Shown here: positions 1 through 64,000 of the stretch, piece after piece
How the letters are laid out: each line of letters starts with the position of its first letter
Position numbering within the stretch: position 1 is the first letter of the stretch
From: a virus
Lineage: Duplodnaviria > Caudoviricetes
DNA: 64,000 nt
Direction: 5' to 3' (one strand)
IMG/VR virus record: IMGVR_UViG_3300020577_009596
Coordinates: 37,557 to 101,556 of that record
Made by a program: the position numbers and the translations under genes
The notes under the pieces: model-generated
Database searches by the model: none
The model's input: only the letters and a program-made list of their open reading frames with translations
What the model was told of the DNA's origin: nothing

Positions 1-748
1 GATCGCTGCGATAGCCGCTGAGAAGGAATCGTCCTTGGAGCGAGCCTCCGGATTCCCGCGACGACACAAGTGCATTGAGCAGAGCTGCGTGCTCACCTTC
101 CGTCATCTCGTGCTCGTATTCGCCCGTGGTCGGGTCGAGGTAGAACAGCGTTCGCGGGCCGTCCTGCGAGCGGATCACTTCAAGAGCCGGTCGGTTCAGG
201 ATCAGGACCCTCCTCATCCGGGCGTGAACCTCAGGCAGTCCCTCGACGCAGCTCAGCCACGCGGACACCTCGGCGTTCATCCCGCGGCGAACTCGCGTCT
301 TCGTGACCGCGGTGAACTCCTTCATCCTCCCGGCGTAGGACTGACGGCACCGGACGAAGAATGTGGCCGCTCTGTGAACCGTCTCCCCGTAGCCGTCCGC
401 TCGAAGTATCGAATTGACGGTCGCCTCGTCGTACTCGGCTTGGCTGAACGGTATCGCGTCGACCAGTCTCTTGAACTGGTTGAACCCCTCGGTAGACTGG
501 AGAGTTCTCCAGAAGTCAGTCAGCCCGCCGTTCAAGTCGTTGGCGACCTCGCTGATCCCCTCCGGGTCGTTCTGGAGGAGGACGCTGCCACCGCCGAAGT
601 ACGGTTCGACGTAGTGGAGGTATCCGTCCGAGTCGCCCCGCGGAGGCATCAGCGAGATGATCCACTCGGTGAGGTAGTGTTTGCCGCCATGCCACTTGAG
701 CGGCGGCGAGACGGGTCGGTACGGAGCCTTCTTGACGAACGGCGGCAT
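1..748 (-). CDS. Dam/D12-class DNA adenine methyltransferase-like protein, truncated at the window edge; catalytic DPPY motif degenerate
   Basis: Not in the ORF track; translated by hand from ATG 748, which overlaps the upstream stop (ATGA). MPPFVKKAPYRPVSPPLKWHGGKHYL...YVEPYFGGGSV...EVANDLNGGL...TLFYLDPTTGEYEHEM...FLLSGY. KWxGGK, EPxxGGGSV and ND motifs are typical of Dam. Confidence 0.85.
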   Translation of the reverse strand, partial: MPPFVKKAPYRPVSPPLKWHGGKHYLTEWIISLMPPRGDSDGYLHYVEPYFGGGSVLLQNDPEGISEVANDLNGGLTDFWRTLQSTEGFNQFKRLVDAIPFSQAEYDEATVNSILRADGYGETVHRAATFFVRCRQSYAGRMKEFTAVTKTRVRRGMNAEVSAWLSCVEGLPEVHARMRRVLILNRPALEVIRSQDGPRTLFYLDPTTGEYEHEMTEGEHAALLNALVSSRESGGSLQGRFLLSGYRSD

Positions 749-1329
749 CACTCCCCCTTGACCTGCTCTTCCAGCTTGGCTCCGCACGCACAGGTCGGGA
801 CCCCGACCTCGCTCACCCACTTGCGGCTCGTCGAGCAGCGGAACCCGCAGTCGCAGACAAGCGTGACTCCGGTCGGCTGCCGCTTGGCCTCGACCGTCTT
901 GAGCTGCATGACCTCGTGCGGGTACTTCCCGAGCCTCCCGACGATCCGCTTGAGGGACTCCTCGAGCCGCTCTCCGGGCATCACCGAGGTCGGCTTGCCC
1001 CGCGTCAGCCCGACGTGACGACAGACCTTGACGAAGCCCCGGCCGTGAGCCGCCTCGACCCCGGCCGCGACGTGGGCCAGCTCGTGACAGACGACCCCGG
1101 CGACCTGGATCGGGTCGGCGATGAGGGGCGTGATGAAGATCTCGTTGAGTCCGGCCGTCGAGGACTCGAGGGCGTGGCACTCACCGAGCACCTGACGCTT
1201 GCCCGGACGACCGCGGCTGATCGGCCACCCGACCGTCAGGCGGAACGGCTTGAGGGCGAACCCCTTGAATAGGGGCGTCACCTCGGTCGACAGGTCGGTC
1301 AGCCACTGCTCGCGGTTCATCGTCGCCAC
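748..1329 (-). CDS. SprT-like zinc metallopeptidase domain protein
   Basis: HELAH (HExxH) followed by HGRGF, with C-terminal CDCG...CACG zinc ligands. Confidence 0.75.
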   Translation of the reverse strand: MATMNREQWLTDLSTEVTPLFKGFALKPFRLTVGWPISRGRPGKRQVLGECHALESSTAGLNEIFITPLIADPIQVAGVVCHELAHVAAGVEAAHGRGFVKVCRHVGLTRGKPTSVMPGERLEESLKRIVGRLGKYPHEVMQLKTVEAKRQPTGVTLVCDCGFRCSTSRKWVSEVGVPTCACGAKLEEQVKGE

Positions 1330-1700
1330 GTCAATCCCTCCCTCCTCGCCTTCCTGCCCAGCGGCTTCTCGTCCCCCGGCGTATACACCCGTCCGAGGAG
1401 GACCCAGTTCGGGTCAGTCTCCATGCTCTTCAGATCGCTCCACCCGCCGTCCTCGAACGTGACCCGGTCCTCACGACGGTTGACCGACTTGACTACGTCG
1501 ACCGCGGCGTAGCCTCTGTGCGCCTTCCTCCCGGTCCTCTTGTCAGCTCGGCGAGGAGGCTGCCAGTTCGCGACATACATCCACGTGTCGCCGACGCAGA
1601 CCCTCGCTCGGAGATTGAGAAGGGTCTGAGCGACTCGCAGGTCGTTCACGACCCTCTCGTGAGCGTCGACCAGCTCTTTGACAGCCTTTACTAGGTTCAT
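1317..1700 (-). CDS. hypothetical protein
   Basis: MNLVKAVKEL... part of ORF 1317..1832; start estimated downstream of a GTTATACT motif. Confidence 0.5.
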   Translation of the reverse strand: MNLVKAVKELVDAHERVVNDLRVAQTLLNLRARVCVGDTWMYVANWQPPRRADKRTGRKAHRGYAAVDVVKSVNRREDRVTFEDGGWSDLKSMETDPNWVLLGRVYTPGDEKPLGRKARREGLTWRR

Positions 1701-1714
1701 GGGTTCTAGTATAA

Positions 1715-1978
1715 CTACTTGGCCTCCTCGTCCGGAGTCGCGTCGAACCGCTCCTTGGACGCCTCGACGTACCGGCCCCGCTCGTCGTCCCAGACGTAGT
1801 AGGTCGTCGGGACCGCGTACTTGCGGAGCCACGTCGCCGGTCGCTTCTTGTCGTACAGACGGTACTCGACCCTGACGTCGGGCCTCGGCTCCTGCCGGGG
1901 CTTGCCGAGGAGGATCGAGACGACCATGATCAGGGCCACAAACCCCGCGGCCGTCAGCACCTTACCGATCTCAGTCAT
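1715..1978 (-). CDS. small protein with an N-terminal transmembrane helix
   Basis: hydrophobic VLTAAGFVALIMVVSILLG; GAGGAGG RBS upstream. Confidence 0.6.
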   Translation of the reverse strand: MTEIGKVLTAAGFVALIMVVSILLGKPRQEPRPDVRVEYRLYDKKRPATWLRKYAVPTTYYVWDDERGRYVEASKERFDATPDEEAK

Positions 1979-2172
1979 GACTCGTCGACCTCCTCAACAG
2001 TACTCCTCGACCTCCATACCTCGCTTGATCAAGATCTAACTGATCTCGCGAATAGCGTCACATGCGTGACAGTCGCAACGCTTGGCCTCGTCCCATCCCC
2101 GCCACTTCAAAGCCTTGATGAGGCGGTGGTCGATCTTCTTACGGTCCTCAGGGGTCAGTCTCTCGTCGTCGA

Positions 2173-4428
2173 TCATGACTTGTCGACCTCCTCCAGGAGG
2201 CGGCGGACCCGGTCGGTGAGCACCCACCTCGGCCGCTCGCCCAGCCCGCTCGCGGTCGTGCTCGGCTCGGTCACGTCCGCCGCCCCGATCTTCTTGAGAA
2301 ACCGGAGCAGGTCCCGGCAGCGGCCGTCCGAGCTGACCGACGGGGTCACGGCGGTGAGATACTTGACCTGCTTGCCGAGGAGCCCCGACGGGTCCTCCTT
2401 GCTCTTTCGAATGAGGCTCCGGGCGAGGTCGAGCGTGACCCCCGCCGCGGTGTCGAGGGCGACCTTGCGGACCCGCCGCATCACCTCCTCGTCGACCTCC
2501 GTCTTGTTGAGGACGACCGCGAGGCAGTGGGCGAGGCGGGTGATCTGGATCGCGAGGCGGGCCGGCATCTCGCGGTTGGCGACCTCCTCCTGCAGCGCAC
2601 TGGGCCGGGCACGCATGAACGAGACGAGCCGGGCGAGCTGCCCGCACCTGCGGAGCCGGTCCTCGGGGAACGTCACCCGCGAGGCGAGATCCTTGGCGTT
2701 GGTCCGCAGGTAGCCGACGTACCCGCCCGTCAGCTGCATCATCTCGACCATGTCCGGGTCGTGCTGGCTCTCCAGCGTCCCGTCGGCCTCGAAGGACATG
2801 TTGCGGTGGGCGCGGTTGACGACCCGCCAGACGATCTCGTCCTCGAGGTCCTCGTCGATCCCCGACATGATCGTGCACTTGAGGAACCGCTCGCCCAGCT
2901 CGGACTGGTCCATCTGCCGGAGGGAGTCGGTCCCGCACAGGATCCACACCATCCGGATGCCGGTGTAGTCCCGGCTCGTCATGTTCCGGGCGGAGGTGCG
3001 GCTGGAGCCGTCGTAGATGTCGCGGGCCTGGCTGAGGATCCGGCCGAGGTCGTCGGCCTTGAGGAGCGTGTCGCCGTCCTTGGTGACCAACGCCATGTCG
3101 TACAGCTTCTTGACGAGCGAGTGGTCCTCGGTCCCGTCGGCGTCGGTCTGGTAGTTGCTGTGGAACCCCTTGAACGTGCTCACCGCCTTGACGAACTTGC
3201 GGTTGATCGAGAGGGCCTCGCACAGCACAGTCTTTCCTGTCGACGGCGGCGAGATGATCATGGGCCAGATCGGGTCGCCGAGCAGCTTGGTCGACGCGAT
3301 CGAGGCCAGCATGACGGAGAACGCCACGTCGAGCCCGTCCGTCCACCGCATCGCCTTCCGGCAGGCCGTCACGAGGCTCCTCCAGTTGTCGCACGGCTTG
3401 CAGTGGATCTCGACGTCGCCCTCCGCCGCGGGGGTCTCGCCGTCCGGGAGCCGCTCGCCAGGAACGAACGCGGACGGAACCGGCTTGACCCGCTCGAGCA
3501 GGCCGCCGAGGATCCGTACCCGGTCGGCCGCGTCGGTCCCGTCCCGCAGGGCGTCCCGGAGGTCGTAGCCGGAGGGCACGTCGGGGTCGAACCCGAGGTC
3601 GCCCCAGCGGAGGTAGCGGACCTCCCGTGGGCACTCGTCCGCGGCCCCGAGGATGCCGACCGCCCGCTTCATCGCCGCGAACCCGGACGGCTCGATCGTC
3701 CGCCCCTCGTGCTCGCGGGGGTGGTCCGAGTCGAACATCAGGCTCACCCGCTTGCCGCCGAGGAGCGGAGCCCACCGCTTCAAGGGCTCGCCCACCGACC
3801 CGCAGCCGGGGATCGCCATCACGTTCACCTGCCGGGCCAGCGTCGACCCGCTCGTCGTGTACGCGAGGCCGTCCGAGTCCCTCCGGGCGTTGCCCATCGC
3901 CTCCTGCAGGGCCATCCCGTCCCACGGCCCCTCGACGACCCAGACCTCCTGCCGCTTGGCGTCCCACGCCGACCGGTGGAAGCCGTGGCCGAGGGTCGGG
4001 GTCGGGTAGAGCGTGCCCTTGCCGGTGACCCGGTCGCGGACGTACTTGTAGAGCTGGACCAGCTTCCCCTCGGCGTTGTAGCCTGGGAGCAGCGGGGTTT
4101 GGGTCCGGTCGAACCGCACGCCCCACTCGCGGAGCGTCTCCCACCGCAGCAGCCCGCGGCCCTCGGCGAGCGTCCGGTACAGGGACTCGTCCTGGCTCGC
4201 CCCCTCCCACACGGCGCGGACGAACGTGGTCGCGTTCCCGGCTCCCTTCTCATTTCCCGTCCCGCAGACGAAGCACTTGAATATCCCGGTCTTGACCTCG
4301 ACCCGGAGCTTCTTGGCCTTCCCGCAGAACGGGCACTCGCCGGTCGCCCACTCCGCGTCCCCTTCGTGCTCGAGTCGGACTCCGTGGAACGTGTAGGGCT
4401 TGAGCATCTTGGGCACTTCCGTCGTCAT
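2173..4428 (-). CDS. DNA primase-helicase (zinc finger + TOPRIM + P-loop ATPase)
   Basis: CPFC...CFVC zinc finger; TOPRIM VVEGPWDGMAL and MFDSD; Walker A SPPSTGKT. Confidence 0.85.
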   Translation of the reverse strand: MTTEVPKMLKPYTFHGVRLEHEGDAEWATGECPFCGKAKKLRVEVKTGIFKCFVCGTGNEKGAGNATTFVRAVWEGASQDESLYRTLAEGRGLLRWETLREWGVRFDRTQTPLLPGYNAEGKLVQLYKYVRDRVTGKGTLYPTPTLGHGFHRSAWDAKRQEVWVVEGPWDGMALQEAMGNARRDSDGLAYTTSGSTLARQVNVMAIPGCGSVGEPLKRWAPLLGGKRVSLMFDSDHPREHEGRTIEPSGFAAMKRAVGILGAADECPREVRYLRWGDLGFDPDVPSGYDLRDALRDGTDAADRVRILGGLLERVKPVPSAFVPGERLPDGETPAAEGDVEIHCKPCDNWRSLVTACRKAMRWTDGLDVAFSVMLASIASTKLLGDPIWPMIISPPSTGKTVLCEALSINRKFVKAVSTFKGFHSNYQTDADGTEDHSLVKKLYDMALVTKDGDTLLKADDLGRILSQARDIYDGSSRTSARNMTSRDYTGIRMVWILCGTDSLRQMDQSELGERFLKCTIMSGIDEDLEDEIVWRVVNRAHRNMSFEADGTLESQHDPDMVEMMQLTGGYVGYLRTNAKDLASRVTFPEDRLRRCGQLARLVSFMRARPSALQEEVANREMPARLAIQITRLAHCLAVVLNKTEVDEEVMRRVRKVALDTAAGVTLDLARSLIRKSKEDPSGLLGKQVKYLTAVTPSVSSDGRCRDLLRFLKKIGAADVTEPSTTASGLGERPRWVLTDRVRRLLEEVDKS

Positions 4429-4455
4429 CAGCTAGCCTTTCGCGTAGTGAGTTCG

Positions 4456-6993
4456 TCACGCCGTAGCAGTCGCTATTCTCAAGAGGTCCGTCAGTGAATC
4501 ACGAACTCGGTCCGCTGTCCAAGCTACCTCTGCCAGCCGCCGACGTTGGGCAGATGCGAGTGAACGTAGACCGATCTCACCCAGTCGTTCTACCGCCGAC
4601 CGGTCGCTCGCCTTGAGATATGGGTCACCGAGGCAGGCAGCCTCAGCCGGGTCCGCATTCAGTACACAGCCCGCGTCTGCAGCCATCAAGTACCGTACTC
4701 GCCACCATCCGCTCCCGGCGTGAGGGTGCGCCGGGCTGATCACCCCCCACGCTCGTTCGTAGACGGTGAACAGTTCTGACTCTGGGAGCCGAGGCTGCGC
4801 GTTCTCACCGGCAGGGCCGATACCGCCCTCGCTGTGGTCTGAGTTGCCGTAACCTTCGACCGGCCACGTCGACGCAGTGAGCGGCTTACGGAGTAACGAC
4901 GCCTGTACCCATCGCTTCTCCTTACTGCCCGCGTAAGTCCTGTCGTACCTCAACGCGAATGGCGTCGGATCTACGCTGACGACGACGTCCGACGGGATCC
5001 CGAGGAGTGAGACATCACCGTCACCGAGGACCGGGACCAGTACCGATCTCTGCCATCTCTCGGTCATACTGATGACGGTCTCGTGAACGATCGTCTTCGT
5101 TCTCTGATCGATGTCAGATCCGCGTAGTCTGAACAGTCTCTCCGCTGACCTGGCGCACGTCTGTAGTCCTGATATCAATTCGCCGACTTGCCAGTCGTCG
5201 ATAGCGACTACTGCGTCGGATCGTTGCGACAACGCCCACGCCGCGCCGTGAAAGTAGTTCGACGTGATCGAGTTCGGCTTGTTAAGACACGCGACGACAG
5301 CGTCATAGGCTGACAGGTCTTCTCCGGGCGTCACGGCTCGCCAGTCCACCGCATAGCCCATCGACTCGAACGCGGCGGCCCAGCAAGACGCTGCGGTGAC
5401 GATCTTGAGCTGAGTCTTCTTCGATCCGACTTGCATCGGCGTCGAGCCGGTCAGTAGCAGGGTCGGCTTCCCGTAACCGTCGAACCGCCTTATCGTTGCG
5501 GTCCCCAGCGTCTCGCGCGGTTGGGGCGTCCTCGTCACGACTTTCTTCGGCCACGGCGGGACGTCGGCCGTCCCGGCCTCTACGAGTTTCTTGTAGTTGT
5601 AGTAGACGTCGTTTACGCGAGTGGTACGACCTTCCCAGTTTGCGTGGACTAGTTCTACCAGTCGCTCGGGCGAGTACTGACCAGTCATCCATAGACGTCG
5701 GATGAACTCGCCAGACCCTTCGCGGATCTTCGGGCGCTCCGGGTCGCCGTCGTCCCGAACCGTAGGAGACGAGACGATCGGCTCAGGGTCCGACCGCCGC
5801 GAGGTCTTCGTGGGCCGTCGACTATCTCGCTGAGCGACCGCGATGGACGTCTCGAGGCAACTATCCAGAGTCGACGAAGAATCGGAGTCGGCGTAGCTGG
5901 CCGTCAGGTCGATCGCGTCCAGTCCAGGGCGTCTCAGATCGACTACCGTGACGGTCTGGCCATAGTCTACTGAGGACGCTGCCATCGCGGCCCGTACGGA
6001 CGTCGCGAGCCACTCACCGACGTTTGGCATGACCGCCCGCGCGAGTAGTGACGCGTGACCTCCCGGCGACCCTTCGAGCCAGAAGTCTTGAGGGTATCCG
6101 CACAAGGCTCGCATCTCACGCGTCCCTACGAACCTGTCCTGTTCAGGGTGCGCGTAGAAGTTACCGATGAACGCTCCCATCGTCTCGTCGTGACGGAGCC
6201 GTCGGCAGTTGAAACTCGGACGGCCCGACACCTTTCCTTGGGCATTCCGCGTCGGGTTCTCGACCGTCCTGTCAAACACGTCAGAGAGACGTTCGCCGGG
6301 TCGGCACTGAGGTATCCACTGAGACGGGTTCGCCCTACCTTTGGACGACTTCCCGCACTCGTACTCGCCTGGATCGTCTCCGACTGACGCGAGGACCTCG
6401 CCTACCGACGGCGGGTCTGCGAAGTCGAAGTCGAATCGTAAGTCCAGTTCTGGGCGATAAGCCACGAAGAAGAATCGTTTACGGGACTGAGGGAGCCCAG
6501 TCCACTTGGCGTCGATCAGTAAGTGAACGACCGAGTAGCCGTTCGCGGTAGCTTTCAGGGTGAAGGCGTCGACGACTTCCCTCCCTTTGGTGTAAGCCTG
6601 GCATACCGACTCGAGAGCAAACACCTTCGGCCGAACGACATCGAACACTCGGAACGCCCGATACCAGCAACCGAGACGCGGGTCTTCCCTCCACGCTTCC
6701 GGCCCCCGCGTCGTACTGATCCCCGCGCTACTAAAGATGGCACACGGCGGGTTCGACACGAGCAAGTCGGTCCGTCCCGCAAACTCCTCGGGAGACCAGT
6801 TCTCGCTTCCCACCCTGACGTCGAGGTCGGGCCAATTCGCCTTGGCCGTCGCGACCCCATAGTCGGTGTCCTCGAGATGAGCGAGGACGTCGAACCCCGC
6901 CGCCTTGACCCCGACGGTGAACCCCCCGGCGAAGATGTGAACTCCCAAGGCGGTGGGGCGTCTCTCCACAGACTTCTTCACGAACGGCGGCAT
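4456..6993 (-). CDS. fusion of DNA cytosine-C5 methyltransferase (N-terminal) and putative GT-B/BGT-like glycosyltransferase (C-terminal)
   Basis: Start MPPFVKK at 6993 after GGAGG. C5-MTase motifs HIFAGGF (I), SNPPCAIFS (IV), ALESV (VI), QSRKRFFF (VIII), ARAVMPNVG (X). C-terminal LLLTGST...IDDWQ...SPAHPHAGSGWWRVRY resembles phage DNA glycosyltransferases (less certain). Confidence 0.75.
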   Translation of the reverse strand: MPPFVKKSVERRPTALGVHIFAGGFTVGVKAAGFDVLAHLEDTDYGVATAKANWPDLDVRVGSENWSPEEFAGRTDLLVSNPPCAIFSSAGISTTRGPEAWREDPRLGCWYRAFRVFDVVRPKVFALESVCQAYTKGREVVDAFTLKATANGYSVVHLLIDAKWTGLPQSRKRFFFVAYRPELDLRFDFDFADPPSVGEVLASVGDDPGEYECGKSSKGRANPSQWIPQCRPGERLSDVFDRTVENPTRNAQGKVSGRPSFNCRRLRHDETMGAFIGNFYAHPEQDRFVGTREMRALCGYPQDFWLEGSPGGHASLLARAVMPNVGEWLATSVRAAMAASSVDYGQTVTVVDLRRPGLDAIDLTASYADSDSSSTLDSCLETSIAVAQRDSRRPTKTSRRSDPEPIVSSPTVRDDGDPERPKIREGSGEFIRRLWMTGQYSPERLVELVHANWEGRTTRVNDVYYNYKKLVEAGTADVPPWPKKVVTRTPQPRETLGTATIRRFDGYGKPTLLLTGSTPMQVGSKKTQLKIVTAASCWAAAFESMGYAVDWRAVTPGEDLSAYDAVVACLNKPNSITSNYFHGAAWALSQRSDAVVAIDDWQVGELISGLQTCARSAERLFRLRGSDIDQRTKTIVHETVISMTERWQRSVLVPVLGDGDVSLLGIPSDVVVSVDPTPFALRYDRTYAGSKEKRWVQASLLRKPLTASTWPVEGYGNSDHSEGGIGPAGENAQPRLPESELFTVYERAWGVISPAHPHAGSGWWRVRYLMAADAGCVLNADPAEAACLGDPYLKASDRSAVERLGEIGLRSLASAQRRRLAEVAWTADRVRDSLTDLLRIATATA

Positions 6994-7472
6994 GCGGTCC
7001 CTCCCAGGACTGTCTCGGACAAGAGGTCTCTCAGAGCGGCGACCCGACGCGGGTCGTTCCACCAGCGGTTCAGGCCTGACGGGTGGGGCACCGGGACTAC
7101 CGGGCGGCCCAGAGCCGGGGCGTGGACGGTCCGACCGTAGACCTCGGCGAGGGGGTTCCCCCTCCGCACCGCGCTCACGGCCGCGAGGGCGAGCCCTCCC
7201 GCGACGTACACGACCGGCCTCTCGGCGACGACGTCGACCAGTCTCGTCGCGACGCGAGCCGCGAGGTCCGCGTCCCACGGGTCGCCCTGAGACCCCGGCG
7301 GGTGGACGTTCAGACGGTCGCAGGCGTCGAGACTGAGGCCGATCCTGGCCAGCTTGACGCCGTCGGCCTCGTCGAACGCTCCGTCCCCGACGCACGCGGT
7401 CGCCCACTCGAGGGCGTCCCACTCCCTCGCCGACGGGCGGTTCCGCCTCTCGCCGATCAGGAGCGGTCTCAC
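6978..7472 (-). CDS. uracil-DNA glycosylase superfamily-like protein
   Basis: GTG start overlapping the upstream stop; LLIGE near the N-terminus and VPHPSGLNRWWN near the C-terminus. Confidence 0.6.
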   Translation of the reverse strand: MRPLLIGERRNRPSAREWDALEWATACVGDGAFDEADGVKLARIGLSLDACDRLNVHPPGSQGDPWDADLAARVATRLVDVVAERPVVYVAGGLALAAVSAVRRGNPLAEVYGRTVHAPALGRPVVPVPHPSGLNRWWNDPRRVAALRDLLSETVLGGTACRRS

Positions 7473-7933
7473 AGCCTCTCCCTCCAGCTCGCGACGACGA
7501 CTCCGGCCCGCCTCAGCACGTCGAGGCCCTCGGGCAGCCGGTACTCGTCCCGGTACAGGACGGCGGCGACCGACCCGCTGTTGACGATCGCCCCCGCACA
7601 CTGCTCGCAGGGCGACGCGGTGACGATCAGGACGAGGTCGGTCCCCGGCAGTCGCGGCTTGCTCAGCGCGGACGCCTCGCCGTGGCAGCACCCGCATAGC
7701 CCCGGCGAGTCGCGACGGCAGCCGTCGTTCGGCAGACCGGCGGGGGGGCCGTTGTACCCCACCGCGGCGACCGACGACAGGTCCGAGGTCACGGCCACGC
7801 AGCCGACCTGAAGTCGCCTGCAGGTCGACAGGGCCGCGAGGCTCTCGGCCAGCCCGGCGAACGCCCGCAGCTTGGCCCTCAGCCGGTCGTCTCCGGGAGT
7901 CCTCCCCGACAGGTAGTCGAGCGTCCTGCTCAC
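7469..7933 (-). CDS. dCMP deaminase
   Basis: STCRRLQVGCV, GYNGPPAG, CHGEASAL (HxE), SPCEQC (PCxxC). Confidence 0.9.
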   Translation of the reverse strand: MSRTLDYLSGRTPGDDRLRAKLRAFAGLAESLAALSTCRRLQVGCVAVTSDLSSVAAVGYNGPPAGLPNDGCRRDSPGLCGCCHGEASALSKPRLPGTDLVLIVTASPCEQCAGAIVNSGSVAAVLYRDEYRLPEGLDVLRRAGVVVASWRERL

Positions 7934-8271
7934 GGCGAGCCCTCCTCGACCTTCACTCCCGACTTGGCGGCGAGGTCCTTGACGAGCGCGTCGCCGAGGA
8001 TCGCGTAGTTGGCCAGGTCGACGAACCGGCCGTGGATCGACTCGGAGGACACCTTGCCGTCCTTGCTGTACCGCATGATCGCCGTCACGTGCTTCATCAT
8101 CAGCACCATCCAGGCCTGGAACGGCGTGCAGCCGCTCGCCTGGGACAGCTCGTAGTAGTTCCGCATCGCGTCGTCCGTGCCCGCGCTGTAGTCCGCGTTC
8201 TTGGCGGCAGTGACGGCCCGCATCTCCTCGGTGAACGCGAGGACGTGGGCGGCGTAGTCCGGGTGGGTCAT
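7930..8271 (-). CDS. nucleotide-modification-associated domain 1 (DUF1599-like) protein
   Basis: AKNADYS...DAMRNY...KH...ESIHGRFVDLANY pattern. Confidence 0.65.
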   Translation of the reverse strand: MTHPDYAAHVLAFTEEMRAVTAAKNADYSAGTDDAMRNYYELSQASGCTPFQAWMVLMMKHVTAIMRYSKDGKVSSESIHGRFVDLANYAILGDALVKDLAAKSGVKVEEGSP

Positions 8272-8663
8272 CGCGGGAACACCTCCGAGAGCAGGCCGAC
8301 GTTGTCGGCGTGAGTGGGGGCGACCCAGCCCTCGGGCTTGACGAGGTCGGGGTGTCCGAACCGGCTGGGACGCTTGGGGTTCGAGCCCGCCATCTTACTC
8401 GAGTTCGCGGCCATGACGCGGGACCAGGCCTCGCCGACGTCGACTCCGTAGAGGTCGAGCGTGCCGACCGCCACGACGCACAGGTCAATCAGGGCGTCCA
8501 CGGCGTCACAGGCCGTCGTCGCGGCCTCGAGCTCCCCCAGCTCCTCCCTGAGGAACGCGACCCGAAACCGGAGGAAGTCGGCCAGGAGGGCCGGATCCAT
8601 CCCCGAGACGGTGATCCCGAACCTCTCGTGCATGAGGTGTAAGTCCTTGTGCCAGCTCGTCAT
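8268..8663 (-). CDS. MazG-like/all-alpha NTP pyrophosphatase
   Basis: FLREELGEL...AVDALIDL...VMAANSSK...DLVKPEGW. Confidence 0.8.
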   Translation of the reverse strand: MTSWHKDLHLMHERFGITVSGMDPALLADFLRFRVAFLREELGELEAATTACDAVDALIDLCVVAVGTLDLYGVDVGEAWSRVMAANSSKMAGSNPKRPSRFGHPDLVKPEGWVAPTHADNVGLLSEVFPR

Positions 8664-8725
8664 GAGGCCAGACCTCCGTGAACTTCAGAGAAAATTGATC
8701 CAGTGCGCTGTACTTCAACGAGTCA

Positions 8726-8747
8726 CAGGTTATAGTATTATAACCTG
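8726..8747. promoter_or_regulatory. near-perfect palindrome with -10-like boxes on both strands at a divergent junction
   Basis: CAGGTTATAGTATTATAACCTG lies between divergent starts at 8663(-) and 8811(+). Confidence 0.65.
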
Positions 8748-8810
8748 AGGCGAACGGGCGACCCGACCGGCCCGCCGCCCCCCACAGACCAGGTCGGCCA
8801 GGAGACCGAA

Positions 8811-9311
8811 ATGAGCCAGGAGACCGAGACCGCCCAAGCCACCGTGACTGACAAGGCCGCAGCCGCCGGGATGACCGTCAAGGACGGAGTGCTCCACGGC
8901 AAGAACGGTACCCCGATCGGCAAGGTTGCGACCGAGTCGTCCAAGAAGACCGACCCGACGCCGAAGACGACCTCGCCCAAGCAGTCGTCGCCCAAGCCAA
9001 AGACTTCCAAGAAGACTCCCGCCGTCACGGCGAAAGTCCGTAGCGTCGGCGACACGGACATGAGCCCGACCCAACGACGCCTCGCGGTGATCAAGGCGAT
9101 GCGGAAGATCGGCGCGGTGTCCGCGACTACGGCCGCGACCGCAGACCTCCTCGCCGAGAAATCCGGTCTCACTCGATTCGACGTCTACGGGCAGTTGTAT
9201 CACGCGAATCCCCTGCAGAAGAACGGGTTCGTCAAGCAGGTCCAGGTCGAGGGCGTCCGCGGGCTGTCCTACCACCTGACCGCCAAGGGCCAGAAGTCCG
9301 ACCCGGAATGA
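8811..9311 (+). CDS. putative winged-helix DNA-binding protein with Lys/Thr/Pro-rich N-terminus
   Basis: AGGAG RBS; C-terminal TADLLAEKSGLTRFDV...GFVKQV...YHLTAKG looks like a wHTH. Confidence 0.6.
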   Translation: MSQETETAQATVTDKAAAAGMTVKDGVLHGKNGTPIGKVATESSKKTDPTPKTTSPKQSSPKPKTSKKTPAVTAKVRSVGDTDMSPTQRRLAVIKAMRKIGAVSATTAATADLLAEKSGLTRFDVYGQLYHANPLQKNGFVKQVQVEGVRGLSYHLTAKGQKSDPE

Positions 9312-9371
9312 CCCGACCGGACGCCGACTCACCGACCTCCCTCCAGGGAGGTCCCTCTCGAGGAAACCGCA

Positions 9372-9572
9372 ATGACGACTCTCACGACCGACCTCGCCGA
9401 GGAGTTCTCCGTCTGGAGCGGCGGGCACGAGTTCGACGAGGTCCCTCCCGACGAGCGGGAGTGGTTCGCCGACGGGCGGTCCGAGGAGGACGTCCGCGCG
9501 GTGTTCGCCGACCAGCCCGAGGACGTCCTCGAGGGGCTCGTCCTACGGCTGGCGGTTGGCGACGAACAGTGA
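9372..9572 (+). CDS. small acidic hypothetical protein
   Basis: GAGG RBS; phage-like codon usage. Confidence 0.5.
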   Translation: MTTLTTDLAEEFSVWSGGHEFDEVPPDEREWFADGRSEEDVRAVFADQPEDVLEGLVLRLAVGDEQ

Positions 9573-10244
9573 CCAGGTCCTCGGGAACAGTCCCGACAGG
9601 ATCCGGCCCACGGCGTCCGCATAGCAGCGGATCTCCCACTGGGCCTTCTCGTCCATCCGCAGGGTCAGGAAGGCGAGCCAGTTCCGCAGGTTCGCCGACG
9701 CCCTCATCCGCGAGTACCGACCCATGTTGACCGCGAGGCGGGCGACCTCCTTCGGGACGCCTCGCCTCAGCCCGCTCTGGTACGTCTCCTCTGCCCTCCG
9801 ATACAAGTCCGCCAGCTCGGCCAGCCACTCGCGAGCCGACCCCTCCGTGACCGCCTCCGACCCCCTGACCGCGCCCGCCTGCCGGTTCGTCCCGTGGACG
9901 GACAGGCACCGCTCGACCGTCGGCTCGTAGTTCACGTCCGGAATCGGCGTGTACCGCCCGCTGAGCTCGTTGTAGCTCTGCGTTCGGTGGCGGTGCCACT
10001 CGCGGAAGACGACGATCGGGGCCTGGACCTCGATCACCGCCCCGGCCATCTCGAACGGCGTCGCGTGTCGGTTCCGGTAGAGGTACTCGAGCAGGCCCGC
10101 GTCGCCCCTGGGGTGCCCCTCGTAGGGCTCCCACGACACGAATCCGGACTCAGTCGACATCCTCGCCGCCTCGATCACTCGCTCGTCGCTGCCCCAGCTC
10201 TCGACGAGCTCGACGTAGCCGTGGTCCAGAATCTGCTCCCTCAC
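9543..10244 (-). CDS. thyX: FAD-dependent thymidylate synthase ThyX
   Basis: LDHGYVELV, HATPFE, signature RHRTQSYNELSGRY, NLRNWLAFLTLR...AQWEIR; GTG start coupled to the upstream stop. Confidence 0.95.
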   Translation of the reverse strand: MREQILDHGYVELVESWGSDERVIEAARMSTESGFVSWEPYEGHPRGDAGLLEYLYRNRHATPFEMAGAVIEVQAPIVVFREWHRHRTQSYNELSGRYTPIPDVNYEPTVERCLSVHGTNRQAGAVRGSEAVTEGSAREWLAELADLYRRAEETYQSGLRRGVPKEVARLAVNMGRYSRMRASANLRNWLAFLTLRMDEKAQWEIRCYADAVGRILSGLFPRTWSLFVANRQP

Positions 10245-11251
10245 CGCTGCCTCCTCTCGAGCCACGCTGTCGCTGCCGCACGCCAGTCGTCGGCCATGAT
10301 CTGAGCAGCGAACTCTGCCGCGAGATCGGACAAACCGTCCCGCCACGCCCGATGGGCTAGTAGCGTCGGCTGAGCCACGTCTTGTAGGAACGGCTCATCG
10401 AACCTCTCCGGCGGTAGTCTCGCGTGGGAGTAAATCTCGACGAGTCGCAGTAGCTCCTGATCGAACGTCCTCGACTCGCGAACGAGCGGGACAGTCGCAG
10501 GATACGGCTGGTTAGCTGGGCCGGTATCCTCCCACGCCAGCCACCTCTCTGGATCGAAGTTGTTCAGGTAAACGTGCAGATTGTTCGAGACCTGCCAGTA
10601 CCGACCGACTCCGATTCCAAGTTGAGCCGCAACGTACTCCTGGAGGAAGCTGAAGGTGCAGTAGTCCTCTCCCAGGGTCCCCCAGATCAAGTCGTTCGAT
10701 CGGTTGAAGACTGTGGCGTCGAGCAGACCCTCGTCGTTGACCGCAAGCAGGACGCTTAGGTTACAGCACACGTCTTTAGATGAGTCGACCTTAGCCAGGT
10801 CGTTCTCAACGTCCCACATCTGAAGTACGGCGCGGCGAGATTCCGGCTTGTCGTGAAGATGTCTTACCAGGATGTTCAATTGATCGACGAAGCGGTCCTC
10901 AGTATGAGACGCCAGCGCAGTCCGCCACCGCCTGCCGTACGAGCCGTTCGACGTGACCCCGTCGTCAGAGAACGAGGCGTACCGCTTAACATAGCGAGCG
11001 GGTGCAGCGACGTCGTCGCGTCCAGCCAAGAGCCAGAGCGAGTGATAGAGGTGAAACATGGGGTTGGCGTCTCGTTTCGCATTGAGTAAGACCCTTTCGC
11101 GAGGGTGACTGTACTCAATGATCACCGGCTCAGTGACTTGAATGACTCTCCCTGCTCGAGAATCAGACTCTCTGGTTGGATACTCTTTTGAATAAAACCC
11201 TCTCACAACCCCACTGAATGCGTCATTGATGTTTCGGAACTTGAGATGCAC
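10241..11251 (-). CDS. thymidylate synthase-like dNMP (hydroxy)methyltransferase, predicted dCMP-specific
   Basis: RDANPMFH, YGRRWR, RRAVLQMWD, KDVCCN, NRSNDLIWGTLGED, SNNLHVY; GTG at 11251 after AGGAG. Confidence 0.85.
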   Translation of the reverse strand: MHLKFRNINDAFSGVVRGFYSKEYPTRESDSRAGRVIQVTEPVIIEYSHPRERVLLNAKRDANPMFHLYHSLWLLAGRDDVAAPARYVKRYASFSDDGVTSNGSYGRRWRTALASHTEDRFVDQLNILVRHLHDKPESRRAVLQMWDVENDLAKVDSSKDVCCNLSVLLAVNDEGLLDATVFNRSNDLIWGTLGEDYCTFSFLQEYVAAQLGIGVGRYWQVSNNLHVYLNNFDPERWLAWEDTGPANQPYPATVPLVRESRTFDQELLRLVEIYSHARLPPERFDEPFLQDVAQPTLLAHRAWRDGLSDLAAEFAAQIMADDWRAAATAWLERRQR

Positions 11252-11867
11252 GTTCGCTCCTCTTCTTAGCAGACTCACTGAGTTTTCGACGGTGCTCAGC
11301 CGAGCAAGCCTTACCTTTTCTAGGTGGATTTGTCACGTTCCTGACGGCAGCTCGCTCAGCAGACTTCTTACGACACAACTCGCTAGGCTTACGCCCTCTC
11401 AACGACTCACTGATCAACTTCTTCGTCTCTTCTGAGAGTGAGGATCCTCGGCGTATAGTATTACCCTTCATTCTCTCTGACCTACGGGATCTCTCGTCGT
11501 CCGACACTTTACGGTTCTTCGCTGCTTCGCTTATCCGACGTAGTCCGTCCTCAGTATGCATGCCTTTAAACCCGCCGACGCCGGTCGCCGTATTGAACTT
11601 CGGCTTGAGAAGAGCTATCAGCTCTCGCTCTCTAGTTTGAGCTTGTTCGTCAGTATCAAACGGTTCGATCGACCATTCGATCGCATACCTGTCAGTTTCG
11701 AGTATCGCAACGAGACCGGGCGGTCTACCAGACCATGATGACTTGCCTGTAGGACGACCGCGGTTCCCGCGACCCTTACCTACCCATAGAACGTCTTCAC
11801 CGATTCGCCACACGTACACGTACGGCTGCTTAGGGTCTTCGAGAGGTCTCTTTCTAGGCGTCGGCAT
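11223..11867 (-). CDS. GIY-YIG-like homing endonuclease with NUMOD3 repeats
   Basis: YVYVW...WVGKG...R, E..LI...PKFN; HTEDG, SEETKKLISES and SAEHRRKLSES NUMOD3 repeats; AT-richer than flanks. Confidence 0.75.
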   Translation of the reverse strand: MPTPRKRPLEDPKQPYVYVWRIGEDVLWVGKGRGNRGRPTGKSSWSGRPPGLVAILETDRYAIEWSIEPFDTDEQAQTRERELIALLKPKFNTATGVGGFKGMHTEDGLRRISEAAKNRKVSDDERSRRSERMKGNTIRRGSSLSEETKKLISESLRGRKPSELCRKKSAERAAVRNVTNPPRKGKACSAEHRRKLSESAKKRSERASQVPKHQ

Positions 11868-11921
11868 AGTTAAACCTCTAGCCACCTCTATAGTAACCAG
11901 AAAGTTTAACTGAAACCAATT

Positions 11922-14021
11922 TTATAGCTTGAGTCTCCGGTGCTCGTCTCGGTCCCAGCTCGTCGGGCAGTACCCGACCGACACACGCAGCGGGACCCCG
12001 ACGTCCTCGCCGCTCCGCTCCATGAGACGCTGGAGGCGGCGGGCCTTGGGAAGGTTCCGACGACCGCCCGCGGGCATCTGGAAGACGATCTCGTCGTGGA
12101 CCTGGAGCGCGATCGTCGCGTCGAACCCGTCCCGACGCCACTCGCTCAGCTGCTCCTCGCAGCGGATCATGGCCTTGCTCGTACACCACATCGCGGTGGA
12201 CTGGACGTGGTAGTTCAGGGGGAGCGTAGGGCTTATCCTACCCCACTCCGACCGCGAGCACATCACGGGGTAGCCCCTGGCGGACCCGATCGACCGGTCG
12301 GGGATCGTCTCGACGTACCCGTGCCGGTTGGCGAACGAGACCCACCGGTCCATCAGGGCGAACAGCTTGGTCAGTCGTCCGCGGATCAGGCCGTACGCTC
12401 CCGGCTTGTGGGCGGTGGTGTCGAACTTCTTCTCCATGCAGCCGTAAATCAGGGCGAACCCGGCGTTCTTACACCACTTGTACCAGGTCGACTCGTACCG
12501 TCGCTTGAACTCCCCGCGCTGGTCGGCCAGCGGCCAGAACAGGTCGGGATACATCGCGCTCGCGTTGAGCAGGTGGTACGAGCCGAAGTACGGCGGGTCG
12601 TCGGGCCGCTCGAACAGCTCGATCATCGCCTCCTCCTCCGACTCGTAGCCGGGGATCCGGAGCTCGATGTTCTCGTAGTCCATCGGCCACCACTCGTATC
12701 CCGGCGGCGGCCCGAACCCGTAGCGGAGGTTGAACCCCTCCTTCTTGCTGATGTTCTGCTCGTTCGGGTTCGAGCTGCTGAACCGCAGCGTACCCGTCCC
12801 GGTCGCGTTCAGGTTTGGATTGAGACGACAGGTATCCCCGTCGTTGAGAGGAACCCAGAACCGCCGGTACCCTTCCATGTACTGGACGGCCGTGTCCCGG
12901 CTCCGCTTGTCTCCTATTGCCTTTACGAAGTCGAGCTGCGGTCCTTCAGTCAGAGTCTCGACATAGGTCTGCATAGCCTCCTTGTTCAGGCTCGGCGACC
13001 CGCTGTCGGTCCTCGCCGCGATCGGGAGGGCGAGGTACTGCCGACCCTTCCCGAGCGTACCGGGGACCTTCTTCCCCCGCTCGTCCCGCAGCGAGTCGCC
13101 GAAGCAGAAGTGGAGGAGACTGTCGTTGTTGCCGGACTTCGGGAGGTCGAGGTCGTACCCGAGCGAGGCCGCGATCTCCCGGCAGCGGTCACCCAGGTCG
13201 GCCCCCTCCCGCGAGTACCGGACGACCATCTCCTCGAGACGGCTCCGGCTCAGCGTGACGCCCCGCCGCTCCATCCCGAACACGACCGGTAGCAGCCTCC
13301 GCCGCTCCTGATAGATCTCCCAGAGGCCCCGCTCCCTCAGCCTCCGCTCCATGACCGGCCAGAGCATGACCGTCGACTCGGAGTCCTCGTTCGCGTACTG
13401 GGCCGTCACCGTCCGGTACGGGTGGTCCATCGGCAGCTTGTGGCGGTTCGCGTAGGCACGGGGCAGCCAGGTGTCCAGCTTCCACGGGCTCTCGTCCTCG
13501 CCGCCCTTCGCCCGCTTGGCCTTGTTCGCCTTGCAGGAGGGCATGTCGGCCCGGCCCTCCTTGGCGAGAGCCCAGGTCGGGTGCTCCCGGCGGACCCTCC
13601 CCCGGACCTCGACGACGACGTCCCGCATCCGCTTCTCGGACGGCTCTATGTCGATCCCGAGATAAAACAGGACCATATCGGTCAAATTGTGAGGTTGATT
13701 ACTAGCTAACAGATGTCCAGCTAGTAAGGTGTCCTCTACCTTCTCCCAATATGTGTCTATGTTAACCAGATCCCACAACCCTATCGAGTCGAGAGCGTGA
13801 GTATCGAAGCCGATGTTTTGACCTACGATTCGTTCTTGCTTTGTCAGCAAATCAGCAATCTTGACTAGGTCTTCTTGAGGGATATTCGGGGTTCGGGTGA
13901 TCGGATTTACCGGCCAATCCCAAAACACAGGGTCTTTACCGTACTCACATGTCGTCACGAGGAACGGCCTCGCCCCATGCCTCCAGTCAGACCCCGTAGT
14001 TTCACAGTCCAAAGCCATCAT
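11922..14021 (-). CDS. polA: family A DNA polymerase with 3'-5' exonuclease domain
   Basis: ExoI LDCETTG, ExoII GQNIGFD, TLRFSSSNPNEQNI, motif A DYENIELR, motif B KNAGFALIYG, motif C QVHDEI. Confidence 0.95.
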   Translation of the reverse strand: MMALDCETTGSDWRHGARPFLVTTCEYGKDPVFWDWPVNPITRTPNIPQEDLVKIADLLTKQERIVGQNIGFDTHALDSIGLWDLVNIDTYWEKVEDTLLAGHLLASNQPHNLTDMVLFYLGIDIEPSEKRMRDVVVEVRGRVRREHPTWALAKEGRADMPSCKANKAKRAKGGEDESPWKLDTWLPRAYANRHKLPMDHPYRTVTAQYANEDSESTVMLWPVMERRLRERGLWEIYQERRRLLPVVFGMERRGVTLSRSRLEEMVVRYSREGADLGDRCREIAASLGYDLDLPKSGNNDSLLHFCFGDSLRDERGKKVPGTLGKGRQYLALPIAARTDSGSPSLNKEAMQTYVETLTEGPQLDFVKAIGDKRSRDTAVQYMEGYRRFWVPLNDGDTCRLNPNLNATGTGTLRFSSSNPNEQNISKKEGFNLRYGFGPPPGYEWWPMDYENIELRIPGYESEEEAMIELFERPDDPPYFGSYHLLNASAMYPDLFWPLADQRGEFKRRYESTWYKWCKNAGFALIYGCMEKKFDTTAHKPGAYGLIRGRLTKLFALMDRWVSFANRHGYVETIPDRSIGSARGYPVMCSRSEWGRISPTLPLNYHVQSTAMWCTSKAMIRCEEQLSEWRRDGFDATIALQVHDEIVFQMPAGGRRNLPKARRLQRLMERSGEDVGVPLRVSVGYCPTSWDRDEHRRLKL

Positions 14022-14560
14022 AGAAGATTCCTCCAAGTCCTTTTCTTGACAGCGTCTGCTAAAGCATGTTCAGAGACTTTGGGCTTAGTTACGGCGTAGA
14101 TACGCGAAATAGACCATCCTTTCGAGTACAAGAATCTAGCTATTTTGACTTGTTCCTCGGTCATCCTCGCGTTGCCGTTCGCCGCCCCAGGACAAGGAGT
14201 ACCCGTACCGGCTCTACTTTGACGTCCCTTTGACACCATGTCGTCAGAATTATCTTGGACCGTACCTTGGAATAAGTGATCCGGTCTCACGCAGCGGGGG
14301 GTGTCGCATTTATGAAGAACGAACAGCCCCGACTTGATGACATTCCCGGTTAGTTCGTAGGCTATCCTATGTGCTTTCTTTTCCCTGAAATGTCCGTAGC
14401 CGTTGACGGTGGCTGCGATCCACACCCAGCACTTACCGTGAACCGGATGGATTGGACCGTTCTCCTTATCTACTCTCATCCAGAACAGTCGCTCAACGTC
14501 AGTACCGCGATTGTTGGAGTGCTTCGAGAACTCTCCACGAACGTAGACACCCTTCGGCAT
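14018..14560 (-). CDS. HNH homing endonuclease
   Basis: CWVW...AHRIAY...VLHKCDTPRCVRPDHLFQGTVQDNSDD; C-terminal HTH. Confidence 0.9.
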   Translation of the reverse strand: MPKGVYVRGEFSKHSNNRGTDVERLFWMRVDKENGPIHPVHGKCWVWIAATVNGYGHFREKKAHRIAYELTGNVIKSGLFVLHKCDTPRCVRPDHLFQGTVQDNSDDMVSKGRQSRAGTGTPCPGAANGNARMTEEQVKIARFLYSKGWSISRIYAVTKPKVSEHALADAVKKRTWRNLL

Positions 14561-14589
14561 GACTCCGCTCCTTCAGCGGTCCTTAAGAG

Positions 14590-14650
14590 TTGGTGACGGC
14601 AGGCGAGTAAGGTTCTCGCTCTTCGACTGGCCGGTCTAGCCGTCACCAAT
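14590..14650 (-). ncRNA. putative cis-acting three-way-junction RNA upstream of the HNH gene
   Basis: P1 TTGGTGACGGC/GCCGTCACCAA enclosing UA-[GAC..GTC]-GAAG-[GCGAG..CTCGC]; same architecture at 20521-20576. Confidence 0.5.
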
Positions 14651-14665
14651 ATCATAGCGTACTCG

Positions 14666-14842
14666 TCACGCCTTGCCCTCGAGATTCCGCTCTCCGGTCC
14701 CGCCGCACCTCTTGCACTTCGTATTGTTCGGCGTCCGCCCCAGCCCGTCGCAGGTCGGGCACGGCCAGAGCGGGAGCTTCCTCTCGGCCTCGGGCTTCGG
14801 CTCGGGGGACGGCTTGGGAGGGAAGTGACGGAACGGGGGCAT
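14666..14842 (-). CDS. small DnaJ-type zinc-finger protein
   Basis: MPPFRHF...CPTCDGLG...CKRCGGTG. Confidence 0.65.
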   Translation of the reverse strand: MPPFRHFPPKPSPEPKPEAERKLPLWPCPTCDGLGRTPNNTKCKRCGGTGERNLEGKA

Positions 14843-14999
14843 AGCGTACCCGACGTGAGTTGAGAGGCGTCTGACGCAGGCTGGTAAGTACTTTCGAGGT
14901 CTAGAACTCCCGCCAGTTCCTGCGTCAGACATGGGTAGGGCGTCCGTGCCCCGAGGACTCCTGTCAGCCGTCCGTGAACGTGTGAGCCATCGCCCGGAT

Positions 15000-16133
15000 T
15001 CACGCCGGGACCGACAGCTCGCTGAACTTGATGCCCTTCACGACCGCCTTGGTGTCCGACCGCTTGGCCGTCACCGTCTCCGTCTTGGCGTCGACGCCGG
15101 TGATCTCGACCTCGACGGCCTTCTTCAACGGCTTCTTGGTCTTGGGGTCGACCGGGAACCACTCGTACACGTCGCCCTTCGCCGGGACCGGGGGAGCCTC
15201 CTCCGCGGCCTCCCCGCCACCCTCTCCGGACTGCCGGGCCTCGATCAGGTCGGCCGCCGCCCCGAAGTTGGGGGTCGCGCCCCACTCCTCCTCGCTGATG
15301 CCGAGGGCGAGGGCGATGTCCTGGAGCTTCTGGACCGCGCCGTCATCGCCGTTCTCGGCCATCGTCGCCAGCTCGCGGACGTCGTCGGGCAGCTCGGCCG
15401 CCTCGGGCTCGGGGGCGGGTGCCGGAGCGGGCTTGGACGCCGGAGGCTTCGCGGGGGACTTCGCCGCCGGGGGCGGAGCGGGCTTGGTCGGAGGGGCCTT
15501 GCCGGTGTCGTCGGTCGTGCCGGGGGTCGGACCCTCGGGCGGCGGCTCGTACCCCTCCATCCCGCGGGTGCCGTACCAGTTCTCCCAGACGCGGGGGTTC
15601 GGGTACTGGGGCGTCGGCTCGCTCTGGCTCGTCTCGAACTTGAAGTGCGGGGCCGCTTCCTGCAGCATCGCCGCGATCCCCTCCAGGGCCGCAGCCCCCT
15701 GCTCGAACTCCGAGTTGGGGACGCCGAACCGCTTCATCTCGTTCTCGATCCGCTCGATGTTGGCCTCCATCGAGGTGATCTCGCCCTTGGCGTTCTTCGT
15801 GTCGATCACCGGGATCATGATCGAGGTCTGGAGCCCCTTGACCGTGATCTTGCGTCCGTCCTTGTCGACGATGTGGTCGGGCTCGACCACCACCCCGACC
15901 GCCCGGAAGTAGTACTCGCCGACGGCCGAGGAGCCGTCGACCTTCTTCATGTTCGAGCCCTCCTTGTAGGTCTCGAACGCCATCGTCACCAGCCGGGCCA
16001 CGCCGTTCTTGATCCCGCCGGGGATCTGCTGGAAGCCGTACGACACCTCCTTCCCGCTGGCCTGCTTCGCCGCCGCGTCGAGCCGCGAGCCGTACTTCTT
16101 GAACAGTCCACCGCCGCCGGTCTGCGTCGCCAT
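15000..16133 (-). CDS. putative ssDNA-binding protein with Pro/Ala linker and acidic C-terminal region
   Basis: lies between the Sak4-like ATPase and PolA; beta-rich N-domain, PAPPPAAK linker; function inferred from synteny. Confidence 0.5.
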   Translation of the reverse strand: MATQTGGGGLFKKYGSRLDAAAKQASGKEVSYGFQQIPGGIKNGVARLVTMAFETYKEGSNMKKVDGSSAVGEYYFRAVGVVVEPDHIVDKDGRKITVKGLQTSIMIPVIDTKNAKGEITSMEANIERIENEMKRFGVPNSEFEQGAAALEGIAAMLQEAAPHFKFETSQSEPTPQYPNPRVWENWYGTRGMEGYEPPPEGPTPGTTDDTGKAPPTKPAPPPAAKSPAKPPASKPAPAPAPEPEAAELPDDVRELATMAENGDDGAVQKLQDIALALGISEEEWGATPNFGAAADLIEARQSGEGGGEAAEEAPPVPAKGDVYEWFPVDPKTKKPLKKAVEVEITGVDAKTETVTAKRSDTKAVVKGIKFSELSVPA

Positions 16134-16190
16134 TCGTCGCCTCCTCACTCAGGTGATTGGATAGATAGTTATACCGTTACCCCGGCCCCG

Positions 16191-16436
16191 TCAGCTCGGG
16201 GTGAGGTTGACGATCTTGCGGATCTCGTAGCCGTACTCCCTCATCTCCTCCTCGTCGTACAGCCCGACGGCCGTCGGCGAGTAGTCTCCGTCCTTCTTGA
16301 GCACCGCCTCGGTCGCCTCGACCCGACCCACCGCCTTGCCAACGGCAAGGCCGTTGCGGTCCGCGTTGAGGACGACCGTCGCCTCCGGGGGGAGCGTCCG
16401 GAGACGCTCGATCAGCTCGATGACGGTCACGGTCAC
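16191..16436 (-). CDS. hypothetical protein (TVxELIExL family)
   Basis: GTG start overlaps the stop of the displaced ATPase 3' end; N-terminus similar to 17939..18319. Confidence 0.6.
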   Translation of the reverse strand: MTVTVIELIERLRTLPPEATVVLNADRNGLAVGKAVGRVEATEAVLKKDGDYSPTAVGLYDEEEMREYGYEIRKIVNLTPS

Positions 16437-16528
16437 TCCCCGTACACGAGGCCCTTGATCTTGTCGTACGACGGGTCCTCGACGTACTCCGGCAGCTCGC
16501 TCCCCTTGGGGATCCGGAACTTCGTCAG
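16433..16528 (-). pseudogene. displaced original 3' end (31 codons) of the Sak4-like ATPase gene
   Basis: [31 protein letters not shown] in high-GC codons, versus the live end LTKFRLPKGIELPEYLEDPSYEKVMNLVTG*. Confidence 0.85.
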
Positions 16529-17067
16529 TCCTTGACATGCTTCCACTGCTTCCTCTTACCAATATTGGCAACTTGAACTCGAGATATCCCGAACTTCTCA
16601 GCTAGCTTCTCAGCGGTTCCCGGTTTGTTAGGAGCCTTTCCAACTCTGAAGTGCTTACGAATGTACCTGACATCGTCTTCCGTAAGCCTAGCCAGATTGT
16701 GTTCAATTCCCTTCTTACCGCGAGATCCGTAGTTGAATCTTCCTTTCTTGATACAGTCGTGAATATTGTCTCGGTAGGTCCCTAGAAATAAATGCTTGGG
16801 ATTAACGCAGGCCGGATTATCACAGGTATGACATACGAGCAGCTTCCTGCTTCGGCTCCGGTCTTCCAGCTCTGGTCGAGTTCCGTAATGAAGTATCCAG
16901 CTGTAGACCGGAGCGTAATAGACCCTTTTGTTAACCGAAATGTATCCTCTTTTGTTGGTGGCTTCGGTCGGCTTCCACCACCAACAACCTTTGGTTTTCC
17001 TCACTCGAGCCCAGAATCGAACTTCTGGAGGAACTGTCTTGTCGTGGTCCTTGAAAGTAATCTTCAT
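16525..17067 (-). CDS. HNH homing endonuclease
   Basis: CWWW...[27 protein letters not shown]; C-terminal HTH ending WKHV; AT-rich. Confidence 0.9.
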
Positions 17068-17208
17068 CCCTAGCCTCCTTTTAAGACGCTACGATGAAGT
17101 TTACTATAAACTTCGTCACCCAGTTACGAGATTCATTACCTTTTCGTATGAAGGGTCTTCGAGATACTCAGGTAACTCGATCCCTTTTGGAAGCCTGAAT
17201 TTCGTCAG
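16529..17208 (-). mobile_element. HNH cassette carrying a recoded replacement 3' end of its target gene
   Basis: bounded by direct repeat TTCGTCAG (16521-16528 and 17201-17208); removal restores the original gene. Confidence 0.75.
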
Positions 17209-17985
17209 GAAGGTGTCGTGCGGGGCGGTCCGGAGACAGTACACCACGCCGGGCACCCGCTCCTGCGACCGCATCTCCTTACCCCCGATCGTCCGGACCC
17301 GCTCCTCCGTCCGACCCTTCTTGAACATCTGGACCACGAAGTCGCACGCCGGGGCGAGCCACCCCGCGACGGACGGGCTCAGTGCCGCGCCGACCGTCGG
17401 CCGGAGCAGGTCCGGGTCGCCGCCGTCCTCCCGGCCTCCGAACGTCCGCTGCTGGGCGACGATCACGACGTTCGCGTCGAGGTTGAGGAGGGCGCGGAAC
17501 AGGGTCTTGAGCTGCAACGCCTGCTGGCCGTACTGCTGCTGGCTCGCCATCCCCCAGCCCTTCTGGGCCGGGATCTCGTCGAGTCCGAGGATCTCCTTCA
17601 GGGCGTCGTCGGCCAGCCCGCTGGCGTGGTCGAGCACGACCGTCTGGAACTTGCCCGTCTGCCGGACGTGCTCGCACAGCTCCTTGACCTCGTTCGTCTG
17701 CCGGAGGACGACCTTCGTGATCTTCCCCCGCTCGGAGTGGGGGACCGACTGGAGCTCGCCGGGACGCATGCTCCCGCTGCTCACGATCCACAGCACTGGG
17801 CCGGGGAACGTCGAGGCGAACACGGTCTTGCCGCTTCCGCTCTCGCCGTACACCAGCATCTTCATCGGGCCGACCGAGTCCTCGACGGGCTCGAGACGGC
17901 TGAGCACCGGGCCGTCCATCGACGGTCGCGGGCGGGTCTCAGTCTTGGTCACGACCGGGGCCGTGGCCCTCTTCAGCGGGGGCAT
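17116..17985 (-). CDS. Sak4-like/AAA_24 ATPase (recombination/annealing protein)
   Basis: Walker A YGESGSGKT, Walker B TVVLD, VVIVAQ; next to an exonuclease gene. Confidence 0.8.
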   Translation of the reverse strand: MPPLKRATAPVVTKTETRPRPSMDGPVLSRLEPVEDSVGPMKMLVYGESGSGKTVFASTFPGPVLWIVSSGSMRPGELQSVPHSERGKITKVVLRQTNEVKELCEHVRQTGKFQTVVLDHASGLADDALKEILGLDEIPAQKGWGMASQQQYGQQALQLKTLFRALLNLDANVVIVAQQRTFGGREDGGDPDLLRPTVGAALSPSVAGWLAPACDFVVQMFKKGRTEERVRTIGGKEMRSQERVPGVVYCLRTAPHDTFLTKFRLPKGIELPEYLEDPSYEKVMNLVTG

Positions 17986-18319
17986 TCAGCTCCTCCTTGG
18001 GTTCTGGGTCCTTGTGGGCTCGGATCATCATCGGCCGCCAGTTCTGACAGCCACAGGACTCGGAGTAGACCTGCAGCTTCTCCTTGCCGCAGTACTGGCA
18101 CCGCCACATGACGGGCTTCGGCTCTGCGGCCCTCTGGGCGGGCGTCGGCTCGACCTCGTACTCGCTATCTCCAATACGCAGCTCGACGTGCTCGACGCCG
18201 TTCCACTCTTTGACGACGTCCACCTGAGGAGTCCATAGTCCCCACTCACAGTCGTCAACCGCTACTCCCATCTCAGGCGGTAGGGTCTTCAGCTTCTCGA
18301 TCAGCTCTGCTACGGTCAT
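17939..18319 (-). CDS. hypothetical protein with C-terminal Cys cluster
   Basis: MTVAELIEKL; CQYC...CGC; GGAGG RBS. Confidence 0.6.
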   Translation of the reverse strand: MTVAELIEKLKTLPPEMGVAVDDCEWGLWTPQVDVVKEWNGVEHVELRIGDSEYEVEPTPAQRAAEPKPVMWRCQYCGKEKLQVYSESCGCQNWRPMMIRAHKDPEPKEELNAPAEEGHGPGRDQD

Positions 18320-18333
18320 CTTCGACCTCCGGG

Positions 18334-18540
18334 TTAGGGTTGCTTCGGCTTGGGTGGAATCAGTCCGTCCTCGGACAGCTTCTTGTGGAGCCAGTAGTAC
18401 AGGCCGACCAGCTCGTCCTCTCCGAGGATCATCTCGAGGTGGTCGTCCGAGTCGTACAGGGTCGCGTCGGCGAACCCGCCGCCCTCGGCCTGAGACGTGA
18501 ACGACCCTCTCAGGTCGCCTCCGATCACCTCGTAGGTCAC
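18334..18540 (-). CDS. hypothetical protein
   Basis: GTG start coupled to the exonuclease stop. Confidence 0.5.
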   Translation of the reverse strand: MTYEVIGGDLRGSFTSQAEGGGFADATLYDSDDHLEMILGEDELVGLYYWLHKKLSEDGLIPPKPKQP

Positions 18541-19829
18541 GACTTCAGCTCCCCGAACAGCTCGGCCGACCGGACCAGGCCCGCGGTCGAGCCGTTGTCG
18601 ACATACTCGTCCATGTCGGAGGCCCCGTACTCGTCGATGGTGTTCGCCGCACCGAACGGGTGCCGCCAATGTAGGCGGTTGTCGTGAAGGTCCCACGGCG
18701 AGCAGTCTCGGACTAGACACGCCTTGATCATGTCGTACCAGTCGCACATCTGCTCGAGGATCGGGTCGAGGCACTCGCGGCGGAACCGCTCGACGTCCCC
18801 CGGCCGGACCTCCGCCCGCCATCGGCGGAAGAAGTAGTTCTCGTCCTCGCGGACCTCCCACTCGGGGCCGGTCGCGTTGCGGATCACCTCGGCGAGGCGG
18901 GCCTGGAACTCGGCGTCGGTCTCCGGCGGCTTGGCCCCGACCCGGCAGGCCCCCTCGCACTTCGGGCAGACCGTCTCGACCTTCGTCCGCTTGTCGGTGA
19001 ACCGGCCGGTCGCGTCGCACTTGGAGCACTTCGCCCCCTGCGTGCCCTTCCCCTGCGTGATGCTGCCCTTGCCGCCGCTGAGCGGACGCCGGACGACGTT
19101 GTAGCGGACGCCTTTGATGTTTCCTCCGCCAGCGAGGATATGAGGCTCAAGTATCTCTCTCGCAGCTACCCACTCTGGGGACGGGTCGGACTCTCCTCCG
19201 CAACAGCTGAGAGCGACAAGATACATCATCGTCTGCAGGTCCCACGTCAGGTTCCGCTGGATCTCGACCTCGTCGACGTCCCCCTTCGTCTTGGTCTCGA
19301 ACAGATAGACTCCCGCCTCTCGGCCGGTCCCGACTAGGTCGACCGCGTCGAACTTGCCTCGCAGCCGGACGACGCGACCGGACGGCAGCCGGTACGGGAC
19401 GTCGAACGGGTACTCCTGTAGGAGCGGCGTCCGCTCGACGACCTCGGGGTGCTCCCGCCACCACTCGACGTAGATCGGGAACTGGGTCTTGCAGACGCCG
19501 TACCAGTGAGTGATCTCGGGCGACTGGAACGGATACTTCTTGATCAGGTCGCGGCAGAAGTCCAGCAGCTTGGGCTGCCAGTCCCTGCCCGCGGCGAGGG
19601 CCTCCTCACAAGTATGCCACATATCTCCGTACGACATACGGAAGTGGAACTTGTCGTGAGGTTTCCACCCTTCTATGTACTTGACTCGAAATCTCTCTCG
19701 ACAAGAAAGCCACGATTTTATGGCTGATTGAGTTACTCCTGAGTTAGGACCTTCCCCACAAGGGCCTCCCCACAGAGGGCGTTTCTCCTTAGGCTTGACC
19801 TTTGCCAGTATCTCTCTCAGCTTGCTCAT
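18537..19829 (-). CDS. PD-(D/E)XK (RecB/Cas4-like) exonuclease with zinc-finger insertion
   Basis: TQSAIKSWLSCRERF, GDMWH, LRGKFDAV, FETKT, LQTMMY; inserted CSKCDATG...CPKCEGA. Confidence 0.85.
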   Translation of the reverse strand: MSKLREILAKVKPKEKRPLWGGPCGEGPNSGVTQSAIKSWLSCRERFRVKYIEGWKPHDKFHFRMSYGDMWHTCEEALAAGRDWQPKLLDFCRDLIKKYPFQSPEITHWYGVCKTQFPIYVEWWREHPEVVERTPLLQEYPFDVPYRLPSGRVVRLRGKFDAVDLVGTGREAGVYLFETKTKGDVDEVEIQRNLTWDLQTMMYLVALSCCGGESDPSPEWVAAREILEPHILAGGGNIKGVRYNVVRRPLSGGKGSITQGKGTQGAKCSKCDATGRFTDKRTKVETVCPKCEGACRVGAKPPETDAEFQARLAEVIRNATGPEWEVREDENYFFRRWRAEVRPGDVERFRRECLDPILEQMCDWYDMIKACLVRDCSPWDLHDNRLHWRHPFGAANTIDEYGASDMDEYVDNGSTAGLVRSAELFGELKS

Positions 19830-20487
19830 TCTGCTTCCTCAGAAATTTAAGTCTTGCTTCTCTCATTTTGTTACGAGATGCTTCTGATCTTTTGCCGCAT
19901 GCGTTCTTGTTACCTTTCGACTTCTCCGCTAGTATCGCCTTAGTCTGCTCAGAATGAGACCTACCCGTCAAGGCAATACTCAGATTTCTCTTGAAAGTAT
20001 CGGTGTAGCCAATAGCTTGTCTCGCTGCTCTGGCTCTTTGTAACGCTTCAGCTTGTCTTACGCTCAGCTTCCCTTTCCTTATCGCTGATAGCCTTGCTAC
20101 GAGTTCTGGAGGTTGCTTTCTGCCTCTGAGTTTTTCTGAAACTGTCTTACAGAACTCTTCTGTAGGTTTTCTCCCTAAAGCACTTCCTGCCGTAGGGCAG
20201 ATATTATAACCTTTAACCGTTGCTTCCGTTTTGTCTATCCAGAACTGCTCACGAGAAATACAACTCGAAGGAGAACAGTATTCTAGGACAGAGAACTCAA
20301 ATACCGGACCATATTTGTTCCACGCAGCCTGAAGATGTCTGTTATGATGGTGTCCTCCTCTAAGGGTTTGAAAGTGAGACCTTTTCCGGTGCTTGAGAGA
20401 CTTAGCGGCCGACCCGATATAGAATTTACCGTTCAGAACATTTCTGATGATGTAGACGCCGGTATTGAAATGCTTAAACGGTGGCAC
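19789..20487 (-). CDS. GIY-YIG homing endonuclease with NUMOD3-like repeats
   Basis: GVYIIRN...FYIGSA...R...HNRHLQAAWNKYG...REQFWID...GYN; GTG start (MPPFKHF) after GGAG. Confidence 0.92.
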   Translation of the reverse strand: MPPFKHFNTGVYIIRNVLNGKFYIGSAAKSLKHRKRSHFQTLRGGHHHNRHLQAAWNKYGPVFEFSVLEYCSPSSCISREQFWIDKTEATVKGYNICPTAGSALGRKPTEEFCKTVSEKLRGRKQPPELVARLSAIRKGKLSVRQAEALQRARAARQAIGYTDTFKRNLSIALTGRSHSEQTKAILAEKSKGNKNACGKRSEASRNKMREARLKFLRKQNEQAERDTGKGQA

Positions 20488-20520
20488 CGAGGTCACTCCG
20501 CTAGTGACTCCGCGAGTAAG

Positions 20521-20576
20521 AAGGTTGTGGCAACCGGCGCGGGACCGGCTTTCGGGTGCCCCCTAGCCACGCTTCT
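20521..20576 (-). ncRNA. putative cis-acting three-way-junction RNA upstream of the GIY-YIG gene
   Basis: P1 GTGGC/GCCAC (extended by AGAAG/CTTCT) enclosing UA-[GGG..CCC]-GAAA-[GCCGG..CCGGT]. Confidence 0.5.
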
Positions 20577-20577
20577 A

Positions 20578-20913
20578 CTATACGCCCTCCTTCGTGAGGC
20601 TCGAGGCTGCGTCGACGATGGCTTGAAGTACGGCATCGAGGTGTCGATGGGCGACCAGCTTCTCCTCCCTCGACAGGTCTGACAGGGGCCGATACTCGGG
20701 ACTCTCCCCGAACTTGACGATACGCCACCGGCTCCCGACCCTTCGGTACCCGAACGATCCGTCGTCCCCCGCGTCGACTCTTGCGTTGACCCCGACCCCC
20801 ATCTCGGTCAGGCGGTCCTCGACCCCCCGAACCTCGGCGGCGATCTGATCGCACCTCAAGTTGAGGTCCCCGATCGTATTCTGGAGACGGGTGAACAGCT
20901 CTTCTCTGCCCAT
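20578..20913 (-). CDS. hypothetical protein
   Basis: clean ORF downstream of a GGTTATACT motif. Confidence 0.6.
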   Translation of the reverse strand: MGREELFTRLQNTIGDLNLRCDQIAAEVRGVEDRLTEMGVGVNARVDAGDDGSFGYRRVGSRWRIVKFGESPEYRPLSDLSREEKLVAHRHLDAVLQAIVDAASSLTKEGV

Positions 20914-20958
20914 GACTTGAAGCCCTCTTCGGCTCGGTGTAGGACTAGTATAACCCCG

Positions 20959-21153
20959 TCACTTCGAGGCGGCGAGGTCCCTCAGCCGCTCGGCGAGGTC
21001 CTCCTCCGACAGCAGCTCCTGACGGATGATCGAGGTGTCGGACGGGGCGTCGATCCCCAGTCGGACCTTCCCCCTCTCAGTCGTCACGACCTGGATCCGG
21101 ACTCCCCGGCCGACCCAGATCACCTCGTTCACCTTACGGCTCAGCACCAGCAT
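20959..21153 (-). CDS. csrA: carbon storage regulator CsrA/RsmA family translational regulator
   Basis: MLVLSRKVNEVIWVG...GKVRLGIDAP...IIRQEL; GAGGAGG RBS. Confidence 0.92.
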   Translation of the reverse strand: MLVLSRKVNEVIWVGRGVRIQVVTTERGKVRLGIDAPSDTSIIRQELLSEEDLAERLRDLAASK

Positions 21154-21170
21154 GACAGACCCTCCTCTGG

Positions 21171-21740
21171 TCAGTTCGATCCCAGGACGTGCTCCTCGAC
21201 CGCGTTGCGGACCTGGACCACCGCACGCTGGAACATCAGCCCCTGCTGGGCGATGTTGGCCCGGCCGATCGCGGCGGGGTGGACGGTGTGGATCGTCGGG
21301 ACCTCGCGGTGCAGCTCGATCCGGACGTACCGGCCCGTCATCAGGTGGTGCTGGGCGACCTCGCCTAGGCAGACGATCAGCTTTGGGTCGCACAGCTCGA
21401 CGATCGCTCGGAGCCGGGGCGAGCACTTCTGGACCGCGACGTCGTCGGGCTTGGTCACCTTGCGGCCGTCCTCGCCGACCGGGCAGCAGCCCACGACGTT
21501 CGCGATCGCCCAGCGTACCCCCTCCGGGACCGCCTCGGCGATGATGTCGTCCTGCAGCTTGCCCGCGGGTCCGATCATCGGGATGCCGAACACGTCCTCG
21601 CTGTGTCCGGGAGCCTCGCCGACGAACAGCACGTCGCACGGGACGGACCCGCGGACCATGCACACGTTCTTGCGGCCCTCGGCGAGGTGGCAACGCTGGC
21701 AGTCTCGCCAGTCTGAGTAGAGCTGCTGGAGCGGGGTCAT
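21171..21740 (-). CDS. uracil-DNA glycosylase family 4 (Fe-S)
   Basis: CQRCHL, FVGEAPG.SED, GPAGKL, NVVGCCP, HPAA. Confidence 0.88.
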   Translation of the reverse strand: MTPLQQLYSDWRDCQRCHLAEGRKNVCMVRGSVPCDVLFVGEAPGHSEDVFGIPMIGPAGKLQDDIIAEAVPEGVRWAIANVVGCCPVGEDGRKVTKPDDVAVQKCSPRLRAIVELCDPKLIVCLGEVAQHHLMTGRYVRIELHREVPTIHTVHPAAIGRANIAQQGLMFQRAVVQVRNAVEEHVLGSN

Positions 21741-21815
21741 CTTCGACCCTCCCGTGAGGTGAGTGTCGGGGAGTCGGCAGTCCTCCCCTTGCGTGCCAGA
21801 CGTCTAGATCATACC

Positions 21816-22196
21816 CTACCGGCCGGGCGACCTCCTCCGGCTCCGCTTCACCCGCTCGAACGCCCGCAGGTACCTCACGATCGCCTCGGCGCGGTCGAGG
21901 GTAAGCCAGCGACGGATGAACCTGTTGCAGAAGTTGTGGATGACCCCCCGGACGTGAAGCCGTCGCTCCTCGGGAGGCATGACGCGGACTTTGATCGTCT
22001 TGCCGTTCTTCGCCTTCCGGCTCTTCCGGGCGCGGAAGCCCTTGACGTGCTCGTGGTCGACGACGAGGGGCCGGTCCTCGAACGGCTTGCCGCAGATGAC
22101 GCAGGTGCAGTCGCAGGCCCGACACATCTCGACCCAGTCAGCCTCGGTCAGGCCGTAGCTGCGGAGCGTCCCGAGGCTGGGCGGCTTGGGCGTCAC
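21816..22196 (-). CDS. endonuclease VII-like protein
   Basis: YGLTEADW...CVICG...VVDHEH...VRGVIHNFCN. Confidence 0.75.
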   Translation of the reverse strand: MTPKPPSLGTLRSYGLTEADWVEMCRACDCTCVICGKPFEDRPLVVDHEHVKGFRARKSRKAKNGKTIKVRVMPPEERRLHVRGVIHNFCNRFIRRWLTLDRAEAIVRYLRAFERVKRSRRRSPGR

Positions 22197-22272
22197 TCGG
22201 GTCGTCCTCGGGGTCAGAGGCCGGGACGGGGGTCGTCCGCAGGACCTCCTCGGTCGTCAGCGTCTGCCTCCC

Positions 22273-22518
22273 TCACTTCCGCTCCATCGTGATCGTGAGG
22301 CCGGACTCCCGCACCTCGACGCTGAGGTGGATCGGGTAGCCGAGCCGGGAGATGCGGTTGCGGATCATCTGCGCCATGCCGTGGGGCTGGCACGAGAAGT
22401 CCCTCCCCCGCTGGAGCGTGAGGGTCCGGGTCCGCGTCGAGCCCTCGATCAGGGACGACGGGATCCACCGCTGCCATGGGTACTTCTGCGGCTTGCCGCG
22501 TGTGGGGGCGGTCTTCAT
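22273..22518 (-). CDS. hypothetical small basic protein, first gene of the leftward operon
   Basis: KYPW...RGRDF; preceded by AAGGGTTATAGT and GAGG. Confidence 0.6.
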   Translation of the reverse strand: MKTAPTRGKPQKYPWQRWIPSSLIEGSTRTRTLTLQRGRDFSCQPHGMAQMIRNRISRLGYPIHLSVEVRESGLTITMERK

Positions 22519-22762
22519 GCCTCTACTATAACCCTTATTCGGCTCGAGCGGTAGTCGTTTTCCCTCTGAGAGCGAGGAAGGTCGAGTACTGCTTCCTCGT
22601 CACGATCTTCCCGACGGTCCTAAGTCTCCCGCCGGAGGGTGGAACCGGAAGCAACTCATGGCGATCGGAGTCGAGTGGAGAGACGTGAGGCGCGGATGGC
22701 TGTCTACCGGCCTCGATCAGGCGACGAGTCAGGACTAACGGTTCCATCGTTACCCTCCGACC

Positions 22763-22786
22763 TCACCCGTATTATAATACGGGTGA
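22763..22786. promoter_or_regulatory. perfect 24-bp palindrome containing TATAAT on both strands (divergent promoter/operator)
   Basis: TCACCCGTATTATAATACGGGTGA at the major strand switch. Confidence 0.7.
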
Positions 22787-22798
22787 AGGGAGGTCCAT

Positions 22799-23002
22799 AT
22801 GGACGAGCCGGAGATCGTGACCACAGTCGCCGCGCGGGAGGGGGTCCACCCCGAGACCGTCAAGCGGTGGATCAAGGAGGGCCTCGAGGTCGACGGGGTC
22901 GTCGTGCTCCTCGCCCACGTCAGGGTCGGGAGGAGGTACGCCGTCAGGCCGTCGCAGCTGAGGCAGTTCTACGAGAGGACTGAGGGAGTCCGTCAGAAGT
23001 GA
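22799..23002 (+). CDS. excisionase/MerR-like HTH DNA-binding protein
   Basis: VAAREGVHPETVKRWIKEG...RVGRRYAV; GGAGG RBS. Confidence 0.8.
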   Translation: MDEPEIVTTVAAREGVHPETVKRWIKEGLEVDGVVVLLAHVRVGRRYAVRPSQLRQFYERTEGVRQK

Positions 23003-23083
23003 GACCGTGAGGGAGTACCGGCTCCCTCACGGTCAGACGCCAGGGAGCCCGACGCCAGGGAACACCCCACCTGTAGGAGTAGC

Positions 23084-24226
23084 ATGCCCCCGTTCCGTGA
23101 TTTTACCCCGAGTCTGGCGAGGGAGCCGGACCTCATCGGGGCGATCAGTCGCGACGTCGCCGCCCGCGGACTCGTCGGTGAGGAGGACGCCGGTCTGCTG
23201 GTCTACCTCGCGTACTCGTCGAGGAAGCTGAGGCACCCCCTCTCCGTGATCATCCGCGGGCCGTCGGGCTCCGGCAAGGACCAGATCCAACGGATACCGG
23301 CGTTTCTGATGCCGCCGAAGTCGATCGTCAACGCGATGCTGCTGACCCCGAGAGCTCTCCTCCACGGTAAGAACGGCTGGTTGAGGAACAAGATCATCCT
23401 CGGAGGGGAGCGACGGCACGAGCAGGACGACGCCCAGCGAGACCGAACCCTCGTCCTCAGGATGCTTCTCAGCGAGGGGTACGTCACCCAGAGGTCAGTC
23501 GCGGACGGTCAGGCGGTCGTCCAGCGGCAGGACGGACCCGTCTCGTACTCCGAGACGACGACCCAGAAGTCGGTGTTCCAGGAGGACCTCAACCGCTGCC
23601 TGACCGTCCGGACCGACCCGTCTGAGGACCTGACCGGGCGAGTCGTCGACGCGGTGTTCTCCGAGAAGCTGCCAGGCGAGCGGGGGCAGGACAGTCACGT
23701 CTGGCTCGAGAAGACCCATCACGAGTTCCAGGAGTGGCTCAAGCCGGTCGACGTCCGGATCCCCTACGGGGCGAGACTCGCGAAGCTGCTCCCCAAGAGC
23801 AAGATCGACGTCAGGCGAGTCGCCAAGCACCTCCGGTCCCTCATCGAGGCGGTCGCCTACGTCCAGCAGGGATCGAGGGAGAGGGACTCGAGCGGGTGCG
23901 TACTGGCGACCCTCGACGACTACGCGGTCGCCCGTCGGCTGATCTCGCGGACGTTCCGAGAGCTACTCGACGGGGACTACAGCGAGAGGGACGACGAGCT
24001 CAAGGACCTCCCGGAGCAGTTCACGACGACCGAGGCCAGGGACTCGGGGCTGATCGGAGTCGCCGGGGCGGTCGACAGGAACCAGGCGAACAAGTGGACC
24101 GACCGGCTCGTGGCGGCTGGCCTGATCGTCAAGGTCGGGACCGGCCCGAGGGGCGTCCACGTCTGGAGGAAGACCCAGAAGCGGCTCGAAGACCTCGTAT
24201 TACCCGCGGTCGAGGACCTCTCGTAG
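23084..24226 (+). CDS. P-loop ATPase/helicase-like replication protein with C-terminal wHTH
   Basis: VGEE...YLAYSSRKL...Walker A GPSGSGKD...NRCL; resembles the C-terminal domain of primase-helicases; followed by iterons. Confidence 0.7.
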   Translation: MPPFRDFTPSLAREPDLIGAISRDVAARGLVGEEDAGLLVYLAYSSRKLRHPLSVIIRGPSGSGKDQIQRIPAFLMPPKSIVNAMLLTPRALLHGKNGWLRNKIILGGERRHEQDDAQRDRTLVLRMLLSEGYVTQRSVADGQAVVQRQDGPVSYSETTTQKSVFQEDLNRCLTVRTDPSEDLTGRVVDAVFSEKLPGERGQDSHVWLEKTHHEFQEWLKPVDVRIPYGARLAKLLPKSKIDVRRVAKHLRSLIEAVAYVQQGSRERDSSGCVLATLDDYAVARRLISRTFRELLDGDYSERDDELKDLPEQFTTTEARDSGLIGVAGAVDRNQANKWTDRLVAAGLIVKVGTGPRGVHVWRKTQKRLEDLVLPAVEDLS

Positions 24227-24228
24227 GC

Positions 24229-24520
24229 CAGCGTATCCAGCGTATCACAGCGTATCACCCTCCGATACGCTGAAAACCTTAGAAATCCTAGCGTCTAAGC
24301 ACTTTTCGGGGTCCAGCGTATCAGCGTATCGGAAAACGCCCCCGAGGGTCCTCTTAACGTATTTCTGGAAGAAGAATACTAATAAGAGGGGTACGCTGGG
24401 CCGGAGACGCGTCCCCCGATACACTGATACGCTGAGGCCGTTTTCGGACGTAAGTCCTTACCTCTAAACGGGTTACGCAGCGTATCGGCCTCCCTACGCT
24501 GCGATACGCTGGATACGCTG
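24229..24520. repeat. mirror-symmetric iteron array (CAGCGTATC), putative replication origin
   Basis: about 12 copies of CAGCGTATC/GATACGCTG arranged 3-1-2 | 2-1-3 around an AT-rich core (~24353-24386). Confidence 0.8.
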
Positions 24521-24524
24521 AGAG

Positions 24525-24617
24525 GAATCTTGAACAAAATCTCGGGACCGGCTTTACTTCCCCGGATTATAGGTTATACTCTTAGTACCTGACCGAGACC
24601 CGAACCGGAGACCTGAG
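24525..24617 (+). promoter_or_regulatory. early promoter cassette, copy 1
   Basis: TCTTGAACAAAA...TTTACT-N16-TATACT CTTA...CCGGAG RBS. Confidence 0.8.
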
Positions 24618-24836
24618 ATGTCAAAGCGAACGATCAGCGGTAAGACGATCCGGTTCAGCGACTGGAAGGCTCGCGTCCTGGCCGAAGCCGACCGCGTGAA
24701 CCTCTGCGAAGAGGCCCGCGAGCTGGCCAACGAGGCGATGTTGCGGGACGGGTTCGAGAAGAACGAGACGCCCGCCTACTTCGTTTTCACCGTCCAGAAC
24801 CTTTACCACGGCGAGTTGGACCTTCCGGTCCGCTGA
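24618..24836 (+). CDS. hypothetical early protein
   Basis: GGAG RBS, directly after the promoter. Confidence 0.65.
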   Translation: MSKRTISGKTIRFSDWKARVLAEADRVNLCEEARELANEAMLRDGFEKNETPAYFVFTVQNLYHGELDLPVR

Positions 24837-24858
24837 ACCCCCTACCGAGGAGCCGACG

Positions 24859-25170
24859 ATGGCCGCGACCTGCTCAGCCCGCCGCGAGTATTCGACCCGC
24901 GAGTTCACCTGGCACCCCAGCACGAGCACCTTCACCGCCTTCGCCTCAGACCTGCCCCGGTTCGACCCCGAGCAGGTCTATCCGGACGCCCTCGACGAGG
25001 GGATCTGCCTCGTGAGTCACGTCACGGGTCGCAAGGCGTGGTTCGTCCTCGAGCGGGCTCACGTCAACCGTGAGAACGAGCTGACCCACTGGACGTTCGT
25101 CCCCACGGCCGAGGCCCTCCGGGTCGACCGCCGACTGACAGGCGTCCGCGTCGAGGCGTTCAACGACTGA
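24859..25170 (+). CDS. hypothetical early protein
   Basis: GAGGAG RBS. Confidence 0.65.
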   Translation: MAATCSARREYSTREFTWHPSTSTFTAFASDLPRFDPEQVYPDALDEGICLVSHVTGRKAWFVLERAHVNRENELTHWTFVPTAEALRVDRRLTGVRVEAFND

Positions 25171-25199
25171 CTTCCCCCTAACCCCTAAGGAGACCCGAC

Positions 25200-25517
25200 A
25201 TGTCCACGATCTCAATCGACTACGCGAAGGACGGCAGCGGCCCGAGCATGACCTACCGCTCGGCGACTAAGGCGGAGGACGAGCCCTGCGGCCTCTACCG
25301 GGTGACGATCCTCGTCCCGCGGGTCGGCGACCTTTCGGTGTTCGACGTGCAGACCCGATACGTCGTCGCCGCGAGCGAGCGGAGGGCGATCGACGCGGGC
25401 CGGTGCGCAGCCGGGGTCGCGAGCTACGACATCCCGCAGGACGTTTGCAGCCGGGTCGTCGCCTCCGCCGTCCGCGTCCCGCTGACCGTCGCCGGTTGGG
25501 GGCGGACCCAGTTCTGA
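25200..25517 (+). CDS. hypothetical early protein
   Basis: AAGGAG RBS. Confidence 0.65.
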   Translation: MSTISIDYAKDGSGPSMTYRSATKAEDEPCGLYRVTILVPRVGDLSVFDVQTRYVVAASERRAIDAGRCAAGVASYDIPQDVCSRVVASAVRVPLTVAGWGRTQF

Positions 25518-25518
25518 G

Positions 25519-25613
25519 GATTCTTGAACAAAACCTTCAGGACCGGCTTTACTTCTCCCGATTAAGGGTTATACTCTTAATACCCTGACCGACAACCCCA
25601 AACGGAGACAGCC
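25519..25613 (+). promoter_or_regulatory. early promoter cassette, copy 2
   Basis: TCTTGAACAAAA...TTTACTTCTCCCGATTAAGGGTTATACTCTTA. Confidence 0.8.
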
Positions 25614-25952
25614 ATGACCGCTACCAAGACCAGCCCCGCCCAACTCGCCGCCGACTTCGCCGCCAAGTGCCGCCAGTACGGTTGGAAGTGGACAATCAAG
25701 GGTGACACCTGCGTGGAGGTCAGTACGACCTTCGCCCCCGGCGACAACGACGCCTACGTCCTCGCGGACAGTATCAGCTACGACCTGCTGGCCCTCGTTC
25801 CGCTCAAGGGCGGCTCGATCTGGGGCACGGACGGAGGCTCGGTCGGCGGGTACGTCGGTCTGCGAGGCGGGTACTATCGTCTGAACAAGTCCGGCACCGG
25901 CGGCAAGCGGTTCCTCGCCGAGCTGAAGAAGTTTGAAGGGAGCAAGGGATGA
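25614..25952 (+). CDS. hypothetical early protein
   Basis: GGAG RBS; GSIWGTDGGSVGG motif. Confidence 0.7.
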   Translation: MTATKTSPAQLAADFAAKCRQYGWKWTIKGDTCVEVSTTFAPGDNDAYVLADSISYDLLALVPLKGGSIWGTDGGSVGGYVGLRGGYYRLNKSGTGGKRFLAELKKFEGSKG

Positions 25953-26230
25953 AGGATCCCGCCTATATGTCCTCGGCCGAGATCAACCGCGAGCTGGACC
26001 GCCTTCGGGTCCAGTCGTCAGCCTTCTGCGAAGAGATGATCGCTGCCGGTCGCGGGTACGAGAAGTACACGGACTGGAAGGATAAGACCGACGAGCTGTC
26101 CCGCCGCGGCCGAGCCGTCTACGACCGGACGTCCGCCCTCCAGGTCGAGATTCACGTCCGGTACGGAGACCGCGCTCCGAATCCGCTTCCGACCGGGCGA
26201 AAGCACGGACCTCGTAAGGCAGAATCTTGA
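25949..26230 (+). CDS. hypothetical early protein
   Basis: ATGA translational coupling. Confidence 0.65.
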   Translation: MKDPAYMSSAEINRELDRLRVQSSAFCEEMIAAGRGYEKYTDWKDKTDELSRRGRAVYDRTSALQVEIHVRYGDRAPNPLPTGRKHGPRKAES

Positions 26231-26301
26231 ACAAAACCTACCCGGCTGCTTTACTTCTCCCGATTAAGGGTTATACTCTTAATACCCTAACGGAGCCGAC
26301 C
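26222..26301 (+). promoter_or_regulatory. early promoter cassette, copy 3
   Basis: near-identical to copy 2. Confidence 0.8.
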
Positions 26302-26736
26302 ATGATCACGAAGACCTTCCTCCTCGCCGGTGACGCCATCTTCACGGTCCGGGAGCCCGACGGCTCGCACCACACCTACCGGCTGGAGAAGGTCGAGGCG
26401 AGCGACCGCTGGCCCGAGGCGTGGTTCTGCAAGGTCCTGACCGGGCCGGACAACACGTCGGACTACACCTACATGGGCAAGCTGGACGCCTTCACCGGCC
26501 AGGTCGCGACGACCGCCAAGTCCAAGCAGTGGGCCGACAGCCGCAAGCTGCAGGTCCTCAACCGCGTCCTCGCCCGGATCTGGTGCGACGACCACGACGC
26601 CTACACCCGCCACGGCTGGACGGTCCACCACGAGGGCCGCTGCGGGCGGTGCGGTCGCCTCCTCACGGTCCCGGAGAGCGTGGAGAGCGGGATCGGCCCG
26701 GAGTGCGCGAAGCGGATGGCCTGCGTGAAAGTCTGA
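26302..26736 (+). CDS. DUF6011-like zinc-ribbon protein
   Basis: LTGPDN..DYTYMG; HHEGRCGRCGRLLTVPESVESGIGPECA. Confidence 0.75.
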   Translation: MITKTFLLAGDAIFTVREPDGSHHTYRLEKVEASDRWPEAWFCKVLTGPDNTSDYTYMGKLDAFTGQVATTAKSKQWADSRKLQVLNRVLARIWCDDHDAYTRHGWTVHHEGRCGRCGRLLTVPESVESGIGPECAKRMACVKV

Positions 26737-26739
26737 GAT

Positions 26740-26797
26740 CCCGCTTTACTTTCGCGTATTAAGGGTTATACTCTTAGTACCCCTACCGGAGCCGACC
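26740..26797 (+). promoter_or_regulatory. early promoter cassette, copy 4
   Basis: TTTACTTTCGCGTATTAAGGGTTATACTCTTA. Confidence 0.75.
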
Positions 26798-26992
26798 ATG
26801 ACCGCAGCGACCCGAGAGGCCAAGTTCGTCGTCCAGTCCCGGATGTCGGGGCTCGACAAGTGGGCTCCGCGGAGCGAGCGGATGGACACGTCGTCCGAGG
26901 CGACCGAGCTGATGCGTCAGCTCGAGGCCGCCCGCGAGCACCCGGTCGAGCAGTTCCGGGTCCGCGTCGTGATCGTCACCAAGAAGTCCTGA
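26798..26992 (+). CDS. hypothetical early protein
   Basis: GGAG RBS. Confidence 0.6.
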   Translation: MTAATREAKFVVQSRMSGLDKWAPRSERMDTSSEATELMRQLEAAREHPVEQFRVRVVIVTKKS

Positions 26993-27008
26993 ACCCTGAG
27001 GAGAAGCG

Positions 27009-27488
27009 ATGAAGGTCTACATCATGCGGGGCCTGCCCGGCGCGGGCAAGTCGAGATGGACTCGCCAGCGAGTGCTCGAGGACGGGTCGAGCGTCTGCGT
27101 CGTCTCGGCCGACAGCTACCACTACGTCTCCCAGCCTCCGAGGGCCGACGGGACTCTCGTGCCGCCCAAGTACGAGTTCCGCCCCGAGAACGCGAGCCGC
27201 GCCCACTCGGGATGCCTTCGCGAGTTCGTCGAGGCTATCCAGCAGTCCTGGGGCGTCGTTATCGTCGACAACACCAACACGACGGCGGTCGAGCTGGCCC
27301 CCTACGTCCGGCTGTGCGAGGCGTTCGGCATCGAGTACGAGATCGTGTTCCTCCGAGTGCCGTTCGGCCTCGCCTGCAAGAGGAACGTCCACGTCGTGCC
27401 GGAGGCGACGATCTGGAGCATGTTCCAGAACCTGCTGTCGGAGCGTCTCCCGGCGTGGTGGAAGGTCAAGTTCGTTGAGGAGCGGTGA
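27009..27488 (+). CDS. AAA_33/polynucleotide kinase-like P-loop protein
   Basis: MRGLPGAGKS, SAD, IVDNTN, RNVHVVP. Confidence 0.85.
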   Translation: MKVYIMRGLPGAGKSRWTRQRVLEDGSSVCVVSADSYHYVSQPPRADGTLVPPKYEFRPENASRAHSGCLREFVEAIQQSWGVVIVDNTNTTAVELAPYVRLCEAFGIEYEIVFLRVPFGLACKRNVHVVPEATIWSMFQNLLSERLPAWWKVKFVEER

Positions 27489-27532
27489 CGCAGAGGCCCT
27501 GAACCGAACCACTAACCTGAGAGGAGACTGAG

Positions 27533-28504
27533 ATGGGATGCGATATCCACCCGCACGTCGAGATCCGACGAGACGGCCGCTGGGAGCGGCTCGACTGGCG
27601 GAAGCGTCACGAGACCGGTGAGTACTACGATCCGGAGCGGCGGCGAGACCCGAAGGTCGACTACGACAAGCTGTTCGAGGACCCGCTCTACATCAATCGG
27701 AACTACTGCCTGTTCTCGATCCTGGCCGACGTCCGTAACGGCTACGGGTTCGCGGGCTGCGACACGGGCGACAAGTTCGTGCCGGTCGCCGAGCCCCGCG
27801 ACCTCCCCGCCGACGTGACGGCCGAGACCCTGAGCGAGTACGTCTACTACGTCATGGACGGGACGGACGACGAGGTCGAGACGCGACAGGAGGAGACTGG
27901 CGAGAACCTCTGCTCCCGCGAGCGAGCTGAGGACTGGGTCCGCCGTGACTGCTCGGCGAGCGTGAGCGAGAAGCCGTACCGCTCCCAGATCGACCCGAGC
28001 CGGGCCGCGGTGACCGGACCGGACTACCACTCGGCCTCGTGGGTCAGCGTCGCGGACCTACTCGCCTACGACTGGAACCGGACGGTCAAGCGTCGCGGGT
28101 GGGTCGACCCGTGGAACTTCGAGCTATACCGGACGCGAGGGAAGCCGAGTAATTGGTCGGGCGGCATCTCCGGCGGCTCGATCGAGCACGTCACCAACGC
28201 CTGGATGGCAAGAGCGATCGACTCCGGAGAGATCCAGTGGGTCGGCGACCCGCCCGGTGAGGACGACTGGGACGGCCGACCGTACTCGACCTCGCTGCAG
28301 CGAGGCATGTCGGGATGGGACCTGAAGCCAGGAACCGTCGGGGGCTCGATCCGCGACGACCTCCGCCCCCGGCACTACACCAACATCGAGTGGACAGTGA
28401 CGTACCGCGAGTGCGTTGAGAAGTTCCTGACTGCGACCCTCCCGGCGTTACAGTCGCTCGGCTCGCCCGAAGACGTCCGTCTCGTGTTCTGGTTCGACAA
28501 CTGA
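27533..28504 (+). CDS. conserved phage protein (MGCDIH...RLVFWFDN family)
   Basis: MGCDIH, RNYCLFSILADVRN, DYHSASW, VRLVFWFDN. Confidence 0.7.
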   Translation: MGCDIHPHVEIRRDGRWERLDWRKRHETGEYYDPERRRDPKVDYDKLFEDPLYINRNYCLFSILADVRNGYGFAGCDTGDKFVPVAEPRDLPADVTAETLSEYVYYVMDGTDDEVETRQEETGENLCSRERAEDWVRRDCSASVSEKPYRSQIDPSRAAVTGPDYHSASWVSVADLLAYDWNRTVKRRGWVDPWNFELYRTRGKPSNWSGGISGGSIEHVTNAWMARAIDSGEIQWVGDPPGEDDWDGRPYSTSLQRGMSGWDLKPGTVGGSIRDDLRPRHYTNIEWTVTYRECVEKFLTATLPALQSLGSPEDVRLVFWFDN

Positions 28505-28512
28505 GGTCTCTG

Positions 28513-29007
28513 ATGCAGACGTTCCTCCCCTACTCCTGCTACCAGCGGTCGGCCGACGCCCTCGACCGGGTCCGCCGCTGGAACCAGTGCATCGAGGTCC
28601 GGCGGTTGGTCAGGGCCCTCGAGCAGGGTCCGCTGTGCCTCTACGACCTGACCGAGAGGCGGTTCGTCTACGGCCCGGTCGTCGGCTCCCGCCCGCCCGC
28701 GGGGTCCGCCTACCGCAAGACGCCATGGTACGGCCACCCGGCCGCGGTCATGTGGCGGGGCCGCGTCGAGAGCCTGAAGCTGTACCACGACGTGATGCTC
28801 GCGACCGTCCTGAGGCTCAAGACTCACGACGTCAAGGCGTTCGGCCCCTACGGCGCGGACCCGGCCGCGACTCCCCCGACCTGGCTCGGTCGCGAGGACC
28901 TCCACTCGTCACACAGGTCGAATCTGCTCCGCAAGGACCCCGCGTTCTACGGCTCGTACGGCTGGACCGAGCCGAGCGACCTTGAGTACGTCTGGCCGAA
29001 CCCCTGA
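28513..29007 (+). CDS. pyrimidine-dimer DNA glycosylase-like (MSMEG_6728 family) protein
   Basis: MQTFLPY, HPAAVMWRG, PPTWLG, HSSHRSNLLRKDP..Y, YVWP. Confidence 0.85.
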   Translation: MQTFLPYSCYQRSADALDRVRRWNQCIEVRRLVRALEQGPLCLYDLTERRFVYGPVVGSRPPAGSAYRKTPWYGHPAAVMWRGRVESLKLYHDVMLATVLRLKTHDVKAFGPYGADPAATPPTWLGREDLHSSHRSNLLRKDPAFYGSYGWTEPSDLEYVWPNP

Positions 29008-29018
29008 AGGAGACCCCC

Positions 29019-29294
29019 ATGGCACGCAAGAAGAGGGACGAGCCCGTCGGCTCCGACCCTAAGGTGACGGTCACTCGAACCCGAACCGTCACGTTCGCCA
29101 AGTCGCTGAGCGAGACCGACGTCAAGCGGATTCTCGCCGCTGACGAGCTGGCCTCCAACGAGGCCCTCCGCGAGGCCGGGGTGACCGTCGACGACGTCAA
29201 GGTCGAGTTCGTCCTGCAGGGGTACGAGGACGATGGACCCGAGTTCATCAGTGCTGAGCTGACCGTCAGTAAGTCCGAACCCCTGGCCGAGTAG
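29019..29294 (+). CDS. hypothetical protein
   Basis: AAGGAG RBS. Confidence 0.6.
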   Translation: MARKKRDEPVGSDPKVTVTRTRTVTFAKSLSETDVKRILAADELASNEALREAGVTVDDVKVEFVLQGYEDDGPEFISAELTVSKSEPLAE

Positions 29295-29302
29295 CGACTT
29301 AG

Positions 29303-29394
29303 GGAAAGTTTGAGATTCGGGTTTTACTTTCGTCCGTTTATAGGTTATAACCTTTATACGCGACTGAGACGACCCCTCAAACCGGAGACCGAAG
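29303..29394 (+). promoter_or_regulatory. early promoter cassette, copy 5 (diverged)
   Basis: TTTACTTTCGTCCGTTTATAGGTTATAACC...CCGGAG. Confidence 0.7.
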
Positions 29395-29730
29395 ATGGCT
29401 CGATCGATCGCAATCCTGAGTATCGGAAGCGTCAACCTCAAGACCGGTAAGTGCTCTAGCGATTACTGGGACGAGGTGTGGAGCTGCTGGGAGGAGGACG
29501 CGACAGCCCACAACATGCTCGTCCGCCTCGACTCCGGCAAGATGATCGTCACGCACACCTGCGGCGACGGCGAGAAGGTCGGCTACGAGAGCGACTATCA
29601 CCACGACCAGAGCGGTCGTCGGATAGGTCACGGGACGGTCCTGGCCGTCGAGCCGCACACCAAGGCCGGACTCGCAAAGCTGGCCGACGTCGCCGGCAAA
29701 AAGTCCCTCGTCATGCTGACCTACAAGTGA
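29395..29730 (+). CDS. hypothetical protein
   Basis: GGAG RBS after the promoter. Confidence 0.65.
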   Translation: MARSIAILSIGSVNLKTGKCSSDYWDEVWSCWEEDATAHNMLVRLDSGKMIVTHTCGDGEKVGYESDYHHDQSGRRIGHGTVLAVEPHTKAGLAKLADVAGKKSLVMLTYK

Positions 29731-29740
29731 GGAGCCTGAC

Positions 29741-29923
29741 ATGCGACCCGCGTACCGGCTGACCGGACCGAAGGGACGACGCTACGTGTTCACCCCGCTC
29801 GGCGAGCGAGTGCGGGTGAGGAAGTACCAGGGGCTGACGGTGGTCGAGGACCGCGTGTGCGTTCCGGCCGTCGCCCAAGGCCTGTTCCGGTTCCTCCGGC
29901 AGCGAGCCGGATACCGGATGTGA
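29741..29923 (+). CDS. hypothetical protein
   Basis: GAGGAG RBS. Confidence 0.55.
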   Translation: MRPAYRLTGPKGRRYVFTPLGERVRVRKYQGLTVVEDRVCVPAVAQGLFRFLRQRAGYRM

Positions 29924-29932
29924 GGAGACGCT

Positions 29933-30121
29933 ATGGAGTTCGTCCTGAACTACGCTGGCGGATGCATGGAGTTCCGCGTCCGCGACGACAATACCGTCGA
30001 AAACTGGATCTGGGACTGGAAGTCGGGAGAGTTCGTCAAGAGCGAGTACTCACTCGACGTCAAGTTTGCGACCACCGATGAGGTGTGGGCCTTTCTTCGC
30101 AAGACCCTCGAGGACTCCTGA
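29933..30121 (+). CDS. hypothetical protein
   Basis: GAGGAG RBS. Confidence 0.6.
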   Translation: MEFVLNYAGGCMEFRVRDDNTVENWIWDWKSGEFVKSEYSLDVKFATTDEVWAFLRKTLEDS

Positions 30122-30279
30122 CGTGTTCTCACTCGCCCTCGCCGCCCGGTTCCTCCGTCACGCAACGACGGTCCGGGCCGCGTTCGCCCTCCCGACGCCC
30201 AAGCCGATCGAGCAGATCGCACGCCGCTACGAGAGAGCGGCGGACTACCTCCACCAACGATTCAACAGGAAGAATCGCC

Positions 30280-30687
30280 ATGACCGCCCAGACTGACGAC
30301 CCGTTCGTGACCCTCGGCGAGGCCCTCAGAGGTCGCCCCGTCGTCCTCCCCGAGACCGACGCCTTCGCCCCCGAGCCCGGTGACGAGGTCTCTCCCGACG
30401 TCCTGCGGCTGCCCGCCCCGTTCCCGCCCCGGCCCAAGCGGTCGGTCAGCGCGATGGCCGCGATCCACCGGCTCAACCGGCTGAGCGAGGTCAGCGTGAT
30501 GTATCGGGCGTGGATCGAGCGGGAGGTGACCCTCGGGTACGTCCAGACCGTCCTCGACCTGACCGACGAGGAGACCGAGATCCTCTATCGAGGCCGCGAC
30601 TCGGCGATGCGGATCGACCGCCTCGGCCGCGTGACCTACGACGAGCCCACCCTCCTCCGCGCCGAGACCGCGGTGGTCGGAGACTGA
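30280..30687 (+). CDS. hypothetical protein
   Basis: MTAQTDD... part of ORF 30085..30687; AGGA RBS. Confidence 0.55.
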   Translation: MTAQTDDPFVTLGEALRGRPVVLPETDAFAPEPGDEVSPDVLRLPAPFPPRPKRSVSAMAAIHRLNRLSEVSVMYRAWIEREVTLGYVQTVLDLTDEETEILYRGRDSAMRIDRLGRVTYDEPTLLRAETAVVGD

Positions 30688-30986
30688 ATCGCCCTCAAGC
30701 TCGAGAGTCTCAAAGGCGAGACCGTCTACCTCGACCCCGAGACGATCACCGCCATCGTCGACCTGAAGGAGATCCCGCCCGGTCCGATGTACCCCCGGAG
30801 GACCGAAGTCGAAGGGACACCCTCGCCGGACGCGAGTCGACTACGGGCCCGGGTCCGCGGCCAACCTCGTCCTCGTGTCCAAGACCGCTCAAGAGGTGTA
30901 CGAACTGGCGTTCCTGAAAGGGTTCGCGACCAAGATCAAGACGAACTACTAACTTGAACCCCAAACCCTGAACTACGGAGACGACG

Positions 30987-32660
30987 ATGCCCCCGATGAA
31001 GCCGAAGAAGGACAAGCCGGACGACGAGCCCGAGCTGGGCGAGACCCCCCGCGAGGTCCTGTACGAGACCGAGGAGGCGGAGGTCTTCAAGGGCGAGAAC
31101 GCCCTGACCGTCGAGCAGGCCAAGCACCTGCTCGGGTGGGAGGAGGAGCCCGAGGGCGAGGACTGGGGCTCCGACTACTTCCTCGTCGACGAGTACGGCA
31201 AGAAGGTCCGGCTCAAGAACAACCTGAAGAACCGGAGCTACCGACCCGCCCTGGCTGACAAGTATGTCCAGGAGCACCTCCAGCGGCGGTGGCAGCTCAA
31301 CGGCGAGACGGTCATCATCGGCCGGTACGGCGAGACGATGGACGGCCAGCACCGGCTGATCTCCCTCGTCCTCGCCGAGCAGCGGCGGCGACGGGACGCC
31401 GAGACGCACGGCCACTGGGTCAAGAACTGGCCGGAGCCGGTGACGATGCAGTGCGTGGTGGTGACCGGGATCGACGAGTCGGACGCGGTCGCCAACTCGA
31501 TCAACGTCGGCGACCCCCGCTCGCTGGGCGACGTCCTGTACCGCAGCGAGCACTTCGCCGATGAGCCCCCGTCCCGGCGGAAGCTGATGGCCCGAGCCGC
31601 CGACTACGCGATCCGGTTCCACTGGCACCGCACCGGGGCCGGGATGGACGCCTGGGCTCCCCGCCGCACACACGCCGAGGCGTTGGACCACCTCGACCGC
31701 CACCCGCGGCTCATCCGGTGCCTCCGCCACGTCGTCAAGGAGAACGTCAAGACCGAGGGGGGCCGGGTCGTCGAGGACAACCGCCTCAGCCGATACCTCA
31801 GCCTCGGCTACATGTCCGCCCTGATGTACCTGATGGGCTCCGGCCGCTCCGACCAGGAGGCGTACCGTCTCGCCGAGCCCGCGCCGAGCGAGCGGAGGCT
31901 GGACTGGACGCTCTACAAGCGGGCGGAAGAGTTCATGAGTAAGCTGGCCGGGAGCCTGGAGTTCCAGGAGGTCCGCTACGCGATGGCGGGCGACCCGACG
32001 ACCGGCTCCGTGCGGAACACCGCCGAGCGGACCGCGGTGATCGTCAGGGCGTGGCGGCGGTTCGCGGACCCCGGCTTCAAGGGGTTCGTCGAGAGCGACC
32101 CGGAGGTCCACCTGGGCGAGCAGCACTACCAGCTGAAGGACGACGTGCGGATCCTGACTGCCAACCCGACCTGCGGCGGGATCGACCTCGGCGAGCCCCG
32201 CGACGCGGTGACGGTCCAGACCCCCAAGGGCGAGGAGGCCGTCGAGCCGGAGGAGACGGAGGAGCTGGTCGCCGAGGTCGAGGCCGAGGTCGAGGCGATC
32301 CGGGAGGAGTCCGACGGAGGCGAGGAGGGCGGCAAGGGCGTCGGCGAGGTCGTGACTGCGGCCCGACGCGAGTGGCCCGGTCGGCTGATCGCGTTCCTCC
32401 ACCGAGACCACTACCGGGTCTGGGGCAAGGACGCCGACACGGTCGCCAAGGTCACGGGCTGCCGCAAGGACCCGAAGCTCAAGGTCGACGGCCTCCAGTA
32501 CCTCCGGTTCAAGCACGAGGACTTCCCCGCCGTCGCCGCCCAGCTCGTCAAGGTAAAGTACCACGTCGTGGTCGTCAAGCTGGTCGGCGGCAAGCCCGAG
32601 CTGATCGACGGCGACTACGACCCCGAGGCCAAGCCCGCGAAGAGGGGAGGGAAGAAGTGA
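30987..32660 (+). CDS. ParB/DGQHR-like domain protein with C-terminal MutS domain-I-like module
   Basis: NLKNRSY...WQLNGETVII...MDGQHRL; C-terminal LIAFLHRDHYRVWGKDADTVAKVTG. Confidence 0.7.
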   Translation: MPPMKPKKDKPDDEPELGETPREVLYETEEAEVFKGENALTVEQAKHLLGWEEEPEGEDWGSDYFLVDEYGKKVRLKNNLKNRSYRPALADKYVQEHLQRRWQLNGETVIIGRYGETMDGQHRLISLVLAEQRRRRDAETHGHWVKNWPEPVTMQCVVVTGIDESDAVANSINVGDPRSLGDVLYRSEHFADEPPSRRKLMARAADYAIRFHWHRTGAGMDAWAPRRTHAEALDHLDRHPRLIRCLRHVVKENVKTEGGRVVEDNRLSRYLSLGYMSALMYLMGSGRSDQEAYRLAEPAPSERRLDWTLYKRAEEFMSKLAGSLEFQEVRYAMAGDPTTGSVRNTAERTAVIVRAWRRFADPGFKGFVESDPEVHLGEQHYQLKDDVRILTANPTCGGIDLGEPRDAVTVQTPKGEEAVEPEETEELVAEVEAEVEAIREESDGGEEGGKGVGEVVTAARREWPGRLIAFLHRDHYRVWGKDADTVAKVTGCRKDPKLKVDGLQYLRFKHEDFPAVAAQLVKVKYHVVVVKLVGGKPELIDGDYDPEAKPAKRGGKK

Positions 32661-32857
32661 ACACCGACCTGCTCGTCGAGATCCGCAAGGACTACGAGGC
32701 CCTACTCGGCCTCGAGCTGGAGCTGGCGGAGATAGAGGGGACGCTCCCCCAGACTGACGATCCCGAGTACGACGCCGCGAACCTGAAGCACCTCCGGCGA
32801 CGCCGGAAGCTGCGGGACCGGACCCGCGAGGCGTTCCTGATGAAGTACTGGAAGTGA
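32657..32857 (+). CDS. hypothetical protein
   Basis: GTG start overlapping the upstream stop (VNTDLLVEIRK...). Confidence 0.5.
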   Translation: MNTDLLVEIRKDYEALLGLELELAEIEGTLPQTDDPEYDAANLKHLRRRRKLRDRTREAFLMKYWK

Positions 32858-32876
32858 CCTGTCTCGAGCGGCCTCG

Positions 32877-32945
32877 AACTTTCTTGAAGAAAATGTTCGG
32901 GGCCGCTTTACTTCTCCCGTCTATAGGTTATACTCTTATTATCCT
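32877..32945 (+). promoter_or_regulatory. early promoter cassette, copy 6
   Basis: TCTTGAAGAAAA...TTTACTTCTCCCGTCTATAGGTTATACTCTTA. Confidence 0.8.
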
Positions 32946-33035
32946 AATGCGGCCCGTCGCGACGCAGCGGCGGACGGTCTCAAGCCCGTGAAACGCAGAG
33001 AGGGGAGCAACGTAACCTCAGAACGGGAGCAGGCG

Positions 33036-35219
33036 ATGAAGAAGCACGAGATCACGGTCGGCGGTCACTACACAGCCCGCGTGTCGGGGAACTTCGTCAC
33101 GGTCCGGGTGGACCGGATCGAGGAGCGGACCAACCTCGGGGGCCGGGCGGAGACGCACTACCACGTCACGAACCTCAACACCAAGCGAACGACCCGATTC
33201 CGCAGCGCGGCCAAGTTCCGCGGCAAGGCGAAGGCGGAGGGTGAGAAGAGCCTCCCCCCTCACCCCGTCGCGTCGGCTACGCCGTCAGCCGAGGCACCTT
33301 CCAGCTCGCCGACGACCTTCCTGGGAGCTACTAAGGCCAGTGCGAAGGACCCCGGCGACGAGCGGAAGGTCGGCGACTCGGACGTGACGTGGGGTGAGCT
33401 GTTCGGCCGCAAGCCGGAGGGACCGCTTACCAAGCAGATGAAGTCGATCAAGGACCATACTGAGCGACACGACTTCATCGCCAAGAATTACGACGCACTA
33501 AAGACCGAGGAGGGTGACGATAGCTCGGACCCTACCTCCTCGGGGCTCACGACCTCGACTGCGACACCTGCGGCGGCAGTGGTTGCGAAGAGTGCTGCCC
33601 CGGCATCGACGAGTTCAACGGTTAGCGGTCTCGCAGCCCGACTCGCCCAGCGGACGACCGACGACGCCCCGCACCTCATCGTGACCGCTCGGGCCGGGTC
33701 GGGCAAGACGACGACGCTCGTCGAGGGCCTCAAGCGGGTCCGCGGCCTCCCGTCGACGCTGACGCCCTCCCCGCAGCAGGAGGCCGTGTGGCGGTCCATG
33801 GAGCTGAGCCGGGGGAGGGTCTCGACGATCCTGTTCTGTGCGTTCAACAAGAGCATCGCCGAGGAGCTGGCCCGACGGATCCCGGCGGGCTGCGAGGCGT
33901 CCACGATGCACTCGCTCGGCCTCAAGGCGGTCACGAAGGCGTTCGGCCGGGTCCGGGTCAACTCGTACCGGGTCTCGAACATGGTCGTCGAGCTCGTGGG
34001 CAGCTCGAAGATCCAGGAGCCCCGCGAGCGGTTCCGCGACCTCTGCCAGCGGAAGCCGGGGCTGATCTCCGCGGTCGAGCAGCTCGTCGGGCTCGTCAAG
34101 ATGAACCTGGTCGACCCGAGCGACGCCGACGCCCTCGAGGAGCTGGTCTCGTACTACGAGGTCGACACGGGCCGCAACCACGGCGAGGTCCTGTCCCTGA
34201 CCCGCCAGGTCGTCGAGCTCTGCAAGGACGTCCGGCGGGACGGCTGTCTGGACTTCGACGACATGGTCTGGCTCCCCGTCGTCCTCGACCTCCCCTGCCA
34301 GCAGTACGACCTCCTGCTCGGCGACGAGGTGCAGGACTGGAACCGCTGCCAGCAGGCCCTCGCCCGGAAGTCCGGCAGGCGGCTGGTCCTGTGCGGCGAC
34401 CCGAAGCAGGCCATCTACGGGTTCGCCGGGGCGGACGCCGAGAGCATGGACCGGCTCGGCCGCGAGCTGACGGCGACCGACCGCGGGTGCGTCGAGCTGC
34501 CCCTGACCGTCACCCGCCGCTGCGGCCGGGCGATCGTCCGCGAGGCCAACAAGGTCGTCGCCGACCTGTCCGCCCACGAGTCCAACCCCGAGGGCCTGGT
34601 CCGCGAGGCCCGGTACCCCGGTAAGACGGTGCCGGACTCCCAGTCGTTCCTCGCCGAGGTCCGTGACGGCGACTTCGTCCTGTGCCGCTGCAACGCCCCG
34701 CTCGTCAGCACCGCGTTCAAGCTGATCCGGCAGGGCCGCAAGGCGAACATCCAGGGCCGCAACATCGGGGCCGGGCTGATCTCGCTGGTGAAGAAGCTGA
34801 GCGCGACCGACGTCGCCGAGCTGTCCGGCAAGCTGGACGACTGGCACGCGGCCGAGACCGCGAAGGAGAACGCGAAGCGGAACCCGTCCGAGGCGAAGCT
34901 GATGAACCTCGACGACAAGCGGGAGTGCGTCGCGGCCTTCCTCGAGGGGTCCTCGACCGTCGCGGAGGTGCTGGCGAGGATCGACGCGGTATTTACCGAC
35001 GACAAGGCGTCCCCCGGCGTGCGGCTCAGCTCGATCCACCGGGCGAAGGGGCTCGAGGCCGACCGGGTCTACCTGCTCCAGCTCAAGCGGGCCTCGGTCC
35101 CTCATCCGATGGCGAAGACGGAGTGGGCTCGCGGTCAGGAACAGCATCTTTGGTATGTAGCTTGTACCCGCGCAATTCGCGAGCTGGTGTACGTCTACGA
35201 CGAGCGGCCGAGCGAGTGA
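33036..35219 (+). CDS. UvrD/Rep-like superfamily 1 helicase with N-terminal extension
   Basis: ARAGSGKT, AFNK, DEVQD, GDPKQAIYGFAGA, TRRC, SIHRAKGLE, YVACTRA. Confidence 0.92.
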   Translation: MKKHEITVGGHYTARVSGNFVTVRVDRIEERTNLGGRAETHYHVTNLNTKRTTRFRSAAKFRGKAKAEGEKSLPPHPVASATPSAEAPSSSPTTFLGATKASAKDPGDERKVGDSDVTWGELFGRKPEGPLTKQMKSIKDHTERHDFIAKNYDALKTEEGDDSSDPTSSGLTTSTATPAAAVVAKSAAPASTSSTVSGLAARLAQRTTDDAPHLIVTARAGSGKTTTLVEGLKRVRGLPSTLTPSPQQEAVWRSMELSRGRVSTILFCAFNKSIAEELARRIPAGCEASTMHSLGLKAVTKAFGRVRVNSYRVSNMVVELVGSSKIQEPRERFRDLCQRKPGLISAVEQLVGLVKMNLVDPSDADALEELVSYYEVDTGRNHGEVLSLTRQVVELCKDVRRDGCLDFDDMVWLPVVLDLPCQQYDLLLGDEVQDWNRCQQALARKSGRRLVLCGDPKQAIYGFAGADAESMDRLGRELTATDRGCVELPLTVTRRCGRAIVREANKVVADLSAHESNPEGLVREARYPGKTVPDSQSFLAEVRDGDFVLCRCNAPLVSTAFKLIRQGRKANIQGRNIGAGLISLVKKLSATDVAELSGKLDDWHAAETAKENAKRNPSEAKLMNLDDKRECVAAFLEGSSTVAEVLARIDAVFTDDKASPGVRLSSIHRAKGLEADRVYLLQLKRASVPHPMAKTEWARGQEQHLWYVACTRAIRELVYVYDERPSE

Positions 35220-35220
35220 C

Positions 35221-35904
35221 TCACCGACGACACAGGTACGCCTGCCCCTCCGGCCAGATCATCCGGTCGACGACCGTCAGCCCCGCCGTCCGCAGCATGT
35301 CCTGCAGGGCGAGCGGGGCGATCACGCAGAGGTGGAGGGTCTGATACTGGAGCGGGTTCCACTCGTGGTACGGTCGGGGCGTCTGGACCTGGACGAGGCC
35401 CCCCGGCGAGCAGGCGGCGACGAGCTGGCGGAGGTGCTCGCGGGGGTCCGGGACGTGCTCGATCACCTCGCGGCTGAGGACGGCAGAGAACGTCGTCGGG
35501 AACAGGTCGGCCCGGAACTCCTCGGCGGTCAGCACCGGGTGGCGGTCGTCGGGCGGCACGAGCACGTCGAACCCCTGGACCGTCCAGCCCTGAGCCCGCA
35601 TGTTGTCGAGGGCCGACCCGTCGCAACTCCCCACGTCGAGGAACGTCCTCGGCAGGTCGCCGACCCCCGCCCGGTCGAACCACTCGCAGTTCCCCGAGCA
35701 GTACCTCCGCATGTCCTCGATCGTCCCGCCGTTGGCGATGTGCCCGACTGCGTTGGCCGTGTTGTAGTGGTGGCGAAGGTCCTCGTACCGCAGGGGGCTC
35801 GTGTCCGACCCGCACAGGCCGCACCGGACGAACTTGGGCTCGTTCTCCGGCAGCGGGAACGGGACCGGACGGACCTCGGTCGAGCCGCAGATCAGGCACC
35901 TCAT
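35221..35904 (-). CDS. class I SAM-dependent methyltransferase
   Basis: CLICG N-terminus; FLDVGSCDG; EVIEHVPDP; PGGLV. Confidence 0.85.
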   Translation of the reverse strand: MRCLICGSTEVRPVPFPLPENEPKFVRCGLCGSDTSPLRYEDLRHHYNTANAVGHIANGGTIEDMRRYCSGNCEWFDRAGVGDLPRTFLDVGSCDGSALDNMRAQGWTVQGFDVLVPPDDRHPVLTAEEFRADLFPTTFSAVLSREVIEHVPDPREHLRQLVAACSPGGLVQVQTPRPYHEWNPLQYQTLHLCVIAPLALQDMLRTAGLTVVDRMIWPEGQAYLCRR

Positions 35905-36497
35905 CGCGGCCTCCGGTTGGGGACGAACAGGGCGCGGGTGCGACCCGCGGGCACGAGGTAGGACGAGACGGTGGTGACCCGGTCGACCGGACCCGTCACC
36001 TCCTCGACGCCGTGGTAGCTCAGGTCGCCGCACTCGAAGGCGACCACCCTCCCCGGCTCGGGGAGGATCCGGACGACGGGCTCGCCGCTCGGGTCGCAGA
36101 GGACCAGCGCGCCGCCCCACTCCGGACGCCACTCCAAGTTGTGGAACGCGACGACCGACAGGGCGCGACGCCTCGCCGGGACGACGGGGTGGTGGTCATA
36201 GTCGAGGTGACAGCAGAGGTAGCCGCCGGGGGCCGTGACCTGCAGCCCCCCGCCGTACTCGCTCCGGTCCAGGCCCAGTCCGGGGATGCCGGTCAGGGAC
36301 GACCACCGCTCCGCGTCATCGGGACGGGTCAGCTCGACGCGGCCGACGTCCCCGCGGCAGGTCCGCTTCCCCCGCTCGAGGTCGTTGTCGTAGCGGGCCT
36401 CCCAGCCAGCCCAGTCCGCCGTCGGGATCGCGGTCGTCGGGACGGTCGGGCAGGTCCACGGGGCGACCCAGTGGCGGAACGGTCTCGACCCCGTCAT
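35901..36497 (-). CDS. 2OG-Fe(II) oxygenase (prolyl-hydroxylase-like)
   Basis: GGGL...HLD (HxD)...EWGGAL...SYHGV...R. Confidence 0.85.
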   Translation of the reverse strand: MTGSRPFRHWVAPWTCPTVPTTAIPTADWAGWEARYDNDLERGKRTCRGDVGRVELTRPDDAERWSSLTGIPGLGLDRSEYGGGLQVTAPGGYLCCHLDYDHHPVVPARRRALSVVAFHNLEWRPEWGGALVLCDPSGEPVVRILPEPGRVVAFECGDLSYHGVEEVTGPVDRVTTVSSYLVPAGRTRALFVPNRRPR

Positions 36498-37687
36498 CGG
36501 TGCCCCTCCAGCCACGCCCGGTACTCCGGCTCGATCCGGTCCCACTCCGCCTGCCGGTACAGGTCCGTGCCGCCGCCCCCGTCCCCGAACAGGACCCCGC
36601 TCCGCTCGACCGGGAACGCCGAGCCGGGCCAGGCCTCATTCCCCCACCACTTGCGGGCGACCGGCCGCCTCTCGAGGGCCTCCCGCATCGTCCCGACGGA
36701 GGACCAGAAGAACGACCCGGAGTAGTGCCACTCGCTCCGGGAGTCGAAGCACCGGCCGACCTTGCGGAACGCCCCGACGACGTCGTGGCGGGCGAGACCC
36801 TCGGCGACGAGGCGGGGGTGGTCGAGGTTGACCGAGTACATCCGCTCCGTCCACAGCCGGGTCGTCGGCTCGTCCCGCGTGACCCCCTTGGCGTGGGCGT
36901 AGAAGACCCGGTCGGAGTCCGAGCAGGGTCCCCCGAGCAGGCCGTCCCACAGGGGTCCCCACGAGGCAACCTCCCGCAGCTCCGGGTCGTTCGGGACCGG
37001 CAGGACCTCGGCGTCGGGGGGAAGGTTCCGCCGGACCAGGTCGAGGTCGACGAGCGTGAACTCGGTCCTGCGTCCGCCCTGCCTCTTGCCCCGGACGAAC
37101 CTCTCGCCGCCCCCCGTCATGACCGCGAACAGCTTGCGACCGGTGAACAGCCTCGACCTCGCGGCCAGCTCCGAGAGGTTGCGGAGCCACACGTCGTTCT
37201 CGGCGACCGGCAGTAGGTGGTAGAGCAGATGGACGGTCCCGAGATCCGCGGAGCACCCCTCGCACCGGACCGGGGAGGCGGAGGGGCGGAACCCCCGGAC
37301 GACCTCGACCGTCCTCGCGGTCCGCCGGACGTTCGCCGGGTTGTCCGGGCAAGACCGGCAGCACCGCTCCGCCCCCTCTCCGGGCTCCTCGAGCGTCGTC
37401 AGGCAGTCGTACTTGGCGCAGCGGAAGGCGTCCACCCCGAGGGTCTTGGCCCGCTTCCGGCACGGCAGGCAGCCGACCTTCCGCCTCGCCCCCGGCTCGA
37501 GGTACGGGCACTCGTCCGGGTTGGGGGTCGCGGCCTGGGAAGGGGGCGGGGCCGGTCGCTCCCCCTTGAGGATGCGGAGGTACGCCTCGCGCTTCCACTC
37601 CGGCAGCCCCGACTTGCGGTCGTAGACGGCGAGGGCGCGTCCGCTGAGGACCCGGCCCACCTCCTCGACGAATCGTCCCTCGCTCAT
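36494..37687 (-). CDS. Cys-rich N-domain plus putative glycosyltransferase-like domain
   Basis: HLLYHL...NDPELREV...FYAHAKGVT...WHYSGSFFW; function inferred. Confidence 0.5.
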   Translation of the reverse strand: MSEGRFVEEVGRVLSGRALAVYDRKSGLPEWKREAYLRILKGERPAPPPSQAATPNPDECPYLEPGARRKVGCLPCRKRAKTLGVDAFRCAKYDCLTTLEEPGEGAERCCRSCPDNPANVRRTARTVEVVRGFRPSASPVRCEGCSADLGTVHLLYHLLPVAENDVWLRNLSELAARSRLFTGRKLFAVMTGGGERFVRGKRQGGRRTEFTLVDLDLVRRNLPPDAEVLPVPNDPELREVASWGPLWDGLLGGPCSDSDRVFYAHAKGVTRDEPTTRLWTERMYSVNLDHPRLVAEGLARHDVVGAFRKVGRCFDSRSEWHYSGSFFWSSVGTMREALERRPVARKWWGNEAWPGSAFPVERSGVLFGDGGGGTDLYRQAEWDRIEPEYRAWLEGHR

Positions 37688-40600
37688 TCCATCACCCGGA
37701 CCTTGTAGCTGATGGTGTCGCCGATCATGCCCACGTTGCCGCCGCCGCCGACGGGACACGCGCTGAACGGCACGTTCTCGCTCGGCCCGGTGTTCATGTA
37801 GAGGAACGACTCCTCGTTGAAGATCGGCGTACAGGTGCAGTCGAGTTGCGTGCCGTTGGTGCCGATCGCGCCGCCGTTCGACCCGAACCCCTCGCAGCCG
37901 GGCAGACCCCCGGCGTCGCAGTTGAAGCGGTTGCACAGCCCCGTGTCGTCGTCCTGCCACCCCGTCGTCGGCGTCCAGACTCCAGCGACCTTGGACATGG
38001 CGATCGGGGTGTTCGCTGGGTAGGGGAAGACGGCGAGGCCCGACTCGACGATGTCGTAGAACTCCATGTACAGGACGTCGGGCCAGACCTTGACGCACTC
38101 CGGGCACTCGCCGTTGACCTTGAGCGGGCCGAGGGCGACCGTGGCCGGACCGTCCCCGCTCTCCTTGGTGAGGTCGCCGCCCTCGCAGCAGTTCCAGTCG
38201 GTCGCCGTGTAGACCGACGTGCCGTGAGTCAGGGTCGCCTTGACCACGATGGCAGGACCGACCAGCTCCGTCGTCAGCACCAGCTCGGACGTATACTCGT
38301 CGCACGCCGCACGCCAGATGCAGTTCTCACCCAAGACCGGGGCGTAGGACCAGTACCCGTTGTAGTTGTCGTCGGGGAAGGAGAAGAAGTCGCCGTAGAA
38401 GCCGAGCGGGGTCTGCCCCTCGCAGCAGACGAGGCAGGCGTCACAGGTGCAGCTCGTCGTCGGGCACGTCCCGCAGGTGATGCGGATCAGGAACGAGTTG
38501 TCGCAGCCCGCGGGCGTGCCTTCGCACGGGTCGGTCCCCCACCCGCTGAAGACCGCGAACTTGCGGCCGAGGACGTCCGTCCCGCAGCACTCCAGCTTGA
38601 GGTTCTTCGTGAAGACCGACCCCGAGCCGGACCCCCCGCCGCAGCCGACGTGGTAGCGGTACATCTGGAGCGTGGCGTCGTAGTCCTCGCTGCCGGTCGT
38701 CACGTTGAAGATCATGCCGCCGCAGCCGCAGCAGCTTGTCCCCATCTCGATCCCGCGCCACCCGGCCGGTGCCCCCTCGTGATAGACCATCACGGTCTCG
38801 GACTTGACTGGGAAGCAGTTGCACATGCCGTCGGAGCCGCCGCCCAGCTGCTCGAACAGCAGGCAGGTCTCGTGCGGGAGGTTGGCCAGCCACGAGCACT
38901 GCCCGCAGTCGCTGGGACTGATCGTCTTCGGGACGAACAGCCACCGCCCCGACCGGTCCGGGTCCGGGAAGGCGTCGACGAGGTCGCCTGCCTCCGGGAA
39001 CCCGTCGCGGCCGTCGTACCCCTTCTCGGTCGGGTAGAGCACCCACGGGGCGGCACTCACGTCCCCGAGCCAGGTCGTCGAGGTGACGACGTTCCCGGCG
39101 ACCTCGTGCATGAGCTTCGCGCCCCACGCCGTGCCGCCGTCGATGCCCGACCCCGACTGGATCAGCCGGACGATGCCGGCGAACGCGGACGAGCCGGGGA
39201 CGAACGCCCACCGGTCGGGAAGGAGCGGGTCGGGCACCGCCGTCCCGTAGGCCCCCGCCGTCAGCCCCGCGCGGCCGTACAGGACGTACTCGTCCTCGCT
39301 CCAGCCGAGCTGGGGGCCGTCGACCAGCTCCCCCGAGGCGAGGTCGGCGACCTGGATCGTGGCCTTCCACCGGTCCTCGTACTCGTGCTTTGAGTCCAGC
39401 TCGACTGCGTAGGTGTAGCCGGGAGGGGGGCGGTCGCCGTAGAGGTTGCGGTCGTGCCAGTCGAGCGGGACGACGCGGGTGAGGATCCGGTCCGCCGGGA
39501 GGATCGGGTCGACGGGGTCCCTCGCGTCCTCCGGCCGGATCGCGGGCCGACGGCCGGGCACCCACTCCCACTCGATGCGGTCCTCGAGGCCGGTCGGCTC
39601 CGCGGGCTGGACGCCCCGGTACGTCGCGTCGACGAGGCTCAGCCACCAGAGGTAGTAGTCCGTGGCGACCTGGGTGGCGACGCTCGCCGGAGCCGGGGTC
39701 GTCTGCCCCGCTCGCTGGTCGACCCCGACGAACGCCTTGGCCCCCGCGTTGCCGACGTACGAGCCGAACTCGGGGAGGGCGAGGGAGGCGAGGGTATTGC
39801 TGGTCGCGGTCGGGACGTCACCCCAGAACGTCACGCTGACGGCCTCGGGCAGGTTCCCGCTCGTCGAGGGCAGGTTCGCGAGGCCGCCGAGGACGAGGTC
39901 TCCGTTCCCGTAGAACCCGAGGTGCTGGGAGACCGAGACCTGGTAGGCGGCGCGGGGTCCGATCGCGCGGGCCGTGTCGTCCCCGTAGTACGCGAGGCGG
40001 AGGCCGCAGGAGGCGACCGCGGCGTCCATGACGAGGGGGAGGGGGCGGTTGCGGACCGTCCAGCGGAGCGGCTGGGGGTCGCCGTAGGCCGCAGCGACCG
40101 GGTCGACCGTCAGCCCGACCCCGCCCATCGCGGAGTACACGCTCTCGAGCAGCGTCTCCCACGAGTCGCCCGGCTCGAACGTGTAGGACAGGGGCCGCAG
40201 CCACCAGTAGTACCGGCGGTCGACGAGCGTGACGAGGTAGAGGCGGCGGCTGTAGTCGGGCGTCGTCTGGGTCAGCTCGCTCGTCCACTGGCCGCCGACC
40301 GAGCCCGCGGTACCCGGCACGACGTCGAGAGCCCACCCGCCCGGCACGACCGAGACGATCTCGTACGTCCCCGGAGTGAACGGCGGGTTCGGCCCCGAGA
40401 TCGTGATCGTCTTGCCGCGGTCCGACTCCTGGGGGGCGTAGCCGCCGTCGGGGTAGACGATCAGGGGGTCGTCGAGGTCGATCCGGAGGTTCGTCCCCTG
40501 GACCTGCGTGCGTGCGGACAGCGTCGACCCGACCATCAGCGGCCGGGCGTCGAGCATGCACATCTCGAACTCGCGGGTCCCGGTCCGGCTCACCCGCTGG

Positions 40601-40962
40601 CCGTTCGCGATCCCGACTAACGTCTCGGTCAGCTTGAGCCTGCCGAACGCGGCCGGGTTCGTCCCCAGAGCGGTCCACACCGCCTGGACCTGAGTCCCGT
40701 TCATGAGGGCGTACATGCACCCCCACCGGCTGGCCCCGGTCGGCCAGTAGAGGGTGTTGAGCCGGGCGCGGAGGGCACCGTTCGGCCGGTCGGGGACCGG
40801 CAGGTGGTGGAGACGCTCGGTGGAGTAGCCGGGGTGACGCCACAGCTCCGGCGCGTTCTCGTCCCACCACCGGTCGAGCTTGATCATCAGCTCGGGGTCG
40901 GGCTGGGTGAACGCGACGTCGGCGAACGTCATCCTCCCGGAGGGCATCGCGAGGGGCGGCAA
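37684..40962 (-). CDS. large minor tail/baseplate protein with Cys-rich C-terminal third
   Basis: 1092 aa in the tail module; many CC and CxC pairs after ~aa 680; start TTG 40962 or ATG 40947. Confidence 0.65.
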   Translation of the reverse strand: MPPLAMPSGRMTFADVAFTQPDPELMIKLDRWWDENAPELWRHPGYSTERLHHLPVPDRPNGALRARLNTLYWPTGASRWGCMYALMNGTQVQAVWTALGTNPAAFGRLKLTETLVGIANGQRVSRTGTREFEMCMLDARPLMVGSTLSARTQVQGTNLRIDLDDPLIVYPDGGYAPQESDRGKTITISGPNPPFTPGTYEIVSVVPGGWALDVVPGTAGSVGGQWTSELTQTTPDYSRRLYLVTLVDRRYYWWLRPLSYTFEPGDSWETLLESVYSAMGGVGLTVDPVAAAYGDPQPLRWTVRNRPLPLVMDAAVASCGLRLAYYGDDTARAIGPRAAYQVSVSQHLGFYGNGDLVLGGLANLPSTSGNLPEAVSVTFWGDVPTATSNTLASLALPEFGSYVGNAGAKAFVGVDQRAGQTTPAPASVATQVATDYYLWWLSLVDATYRGVQPAEPTGLEDRIEWEWVPGRRPAIRPEDARDPVDPILPADRILTRVVPLDWHDRNLYGDRPPPGYTYAVELDSKHEYEDRWKATIQVADLASGELVDGPQLGWSEDEYVLYGRAGLTAGAYGTAVPDPLLPDRWAFVPGSSAFAGIVRLIQSGSGIDGGTAWGAKLMHEVAGNVVTSTTWLGDVSAAPWVLYPTEKGYDGRDGFPEAGDLVDAFPDPDRSGRWLFVPKTISPSDCGQCSWLANLPHETCLLFEQLGGGSDGMCNCFPVKSETVMVYHEGAPAGWRGIEMGTSCCGCGGMIFNVTTGSEDYDATLQMYRYHVGCGGGSGSGSVFTKNLKLECCGTDVLGRKFAVFSGWGTDPCEGTPAGCDNSFLIRITCGTCPTTSCTCDACLVCCEGQTPLGFYGDFFSFPDDNYNGYWSYAPVLGENCIWRAACDEYTSELVLTTELVGPAIVVKATLTHGTSVYTATDWNCCEGGDLTKESGDGPATVALGPLKVNGECPECVKVWPDVLYMEFYDIVESGLAVFPYPANTPIAMSKVAGVWTPTTGWQDDDTGLCNRFNCDAGGLPGCEGFGSNGGAIGTNGTQLDCTCTPIFNEESFLYMNTGPSENVPFSACPVGGGGNVGMIGDTISYKVRVME

Positions 40963-40965
40963 GGC

Positions 40966-41184
40966 TCAGCTCCCCTCTTCGGGGGACTCGATCTGGGTCT
41001 TACAGCCGGGGCAGAAGTGCCTCTCGACCGACCCCGCCCGGCCGGACCGGGGAGGCTGGACGAGCCAGCCACGGCTCGTGAGCTGGTCGGTGAGGGTCTC
41101 GACGCTCGACGCGGGGGACAGAGTGCAGGTCGACCTGCAGCCTGCGGCGTCGCAGACGAAGACCGGAGTGTCTCGGCGGGCCAC
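40966..41184 (-). CDS. small zinc-binding protein
   Basis: CDAAGC...GW...HFCPGC. Confidence 0.55.
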   Translation of the reverse strand: MARRDTPVFVCDAAGCRSTCTLSPASSVETLTDQLTSRGWLVQPPRSGRAGSVERHFCPGCKTQIESPEEGS

Positions 41185-41250
41185 GGTCGGACTCCCGTAG
41201 ACCCCGGCTGGAGTGGGCCGCCCGTCGGCGACTAGGGACTATCTTACCGG

Positions 41251-42684
41251 TCAGGTCGCTCCCATGAGCAGGAGACGAGACCGGCCTCCTCCGGCCGCCG
41301 TCACCGTCAACGTCGTCCCCGCGACATACCCGCTCCACCCGCCCGCGTTTTGGGCGCGTACCCGCGTTGCGATGGTGCCGGGGCCGCCGAGTTGCGTCCC
41401 GGTCTTCGCCGGTGTGCCGCCTGCGGACGTATCGATGACGGAGTACGCCCCCCCGTCCACGCTCACCGAAGTCTCGTAGCTTGTGGGGCTACCCGTCCAA
41501 GTGCCCGGAGCAAAGGTGAACGTGTCGCTCACGGTGCCGCTTGATGGCGTGCAGGACGGGGCGACGGAGTTGGTTGGGGCTGGGTTGTCGTATGCGACCA
41601 TCAAAAACGCCGAGCCCATCTTCGTCCGATTTGCGCTCGTAGCAAATTGCTCGACAAGACCGACTTCGACACCATCAATCCCGCTGGCAGTCCACGCCAC
41701 TCCTGTATTCGGGTCCGTCTCCATCATTCGCGATGAATATGCAACAGCAGTGGATGAAGACGCGGCGGCCGAGTCGCTATTGGTCGATCCTGAACGAACA
41801 CGAACAAGTACCGACCCGTTCAATGAGCCGTTTCTTGTAAAGATGATAAACGGCGATACTGCCAAGATCGTGCCGCCGATGTACTTGGTTGACGCGGGTT
41901 GAAGTGCCTCAGTCTCGGCGTTTCCAATGACATTTGGCGAAACCAAGTAACTTGTCGTGAAAGACACATCGGGAGGAACTTGCCCTACGATTTGATAGTG
42001 ACTGCCTGAACCAGCACCGACTGTGAAAGTTTGGTACGTTCCGTCTGCGTCTGGAATCAGCCTAGCAACCTGAACGGCAGGGACGTAATCGGAATCGCTC
42101 ACAATGCAATCGTCGAAATAAAAATCGACGGAATTGCCGTTTCGGTTTGTGGACTTCCCAAGCCGGATGCAATTGGTGGCACTGACGGTAAGAGTCGCAG
42201 TTGTGCTCCCGTCCACGGCATCGTTTACTTTCCACTCGACTGCTGCTCCCGCACCAGTTCCACACTTGATCTGGATTTTGTACCACGTCGCCAAAGACAA
42301 TACTGTCGTTCCTGTGGCAATCAAAGTAGTGCCGCTATAAGCAGAAATCACGCCGGTCGAGTCAATGCGCAACTCCATCTTTGCGACTGCGCCGCCAGTC
42401 GCGCGGATAGCAGTGAACTCTTCATTTCCACTGGCCGGAAGAGTTAAAACGTAGAAGTAAAACGTGAAATATGAAATCGCTCCAAGATCGACCGTAGTCG
42501 CTAAAACAGCCCCGTTGGAGCCAAAAACGGTGTAGTATCCCGTTCCTGTTGTTGTGGGGTTGGATCGGACTGCATAAGTGGACCACGCCCCTCGCGTCGG
42601 CGTCGTCACCAGCGATGCCGTCCCTGTAAGAATGGTGGATGTCGTCACTCCACCTTCAAATCCATCAAACGCCTTGATCGCCAT
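41251..42684 (-). CDS. tail fibre/adhesin-like protein (lectin-like + Ig-like)
   Basis: Thr/Ser/Gly-rich; WYKIQI...YFDD lectin-like domain; APTNSVAP Ig-like start; lower GC than flanks. Confidence 0.65.
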   Translation of the reverse strand: MAIKAFDGFEGGVTTSTILTGTASLVTTPTRGAWSTYAVRSNPTTTGTGYYTVFGSNGAVLATTVDLGAISYFTFYFYVLTLPASGNEEFTAIRATGGAVAKMELRIDSTGVISAYSGTTLIATGTTVLSLATWYKIQIKCGTGAGAAVEWKVNDAVDGSTTATLTVSATNCIRLGKSTNRNGNSVDFYFDDCIVSDSDYVPAVQVARLIPDADGTYQTFTVGAGSGSHYQIVGQVPPDVSFTTSYLVSPNVIGNAETEALQPASTKYIGGTILAVSPFIIFTRNGSLNGSVLVRVRSGSTNSDSAAASSSTAVAYSSRMMETDPNTGVAWTASGIDGVEVGLVEQFATSANRTKMGSAFLMVAYDNPAPTNSVAPSCTPSSGTVSDTFTFAPGTWTGSPTSYETSVSVDGGAYSVIDTSAGGTPAKTGTQLGGPGTIATRVRAQNAGGWSGYVAGTTLTVTAAGGGRSRLLLMGAT

Positions 42685-42685
42685 A

Positions 42686-43504
42686 TCAGATCACCAGCCC
42701 CGTGATGTCGCCGTAAGTCGGGCCACCGTAGTTCACCGTGTCCGAGCCCTGCCCCGTCTGCACGTTTCCTGTCAGTGTCACGCCAGCCAGCACCGTGAGC
42801 AGATCATCACCAGCCCCGAGGTCGATGTTGCCCTTTACATTCGCGTTCACCTGCACGTCATCCACGCCGCCATAGGTGTAGAGCGCGAACTGCTTGCACG
42901 GCGCGCCGTCGATGATGAATGTTTCCGGGAGGCTTGACGTGTTCGATCCGCTGATCCGGAGGTTGCTCAGAGTGCCGGTGAGGTTGATGGCGTAAGGAGA
43001 AAGGCCGGTGATGCCGCTGGAAGTGACGTGGACAGGATCAGGCCGACTCTGCCCGGTGTAATCGCTCGCCCATAGGTTCGTTGCCGAGCCCGCGTTCACC
43101 GTCACCGAGGCTTGGATCAGGCTCATGTCACCCGTTTGACTCGGAGCGTTCGAGCAGATGTAGACAGTGCTCGCCCCTGTCTGGCCGTTGATCGTCGTCG
43201 GGTCGTTGGTGGAGCGAAGATTAACGGTATTCGATCCGCCGCCGAGATTGAACGTAAGCCCGTCAACGCCCGTCTCCGGCCCGCTGATGGTGCTCGTGCC
43301 GCTGCCCTTGTATCCCGCTGCGATTGCGCCGCTTCCGAGGGCAATCGGCGTTAACGAATCGTTGAACGAGTACACACCCGCACCGACAGCCACCGTGAGA
43401 TTGTTCGCCTCAGTGCCGCTGTCCGTGAACGTCAGCACGCCACCCACCAAATCCAACGTCGCGGGCGTGAGCTTGTCTTCCAGTCGTTCGACACGTAGGC
43501 GCAT
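42686..43504 (-). CDS. beta-helix/RTX-like protein with planctomycete extracellular N-terminal motif
   Basis: MRLRVERLEDKLTPA; GGVDDV, GAGDDLL, GQGSDTV repeats. Confidence 0.7.
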   Translation of the reverse strand: MRLRVERLEDKLTPATLDLVGGVLTFTDSGTEANNLTVAVGAGVYSFNDSLTPIALGSGAIAAGYKGSGTSTISGPETGVDGLTFNLGGGSNTVNLRSTNDPTTINGQTGASTVYICSNAPSQTGDMSLIQASVTVNAGSATNLWASDYTGQSRPDPVHVTSSGITGLSPYAINLTGTLSNLRISGSNTSSLPETFIIDGAPCKQFALYTYGGVDDVQVNANVKGNIDLGAGDDLLTVLAGVTLTGNVQTGQGSDTVNYGGPTYGDITGLVI

Positions 43505-43517
43505 GGGATGCTCCTGT

Positions 43518-44063
43518 CTAGCTCGGGTAGGGGACGCCGAGGTCTGAGACGAACGGCAGCTCGAAGTGCATCGGGCAGACCGTCCACCGGCTCTCGTCCT
43601 TGCCGTTCTTGCTCTCGACGCGGAAGCCGGGGTCGAGCCGCATCGGCCGGTTGAGCATGCTCAGTCCGGAGTCCGGGTCGGTCGGGCCGTCCCACGTCTG
43701 GAGGCAGGCTGCGATCTGCCGGAGGAACCGGTAGACGCCCGCCGCCTCGTCCTGCATGTTCACCGTCGACTTCTCCTCGGGGTCGGCCTCGAGCCGGACG
43801 AACGCCGTGACCACGAGTCGGGAGTCGAACTGCGTGTTGATGCTCCCGCCGCCGTCGACGTACCGGTTGTCGACCGGGAACTCGTTGATCCGCAGCGTCA
43901 CGAACCGGTCCGCCACCGGGAACTGGAGGTGGGCCTGGTCCGAGAACAGGGACTGGAAGACCCGGTCCTTCTGGAGGCTCTTCACGCTGCCGACGATCCG
44001 GTCCACCACCTTCGGGAGGATCTTGTCTGGCCAGGTGTGGGCTCCCATCCCCGCGATCGGCAT
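43518..44063 (-). CDS. putative tail completion/terminator-like protein
   Basis: size and position in the morphogenesis module. Confidence 0.45.
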   Translation of the reverse strand: MPIAGMGAHTWPDKILPKVVDRIVGSVKSLQKDRVFQSLFSDQAHLQFPVADRFVTLRINEFPVDNRYVDGGGSINTQFDSRLVVTAFVRLEADPEEKSTVNMQDEAAGVYRFLRQIAACLQTWDGPTDPDSGLSMLNRPMRLDPGFRVESKNGKDESRWTVCPMHFELPFVSDLGVPYPS

Positions 44064-44066
44064 AAG

Positions 44067-44378
44067 TCACCCCGCCACGACTGAGAGGGTCGCCTTGCGG
44101 CTGATGATCGTCGCGTCCGGGTCGCTCAGCGTGATCGAGAACGTCACCGTGTAGTCGACTTCGACGGTCCCCCCGGCGAACAGGGCCGAGACCTGGTAGC
44201 TGTAGTCGAGCTGGACGCCCGAGATCGTCAGTCCCGACGGCGAGGCCGAGACGGTCGGGGTCCCGACGATCGTGTAGCCGTCGATCAGCTGCTGGATGTT
44301 GCCGAAGTCCATGGAGAACCGCTGACGGCTCCCGGCCGACTTCGTCGCCGTCCCGCTGACCAGTGCAAGCTCCGCCAT
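44067..44378 (-). CDS. fibre-tail adaptor-like structural protein
   Basis: K......FSMDF...GGT....YTVT pattern. Confidence 0.55.
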   Translation of the reverse strand: MAELALVSGTATKSAGSRQRFSMDFGNIQQLIDGYTIVGTPTVSASPSGLTISGVQLDYSYQVSALFAGGTVEVDYTVTFSITLSDPDATIISRKATLSVVAG

Positions 44379-44480
44379 GAGTCACCTCAGTTCGAGACCG
44401 TCCACGAGGTCACCCCGACCTCCGCAACCCAGGTCGCCATGACGAGACCCTCCTACGGTATCTATCTTACGTCCCCGTCG

Positions 44481-45248
44481 TCAAGTCGCTCCAAGCAGTG
44501 TCAGTCGCGAGCGACCCCCTCCAGTCGAGTTGACGACGACGTCCGCCGACTGACCAGCGAGCGTGAACGTCCCGGCAGAGGCGTCTACATCGCGAGTGAC
44601 GGGGATGTCCGTCGTCTGTCCGGACTCGATGAACGCTCCGGCGGATGCGTCGATGTTCCGGGCCGCGAGGATGTCGGCGGACTGACCAGCCTCAGAGAAC
44701 GCCCCCGCTGTGGCGTCGATGGTGTAAACTGTGCCACTGGTATAAGTCAACGTGACGCGGCAAGCGTCGATTTCGAGGGTGTCATTTCCACTCGGGTTGT
44801 CGAATTGCACCCGCACGCCGAACGTACTGGTCAACTGCGAGCCGGTCAGCGTCGTTCCCAAGCTGGCGATCGACACCGACCCGCCCGCCGCCGACACATA
44901 CGACTCGGAAGTTCCGAATGCCGAACTTGCCACTCCTACCGAGTTTCCGACCACCGTACCGCCGACGATCAATTGAATGTTTGCGATCCGTGAACCACCT
45001 GTACCAGTTCTCTTTCCCGCGACCTCGACGAGTATCGCCGTGACGGAATCGCCCGATCCGACCCCCGTGAACGTGCCGAGCGTCGTGTAGTCAAGAAAGT
45101 TGGAGAGCGCAGTGTCGAACGACGCATCCAGCGTCACGCTCGCATAGACCTGATCGAACGTGATCGCGTTGGCGACGTTCGAGAACGGGTTCCACCCGTC
45201 GTCGAACTCCGCCACCGCGCCGGATTGGTTCGGTCCGCTCGTCGCCAC
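44481..45248 (-). CDS. virion structural/fibre-like protein
   Basis: Thr/Gly-rich; three DAxAGxFxxxGQ repeats; C-terminus GGGRSRLTLLGAT. Confidence 0.6.
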   Translation of the reverse strand: MATSGPNQSGAVAEFDDGWNPFSNVANAITFDQVYASVTLDASFDTALSNFLDYTTLGTFTGVGSGDSVTAILVEVAGKRTGTGGSRIANIQLIVGGTVVGNSVGVASSAFGTSESYVSAAGGSVSIASLGTTLTGSQLTSTFGVRVQFDNPSGNDTLEIDACRVTLTYTSGTVYTIDATAGAFSEAGQSADILAARNIDASAGAFIESGQTTDIPVTRDVDASAGTFTLAGQSADVVVNSTGGGRSRLTLLGAT

Positions 45249-45252
45249 AGGA

Positions 45253-45630
45253 TCACACCTCGACGAGAATCAACGGAGTGATCGTGGCCGTGTTGCTGTA
45301 GTTGCCGTTGCCGTCTGTCAGGCGGTAGGTGAACGGGTCCGGCGTGTTGCTCGAAGGCAGCGTCGAGCCCCCGGTGTACTGCCAGCCCTCGTTGTTCGAC
45401 GCGAACGACACGGAGCCGTACTGCGGCTGCGTCACCGGGACGGCGTACCACCCCGCAGGGATCGTGCAGAGGTTGAACAGGTCGTCGCCGAACGCCGCGC
45501 CGAACGGGATGCCCGTGTTAGCGATCACGTTGCAGTCCACATCGTTCGGCGGGTAATCGACAGCCAGCGGTTGCATAACGTTCTCCTGTGTGGTGATTTC
45601 GATGGTTGCTTCGTGACCGGTGATGTTCAT
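45253..45630 (-). CDS. Ig-like (Big_9/cadherin-like) structural protein
   Basis: VTQPQYGSV...WQYT...DPFTYRLTDG...SNTATITI-like; ATGA coupling. Confidence 0.65.
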   Translation of the reverse strand: MNITGHEATIEITTQENVMQPLAVDYPPNDVDCNVIANTGIPFGAAFGDDLFNLCTIPAGWYAVPVTQPQYGSVSFASNNEGWQYTGGSTLPSSNTPDPFTYRLTDGNGNYSNTATITPLILVEV

Positions 45631-46061
45631 GAGATTGTCAAGATACTTCCGCCGGTCGTGGAGCCGGATGGTTTGATCACAGCCGAGTCTCCGCTGTTGA
45701 GCGTGATGCTGGAGCCGTAGTCCCAATACCCGATCAACTCCTTGTTCGTCGCCGTGTCGTCGTACAGGACGACGTAGCGGAACGCGCCCATCGCCCCGCC
45801 GCTGGCCGTGAACGTTACGGCGTTACCGATCAACGTGGCCGTCCCGCCGGATTGAGAGTAGGCGGTACCGGCGACGGTGGCTCCTCCCGACGAGTAGCCA
45901 TTCGCTGCGGAGATCTGCGTGATGTCCGAGAGTTGGTTCGCTGTTGCCGCGTTCGGTGCCGTGTTTGACAACGCCAGCTTCAGCGTGTCGGCGTTCAAGT
46001 TGAACACCTTGCGCCCAAGGTTCTGGACGAACGACTGGAACTTGGAGAACGACACAGCCAT
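45627..46061 (-). CDS. conserved phage tail fibre-associated structural protein
   Basis: DTLKLALSN...NGYSSGG...FTASGG...FRYVVLY...LIGYWDYG. Confidence 0.7.
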   Translation of the reverse strand: MAVSFSKFQSFVQNLGRKVFNLNADTLKLALSNTAPNAATANQLSDITQISAANGYSSGGATVAGTAYSQSGGTATLIGNAVTFTASGGAMGAFRYVVLYDDTATNKELIGYWDYGSSITLNSGDSAVIKPSGSTTGGSILTIS

Positions 46062-46082
46062 GGTTCGGACCTCGGTTCGGAC

Positions 46083-46397
46083 TCATCTGAGGGCGTAGCG
46101 GATCGTCCCCTTGACGTTGACCGCCGCGCTGAGGCCGATCTTCAGGGCCTCACCGGGGGCGCACATCAGGTCGCTGTCGTTGCTGACCGGCATGACGATC
46201 CCCCCACCCGTCGTCGCGTCCATCGCGTTGGTCGGGGAGATCGTGGTCGTGTTGGACTTCAGGGTCACGTCCACCTGCCCCGCCGAGGTCAGGTCGTAAC
46301 CGAGGATGACGATGCGGCGGTCCACTCCCATCGCCTGGGACGGCGCGGCGACGAGGGTGGCACCGTCGGTCGAGGTGTCGACTACTGCTACAGGCAT
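46083..46397 (-). CDS. virion structural protein
   Basis: beta-rich, GEALKIGLSAAV. Confidence 0.6.
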   Translation of the reverse strand: MPVAVVDTSTDGATLVAAPSQAMGVDRRIVILGYDLTSAGQVDVTLKSNTTTISPTNAMDATTGGGIVMPVSNDSDLMCAPGEALKIGLSAAVNVKGTIRYALR

Positions 46398-46431
46398 GTG
46401 AGGAGCCTCCGTAGGGTCATTCTACCGTCTC

Positions 46432-46527
46432 TCAGGCCCCCGTGATCAGCGTGTCGGCGATCGTCGGGACGCTCGCGTAGGGCAGGATCAGCCCCGGCGT
46501 CTGGAACAGGCGGCTCACGAGGGTCTG
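46432..46527 (-). pseudogene. displaced original 3' end (31 codons) of gene 47195..48607
   Basis: QTLVSRLFQTPGLILPYASVPTIADTLITGA* versus live end QCLISRLFQTPGLILPYDASPTISDSLITTP*. Confidence 0.85.
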
Positions 46528-46528
46528 G

Positions 46529-47291
46529 CGTATACTAGATCGAGCACGGTAGAAGTACCACCTCCTACCGTGCTCTGAACGCAACAACCTTTTACGGAGG
46601 CTGTCATATCTACGGATAATTCTACGTCCTTCTCCTACGACCCTGAGACTGATGTTTGTTACCGAACCCTCGCATTCATGGGATTTCCCGATCACCGCGT
46701 CGGAGACGACGGAAGTTCGTGGACTCGTCTCGAACTGTACACGCCTTCTGGTCAGGGACGTGTTGGAGTTCGATATAGAACCGGTACTGTGTGGAAAGAA
46801 TTGTCGCGGCGGAAGGACGAGTATGCTGGAATTTGCTTCTACAAAGACGGCAAAAGACGACAAATCGGCCTTCATGTTTTGATACTGACGGCGTTCGAAG
46901 GACCTCCGCCATTCTTCGGAGCCGAGGCTCGGCATTTTCCTGACAGAAATCCAAGCAATAACCGTTTGATCAACCTTCGGTGGGGTTCTGCAAAGGATAA
47001 CGCCAAGGACCGCGATGAACACGGAACTACTGCTCGGGGAGAACGCAACGGATTTGCTAAGTTGACCGAAACCAAGGTTCGAGCTATAAGAGCCCGATAC
47101 AAAGTTCTTCGTAACTTCTCGGCTGTCGGCAGGGAGTTTAATCTTCATTACACCACCGTAGTCGGGATTGTTAGAAAACAATCTTGGAAACATGTTACGG
47201 AGTAGTGATAAGCGAGTCTGAGATTGTAGGACTTGCGTCGTACGGAAGAATGAGTCCTGGGGTCTGAAACAACCTACTTATAAGACATTGG
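46529..47291. mobile_element. antisense HNH cassette carrying a recoded replacement 3' end of its target gene
   Basis: AT-rich block between the duplicated C-terminal coding sequences; 3-bp TGG microhomology at the junctions. Confidence 0.75.
46678..47205 (+). CDS. NUMOD4-type HNH homing endonuclease (may start at ATA 46606)
   Basis: HRVGDDGS.W, LHVLILTAFEG, RHFPDRNPSNNRLINLRWGSAKDN, WKHV end. Confidence 0.88.
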   Translation: MGFPDHRVGDDGSSWTRLELYTPSGQGRVGVRYRTGTVWKELSRRKDEYAGICFYKDGKRRQIGLHVLILTAFEGPPPFFGAEARHFPDRNPSNNRLINLRWGSAKDNAKDRDEHGTTARGERNGFAKLTETKVRAIRARYKVLRNFSAVGREFNLHYTTVVGIVRKQSWKHVTE

Positions 47292-48607
47292 AACGTGGCA
47301 CCGTACGTCGCCCCGCCGCGGTCGTTCGTGAACGTCAGCGTGAACCCGTCCGGGTCTGGTCGGGCCTCGAACGGGGTCGCCGGGTTCGAGAAGACCGCGA
47401 TCGAGGGGCCGCCGGGGTAGAGGCTGGTGGGCTGGCAGACGCAGACGTCGTCCACGAGCAGGTTCGCCCCCGCCAGGGCCGTCGTGACCTTGATCTTGAG
47501 CCGGACGATGCCGTTCGAGGGGAGCACGACCGGCGTCTGGAACGCGAACGACCGGGCGACCCAGCTCGTCGACAGGCCGGTCAGGGCGAGGGTCTGGCTC
47601 TGGTTGACCCCGGCCTGGTTCTGCAGGACCGTCCCCGTCGAGTCGACGAGGCTCACGGTCAGGACCCCGCCGCTGATCACGCCCGTCGCCTTGGTCCAGA
47701 GGTTGACGAGGTACGGCGTGAACGCGGTGATCGTCGCGACCGTCCCGGCCGTCGCCCCCGTCGCGTCCGACGAGTCGAACTGCTGGGTCAGGGCGTTGAG
47801 CGTCGCCCCCGCGTTGAACTGGACCGAGTAGGTGCCGCCGAGGGCCGTGCCCGACCGCTCGATCGAGGTGCCCCACGTCCCGGTCTCGAGGTACCAGTAG
47901 GACGGGCCGCTGAGGGCGACCGACCAGTCCTCGAAGTCGCCGTTCGTCGTCATGTTCGCGGTCTGCGAGCCGTCGACCGACGCGCTGATCGCGACCCCCG
48001 AGGCGGACTGGCCGCTGCCCTGCGGGAAGTCGAAGTCCCACGTCCCGACCGGCGTCCCCGTCCCGTAGGAGGAGACGTTCGGGGCACCGTTCCACTGCCA
48101 CGGCTCGGACCCCGCGGTCGCGCTGCCGGTGTAGGAGTCCGCCGTGATCAGGAGCGTGCTGACCTCGGCGACCGTGTTCTGGAAGATGAGGCCGTCGTAC
48201 CGGACCAGCGTGACGACGACCGTCCCCCCGCCGACGTTGCCCGAGTCCGGGGTCACGGTCGAGCCGATCACGCACTCCTTGACCGTCGCCGCCTGGGCGA
48301 TCATCGCCTGGTTCAGGTAGAACAGGGCGGACGACAGCGAGGCCCCGTAGGCGGGGTCCTGGGCGACCACGAGGCCCTGGAGGATGTTCCCGACCGCCTG
48401 CGTCCAGACGCCCATCCCCGTCGTCCCCTGCCGGAGCATGGCGTCGTAGGACTGGGCGAGCTGGGCGACCCACGCCGGGTTGACCCACGCCTCGCCGGAC
48501 AGCTGCGTGAACGGCGTCCCCTGCGCGGCCTGGGCCGTGTCGATGAGGTATGCGTTCCGCCCCGCCCGTCCGAGCGAGGTGAACACCTGAGTGAGGTTGA
48601 GGGGCAC
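47195..48607 (-). CDS. virion structural protein with carbohydrate-binding-like domain
   Basis: NMTTNGDFEDW...LLVDDV CBM-like domain; tail module. Confidence 0.6.
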   Translation of the reverse strand: MPLNLTQVFTSLGRAGRNAYLIDTAQAAQGTPFTQLSGEAWVNPAWVAQLAQSYDAMLRQGTTGMGVWTQAVGNILQGLVVAQDPAYGASLSSALFYLNQAMIAQAATVKECVIGSTVTPDSGNVGGGTVVVTLVRYDGLIFQNTVAEVSTLLITADSYTGSATAGSEPWQWNGAPNVSSYGTGTPVGTWDFDFPQGSGQSASGVAISASVDGSQTANMTTNGDFEDWSVALSGPSYWYLETGTWGTSIERSGTALGGTYSVQFNAGATLNALTQQFDSSDATGATAGTVATITAFTPYLVNLWTKATGVISGGVLTVSLVDSTGTVLQNQAGVNQSQTLALTGLSTSWVARSFAFQTPVVLPSNGIVRLKIKVTTALAGANLLVDDVCVCQPTSLYPGGPSIAVFSNPATPFEARPDPDGFTLTFTNDRGGATYGATFQCLISRLFQTPGLILPYDASPTISDSLITTP

Positions 48608-48631
48608 GACCGTCTCCTGTCAGTGTCTTCG

Positions 48632-50644
48632 TCAGGGCGACCGCGACGACCCGCTGCTGCCCGTGCTCGGGGCTCCCGGCAGGACGTTCCCGCCGAGCGG
48701 GTTGCCGCCCGATCCGGTGAGCACCTGACTCGTGAACTGCTGGCCCGCGCCACCCGCGGTGAGGACGGCGGTAGTCGCCGCCTGGACCCAGTTGGCCGGT
48801 CCGCTCGGACCCTCGAAGAACGAGGCGACGAGGAACGGCTGCAGCTCCGCCCCCCTGACGACCTTGCTCGCGTCGAGGGCCTGGTACTCGTAGATCCCCG
48901 ACGCCTCGTAGACCATGCTCACGCCGTCGGAGGCGACCCGCATCTCGCGGATGCCCTCGTAGGAGTTGACGAACACCCAGTTCGGGTCGGTCAGCTCGGT
49001 CGGGGGCAGCCGGGGCGGGGACCCGGTCCGCATCGCCGCCCACCGCTTCCTCAGCATCGTCATACTGGACGAGTGGGCGATCGCGACGTTGGTCCCGGCG
49101 GAGTCCGAGGTCGGCACGACGAGCACGCCGGGGTCGCCGAGGTACTCGTTCAGGCACTGCCAGTAGTCGTACGCTCCGGGCAACCCGTCCCAGCTGTAGA
49201 GGGAGCCCTGGGAGTCCCCGCCGTTGATCGTCGTCGGGTACTCGCTCGCGTTGAGGGTCGAGAGGGACGCGGTCAGCTGGCTCGTGCTGATCTGGGTCGC
49301 CCCGCCGTTGCCGCCCCGCAGCTCCGTGTTGAACCCGTTCGGGTCGGTCGTCCGCAGCTCGACCTCGACGGGTCCCGCGGCCGGGTCCGTCTTGAGGTCA
49401 ACCCCGCACGGGTCGCTGAGGAGGGCGGCGAACAGCTTGATCGCGGGGGCCAGCATGACGCCGTCGGACGGGCCGTTGATCGCGCCCGACGGGTCCGCCC
49501 ACTTGGCGAATCCGATCGCGTTGCTCGGGCTCGTCGGGCTGGTCCCGTAGCCGACCCACGGGAGGATCGGCACCTGGTCGGTCGCCTTGCCCTGCTGGGT
49601 CGGCCTCCCCGCGAGGTAGGCGATGCCGAGGCCGATCAGGCCGCTCGCCCACGTCGCCGTGCTGACCGTGTTCTGACCCTTCGTCTTGGAGTCCGGGGCG
49701 ACGGAATAGCTGACCGTGAAGTCCGCCTGGACCGAGTCCTTGGCCTCCGCGGAGCGGAAGACCGCCGTCCCGATCACCTTCCCGCTCGAGGCGAGAGGGT
49801 TCGATGCGTTGAGCCGGGCGAACGCGACCTGCGTGCACAGGTTCTGGAGGTCGACCGGGTTGGCGTGGATCATCCCCCGCATCGAGACGTTGATCTGCCC
49901 CTTGCGCATCGCCCCGAGGAGCGGGAGCGACTCCTGCTGGACCACGTCCATGTCGACGGCGGGGTAGGGCGGAGCGTAGCGGATCTGGCCGTCGACGAAC
50001 GCGAAGTCGCAGCGGAGACCGTCGCGGGAGACCGTGTAGTGCGCGGCCTCGCGGGCGAACCCCGGCGCGACGGTCGGGGCGAGGACGGTCCGCCGGTACT
50101 GGTCGAGGCTGATCGTCGACCGGCTCGAGATGATGATCGTGCCGACCCGCCGGTACGTCGCTTTCCAGTAGCGGTCGAACTCGATCGTGTCCTCCCAGCG
50201 GAGGCTGAGCGGGGTCGAGGTCAGGGCGAAGCCGCAGTCCCGCAGCTTGACGGTACAGGCCCACGTCACCTCGAGCGTCGCCGGGGTCGTGTAGGTGACG
50301 CTGAATGCGTCCGGGTCCGGCAGCGGGCCGTTGGCGTCGTCCCGGCCGTCTGGCAGGTTGATGATCGGGGCGGCTCCGACCGTGCCGGGGGCCGACGTCA
50401 GGTCATAGTACAGCGGGGCGCGGGGCTGGGTCAGGTAGTGGCGGATCCGCGTCAGCGTGTTGGCGACGTTCCCCTGGTCGATGCTGTAGTTGGAGGGGAG
50501 GGCGGCGATGTTCAGGTAGGCGCGGACCTTGAGCCGGATCGTCGTGTAGAGCTGGTCCGAGCTCGAGGGGTCCATCCCCGGACTCATCACGTTGACCTCG
50601 GTCCGCGGGTAGCTGAAGGTGATGCCGTTGTACGTGACGCTCAC
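48632..50644 (-). CDS. minor tail protein downstream of the tape measure gene
   Basis: GTG start overlapping the upstream stop (VSVTYNGITF...). Confidence 0.6.
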   Translation of the reverse strand: MSVTYNGITFSYPRTEVNVMSPGMDPSSSDQLYTTIRLKVRAYLNIAALPSNYSIDQGNVANTLTRIRHYLTQPRAPLYYDLTSAPGTVGAAPIINLPDGRDDANGPLPDPDAFSVTYTTPATLEVTWACTVKLRDCGFALTSTPLSLRWEDTIEFDRYWKATYRRVGTIIISSRSTISLDQYRRTVLAPTVAPGFAREAAHYTVSRDGLRCDFAFVDGQIRYAPPYPAVDMDVVQQESLPLLGAMRKGQINVSMRGMIHANPVDLQNLCTQVAFARLNASNPLASSGKVIGTAVFRSAEAKDSVQADFTVSYSVAPDSKTKGQNTVSTATWASGLIGLGIAYLAGRPTQQGKATDQVPILPWVGYGTSPTSPSNAIGFAKWADPSGAINGPSDGVMLAPAIKLFAALLSDPCGVDLKTDPAAGPVEVELRTTDPNGFNTELRGGNGGATQISTSQLTASLSTLNASEYPTTINGGDSQGSLYSWDGLPGAYDYWQCLNEYLGDPGVLVVPTSDSAGTNVAIAHSSSMTMLRKRWAAMRTGSPPRLPPTELTDPNWVFVNSYEGIREMRVASDGVSMVYEASGIYEYQALDASKVVRGAELQPFLVASFFEGPSGPANWVQAATTAVLTAGGAGQQFTSQVLTGSGGNPLGGNVLPGAPSTGSSGSSRSP

Positions 50645-52086
50645 GGGAACCTCCGCGGCTCGGGTCCGCCGACGACCGGCGCGTTGGAGGGGCCGCTCGG
50701 CCACCGCGGGAAGTTCGCCCGGTCCATCTCCTCGGCCAGCTTGCGGAGCCGGTCGAACGGGACCTCGTCCTCGGCCTTGTCCTCCTTCCAGAAGTCGGGC
50801 AGGGCGTCGTAGATCATGTTGATGACCTTGGCCCCGTCCGAGATCGGGGCGAGAATCTGACCGATCAGGTCGAGTGCCCGGCCGCCGACCGTGTTCGCGA
50901 TGTTCGTCAGGAGGGACTCGATCGGCCGCAGCTTCTCCTCGAAGGCGTCGAGGCTCTTGGTCAGCCCGCGGCTGCTGTCGCCGGTCTCCTGGGCCGTGTC
51001 GATGTCCCGCCGGACCCGGTTCGCGTCGAGCTGGGCGACCCCGACCGCCTGCTGGGCACCGTACTCGCTCAGTCGCCGGACCTCGGCCTCCTGGGCGCGG
51101 GCGAGGGCGTAGGACTGCTTCCCCGCCTCGAACGCCGCGACCGCCAGCACCGCGAGGCCCGCCGTCGCGGCACCGGCACCAGCGAGGGCACTCGCCTCCG
51201 CTCCAGCCGCGGCTTCTCCGGACGCTGCCGCCGCTCGGCCCGCCGTCCCCGCCCCCGACGACGCGGCCTTGGTCTTCGGCTTGGCCCCCTTGAAGACGCT
51301 GCGGAGGCTCTCCCTGGTCCGGTAGTACGTCCCCCGCATCCCCCTCGCGAACCCGGCGAGGTTGCTCCCCGACCGGCTGCGTCCCGCTCCGGGTGTCACC
51401 GCGAGGTCGAGGGCGTCGAGCGCGGCCTGGGTCAGCGGGCTGCGGACGTAGTCGTCCTCGCCCTCCCCGCCGTTCCCGAGGCCGGTCGTCTGGCCGGTCT
51501 GCCGACCGAGGGAGCCCTTGGACAGGGACCGGATCGCGTCCCGGATCTCGACGAGGCGGGACTGGGTGGACGTCTCGAGAGCCCACGGCCCGCGGCGGTC
51601 CTCGGAGGGTCCCTCTCGCCCTCCCTCTCCTCCCCCGCCGCCGGGCGGGACCGGTACGGGTCCGACGCCTTCGGGGCCGCGAGAGGGCCTCTCGGAGGGC
51701 GGGAGGACGTCGTAGGTCTCGGGCCGGGGGGCCGCGTGGATCTCGTAGGGGTCGACCTCGGGCAGGTCGTACCACGGGTGGCGGTCCGGACCGGTCGGGT
51801 CGAAGAAGGGGCCTCCCTCGGAGGGAGGGGGCGGGGCGTCCTGAGGCGGCTTGCGGTCGACGGGGGGCGAGAAGAGGGCGTCGGCGACAGTCCGGCTGCC
51901 GAGGCTCGCGTCGAGGGACCGGGCCGCGACGGAGGCGTTCGTGAGAGACTCGGACTCCCGCTGGAGCTGACCCTGCAGGTCGGCCAGCTCGGCGTCCTCT
52001 CCGGGCGTCAGGGCGTAGCCGGAGTCCGCGCGGTTGCGCAGCTCGCGGTAGCGGGGGTACCAGTCTGGGCCGTAGTCGGTCGGCAA
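50641..52086 (-). CDS. tape measure-like protein (short)
   Basis: Ala/Gly-rich helical C-terminal half; follows the frameshifted chaperone. Confidence 0.6.
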   Translation of the reverse strand: MPTDYGPDWYPRYRELRNRADSGYALTPGEDAELADLQGQLQRESESLTNASVAARSLDASLGSRTVADALFSPPVDRKPPQDAPPPPSEGGPFFDPTGPDRHPWYDLPEVDPYEIHAAPRPETYDVLPPSERPSRGPEGVGPVPVPPGGGGGEGGREGPSEDRRGPWALETSTQSRLVEIRDAIRSLSKGSLGRQTGQTTGLGNGGEGEDDYVRSPLTQAALDALDLAVTPGAGRSRSGSNLAGFARGMRGTYYRTRESLRSVFKGAKPKTKAASSGAGTAGRAAAASGEAAAGAEASALAGAGAATAGLAVLAVAAFEAGKQSYALARAQEAEVRRLSEYGAQQAVGVAQLDANRVRRDIDTAQETGDSSRGLTKSLDAFEEKLRPIESLLTNIANTVGGRALDLIGQILAPISDGAKVINMIYDALPDFWKEDKAEDEVPFDRLRKLAEEMDRANFPRWPSGPSNAPVVGGPEPRRFP

Positions 52087-52087
52087 G

Positions 52088-52635
52088 TCACGCTCTCGCT
52101 CTCAGGAACCCGAGGGTCACCGCCCTCGCGAGTCGCTCCGTCCGCTCCGCCGCCACGTCCTCCCGGCTCAGATAGACGCCGAGGTACTCGCAGGCGGTGG
52201 GCTGGCGACGCCAGGGGAGGCCCGCGACTGCGGCCTCTGAAAAGGGCGGGCGAGCCGGACCAGGTCGTCGCAGAACCGCAGGAACCCGCCCAGCAGGTCG
52301 AACGCCTCGACCTCCGTCAGGCCCGCGGGTCGGCCGTCGACGTCGGTCAGGGGGGTCGTGCCGAACGCCGCGTGGGTCGCCCGCAGCACCCTCGCCCGCA
52401 GGTCCTCGACCCGGCTCTCGGCCTCCTCCCTCTGCTCGCCGACGAGGCCCTGAGGGACCGGCCTGGCGAGGTCGGCCAGGACCTGACGCCAGTCGCGACC
52501 GAGGGCGTCGATCAGCCCCCGCTCGACCGCGATCGGGTCCGCCCACCGCTTGCGGGAGCCGTCCCGGAACCGGAACACCAGCCTCTCCGCGTCCGGGTCG
52601 CCCCAGACGAGTCGCCGCAGCCAGCCGAAGATCAT
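52088..52635 (-). CDS. tail assembly chaperone G (52168..52635) and GT via -1 frameshift (to 52088)
   Basis: C CCT TTT slippery heptamer in frame at 52240-52246; the -1 frame is open to 52088, adjacent to the tape measure start. Confidence 0.7.
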
Positions 52636-52949
52636 CACGCGGCCTCCGTCGGGGACTTCGGGCCGTGGATCGTCCGCTCCTCGACGAAGTCGTCGCCGAC
52701 CGCGCGGCCGATCACGATCCGGCAGTCCGGGTGGTCGGTGACGTAGCCGGAGGCGTGGTCGGGGTGCGGGACGTTGGGCAGGCCGGTCAGGTCGTCGGTC
52801 TTGACGACCGTCCCGACGAACCCGATCTCGACCTTGGAGCCGTGGCTCCGCAGCTCCGCGACGATCCGCTCGGGCGGGACGGCGTCCCGGAAGGTCCGCT
52901 CCCACCGCGGGGAGCCGGACGGGTGGATGACGTGGACGAGCTGGCTCAC
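52635..52949 (-). CDS. hypothetical protein
   Basis: coupled ORF in the tail operon. Confidence 0.55.
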   Translation of the reverse strand: MSQLVHVIHPSGSPRWERTFRDAVPPERIVAELRSHGSKVEIGFVGTVVKTDDLTGLPNVPHPDHASGYVTDHPDCRIVIGRAVGDDFVEERTIHGPKSPTEAA

Positions 52950-53305
52950 TTGGCCTCCGCGTATTCGGGGTACTCGGCGAAGAACGCCTGACGAGTCTCC
53001 TCGTCGAGGTCCTCGAGACGGAGGCGAGGAATACTCGACGCCTCCTCCTGACTGATCGACGGAATGCCGAGCGAGATCGATCGATCCCCCTCGACGAAGG
53101 TCCAGTTCCAGTCGTCGACGCTCTCCTCGAGCACGAACTTGGCCGCCGCGAACGTCGCGAGGACCGGGTGGTCGGCCGGCAGAGCCTCCAGCCGCCTCTG
53201 GACCACTCCCTTGGCGACCTCGAGCGACGAGAACTCGGGGTCGCCCTCGACTCGGAAGAACCCGAGACGGTCGCTCGGACTCTGGACTACCAGTCTTCGG
53301 CTCAT
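52946..53305 (-). CDS. hypothetical protein
   Basis: AGGAG RBS, coupled ORF. Confidence 0.55.
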   Translation of the reverse strand: MSRRLVVQSPSDRLGFFRVEGDPEFSSLEVAKGVVQRRLEALPADHPVLATFAAAKFVLEESVDDWNWTFVEGDRSISLGIPSISQEEASSIPRLRLEDLDEETRQAFFAEYPEYAEAK

Positions 53306-53493
53306 GACTCTTCTCCTGGCGGGCGAATAGTAGCTGAAACCTCGATCGTCACGAGATCGTACAGGAGGACCTCGCGGGGATTCTTCAGGTGGTCTCGGAC
53401 GCGGTCGAGGATCGAGACGCGGTTGACGGAGGTCTCGACGAACCCCTGCCCCGCGCCCCGGAACTCGTAGCCGTCGTAGGTCAGTGTCATCAT
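53302..53493 (-). CDS. hypothetical protein
   Basis: MMTLTYDGYEF..., coupled to the major tail stop. Confidence 0.5.
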   Translation of the reverse strand: MMTLTYDGYEFRGAGQGFVETSVNRVSILDRVRDHLKNPREVLLYDLVTIEVSATIRPPGEES

Positions 53494-54038
53494 CACACGC
53501 GGCTGTAGAGGACGCTGCTGGTGATGACCGGGCTCGATGCCGGGTTGACGTAGTTGATGGCCCGGAACTCGAAGTTGGGCTTGGTCTCGAGGGTGCTGGC
53601 CTTGTTCGATCCGGGGTTGCGGACCTGGCAGTAGGTGAACAGCCAGCCGCCGTCGACTTCGCCCGCGCCCGAGGCCCACTTGATCGTCGGCAGGTTGGAG
53701 TTGCCTCCGAACAGCGTGCCGGGGACGACCATCACCCCCTCGGTCCCGGCCCCGTTGGCCTGGCTCATCGCCCGGAGCTTGTTGACGTAGGCCCCGGCGA
53801 ACGGGACGAGGTTGCACCGGACGATCGCCGTGAAGTTCAGGAAGATGATCTCGCCCGCGTCGCCCGCGGGACCGCCCGCCCCGTCGAACTTGATGTCCGA
53901 GGTGAACGGCCGGAGCTCAACGTCCGCACCGTCCTCGCAGACACCGACGTTCACGAACGCGCTGGCCGAGCCGATGTTGGCCTGGATCGTGATTGGACCA
54001 GCAACATGATAGCTGGGAGTGGTCGCGGGCGACGCCAT
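53493..54038 (-). CDS. major tail (tube) protein
   Basis: 181 aa; VGVCEDGADV...D..GG pattern; lies between the adaptor and the chaperone. Confidence 0.65.
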   Translation of the reverse strand: MASPATTPSYHVAGPITIQANIGSASAFVNVGVCEDGADVELRPFTSDIKFDGAGGPAGDAGEIIFLNFTAIVRCNLVPFAGAYVNKLRAMSQANGAGTEGVMVVPGTLFGGNSNLPTIKWASGAGEVDGGWLFTYCQVRNPGSNKASTLETKPNFEFRAINYVNPASSPVITSSVLYSRV

Positions 54039-54056
54039 GATGTCTCTCCGTCGGGG

Positions 54057-54632
54057 TCAGTTGTCGCCGCCGGACGCCCAGTTCTGGGATCCGAGCTGGT
54101 ACGGGTTGCCGGGGAAGAGCCGGTACGCGCGGCTCACCACGTTCGGCGTCAGCAGCATGTTCGGGTTCGCTGGCTGGACGCTCGGGAGGCCCGCGTCCAT
54201 CGTCTCCTCGAACGTGAAGATCTTCTGGCCGTCCCGGAGGTCGCGGAGCATCGCCTCGCTCTCCTTGGCTCCGGGGCACTCGTCTGGCCGGGCCGATCCG
54301 GGCTTGAGCCGCTGGTACAGGCCCCACATCGTCCGGGCCGCGTTGAGCCCCTGGAGGAGGGCCGCGCTCATGCCGGCGAGGGCCTGGAGGTCCAGCGGGG
54401 TGTACCGTCGAGCGATCGCGCAGGCCGCCTCGATCTCGCCCGCCCCCCGGCTCAGGAACGTCAGCAGCTTGGCTCCGGCCGGGTTGGTCGAGTCGAGCAT
54501 CGCCAGGTAGCTCGGCCGCGGGGCGTCGGGCGTCGCCCTCAGGACGTCTGCGGCGAGCTGCGGGGCGTAATAGACGAAGAACTGCGCCGCCGTGCAGTAG
54601 GGGGTCGTCGAGCTGGCGGTCGTCTGGGCCAC
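54057..54632 (-). CDS. head-tail adaptor (Mu gp36/DUF1320-like)
   Basis: YCTAAQF...GEIEAA...RYTPLDL...LYQR...LRDLRDG. Confidence 0.7.
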   Translation of the reverse strand: MAQTTASSTTPYCTAAQFFVYYAPQLAADVLRATPDAPRPSYLAMLDSTNPAGAKLLTFLSRGAGEIEAACAIARRYTPLDLQALAGMSAALLQGLNAARTMWGLYQRLKPGSARPDECPGAKESEAMLRDLRDGQKIFTFEETMDAGLPSVQPANPNMLLTPNVVSRAYRLFPGNPYQLGSQNWASGGDN

Positions 54633-54642
54633 GGTCCCTCCG

Positions 54643-54945
54643 TCACGGACCCGCCGACAGCCGGTGGGCCTTGATCAGTCGCTCGCAGAGCCAGGTGCCG
54701 CCGGGCGGACGCTCCCCGAACTCCACGCTCACGTCCGGGGCGTCGAGCACGTCCGGCCCGAGGTTGGCCCGGACCAGCACCATCGCCACGTCCGGGCTCG
54801 AGCCGGGGAACAGCCACTTGGGGCCGTCCTGGACCGCCTCGGGCTGGCCGGAGGCCCCGATAACGCGAGACCACCGGGCGACCCGGACGCCCCGAACCGT
54901 CTCGGAGTCGCCCCGCGGCCTCTCGGTGGTCCGGAGAAACAGCAT
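54643..54945 (-). CDS. hypothetical protein
   Basis: GGAG RBS after the capsid gene. Confidence 0.5.
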   Translation of the reverse strand: MLFLRTTERPRGDSETVRGVRVARWSRVIGASGQPEAVQDGPKWLFPGSSPDVAMVLVRANLGPDVLDAPDVSVEFGERPPGGTWLCERLIKAHRLSAGP

Positions 54946-54964
54946 CGTCGGACTCCCCGCCCGA

Positions 54965-56434
54965 TCAGGAGATCGAGTTGAGGAGGTAGCCGGTCTGGGG
55001 CGATTGGAGGACAGCTGCGTAGTCCTCGACCACGCGGCCGACCTCGCGGCGGTTGTCCGGGTCGCTCTTCTGCTCCGTCGTCATCTGCTCGTAGAAGCGG
55101 AAGGCGAAGGTGCTGAAGTCGAGCGTCTGGTTGTCGCTCTGCACGATGCCCTGCGGCTTCGAGCTGATGACCGCCTGCGTCGCACCCCAGACGTACGAGC
55201 GGGTCGTGCTCGGCGGGCTGGGGACGTTGCCCGGCTTCGGGGTCGTGACGACCACGGCGTTCTCGACGACGAGGCCGAGGCCGTACAGGAACGGGGCGAG
55301 CCCGTACCGGCGGTTGGGGTTGCGCTGGTCGGTGATCGCGGCCAGGGCGTCCGGGCTGCCCGTGATGTACTGCTTGTACTCCGGGCTCTTGCTGATCAGC
55401 CGGGCCAGGGTCGGGTTCAGCGTGATGTGGAGGGCCTCCTCGTCCGTCACGATGCCGCCCGACGCCTGCTCGATCGCGATCATGGCCGTGTTGATGTCGG
55501 CCTGGATGTAGCTGTTGGCGATCGACGAGGTCGACCACGCGCCGGAGGCGTTCGAGTAGTTCGTGCCCCAGGTGCCGGTCCAGTTCGCGCTGTTCGTCGC
55601 GATCGTGGTGTTGATCAGCGTGCGGACCGTCATGGCCTTCGCCGCCGCCATCGCCGCGTGCTCCGCGAGGATCGGCCACTCGGCCTGCTCCACGCTCTTG
55701 CGGCCGAGGTTGAACGGGAAGCAGTAGCGGGCCGTGCGGTACGCCACGAACCCGAACGCCTGACGCTCCTGACGGCCGCCGGGGGCGTCCACCGAGTCGT
55801 CCCACAGGTAGTCGTTGACCGACTGGACGCGGTACGGGTCGTCGCCGCCGAGGGTGAGATAGTACCCCTGGTCACGGGGGACCTGGAGCTCCTTCACGTA
55901 CTTGTTGATCCGGAAGTACTGCGGGCTCCGCGTGTACTTGATCATCAGCCCGGTGGCCTCCCACGACGGGATGTACGTGTTCGAGCCGCCGGGGTAGTAC
56001 TGGTTCGGCCAGGTCGTCGCGTACATGACCGGGCGGGCGTCGGCGCGGCCCAGGACCCGGTTGTAGGCGTACGAGGGGCGGGCGGCTCGGGCGTTGCCGC
56101 TCGCGCCCATGTTCGAGTAGGAGACCTGGCCCTGCCGGGCCGCGAAGCCCGTCGCCGGACCCTGCTGCGGGAGCCACTGGCTCAGGGCGTTGCCGTTCCC
56201 CGAGTTGAGGGACGGGTGCCGGGCCTCGTTGGTGAACTGGTTGGGCAGCGGGGCGTGCCGCATCTCGTACATGAGCTGCTGCTCGCGACCCGCCCAGTCC
56301 CGGTTCCGCATGCGGTCGCCGAGGGCGGGGTTGGGCGGCGGGAGCTGGGGAGCCCCGAACGCCTGGACGTTGACCGAGCCCTGACCCGCGAGGATCTGCT
56401 CGCTGCTGCCGATGGACGCGCCGGTGGGAAGCAT
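54965..56434 (-). CDS. major capsid protein with ~135-aa N-terminal extension
   Basis: follows the protease and decoration genes; GSNTYIPS...FRINKYV...C-terminal GYLL; GGAG RBS. Confidence 0.75.
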   Translation of the reverse strand: MLPTGASIGSSEQILAGQGSVNVQAFGAPQLPPPNPALGDRMRNRDWAGREQQLMYEMRHAPLPNQFTNEARHPSLNSGNGNALSQWLPQQGPATGFAARQGQVSYSNMGASGNARAARPSYAYNRVLGRADARPVMYATTWPNQYYPGGSNTYIPSWEATGLMIKYTRSPQYFRINKYVKELQVPRDQGYYLTLGGDDPYRVQSVNDYLWDDSVDAPGGRQERQAFGFVAYRTARYCFPFNLGRKSVEQAEWPILAEHAAMAAAKAMTVRTLINTTIATNSANWTGTWGTNYSNASGAWSTSSIANSYIQADINTAMIAIEQASGGIVTDEEALHITLNPTLARLISKSPEYKQYITGSPDALAAITDQRNPNRRYGLAPFLYGLGLVVENAVVVTTPKPGNVPSPPSTTRSYVWGATQAVISSKPQGIVQSDNQTLDFSTFAFRFYEQMTTEQKSDPDNRREVGRVVEDYAAVLQSPQTGYLLNSIS

Positions 56435-56528
56435 GACTTACTCCAGATGCGTGACTTGGGTTCTCTGAATCTCTTCGGTCACGACGAGCGAAGACGGTCC
56501 CTGGCGGGGGACGACGAGGCCCTCCGGC

Positions 56529-56984
56529 TCACGAGCCGGTCGGGGACCACGGGTAGATCTCGATCTTGACGTTGCAGCTCTGGCCGCTGCCGGCGAAGCT
56601 GAGGGCTCGGGCCAGGATCCACTGGTTCCACGGGCCGAACGGGCTCGCCTTGCGGAGGTAGCCGCTGTTCGAGGAGACGCAGAGGTCGTTGGGCTTGATC
56701 TGGCCGCCGTAGGACGGGTCGACGTCCCAGAGGCACTTGCGGCCGGTGCCGTAGACCGGGACCTTGCTGTTGTCGCCGGTCTGGGCGAGGACGTAGGGGT
56801 AGGAGCTGTTGCCCACCATGCCGGGGGCGAACTCGCTCTGCTGCGGCGTGATGCCGATGCACAGGGCGTTGTAGCCGCCGAGGTAGCACTGGCCCTGGTT
56901 CGCCGGGTCCAGCATGACCGCCCGCGCGCCGTAGATCGTCTCCGACGGCGCGAAGGTGTAGTCGAGGTCGGTGTCCATGCTCAT
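56529..56984 (-). CDS. capsid decoration/cement protein
   Basis: 151 aa between scaffold and capsid; IGIT...VPVYG...ARAL. Confidence 0.6.
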   Translation of the reverse strand: MSMDTDLDYTFAPSETIYGARAVMLDPANQGQCYLGGYNALCIGITPQQSEFAPGMVGNSSYPYVLAQTGDNSKVPVYGTGRKCLWDVDPSYGGQIKPNDLCVSSNSGYLRKASPFGPWNQWILARALSFAGSGQSCNVKIEIYPWSPTGS

Positions 56985-57087
56985 GACTGATTCGCTCCGT
57001 GGAGGTCTTGGTCAGGGGGCCGTCGGTGTCTTGGCGGGGCCGACTCGCACGGCCCCTCCGTCTCCGGCAGACGGTGCTCGCCTCGGG

Positions 57088-58920
57088 TCACGTGCCGTAG
57101 GGGTCGCCGAACGGGTTGCCCGGACCCTGGACCTCGCCGTTCATCCCGTACTGGGCCTGGGGGCCGCCGTACTGGACAGACTGCAGGGCCTGGGCGTACA
57201 TGTCGGGCGGGGCGTCCGCCGGGGTCGCGCGGAGGGCGGCCATCATCTGCTCGCGGGTCGCCCGGCCGCCGTTCTGGGGCGGTCCCACGTCGTGCATCGG
57301 GCTCGGGTCGCCCATGATCGGCGGGAGGGCCTCGGTGCCGACCCGGCTGTACTTGGTCATGATCTCGTTGATGAACCCCGGACGGTGCTCGAGCGGGGTC
57401 CGCTTGAGCTTGGTCGCGTCGTTCGCGTCCACGGCGTAGCCGAGTCCGGCGAGGCGGCGGATCTCAGACTCGCACGCGGCGGTGTCGGCCTGGTCCCGCT
57501 CGTACATCACGACCTTCTGGCTCTCCTCCATCGACCGGACCTTGGCCTGGAGCTTGTCGAGCTCGAGCTGGTACGCGACGGGGATCCGCTCGCCCTCATA
57601 GCGACCCGCGTTGCGGGCGTAGGGGCTGTCCGCGGTGCCCTGTCCGCCGGGGAATCCGGGGGACGGCGGCGCGGCCGACGGGGTCGGGGCGTAAGCCTGC
57701 GGCTTGCGACCGGCCTGCATGTAGCGGCTCAGGTGCTCGACCGCCTGGCTCATGTGGTGGTGAAGGGCGTTCAGGCCCGCCTCGTCGTCCTCCTCCGGAG
57801 CGTTCATGCCCTGGTGAGGGGGCGTGCCCGGACCCATCAGCTCCTGTACGGGCGTCTGGCCGGGGATCTGGTCGGCGTAACGCTGGCCCTGGCCCCCGTT
57901 GCGGAACTGCCACTCGTTGGAGTGGCTCATCGCCGCCGGGGACTGGGTGTAGCCGCCGCTGAACGGTGCTCCGGACGGTGACGGCTGGTACATGAGCGGA
58001 CCGACATGGCGACGAGGGTCGAAGTTGTTCAAAGTCGGATCATTCGGAGAAGGTACCGGACCGCCGTTCAGGAATGCGTTCACTGCCGGAGAGAGGTCCG
58101 AGTAGTTAACAGGTCGCCCAACCAGGAGCGGCGCGGGTTGAGGAGCCGCGTAGCCGACCGGAGCCGGGCCGCGGGGGGCCTGCTGCTGCGGGGGCACCTG
58201 GGGCGGGGCCGCAGGCAGGCCGTAGCCGGTCTGCACGTGGGGGGCCTGGTACGCGGTCGGGTAGACCGGAGCGGCCTGGACGGGGTGGATCGGAGGCACG
58301 GTCGGGGCCTGCGGCGCGGGCAGCGGTTGACCGTTGGCGTCGTAGCCGTATGGCCACATGGGTGCGTCTCCAAGGAGGTACTGGTAGGCTGTCCGGGGCT
58401 GACCGGCGGCGGAGTACAGGACGGGACCCTTGACGGGGAGCGTCGCCCCCTCGTAGGCCACCACCCCGAGGTCGAGGTAGGGGTCGCGAGTGAGGAGCGC
58501 GACGCCGGTGATCTGCTCCGTGTCGTCGTAGTACTCGGACGACCGGTAGGGGAAGTTCTTGCGGTGGCCCTTATACGTCGGGTCGAGCCACTCGTCGACC
58601 ACGACTGCGGGCTCGCCCTTCGGGCCGAACGGCTGGACGCGAGCGTTGCGGTAGTACCCGGCGACTGGGGGCTGCTCCGTCTCCGGCTTGCCCGGCTCGG
58701 TGTGGCCGAGGGTCATGCGGATCGGGACCCCGCCCTGACGCTCCATCCGCTGCAGGTTCTGGGCGATGCGGTAGAGCTTGGGGACGTCGACCACGATCTC
58801 GCGGCCGGTGTTCGGGTCGACGCGGCGGTGCGGCTTGAAGATGGGGACGCCCGGACGAGTCACCCACTTGGTGGGGTCGTTCAGGCGGCTGGCGAACTCT
58901 TCTGTGGCGTCGTAGTGCAA
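57088..58920 (-). CDS. Mu-like prohead protease/scaffold protein
   Basis: VPIF..H, TLGHT, FPYRSSEYY, ITGVALL, then Pro/Gln-rich linker and coiled coil. Confidence 0.75.
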   Translation of the reverse strand: MHYDATEEFASRLNDPTKWVTRPGVPIFKPHRRVDPNTGREIVVDVPKLYRIAQNLQRMERQGGVPIRMTLGHTEPGKPETEQPPVAGYYRNARVQPFGPKGEPAVVVDEWLDPTYKGHRKNFPYRSSEYYDDTEQITGVALLTRDPYLDLGVVAYEGATLPVKGPVLYSAAGQPRTAYQYLLGDAPMWPYGYDANGQPLPAPQAPTVPPIHPVQAAPVYPTAYQAPHVQTGYGLPAAPPQVPPQQQAPRGPAPVGYAAPQPAPLLVGRPVNYSDLSPAVNAFLNGGPVPSPNDPTLNNFDPRRHVGPLMYQPSPSGAPFSGGYTQSPAAMSHSNEWQFRNGGQGQRYADQIPGQTPVQELMGPGTPPHQGMNAPEEDDEAGLNALHHHMSQAVEHLSRYMQAGRKPQAYAPTPSAAPPSPGFPGGQGTADSPYARNAGRYEGERIPVAYQLELDKLQAKVRSMEESQKVVMYERDQADTAACESEIRRLAGLGYAVDANDATKLKRTPLEHRPGFINEIMTKYSRVGTEALPPIMGDPSPMHDVGPPQNGGRATREQMMAALRATPADAPPDMYAQALQSVQYGGPQAQYGMNGEVQGPGNPFGDPYGT

Positions 58921-58968
58921 GTGAGGGCGTCTCGGATCGAGACCGCCCCGGCTACGAGGTGTAAGGTT

Positions 58969-59018
58969 CCGGTGAGCGTCCTGGACACGCCAGGGTATCT
59001 GTCCCGAACGCTCACCGG
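58969..59018 (-). promoter_or_regulatory. long hairpin in the leader of the head operon, downstream of a TATAAT at 59062-59067 (-)
   Basis: CCGGTGAGCGT...ACGCTCACCGG outer stem with inner GGACA/TGTCC. Confidence 0.5.
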
Positions 59019-59105
59019 CATGTCACGATCCCGCCGTCGCGGGTCGCTACCTCGTACCCCGATTATAGGAGTGGGCCAGAATTGCGTTAACGCGACGTCG
59101 GCTCG

Positions 59106-59327
59106 TCACCTACTGAGGCACCTGGCGGCGACCTGGACCAGCGTGTCCGTGTACTCGACCGGGACTCCGAGCCGCTCCCTCAGCCCGCGGATCAGCCTGC
59201 GGTCCGCCCCGTCGTCCCACAGCAGATTGGCGACCGTGCTCTCGGCCGAGACCTGGAGGGCCTGGCGACGCCCCCGCAGGTCCTCTACCGCCCACAGCAC
59301 CGGCCGGACCAGCTCCTCGATGCTCAT
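59106..59327 (-). CDS. small hypothetical protein
   Basis: MSIEELVRP..., ATGA-coupled to the RGP-like gene. Confidence 0.5.
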   Translation of the reverse strand: MSIEELVRPVLWAVEDLRGRRQALQVSAESTVANLLWDDGADRRLIRGLRERLGVPVEYTDTLVQVAARCLSR

Positions 59328-60517
59328 GACGCCCCCTGCAGCTTGCGGATCAGGTCGCGGAACCGAGCGGCCTTGTCTAGATAGGACCGCCAGTACTCCC
59401 TGAACTTGACGTGCGACTGCGTGTCGGCTCCCTCCAGCTTCGGGTAGCAGTTGGCGTACTCGGGGCCGTACTGCCGCCACGCCCACTCGTTCCACTCGAC
59501 CCCCAACCGCTCCTGCTCCACGTTCTTGAACGGGTCTGAGGCCCGCGTATGGATCACCGTAGACGCGCCGGTATAGACCGCCCAACTCATCGCGTCCATC
59601 GCCCGCTTGAGGAGGATTCCGCACCAGATGTCGGCGAAGCGGTTGAGCCCCTCGATGCCGCTGTCCGGTCCCATCGGAGCGAAGTACAGGTACGGCAGGG
59701 CGTTCCGGTGAACCATCACGTTCATCCCGCAGAACGGGAAGTACGTCCCTTTCGGGACCGGCCCACGGAAGTACGGCAGCGAGTAGGGTAGACGCGAGCT
59801 GTCGTAGCCGGTTCCGCCGCATTTGATGCAGTTACAGGACGGTAGGGCGTATTGAGGGTCTTTCTTCCCTCCCGCCGCTCCCGTCCCCTCACAAGACCGA
59901 CACTCTCCTAACTCCAGCTGCGTCTTGCCGTCGAAGTCCGGCACGTTCACCCACACGCCGTGGCTCACTTTGACCTGTGCTTCGTCGCGAATGCCGTAGG
60001 GGAAGCCCCGGAGGTAGGGAACTCTTCGATTTACAGAGTCCGTTTCACCGCCATTGATAATCTGATCTGCTTGCGACGGCGACATACAATCGCCAGTATC
60101 CAACGCCGTGTTCATCCATCTGATCGGGAAGCGGCGTTGGAGAACATCGAGGTGCTCTTGGATCGGGTCGGAACCGGCGGGCGGATGAACGTCGTCGTCG
60201 AGCGTTAGGATGTATTCGGTCTTGTACCGAGCTGCTCGAATGAACCCCATGTTTCTTACGGCGTCGGTTCGGCGACACAAGAGTCCGTCTGAGTTCCACT
60301 CCTTATAGAAGTGACAGTCGACGTACTTGACGTCCGCCCACAACCCGTCGACTACGCTAGTGACGTTACTGACCTCGAACCACGGCTCATCCCCGTCCCA
60401 CACCGTGATGAGCGTGACGCCGTGCCGCTCGAACAGCGGAGCCCACGCCTTACGGAACTCGGCCATCTGTTCCGGACGGATGCTCGGGACGACGCAGCAG
60501 ATCGAGGGCTTGCTCAC
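59324..60517 (-). CDS. reversibly glycosylated polypeptide (RGP/GT75, UDP-arabinopyranose mutase-like) with zinc-finger insertion
   Basis: VRNMGF, LTLDDD, RGFPYGIR, SHGVWVNVPDFDG, FPFCGMNV, RFADIWCG. Confidence 0.8.
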   Translation of the reverse strand: MSKPSICCVVPSIRPEQMAEFRKAWAPLFERHGVTLITVWDGDEPWFEVSNVTSVVDGLWADVKYVDCHFYKEWNSDGLLCRRTDAVRNMGFIRAARYKTEYILTLDDDVHPPAGSDPIQEHLDVLQRRFPIRWMNTALDTGDCMSPSQADQIINGGETDSVNRRVPYLRGFPYGIRDEAQVKVSHGVWVNVPDFDGKTQLELGECRSCEGTGAAGGKKDPQYALPSCNCIKCGGTGYDSSRLPYSLPYFRGPVPKGTYFPFCGMNVMVHRNALPYLYFAPMGPDSGIEGLNRFADIWCGILLKRAMDAMSWAVYTGASTVIHTRASDPFKNVEQERLGVEWNEWAWRQYGPEYANCYPKLEGADTQSHVKFREYWRSYLDKAARFRDLIRKLQGAS

Positions 60518-60786
60518 TTGACGGTCTCCGAGTAGTTGGCGGCGATCCAGTCCTGAACCTCGCGGGCGACCCGGACGTACTCACGACTCGGGGTCATGCT
60601 CCGCTCCTGGCCTGGGCGATAGGCGTCCCAGATCCGGTCTCGCAGCTCCTTCGGGACCATCCTCCAGTGACGGAGGCAACCCCAGAGGGCGGGCGGTACC
60701 TGCTTCCCGCAGCCGGGCCAGTGGCAGCAGTGGTCGCGGGTCTGCGTCTGGGTCTTGACGTAGGCGATCTTCTCACAGCGTAGCAT
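60514..60786 (-). CDS. conserved phage Cys/His protein
   Basis: HCCHWPGC...WGCLRHW...IWDAYRPGQE. Confidence 0.65.
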   Translation of the reverse strand: MLRCEKIAYVKTQTQTRDHCCHWPGCGKQVPPALWGCLRHWRMVPKELRDRIWDAYRPGQERSMTPSREYVRVAREVQDWIAANYSETVK

Positions 60787-60988
60787 CGAGTCCTCCTTGA
60801 GCTATCTCCTCGAGCCGAGCGACGTACTGGTCTAGTACCGCCGCCATAATCATCCCTACAGGAGTGAACAGGGGCGGGTCCGGGCAGTCAGTCGGTCTCT
60901 CGCACGAGCACGTCCCGTACTCAGAGCCGCCGCGATTCCTCATTCGACAGGGCTCGGGGTCGTCGAGGACTTGTACCAGACGGATCAT
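60773..60988 (-). CDS. hypothetical protein
   Basis: coupled ORF. Confidence 0.5.
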   Translation of the reverse strand: MIRLVQVLDDPEPCRMRNRGGSEYGTCSCERPTDCPDPPLFTPVGMIMAAVLDQYVARLEEIAQGGLDATL

Positions 60989-61671
60989 CGGATCTCCACT
61001 CCGGGGCGGCAGACCTCGTAGCGGTCCTCGGAGGCGACCCGCTCAAACAGGGGCCTACCGGCCGTCCGCCGCATCAGGGTCAGGCCGTGACGATACCGCA
61101 GCGGAGGCCGCGGGGCCGGGCAGGAGAACTCGACCGCCTCCCAACCCTCGTCTCGCAGGTGGTCGACGAGGTCCCGCTCGACCTGCTGGTGGACCCACCC
61201 GCCCGACGGCGCGGGGACCGACCAGCTCGTCTCCTTGCTCGGGTGGACCCCCGTGTCGTGGAGGGCGAGCAGCGTCCCGTCGTGGGCGATCCCGGCCTCC
61301 TGGAGTACCCGCAACGCCCGGAGCTGCTGATGGAAGTCGTGGACGTCGAGGAACACGAGGTCGGCCCGGATCGGAGCCCCGCCCTCCGTAAAGTCCCCCG
61401 CCGTCACGCTCCCCGCCTCTCTGTGGACGTGGAAGTGGCGGTCACCGACCGTCTGGATCGGGTCGCAGTCCACCGACCACACGGCCCCCTCCGGCCCCAT
61501 GGCCTGCAGGAAGTTCCGGGCCGAGTAGCCGTGAAGCCCGCCGAACTCGACGACGCGGGTGAACTGGCAGACGCGGCAGACCGCGTGCAGCAGCAACGCC
61601 TCGTCGTCCTGTACGGGACCCATGACGGCCTGGTCAGGGCTCTGCGTGAGGTGGCTCAGGTCGTAGTTCAC
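60985..61671 (-). CDS. class I SAM-dependent methyltransferase (Methyltransf_24-like)
   Basis: VVEFGGLHGYS, DLVFLDVHD, LALHDT. Confidence 0.8.
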   Translation of the reverse strand: MNYDLSHLTQSPDQAVMGPVQDDEALLLHAVCRVCQFTRVVEFGGLHGYSARNFLQAMGPEGAVWSVDCDPIQTVGDRHFHVHREAGSVTAGDFTEGGAPIRADLVFLDVHDFHQQLRALRVLQEAGIAHDGTLLALHDTGVHPSKETSWSVPAPSGGWVHQQVERDLVDHLRDEGWEAVEFSCPAPRPPLRYRHGLTLMRRTAGRPLFERVASEDRYEVCRPGVEIR

Positions 61672-61889
61672 TTTCTCTCCCTCAGTTCGACTCGGATGAC
61701 GTTGCTACAGTCGGGCACGACGACGAGCTGGTCGTCGCCGCAGGTCCGGACCTCGACGCCCCTCTCGGTCGCGACGATCTCGATATAGGTCAGCTTGCGG
61801 AAGTTGAGCCTGACCCGGTCGACTCCAAGGGGCTCGTCCTCGCCAGTCAGGATGTGGTAACGGTCGAAGGACGGGTTCTTGCGGCTCAT
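61668..61889 (-). CDS. hypothetical protein
   Basis: coupled ORF. Confidence 0.5.
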   Translation of the reverse strand: MSRKNPSFDRYHILTGEDEPLGVDRVRLNFRKLTYIEIVATERGVEVRTCGDDQLVVVPDCSNVIRVELRERK

Positions 61890-61904
61890 GAGAATAAGTA
61901 TAAC

Positions 61905-62711
61905 CTACCGGCAGAAGGGGAGGAGCCGCTCGGGGATCGGCTCGGAGGGGCGGTGGCAGACCTCGTCGAAGTGCCCGTCGAACGTGACGCGGTCTCGGAA
62001 CTTGTTCTGGAACCCGAGGCCGTCCTGGACCACGTCCTTGCCCCGCTGGCGGGCGACGAGACGGTTCCAGGCGACCTCCCGGCTCCGGTAGTGCAGGTGG
62101 ATCAGGACGAGGCTCGGGTCCGGCTCGGGCCTCTCGCCGAGCGGCCGGTGGAACCCGACCTCCCACCGCGTCGGCTGGCGGACGATCAGGGTCTTGTCGT
62201 ACTGGTCGTTGCGGACCCAGCGGTCGTCGGGGATCACCTCGTAGCCGGTCGCAGTCAGGCGGGGATACATCTGAGTCGCGTTCTTCGCGTTGCAGGCCGG
62301 GCACTCGAGATGGAACCTTCCCTCGTGGTCGGGACACGGCTTCTTGATCCAAGCCTGGTGCTCTCCAAGATACTGACTCAGTCCTGATGGGTACTTGCTC
62401 GGATCGGGAACCAGCAGCTCGTCCACCTCCGCGAACACGACCGTCCGGTACTCCCCGAGCAGCTCGTCGACCTGGGCCTCGACGACCGACCGCATCCAGT
62501 GGACGTCGTCAGACCGCGGACAGCCGACCGGGACCACCGTCAGCGGGAACCGGCTCGCCACGCACTCGTCCAGCGCACTCGTCAGCTCCGACGGGTCGTT
62601 CTCGTGGTCGAGCAGGACGAGGTCCCCGCCCGTCGCCCCGTAGTGTCGGAGCCAGATAGGCAGGAAGTGACTCTCGTTCCGGGCGATGGTCAGGCAGGCG
62701 AGCGGCTTCAT
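61905..62711 (-). CDS. GT2-like glycosyltransferase
   Basis: TIARNESHFLPIWLRHY, LLDH, EVDELL, YDKTLI, GFH, LIHLHY. Confidence 0.8.
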   Translation of the reverse strand: MKPLACLTIARNESHFLPIWLRHYGATGGDLVLLDHENDPSELTSALDECVASRFPLTVVPVGCPRSDDVHWMRSVVEAQVDELLGEYRTVVFAEVDELLVPDPSKYPSGLSQYLGEHQAWIKKPCPDHEGRFHLECPACNAKNATQMYPRLTATGYEVIPDDRWVRNDQYDKTLIVRQPTRWEVGFHRPLGERPEPDPSLVLIHLHYRSREVAWNRLVARQRGKDVVQDGLGFQNKFRDRVTFDGHFDEVCHRPSEPIPERLLPFCR

Positions 62712-62813
62712 CGTCCCCGTCTCCAAACTTTACGGGATCCAATCATAGTCGTTAGGAACCATACCCCATCGTCTCGCCACCAGCACAGGCAGTGTCGCCA
62801 TTGTTCGTTCATC

Positions 62814-63536
62814 TCACCCCTCCGAGTCGTCGTGGTAGTAGACGAGGTTGGTGTGGTTCTTGAGCGTGTCCCGCCACAGGCTCTTGACCTGGCAGACGTC
62901 CCGCACCTCGTACCCGGCCTTGAGCAGGCTCCAGGTCACGAGGTGGTCGCTGTAGAGGTGCAGGAACGGCTCCTCGTACGGGTGCTCCCACATCGCGCCG
63001 GTGCGGGCCGCGAACACCCCGCCCTGGACGTGCTGCGGGACGTGCCCGAGGCCGTGCTCGTCGACGAACCGGAACCGCTCGTGAAACGCCTCCCGCCTCA
63101 CCCGGTCGTCCGGCCACGCCCAGTGGGCGACCCCCTCCGGACTGTTCGAGCCCATCAGGTGGCCGGTCATGGCGACCTTGGGGTCCGCGAGCATCGGGTC
63201 GACGAGCAGGCCGGTCCACCGCGGGTCGACCATCCTCCCGTGATTGGTGCAGGCGTAGATCACGAAGTCGGAGGGGATCCGGCGGACCGCGAGGTTGATC
63301 GCACCGCCGTACGTCTCGTTGAAGCCTTGGTTCCAGACGTAGCTTCCAGGGTCGTATCCGCCCGGCCCGTCGAAGGCGTTGCACAGCTCATGGCTGTACT
63401 CCGGCGAGTTGTCCACGCACGTCACCCGCCACTGGTCCTTGAAGCAGACCTGAAGAGACGGCAGGACGTCGCGACGCCACCGCTGGGCGGTCCGCTCGGC
63501 GTTGTCGTAGGCGACGAGGACGACGTGGACGATCAT
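62814..63536 (-). CDS. GT2-like glycosyltransferase
   Basis: VVLVAY, CVDNS, NETYGGAIN, HVQGGVFA. Confidence 0.7.
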   Translation of the reverse strand: MIVHVVLVAYDNAERTAQRWRRDVLPSLQVCFKDQWRVTCVDNSPEYSHELCNAFDGPGGYDPGSYVWNQGFNETYGGAINLAVRRIPSDFVIYACTNHGRMVDPRWTGLLVDPMLADPKVAMTGHLMGSNSPEGVAHWAWPDDRVRREAFHERFRFVDEHGLGHVPQHVQGGVFAARTGAMWEHPYEEPFLHLYSDHLVTWSLLKAGYEVRDVCQVKSLWRDTLKNHTNLVYYHDDSEG

Positions 63537-64000
63537 TGTTTTGACTTGAGAGTGTAAAAGAACCCTCTCGAATTCTTGTTGGTCGGGATCTTCTCCGCCC
63601 CGAGTGACTCCCACATCCTGACCGCGTCTGGAGTCGTATTCCCCTGAGGATCGCTCGAGACCTGACCGTACTTGTTGACGAGACTGAGGAGGGACTTACG
63701 ACCGAGTCCCTTACCCCTCGCAGACTGCTCGTACAGCTTCACGTCTTGGATCGTCATTCCGATCGGGGGGCCGTAGTCGGCCAGAGAAAACACCCCGACC
63801 TTTTCGCCTTGAGGACCGACGAACTCATAGTTCGGATACTCGGGGAACCTCGGATTGCTCTTGTCGACCAGCGAATAACCGCCGCCAAGATTCCCTTCAG
63901 ATCGTTTCGGCTCCCTCACCCCGCCCTCCGGCGGCAGCGGCTTGCCCCGGCTCTCGCCCGACTCGACCGCCCGCCGCTCCTCGGGGCTGGCGTCGACGAG
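63533..64000 (-). CDS. C-terminal GNAT-like domain of an ORF that begins beyond the window
   Basis: frame open to 64000; ARGKGLG acetyl-CoA motif, SSD...TPDAVRMWESL. Confidence 0.6.
   Translation of the reverse strand, partial: LVDASPEERRAVESGESRGKPLPPEGGVREPKRSEGNLGGGYSLVDKSNPRFPEYPNYEFVGPQGEKVGVFSLADYGPPIGMTIQDVKLYEQSARGKGLGRKSLLSLVNKYGQVSSDPQGNTTPDAVRMWESLGAEKIPTNKNSRGFFYTLKSKQ

Follow-up and report, generated by a model that had tools for sequence, protein, structure and literature searches.

The glucosyl-5-hydroxymethylcytosine (hmC) pathway of phage T4 comprises the dCTPase gp56, the dCMP hydroxymethylase gp42, the dNMP kinase gp1, cd, td and the alpha- and beta-glucosyltransferases (AGT and BGT). 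Other phages act post-replicatively with a C5-methyltransferase (C5-MT), a TET enzyme (5mYOX) and a glycosyltransferase (GT); GT-B DNA glycosyltransferases associate with thymidylate synthase (TS) homologs more often than with TET (PMC8256090; bioRxiv 10.1101/2023.12.21.572611). Carboxymethylcytosine is formed by the CmoX/CmoA/CmoY system of Synechococcus phage S-B43, in which CmoX (PDB 8YF3) does not accept SAM and binds the carboxymethyl group of carboxy-SAM (Cx-SAM) through R350 (PMC12783734). An arabinosyl-5-hydroxycytosine pathway has been described for RB69 and DLP3 (PMC13326640). In the thymidine-hypermodification phages of Pseudomonas (PaMx11 and Ab18 type) and Rhizobium (RHph), thymine is modified; their TS homologs are of the dUMP type, with Asn at the specificity site, and have been annotated either as thymidylate synthases or as dUMP hydroxymethyltransferases.

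The DNA analysed here, referred to as the window, is a 64,000-nt stretch (positions 37,557-101,556) of IMG/VR record IMGVR_UViG_3300020577_009596, which belongs to an uncultured, GC-rich Caudoviricetes phage; the whole record has about 101 kb and is 82% complete. A gene cluster on the minus strand is flanked by the replication genes for PolA (11922-14036) and a primase-helicase (2173-4428), and every gene that the initial annotation had named between them was recovered. The translational coupling proposed for most of these genes was also borne out, with 4-nt start/stop overlaps at most junctions. The stop codon of the TS homolog gene (10241-11251) is overlapped by the GTG start of thyX (9543-10244) in a GTGA, the genes for the MazG-like protein (8268-8663) and the Nmad1-like protein (7930-8271) meet in an ATGA, and the dCMP deaminase gene (7469-7933, with its start at 7933) has a GTGA overlap at each end, shared with the Nmad1-like gene and the gene of a UDG-like protein (6978-7472). 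The latter overlaps by 16 nt with the gene of an 845-aa fusion of a C5-MT-like (MT-like) domain and a GT domain (MT-GT, 4456-6993). The run of minus-strand genes is broken only once, between the ThyX and MazG genes, where a 166-aa ORF runs divergently on the plus strand (8811-9311). A homing-endonuclease-like ORF that the initial annotation did not list (NUMOD3; 11223-11885, minus strand; PF07460 1.8e-4; phrog_314 7e-13) lies between the PolA and TS genes and has the lowest GC3 of the region (0.50). The TS and MT-GT genes share an atypically low GC3 (0.68 and 0.72, respectively, versus 0.88-0.97 in their neighbours) and look as if they had been acquired together.

With a probability of roughly 60%, this cluster serves to replace cytosine and to decorate the replacement base along the lines of T4, and its fused MT-like domain is a non-standard enzyme of the C5-MT fold that works in an hmC context. 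All substrates and products named in the following we infer from fold, motif and co-occurrence data.

The TS homolog (336 aa; PF00303 6.6e-17; phrog_5131 1e-88; ORF open up to 11278) carries Asp at the positions of E. coli ThyA N177 and L143 and keeps D169 and the catalytic Cys in the alignment. N177, L143 and D169 are diagnostic TS positions; all tested 5-hydroxy-dCMP (5hodCMP) synthases have Asn at D169, and an acidic residue at L143 accompanies non-methyl products (PMC13326640). The residue pattern is thus the signature of a dCMP hydroxymethylase and not that of a 5hodCMP synthase, and the protein is a predicted dCMP hydroxymethylase, in keeping with its initial designation as a dCMP-type TS homolog. 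Its best relative of solved structure is the CMP hydroxymethylase MilA (1e-22, versus about 1e-10 for thymidylate synthases). It is very improbable that the enzyme makes another product, such as 5-methyl-dCMP or 5-hydroxy-dCMP, and that the GT decorates this product or a non-DNA target: the specificity is read from few residues and TS homologs with unexpected chemistry have recently been found, but D169 is kept, the L143 position is acidic as in TS homologs with non-methyl products, and 5mC would offer no hydroxyl to the GT. The RB69/DLP3 pathway resembles the window in the Asp at N177, the acidic L143 residue, GT-B transferases and a nucleotide kinase; it differs in the diagnostic D169N, and neither arabinose-nucleotide genes in the window system nor a detectable homolog of the window GT domain in RB69-like phages was found.

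In the TS tree, the window enzyme falls into a 15-member clade of exclusively Asp-type sequences (aLRT 98) nested within the Asn-type PaMx11-like family, a long lineage distinct from that of gp42. Its closest cultured relatives (40-45% identity) are the TS homologs of the PaMx11, Ab18-type and RHph phages, which also have a similar replication module with PolA, dCMP deaminase, primase and an NTP pyrophosphatase. Neither an aGPT-Pplase nor a full 5-HMUDK was seen among the annotated genes of the cluster. Because the TS-fold enzyme would no longer produce dTMP, its supply would be sustained by the dCMP deaminase (PF00383 6.7e-14; phrog_174 1e-31) and the flavin-dependent thymidylate synthase ThyX (PF02511 7.9e-40; TIGR02170 1.4e-45, above the cut-off). 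The cluster resembles T4 in having an NTP pyrophosphatase, an Asp-type TS-fold enzyme, a dCMP deaminase, a separate thymidylate synthase, here ThyX, and a GT-B enzyme that matches BGT.

The all-alpha NTP pyrophosphohydrolase of the MazG type (PF01503 1.8e-6; phrog_671 1e-17), with the MazG-like DR2231 as nearest solved structure (1e-5), is a putative dCTPase. Unlike in T4, no gp1-type or other dedicated dNMP kinase gene is present in the cluster of this 82% complete record. A small P-loop kinase encoded outside the cluster (27009-27488, plus strand; PF13671 AAA_33 2e-13), which is the sole small Walker-A protein of its kind in the record, is a candidate 5hmdCMP kinase; in 55 related loci a different P-loop kinase of 191 aa follows the MT-GT gene. 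The small Nmad1 (DUF1599)-like protein matches PF07659 weakly (E 0.004), short of the Pfam cut-off; its homologs in the four closest loci show 61-70% identity, and in one of them (L009) the gene directly follows the MT-GT gene. The UDG-superfamily protein (164 aa) is divergent, and its match to PF03167 (24.5 bits at a cut-off of 24.3 bits) is limited to the C-terminal HPS motif. In relatives the MT-GT polypeptide itself includes a family-4 UDG domain (P0003, residues ~754-930), which is closer to the canonical UDG of the window (9e-16) than to the 164-aa protein (0.006). The product of the 166-aa ORF has a low-complexity N-terminus and possibly a winged helix at the C-terminus, and gave no significant family match (PadR, 0.09); homologs with 45-55% identity are conserved in L009, L010, L011 and L013, the four closest loci, and in L009 the ORF is annotated opposite to the cluster strand.

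The GT domain occupies residues ~510-845 of the fusion (4456-5466). The AF2 model (pLDDT 94, pTM 0.91) folds the C-terminal 335 residues as GT-B, so that the GT assignment of this part of the protein holds. Among structures, T4 BGT matches best (Z 17.1, 282 residues aligned; Foldseek TM 0.61), and T4 AGT has Z 15.6; since ordinary GT-B enzymes score within about 1 Z unit of the top match, the DNA acceptor is deduced from context and not from structure. Neither Pfam nor, by sequence, the PDB gave a match to the domain, and sequence similarity to BGT is not detectable. Its homologs (551 representatives) are mostly free-standing proteins of ~340 aa, which in Aeromonas phage Aes012 and Actinomycetia phage DSL-LC01 adjoin UDP-galactopyranose mutase; no sugar-nucleotide genes were found in the ~101-kb record at its 82% completeness. 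From the model and its setting, the domain is a predicted DNA 5hmC glycosyltransferase.

The fusion to a C5-MT-like domain has no counterpart in T4. PF00145 matches residues 22-332 of the fusion, and the MT-like domain (residues 1-345; 5959-6993; PF00145 1.4e-24) was modelled as a full C5-MT fold (pLDDT 91.9) with Z scores of 27-30 to DNMT1, HaeIII and HhaI. Its family motifs are NPPCA, ESV, QxRxR and LAR(A/G)VMP. Across 117 MT-like sequences there is no variation in the catalytic Cys and Glu, in QxRxR or in the ribose-binding Glu. Almost all of them show the changes PCQ to PCA, ENV to ESV and GN to AR, which in HhaI numbering are Q82 to A, N120 to S and N304 to R in motifs IV, VI and X. The domain belongs to a distinct clade with departures at cofactor-pocket positions. 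The changes in the engineered C5-methyltransferase eM.SssI reportedly sit at the equivalents of HhaI Q82 and N304. With eM.SssI, 5hmC was derivatised with thiols (PMC7176277). In M.HhaI, Q82 and N304 line the pocket beside the transferable group, and Q82A lowers methylation ~16-fold (PMC3526304).

An ordinary SAM-dependent C5-MT acting on unreplaced cytosines, which would yield a genome with 5mC and glycosyl-5hmC, would agree with the full fold, the PF00145 match, the retained catalytic and ribose-binding residues and the common occurrence of phage C5-MTs. This reading is nevertheless distinctly unlikely: the Gln of motif IV and the Asn of motifs VI and X are lost, when Q82A alone is costly to M.HhaI; CmoX, with the same Asn-to-Arg change, rejects SAM; and the link to Asp-type TS homologs stays unexplained if a free C5 is required. 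The 5mC that the initial annotation had placed alongside the sugar-bearing base is therefore not upheld, given the PCA/ESV/AR pocket changes, the CmoX-like Arg and the strict TS link.

The motif X Arg aligns with R350 of CmoX; as CmoX acts on unmodified C (PMC12783734), this match counts against an hmC-acting domain. Both enzymes also lack the motif IV Gln (PCA here, PCS in CmoX), keep the catalytic Cys, Glu and Arg, and have an HPxEDR block in common, and 8YF3 aligns over the full length (5e-25; Z 27.2). A CmoX-type C5-carboxymethyltransferase that uses carboxy-SAM of the host, with 5-carboxymethylcytosine at residual C beside glycosyl-5hmC, is unlikely all the same. The ~101-kb record and those of five relatives (four of the five at least 91% complete) gave no CmoA, although CmoX contigs have it in about three of four cases; NPPC replaces the CmoX-defining SPPC, and ESV replaces ENV. 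Moreover, dCMP-type TS genes would remove the substrate, and neither such a TS link nor a GT fusion is reported for CmoX in PMC12783734.

A small middle domain (residues ~424-482; 5548-5724), seen as a conserved block in the alignment and without a Pfam match, is flanked by Pro-rich linkers of variable sequence. Many relatives consist of the MT-like and middle domains only (~465-520 aa, ~56% of the query covered), so the MT-like domain has its own role. In other relatives the C-terminal partners include GT-B, a UbiG-like class I methyltransferase and the PF18723 helical domain of 5-hmdU DNA kinase; the GT-B and UbiG-like partners would act on a hydroxyl. This variety of fused enzymes, and the target-base flipping done by C5-MTs, would suit a DNA-binding, base-flipping anchor without chemistry of its own that brings the GT to DNA. 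Such an anchor has the slimmest chance, as the catalytic Cys, Glu and Arg are invariant across 117 divergent sequences, many relatives have no effector, two cultured actinophage lineages encode unfused MT-like and GT proteins in separate genes, and T4 BGT works without such a partner.

Closely related contigs keep the same gene order and the core gene set recurs in 70 IMG/VR loci; the arrangement is therefore not due to chance. In these 70 loci a TS homolog is almost always found no more than 10 kb from the MT-like domain. When 73 loci encoding the MT-like domain were screened by tblastn, the TS homolog was detected in 58, MazG in 52, the dCMP deaminase in 45 and a fused GT in 46; the P-loop kinase is also present in 55 loci. 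The TS homologs come from several TS lineages and are of the Asp type in all 62 readable rows, including the short, non-orthologous TS homologs of L009 and L013. Such a strict tie would be difficult to account for if the MT-like enzyme required a free C5.

Under the preferred T4-plan reading, dCTP would be removed by the MazG-like NTPase before replication, and dCMP would be converted to 5-hydroxymethyl-dCMP by the Asp-type TS homolog and raised to the triphosphate by the AAA_33 protein or a host enzyme. The phage PolA would put 5-hydroxymethyl-dCTP into DNA, where, after replication, the GT-B domain would use an NDP-sugar to glycosylate the hydroxymethyl group. The N-terminal domain would be a catalytic C5-MT fold with a remodelled cofactor pocket and not a standard 5mC methylase. 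Most likely, it binds flipped-out 5hmC and acts on it by Cys-C6 chemistry; alternatively, the group that it transfers is anionic and not a methyl. That the ribose-binding Glu is invariant suggests continued binding of an adenosyl cofactor, which speaks more for a transferase than for a cofactor-free reaction on 5hmC. If C replacement is incomplete, an alkyltransferase acting on the remaining C would be compatible as well.

The locus shares with the C5-MT/TET/GT systems a C5-MT-fold enzyme and a BGT-like GT-B in one cluster. It differs in its non-canonical MT motifs, the putative pre-replicative supply of the hydroxymethyl group and the MT-GT fusion, which is not mentioned in PMC8256090 or bioRxiv 10.1101/2023.12.21.572611. 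As initially noted, the cluster has no TET, and the ~101-kb record and the records of five relatives likewise gave none. From the mixture of two logics first proposed, the T4-like pre-replicative hmC route with glycosylation is thus retained, and the ordinary 5mC methylase is not supported. Given the departures of the MT-like clade and its link to Asp-type TS homologs, the cluster is not a simple mix of the two, and the MT-like part is its unexplained third element.

The source record is a linear sequence of 101,556 bp with an estimated completeness of 82% (CheckV), and the window represents its final 64 kb. The GC content of the DNA is about 65%, and a nucleotide search gave no cultured-phage match for the region. 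The polymerase PolA (11922-14036, minus strand) is at most 24% identical to the polymerases of cultured phages, with matches chiefly to actinophages. By gene calls and family searches, all genes named in the initial annotation were found on the minus strand between PolA and the primase-helicase (2173-4428): the thymidylate-synthase-fold protein (TS homolog; 10241-11251), ThyX (9543-10244), a MazG-like NTPase (8268-8663), an Nmad1-like protein with a weak match (7930-8271; E-value 0.004), dCMP deaminase (7469-7933), a UDG-like protein, also with a weak match (6978-7472; 24.5 bits against a cut-off of 24.3 bits) and an 845-aa fusion protein (4456-6993), which consists of an N-terminal C5-methyltransferase-like (MT-like) domain, a small middle domain and a C-terminal GT domain. 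The proposed translational coupling is borne out by start/stop overlaps of the GTGA or ATGA type at four junctions and by an overlap of 16 nt between the UDG-like and MT-GT genes. Two further ORFs were missing from the earlier list, namely a homing-endonuclease-like ORF of the NUMOD3 type between PolA and the TS gene and a conserved, divergently oriented ORF of 166 aa between ThyX and MazG (8811-9311, plus strand). Additionally, a putative gene for an acidic protein of 66 aa (9372-9572, plus strand; GC3 0.91) overlaps the 3′ end of thyX and gave no match in the family search.

The GC3 values of the TS gene (0.68) and the MT-GT gene (0.72), compared with 0.88-0.97 in the neighbouring genes, suggest that both may have been obtained from a common, less GC-rich source. 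The homing-endonuclease-like ORF has a GC3 of 0.50, and for the three genes together base composition suggests a recent acquisition from a donor with less GC-rich DNA. Outside the cluster, the window also encodes a canonical family-4-like UDG (21171-21740, minus strand; PF03167, 2.9e-18), which resembles the UDG domain fused into the MT-GT polypeptide of relatives, and a T4 endonuclease V-like pyrimidine-dimer glycosylase (28513-29007, plus strand; PF03013, 1.4e-9).

The TS homolog belongs to the thymidylate synthase family (PF00303, 6.6e-17), and among solved structures it matches the CMP hydroxymethylase MilA best (1e-22 versus about 1e-10 for true thymidylate synthases). Among cultured phages, the nearest TS homologs (40-45% identity) come from Pseudomonas phages PaMx11 and Ab18 and from Rhizobium RHph phages, and their annotations read thymidylate synthase or dUMP hydroxymethyltransferase. 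For the comparison of residues, the protein was aligned with the homologs of PaMx11 and RHph_I65, T4 gp42 and E. coli ThyA. The catalytic Cys (C146 in E. coli) is kept, with KDVCCN of the window aligned to ALAPCH. At the position of the specificity residue N177 of ThyA (motif PFN), Asp is present in the window protein (LGEDY) and in T4 gp42 (RND), and Asn in PaMx11 and RHph_I65 (LGAN). The position of L143 is occupied by Asp in all of these phage proteins (the Asp of KDVCC in the window), and all of them keep the Asp of D169 (the Asp of RSND in the window), so the Asn marker of 5-hydroxy-dCMP synthases of the RB69 gp48 type is absent. In the scheme of Lee et al. 2026 (PMC13326640), the use of dCMP is marked by N177D, an acidic residue at L143 is a sign of a non-methyl product (water access), and 5-hydroxy-dCMP synthases are marked by D169N. 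Because Asp is found at the N177 and L143 positions and D169 is kept, the window protein carries the sequence signature of a dCMP hydroxymethylase and not that of a 5hoC enzyme, its predicted product is 5-hydroxymethyl-dCMP, and the earlier dCMP-type assignment is retained.

Among the 120 closest database homologs, 24 have Asp at the N177 position (Asp-type) and the remainder are Asn-type. A tree was calculated without T4 gp42 and E. coli ThyA, which are too distant. It places the window protein in an all-Asp clade of 15 members (SH-aLRT 98) nested among Asn-type sequences, and at least five Asn/Asp switches are required by the supported branches. Read through this residue, the tree suggests that a predicted dUMP-hydroxymethylase lineage of thymine-modifying phages has moved to cytosine repeatedly.

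The conservation of the cluster in related phages was surveyed as suggested by the initial annotation. The gene order PolA, TS, MazG, Nmad1, (dCMP deaminase), UDG-like, MT-GT and primase-helicase is kept in the four closest contigs. Full-length MT-GT fusions with 40-60% identity are present in the database, together with variants that carry a family-4 UDG domain between MT and GT, inteins, or a different C-terminal domain where the GT would be, namely a UbiG-like class I methyltransferase or PF18723 (5-hmdU DNA kinase helical domain); many relatives consist of the MT-like and small middle domains only. A pattern scan of IMG/VR yielded 70 loci, and with three further contigs a total of 73 loci were screened by tblastn within 10 kb of the MT-like domain. 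A TS homolog was detected at 58 of the 73 loci, a MazG-like NTPase at 52, a fused GT at 46 and dCMP deaminase at 45, and most of the loci that lack them are truncated. A P-loop kinase of 191 aa after the MT-GT gene was found at 55 loci. The TS homologs readable at these loci (62 rows) have Asp at both the N177 and the D169 position in all 62 cases, and several TS lineages are represented among them, one of which is short and non-orthologous (related loci L009 and L013). For its pre-replicative half, the system would combine components of different lineages into a T4-like hydroxymethylcytosine pathway. In line with the earlier statement that the cluster contains no TET, a TET/JBP dioxygenase (PF12851) was matched neither in the source record nor in the records of five relatives, in a search of unproven sensitivity, as control genomes likewise gave no match in the relatives' search. 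Mobile elements were also observed among the relatives: an insertion of about 250 aa straight after the catalytic Cys of the TS homolog in L056 (~12900-14500), an HNH insertion within ThyX of L011 (5923-7521), and LAGLIDADG inteins inside the MT-like domain of the homologous proteins P0003 and P0006.

The MT-like domain comprises residues 1-345 of the fusion protein (PF00145, 1.4e-24) and includes both catalytic and target-recognition domains. Its model is that of a complete C5-methyltransferase (pLDDT 91.9), with fold matches of Z 27-30 to DNMT1, M.HaeIII and M.HhaI and of Z 27.2 to the phage DNA C5-carboxymethyltransferase CmoX; with all matches lying within about 3 Z units, the fold search did not separate CmoX from ordinary methylases. 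In 117 relatives the Pro-Cys nucleophile of motif IV, the Glu of motif VI, the QxRxR of motif VIII and the ribose-binding Glu are invariant. Three positions of the cofactor pocket are systematically altered: PCQ of motif IV is changed to PCA (113/117), ENV of motif VI to ESV (116/117) and GN of motif X to AR (110/117). NPPC is present in 115 of the 117 sequences, and motif I reads IFAGGF as opposed to the usual FxGxGG. In M.HhaI, the transferable group lies between Gln82 and Asn304, and the exchange Q82A lowers methylation about 16-fold (PMC3526304). The formation of plain 5mC, which the initial annotation had suggested beside the glycosylated base, is disfavoured both by the altered cofactor pocket and by the strict company of dCMP-type TS genes. 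Since the catalytic residues are conserved and the domain often occurs without a fused effector, the sequences argue for a probable enzyme rather than a mere anchor.

One enzyme to be considered for comparison is CmoX. By profile alignment to PDB 8YF3, the family Arg is placed on R350 of SpCmoX (LARAV versus VGRMV), which is the position of M.HhaI N304, so that an Arg at this position is shared with CmoX. In CmoX, R350 contacts the carboxymethyl group of carboxy-SAM (Cx-SAM); the wild type takes only this cofactor and R350N takes neither cofactor (PMC12783734). However, the CmoX family is defined by an SPPC motif, and the Cx-SAM synthase CmoA is encoded on about three quarters of CmoX contigs, whereas the MT-like clade has NPPC and no match to CmoA (TIGR00740) was found in the source record (82% complete) or in the records of five relatives, of which four reach a completeness of at least 91%, although the host could still supply Cx-SAM. 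Both the motif and the absence of CmoA oppose a simple assignment as CmoX. A CmoA identity was considered for the class I methyltransferase domains that relatives carry as fusions and was ruled out, since these domains are C-terminal and UbiG-like.

Residues ~510-845 of the fusion form the GT domain. Searches of Pfam and of PDB sequence profiles gave no meaningful match, and the domain was identified by fold search only. An AlphaFold model built on 85 homologs (pLDDT 94, pTM 0.91) has a GT-B fold with two Rossmann domains. The top VIA-align match is T4 beta-glucosyltransferase (BGT; Z 17.1, rmsd 3.6, 282 aligned residues; Foldseek TM 0.61), followed by T4 alpha-glucosyltransferase (Z 15.6) and the GT of phage HY126 (Z 13.9), and many cellular GT-B enzymes match at Z 14-16. 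The C-terminal part of 4456-6993 thus has the GT fold that had been predicted. In the N-terminal half, strand 4 is followed by a near-invariant DDW(Q) motif, which may hold the counterpart of the catalytic Asp of BGT (D100). Because the domain is fused to a DNA enzyme and linked to Asp-type TS homologs, 5hmC in DNA is its predicted acceptor, and the decoration step of the hydroxymethylcytosine pathway would be expected of this GT-B domain.

The 551 representative homologs of the GT domain are mostly free-standing proteins of about 340 aa. Among cultured phages, 38 records contain a member of the family (Aeromonas Tulanevirus, Gordonia, DSL-LC01 and a few more), and none of these phages is an RB69 relative. 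An identity as RB69-type arabinosyltransferase was rejected, as the whole-fusion matches to Klebsiella, Enterobacter and Escherichia phages came from the MT part. UDP-galactopyranose mutase adjoins the GT family gene in Aeromonas phage Aes012 and Actinomycetia phage DSL-LC01; neither this nor another sugar-nucleotide gene was found in the source record. By tblastn, the record gave no UDP-glucose dehydrogenase, L028-type kinase, second GT or T4 BGT, and no thymidylate kinase was found in it. In the close relative L009, a UDP-glucose 6-dehydrogenase-like gene (17120-18040), whose homolog is absent from this record, lies about 5 kb downstream of the MT-GT gene, a possible sign that this relative uses a uronic acid as the donor. 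Another relative, P0241 (867 aa), consists of two tandem GT-B copies without an MT-like domain.

Unfused versions of these genes are present in cultured actinophages. Gordonia phage BlueNGold (Forzavirus; locus L082, OP297539, 6959-13906) encodes an unfused GT of the same family (gp129), a second GT, MazG and, as gp121, a 432-aa "DNA methyltransferase" in which motif IV reads NPPCS, motif VI reads ESV and the motif X residue is Lys; an Asp-type TS homolog is located elsewhere in the genome. Gordonia phage Forza is another carrier of the unfused set. Actinomycetia phage DSL-LC01 (L002, 11995-18329) has the same unfused gene set, likewise with an Asp-type TS elsewhere in the genome, and its methyltransferase, which shares 35% identity with gp121, has Lys in motif X as well. 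No literature reports on the DNA of either phage were found. Both provide ready material for nucleoside mass spectrometry, which makes the question testable now.

Taken as a whole, the system represents a variation on the T4 pathway and on the GT-B clusters with TS homologs that were surveyed earlier (bioRxiv 10.1101/2023.12.21.572611). No description of an MT-GT fusion, or of a methyltransferase-like partner of dCMP hydroxymethylases, was found in the literature, and the MT-like clade, its GT-B fusion and its strict linkage to Asp-type TS homologs appear to be undescribed in the searchable literature. A large uncharacterised clade of C5-methyltransferase-fold enzymes strictly accompanies dCMP-type TS genes and is naturally altered at two pocket positions that engineers mutate for the transfer of larger groups. 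The engineered C5-methyltransferase eM.SssI reportedly carries changes at the motif IV Gln and the motif X Asn. Two chemistries are plausible for the MT-like domain. In the first, Cys-C6 covalent catalysis on 5hmC would activate the 5-hydroxymethyl group for substitution; eM.SssI derivatises 5hmC with thiols (PMC7176277). In the second, an adenosyl cofactor would donate a non-methyl anionic group, in the manner of CmoX.

With a probability of roughly one in three, the NPPCA/ESV/Arg clade may constitute a new class of DNA-modifying enzymes that acts on hydroxymethylcytosine DNA and that, jointly with its exchangeable C-terminal partners, would produce a family of undescribed cytosine hypermodifications. 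Hypermodified phage DNA withstands restriction enzymes and CRISPR nucleases, and the enzymes that make it now serve epigenome mapping and DNA labelling. Resolving the function of the MT-like domain could add a base to the natural DNA modifications and could yield a naturally occurring enzyme for chemistry directed at hmC in DNA. If the proposed enzyme class is real, the C-terminal partners concerned would be the GT-B domain, the UbiG-like methyltransferase and the kinase-associated domain, and undescribed hypermodifications would be present in many uncultured phages and in actinophages of the Gordonia Forzavirus type.

Follow-up and report, generated by a model that had tools for sequence, protein, structure and literature searches.

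How can an endonuclease gene sit inside a coding sequence of a phage and leave the encoded protein whole? By the usual view, a homing endonuclease gains access to coding sequence only by way of an intron or an intein, and otherwise lies between genes. The locus described here fits neither arrangement. The window, which is the whole stretch of DNA that was analysed (64,000 nt), comprises bases 37557-101556 of an IMG/VR viral contig of 101,556 bp with a GC content of 65.7%. Inside its gene 47195..48607 (minus strand) lies a low-GC segment of 763 bp (46528-47290, cassette 2), which contains an I-HmuI-like HNH_3 gene together with the host gene's last 31 codons in a recoded version. This layout, proposed in an earlier note, was confirmed: two 96-nt copies of the gene end, with GC contents of 0.45 and 0.70, enclose the HNH gene (Table 1). 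The low-GC copy (the new end) now forms the C-terminus of the host gene, and the GC-rich copy (the orphan) retains the native spacing to the next operon gene. The new end and the orphan agree in 22 of the 29 amino acids of their ungapped core, in 23 of 32 codons with the stop included, and in 56 of 96 nt. Tail to tail, the HNH gene shares 11 nt (47195-47205) with the host gene.

Table 1. Features of cassettes 1 and 2, with positions counted from the first base of the window
Feature	Position	Strand	Description
Next operon gene	46083..46397	-	GGAGG site; gene starts 34 nt past the orphan stop
Orphaned native 3' end	46432..46527	-	31 codons + TGA; GC 0.70, GC3 0.97
Stop-free host-strand frame	46432..47193	-	253 codons; ATG 1 nt after the new TAA (TAAcATG)
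Spacer and HNH 5' region	46528..46677	+	Hairpin and sigma-70-like site
HNH_3 gene	46678..47205	+	175 aa; antisense to host operon; GC 0.50, GC3 0.47
Replacement 3' end, cassette-borne	47195..47290	-	31 codons + TAA; GC 0.45, GC3 0.41
Host gene, native body	47291..48607	-	Codons 1-439; GC3 0.98
Cassette 1	16433..17208	-	End of Sak4-like ATPase gene (PHROG 124), HNH gene, orphan
Cassette-1 orphan	16433-16528	-	96 nt
Cassette-1 HNH gene, sense-oriented	16525..17067	-	Self-comparison with flanking duplicates
Cassette-1 new end	17116-17208	-	93 nt = 30 codons + stop

The borders of cassette 2 are sharp. The junction position is ambiguous by 2 nt, and the foreign segment starts where the orphan starts, again within 2 nt, as is expected if both mark one repaired break. 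No long direct repeats were found at the borders, where microhomology amounts to 2-3 nt at most. The spacer contains a hairpin with a 14-bp stem (46542-46575, fold z = -2.9) and a predicted sigma-70-like site (46591-46620). A perfect 10-nt complement also exists between the spacer (46593-46602) and the ribosome-binding region of the next gene (46404-46413); it was not relied on, since about 0.5 such pairs are expected by chance in this region.

When the whole 101.6-kb contig was compared with itself in six frames, only two strong flanking protein-level duplicates with a contrast in GC content emerged, those of cassette 2 (E 4e-8) and of cassette 1 (E 6e-12). An ungapped, stop-penalised comparison was then run across each endonuclease gene of the contig and gave scores of 113 for cassette 2 and 122 for cassette 1, against a background of no more than 61. 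It replaced a gapped comparison with stops read as X, which was drowned by low-complexity off-frame matches in the GC-rich DNA.

The host gene encodes a protein of 470 amino acids with 67 metagenomic homologues that are up to 79% identical, and its last 31 residues form a motif conserved across these homologues. Neither Pfam nor PHROG gave a match, so that its function can only be inferred. The AlphaFold model (21 homologues, pLDDT 77) consists of N-terminal helices and a beta-sandwich, and in Foldseek the latter resembles CBM16/CBM4 modules (E 4e-10) as well as chains of phage baseplates and tailspikes. Judged from this predicted fold, the product is likely a conserved virion-type protein with a receptor-binding role in the tail or baseplate. 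The host gene had no match among INPHARED phages at either the DNA or the protein level, nor in a single-protein scan of viral contigs. Profile scans of metagenome and viral-contig collections recovered only seven distant loci, and the duplicated end occurs in none of the seven.

I-HmuI is an intron-encoded enzyme and acts as a nickase, not as a double-strand cutter. The product of 46678..47205 matches Pfam HNH_3 with 26.8 bits (gathering cut-off 24.8), PHROG 59 (HNH endonuclease) at 3.5e-25, and I-HmuI itself (PDB 1U3E) at E 1.5e-3 with the HNH core aligned; the two proteins have 174 and 175 amino acids, I-HmuI being named first. The core, H-F-P-D-R-N ... N-L-x-W, is typical of the HNH subfamily. 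H86, N108 and D111 are invariant among 13 aligned subfamily sequences, so that the catalytic His and the metal-binding Asn are kept, and the position equivalent to Asp74 of I-HmuI is occupied by Arg here and by Arg or Cys across the subfamily. No obvious Shine-Dalgarno site precedes the gene, and the RNA junction that precedes other endonuclease genes in the genome is not evident before it. Among 5.8 billion proteins the nearest relative is 42% identical, and cassette 2 itself was found nowhere else in the databases, in which the sample of relatives is small. With so distant a nearest relative and no second copy of the cassette, cassette 2 is no more than a putatively mobile unit.

Which of the two gene ends is native can be read from the relatives of the host gene. 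In the three closest (L003, L006 and L007; 79-75% identical) the gene is uninterrupted, the HNH gene is absent, and the next gene lies 42-84 nt downstream. The orphan matches the 3' ends of these three genes at 78-83 of 96 nt, as against 56-68 of 96 nt for the new end, of which the protein sequence nevertheless agrees at 24-29 of 32 codons. A second copy of the C-terminal motif is absent from all 13 relatives' loci. The orphan is closest to the 3' end of L003, with 83 of 96 nt and 31 of 32 codons identical in protein, and of the 12 codons that differ, 11 are synonymous; it must therefore have diverged while it was still coding, which implies that the insertion is recent. The new end is spelled differently. 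Compared with the L006 allele, it has 29 of 32 codons identical in protein, and 20 of the 29 same-residue codons (~69%) are respelled, whereas natural alleles respell one another at 5-11 codons. The GC3 of the new end is 0.41, against 0.97 in the orphan and 0.98 in the gene body, and it makes use of codons that are almost missing from the neighbouring late genes. Five of the residues in which it differs from the orphan are variants of other natural alleles (P0003/P0004 type). On alignment and composition, the new end is of foreign origin and came in together with the low-GC HNH gene, and the GC-rich orphan, which the uninterrupted genes of the relatives match, is the native end, recently displaced.

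The same design occurs a second time in the window. Cassette 1 interrupts the end of a Sak4-like ATPase gene, with its HNH gene in the sense orientation; the duplicated stretches found by the six-frame self-comparison are 16439-16528 and 17119-17208, and its junction is ambiguous by 8 nt, owing to the direct repeat CTGACGAA. The HNH proteins of the two cassettes are 27% identical over 97 amino acids of the C-terminal half, and both end in W-K-H-V. Both orphans measure 96 nt, as the earlier note had stated, but the new end of cassette 1 measures 93 nt. When the cassette-free targets of the two cassettes are aligned on the junction, 11 of 14 bases are common in the same register, with the consensus CACSTTC/CWGAC (the slash marks the junction; P ~1.7e-4 for one register). 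As the junctions share these bases, the two insertions in the window may to some extent be related in their target preference. The junction motif CACSTTCCWGAC occurs six times in the window when one mismatch is allowed, against 1.5 occurrences expected from shuffles, the sites including 11334-11345, 17204-17215 and 47535-47546; codon bias (Phe-Gln/Leu-Thr) may be the cause of this excess. Being somewhat over-represented in the window, the shared motif is treated as a lead only, and it is not by itself the whole recognition site, since the cassette-1 allele retains it.

Recurrence beyond this contig was examined at 123 viral-contig loci, 43 with relatives of the cassette-2 HNH protein and 80 with relatives of the cassette-1 HNH protein. 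Six further end-replacement cassettes were found, each inspected by eye, two of which replace a 3' end and four a 5' end. Both 3' cases have the HNH gene in the sense orientation and replace ~44 codons of an epimerase-like gene (L069) and ~26-38 codons (L068). The 5' cases comprise ~21 codons in L032, whose HNH gene is joined in frame to the native start; a stretch of 25 similar codons in L048, where the orphan has 47 codons; ~14 codons of a DUF5131 gene in L116; and ~36 codons in L103, where an extra ORF lies between the orphan and the HNH gene. The cassette-borne copy is the lower-GC copy in most cases, and DNA identity between the copies ranges from 53 to 67%. The proposal that end replacement is a recurring mechanism in this HNH family, to be sought by scanning for HNH genes with duplicated gene ends and tabulating the lengths, is thus supported by six cases with replaced segments of ~14-47 codons at either end of a gene. 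With lengths varying to this extent, 31 codons is not a family constant, and the suspicion already voiced that the equal lengths in the window could be coincidence holds. Duplicates abutting the gene on both sides were found at 4 of 119 HNH sites and at none of 178 size-matched control genes. Wide flanks do not discriminate, as random control sites score about as often (8/174), and the control matches are tail-fibre repeats, paralogues and low-complexity matches, not gene ends. A flanking duplicate was found neither in the four closest HNH relatives for which context was available (L009-L012) nor in four cultured phages (Heva, S-CBS4, Rexella and Samy), so that the analysis yielded no cultured example.

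Taken as a whole, cassette 2 is probably an end-replacement homing element, that is, an HNH gene linked to a recoded version of the last 31 codons of its own target. The HNH enzyme would nick or cut cassette-free alleles at or beside the junction, which reads ...ACGTTC/CAGACC... in the relatives, and the break would be repaired by copying the cassette from a cassette-bearing donor, with the gene body upstream and the native 3' end downstream serving as homology arms. After insertion the gene would end in the cassette's own copy, so that the protein would be whole without splicing, and the native end would be pushed downstream as the orphan. The target sequence would be destroyed by the insertion and the allele rendered resistant, while the low DNA identity between the two copies (~58%) would limit loss of the element through recombination between them. 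From this arrangement we infer that the enzyme cleaves at the junction, that the recoded allele resists it and that the cassette is still mobile.

The alternative that survives best, although we consider it unlikely, is a one-off scar. In another phage, a free-standing HNH gene would have followed a homologue of the host gene and been captured from there once, through a single crossover between homologous sequences in the gene and a single join at microhomology; the orphan would be debris, and the enzyme may not target this site any more or may never have done so. Such a capture accords with the border microhomology of only 2-3 nt and with the lack of a second copy of cassette 2 in the databases, and each cassette of this kind must have originated in this way at least once. 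It does not account well for a foreign segment that starts exactly at the start of the orphan, nor for an HNH frame and an orphan that are both intact, the orphan with all but one of its 12 codon differences from L003 synonymous. The 11-nt overlap of the HNH gene with the new end is as in a co-evolved unit, and the same design is found in eight cases overall, which likewise argues for a homing element rather than a single accident.

An origin of the new end in place is very improbable. The host gene's own 3' end would have been duplicated during repair and one copy would have drifted to low GC, which would suit two copies that are colinear and of equal length. Drift of this kind would have had to arrive at five residues that are variants of other natural alleles and at a GC3 that resembles the HNH gene (0.47) and not the genome, and to respell some 69% of the same-residue codons while the orphan stayed essentially unchanged. 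A chimera assembled from two strain variants is less probable still: the contig does come from a metagenome assembly, but the copies, at 58% DNA identity, are too distant for mis-joining, an intact foreign gene lies between them, and the contig has two examples of the design, which six unrelated contigs show as well. That the HNH gene belongs to a self-splicing intron or an intein, as the intron-encoded I-HmuI might suggest, with the orphan as a real exon, has a negligible probability, given that the gene lies on the opposite strand, that Rfam gives no match across 46000-47700 with E values of up to 1 allowed, and that the host frame closes at a TAA after a full-length, family-typical C-terminus.

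Cassette 2 has one further peculiarity on the host strand. Opposite the HNH gene runs a stop-free frame of 253 codons, codon-aligned antisense across that gene and the 150-nt spacer, which ends in frame at the native stop of the orphan; it has no match in Pfam or PHROG. The HNH gene contains not a single TTA, CTA or TCA codon (P 0.008, given the base composition of the gene). By comparison, 3, 5, 8 and 8 such codons occur in the four endonuclease genes of the genome that are sense-oriented; the base rate of such absence in the family is ~0.14 (4 of 29 relatives with GC3 of at most 0.6). The 50-codon spacer is likewise open (P ~0.05), and it shares the reading frame of the orphan (chance 1/3). 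At independent loci, a stop-free aligned antisense frame is present in 8 of 19 antisense-oriented HNH genes and in 3 of 28 of those in the sense orientation (one-sided Fisher P 0.016). The difference points the same way in each of three GC3 strata; the samples are small and the gene calls heuristic. All eight open frames reach to within -118 to +86 nt of the start of the next host gene, and the orientation of the flanking genes is backed by homology at six of the eight loci. It is possible, though we hold this post hoc idea only tentatively, that antisense-inserted HNH genes are selected to be 'translationally transparent', with a stop-free host-strand frame from the upstream stop to near the next start. 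Ribosomes would then cover the antisense insert, and the downstream late genes would escape polarity. Antisense shadow ORFs are frequent in GC-rich DNA in any case. If the stop-free frame is selected, it would amount to a constraint on how selfish genes sit inside operons. Two of the scanned contigs (L064:1546-2220 and L140:2264-3076) carry an antisense HNH gene directly downstream of the major head protein gene, and in both the frame on the host strand stays open all the way to the next gene.

Several other parts of the window also depart from the prevailing composition. The first ~150 codons of a PolA-like gene (11922..14036, minus strand; 13587-14036) have a GC3 of 0.50-0.68, with most of the rest above 0.9, and the first 50-100 codons of gene 18537..19829 (minus strand; 19530-19829) have a GC3 of 0.46-0.78. 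These low-GC3 starts adjoin endonuclease genes, an HNH gene (14018..14560) and a GIY-YIG-like gene (19789..20496), respectively. No orphan copies of either gene start were found, and they look like 5'-end replacements or co-conversion tracts of which the native piece has been lost. A low-GC island (~0.5) at 41600-42500 within gene 41251..42684 (minus strand) has no endonuclease gene nearby and could be a mosaic stretch of what resembles a tail-fibre gene. A low-GC motif (~0.4-0.5) of ~45-65 nt is present on the plus strand in at least four copies (24523-24589, 25531-25593, 26220-26295 and 26740-26787), up to 94-100% identical, and may be a promoter or regulatory element. Finally, the last 77 nt of the contig (window 63924-64000) are repeated exactly at contig bases 805-881, a stretch that the window does not cover; this could be terminal redundancy or a paralogous repeat clipped by the contig end.

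End replacement offers an explanation for low-GC, oddly spelled gene termini and for short orphan ORFs in phage genomes. It also bears on annotation, in which orphan ends and antisense shadow ORFs are miscalled as genes, and each junction provides a direct prediction of the cleavage site of an uncharacterised nuclease. Among phage systems, I-HmuI of Bacillus phage SPO1 (PDB 1U3E) belongs to the same protein family as the cassette-2 enzyme and is of the same size, but its gene lies in a group I intron that splices out, whereas cassette 2 brings a spare gene end and no intron. In the intronless homing of the T4 seg and mob genes, a free-standing endonuclease gene lies beside a conserved target and flanking donor sequence is co-converted, as here. 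The flank of the recipient is replaced in those systems and is not retained as a duplicate. A literature search found no paper on end replacement, or on a retained orphan end, in phages.

Closer parallels are found in fungi. The mobile ORFs (mORFs) of fungal mitochondria, described in Allomyces atp6 and in Glomus atp6, atp9, cox2 and nad3, make gene hybrids in which a foreign C-terminus is followed by an endonuclease ORF and then by the native C-terminus; the two copies share 64-81% DNA identity and are close in protein sequence, and the native copy resembles that of relatives (PMC3630166). An N-terminal version of this layout has been reported in Tremella (PMC8393795). The order of new end, nuclease ORF and native end is the same as in cassette 2, but the mORFs encode LAGLIDADG or GIY-YIG enzymes, reside in organelle genomes, and are often fused in frame to the host gene. 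The WHO elements of Torulaspora and Lachancea yeasts consist of an endonuclease gene and a replacement 3' end of the target that confers resistance, with the old 3' end kept downstream as a fragment that serves as a homology arm, and no splicing is involved; their allele-specific cleavage at the junction has been demonstrated experimentally (PMC7282813, Coughlan et al. 2020). WHO elements and cassette 2 have in common the nuclease gene, the new 3' end and the displaced old end. They differ in setting and enzyme, the former being nuclear elements of eukaryotic meiotic diploids with an intein-derived LAGLIDADG/zinc-finger nuclease, the latter a phage element with an I-HmuI-like HNH nuclease. They differ also in scale, as WHO elements replace ~415 nt of FBA1 and build tandem clusters, whereas cassette 2 replaces 96 nt, and in orientation, as only in cassette 2 is the nuclease gene antisense and overlapping the new stop. 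The mechanism is therefore one known from yeasts and fungal mitochondria, and what is new is its occurrence in phage, with an HNH nuclease and in an antisense orientation with an overlapping stop. Beside introns and inteins, carrying a recoded spare end constitutes a third route into coding sequence, and phage I-HmuI-like HNH genes appear to have used it repeatedly.
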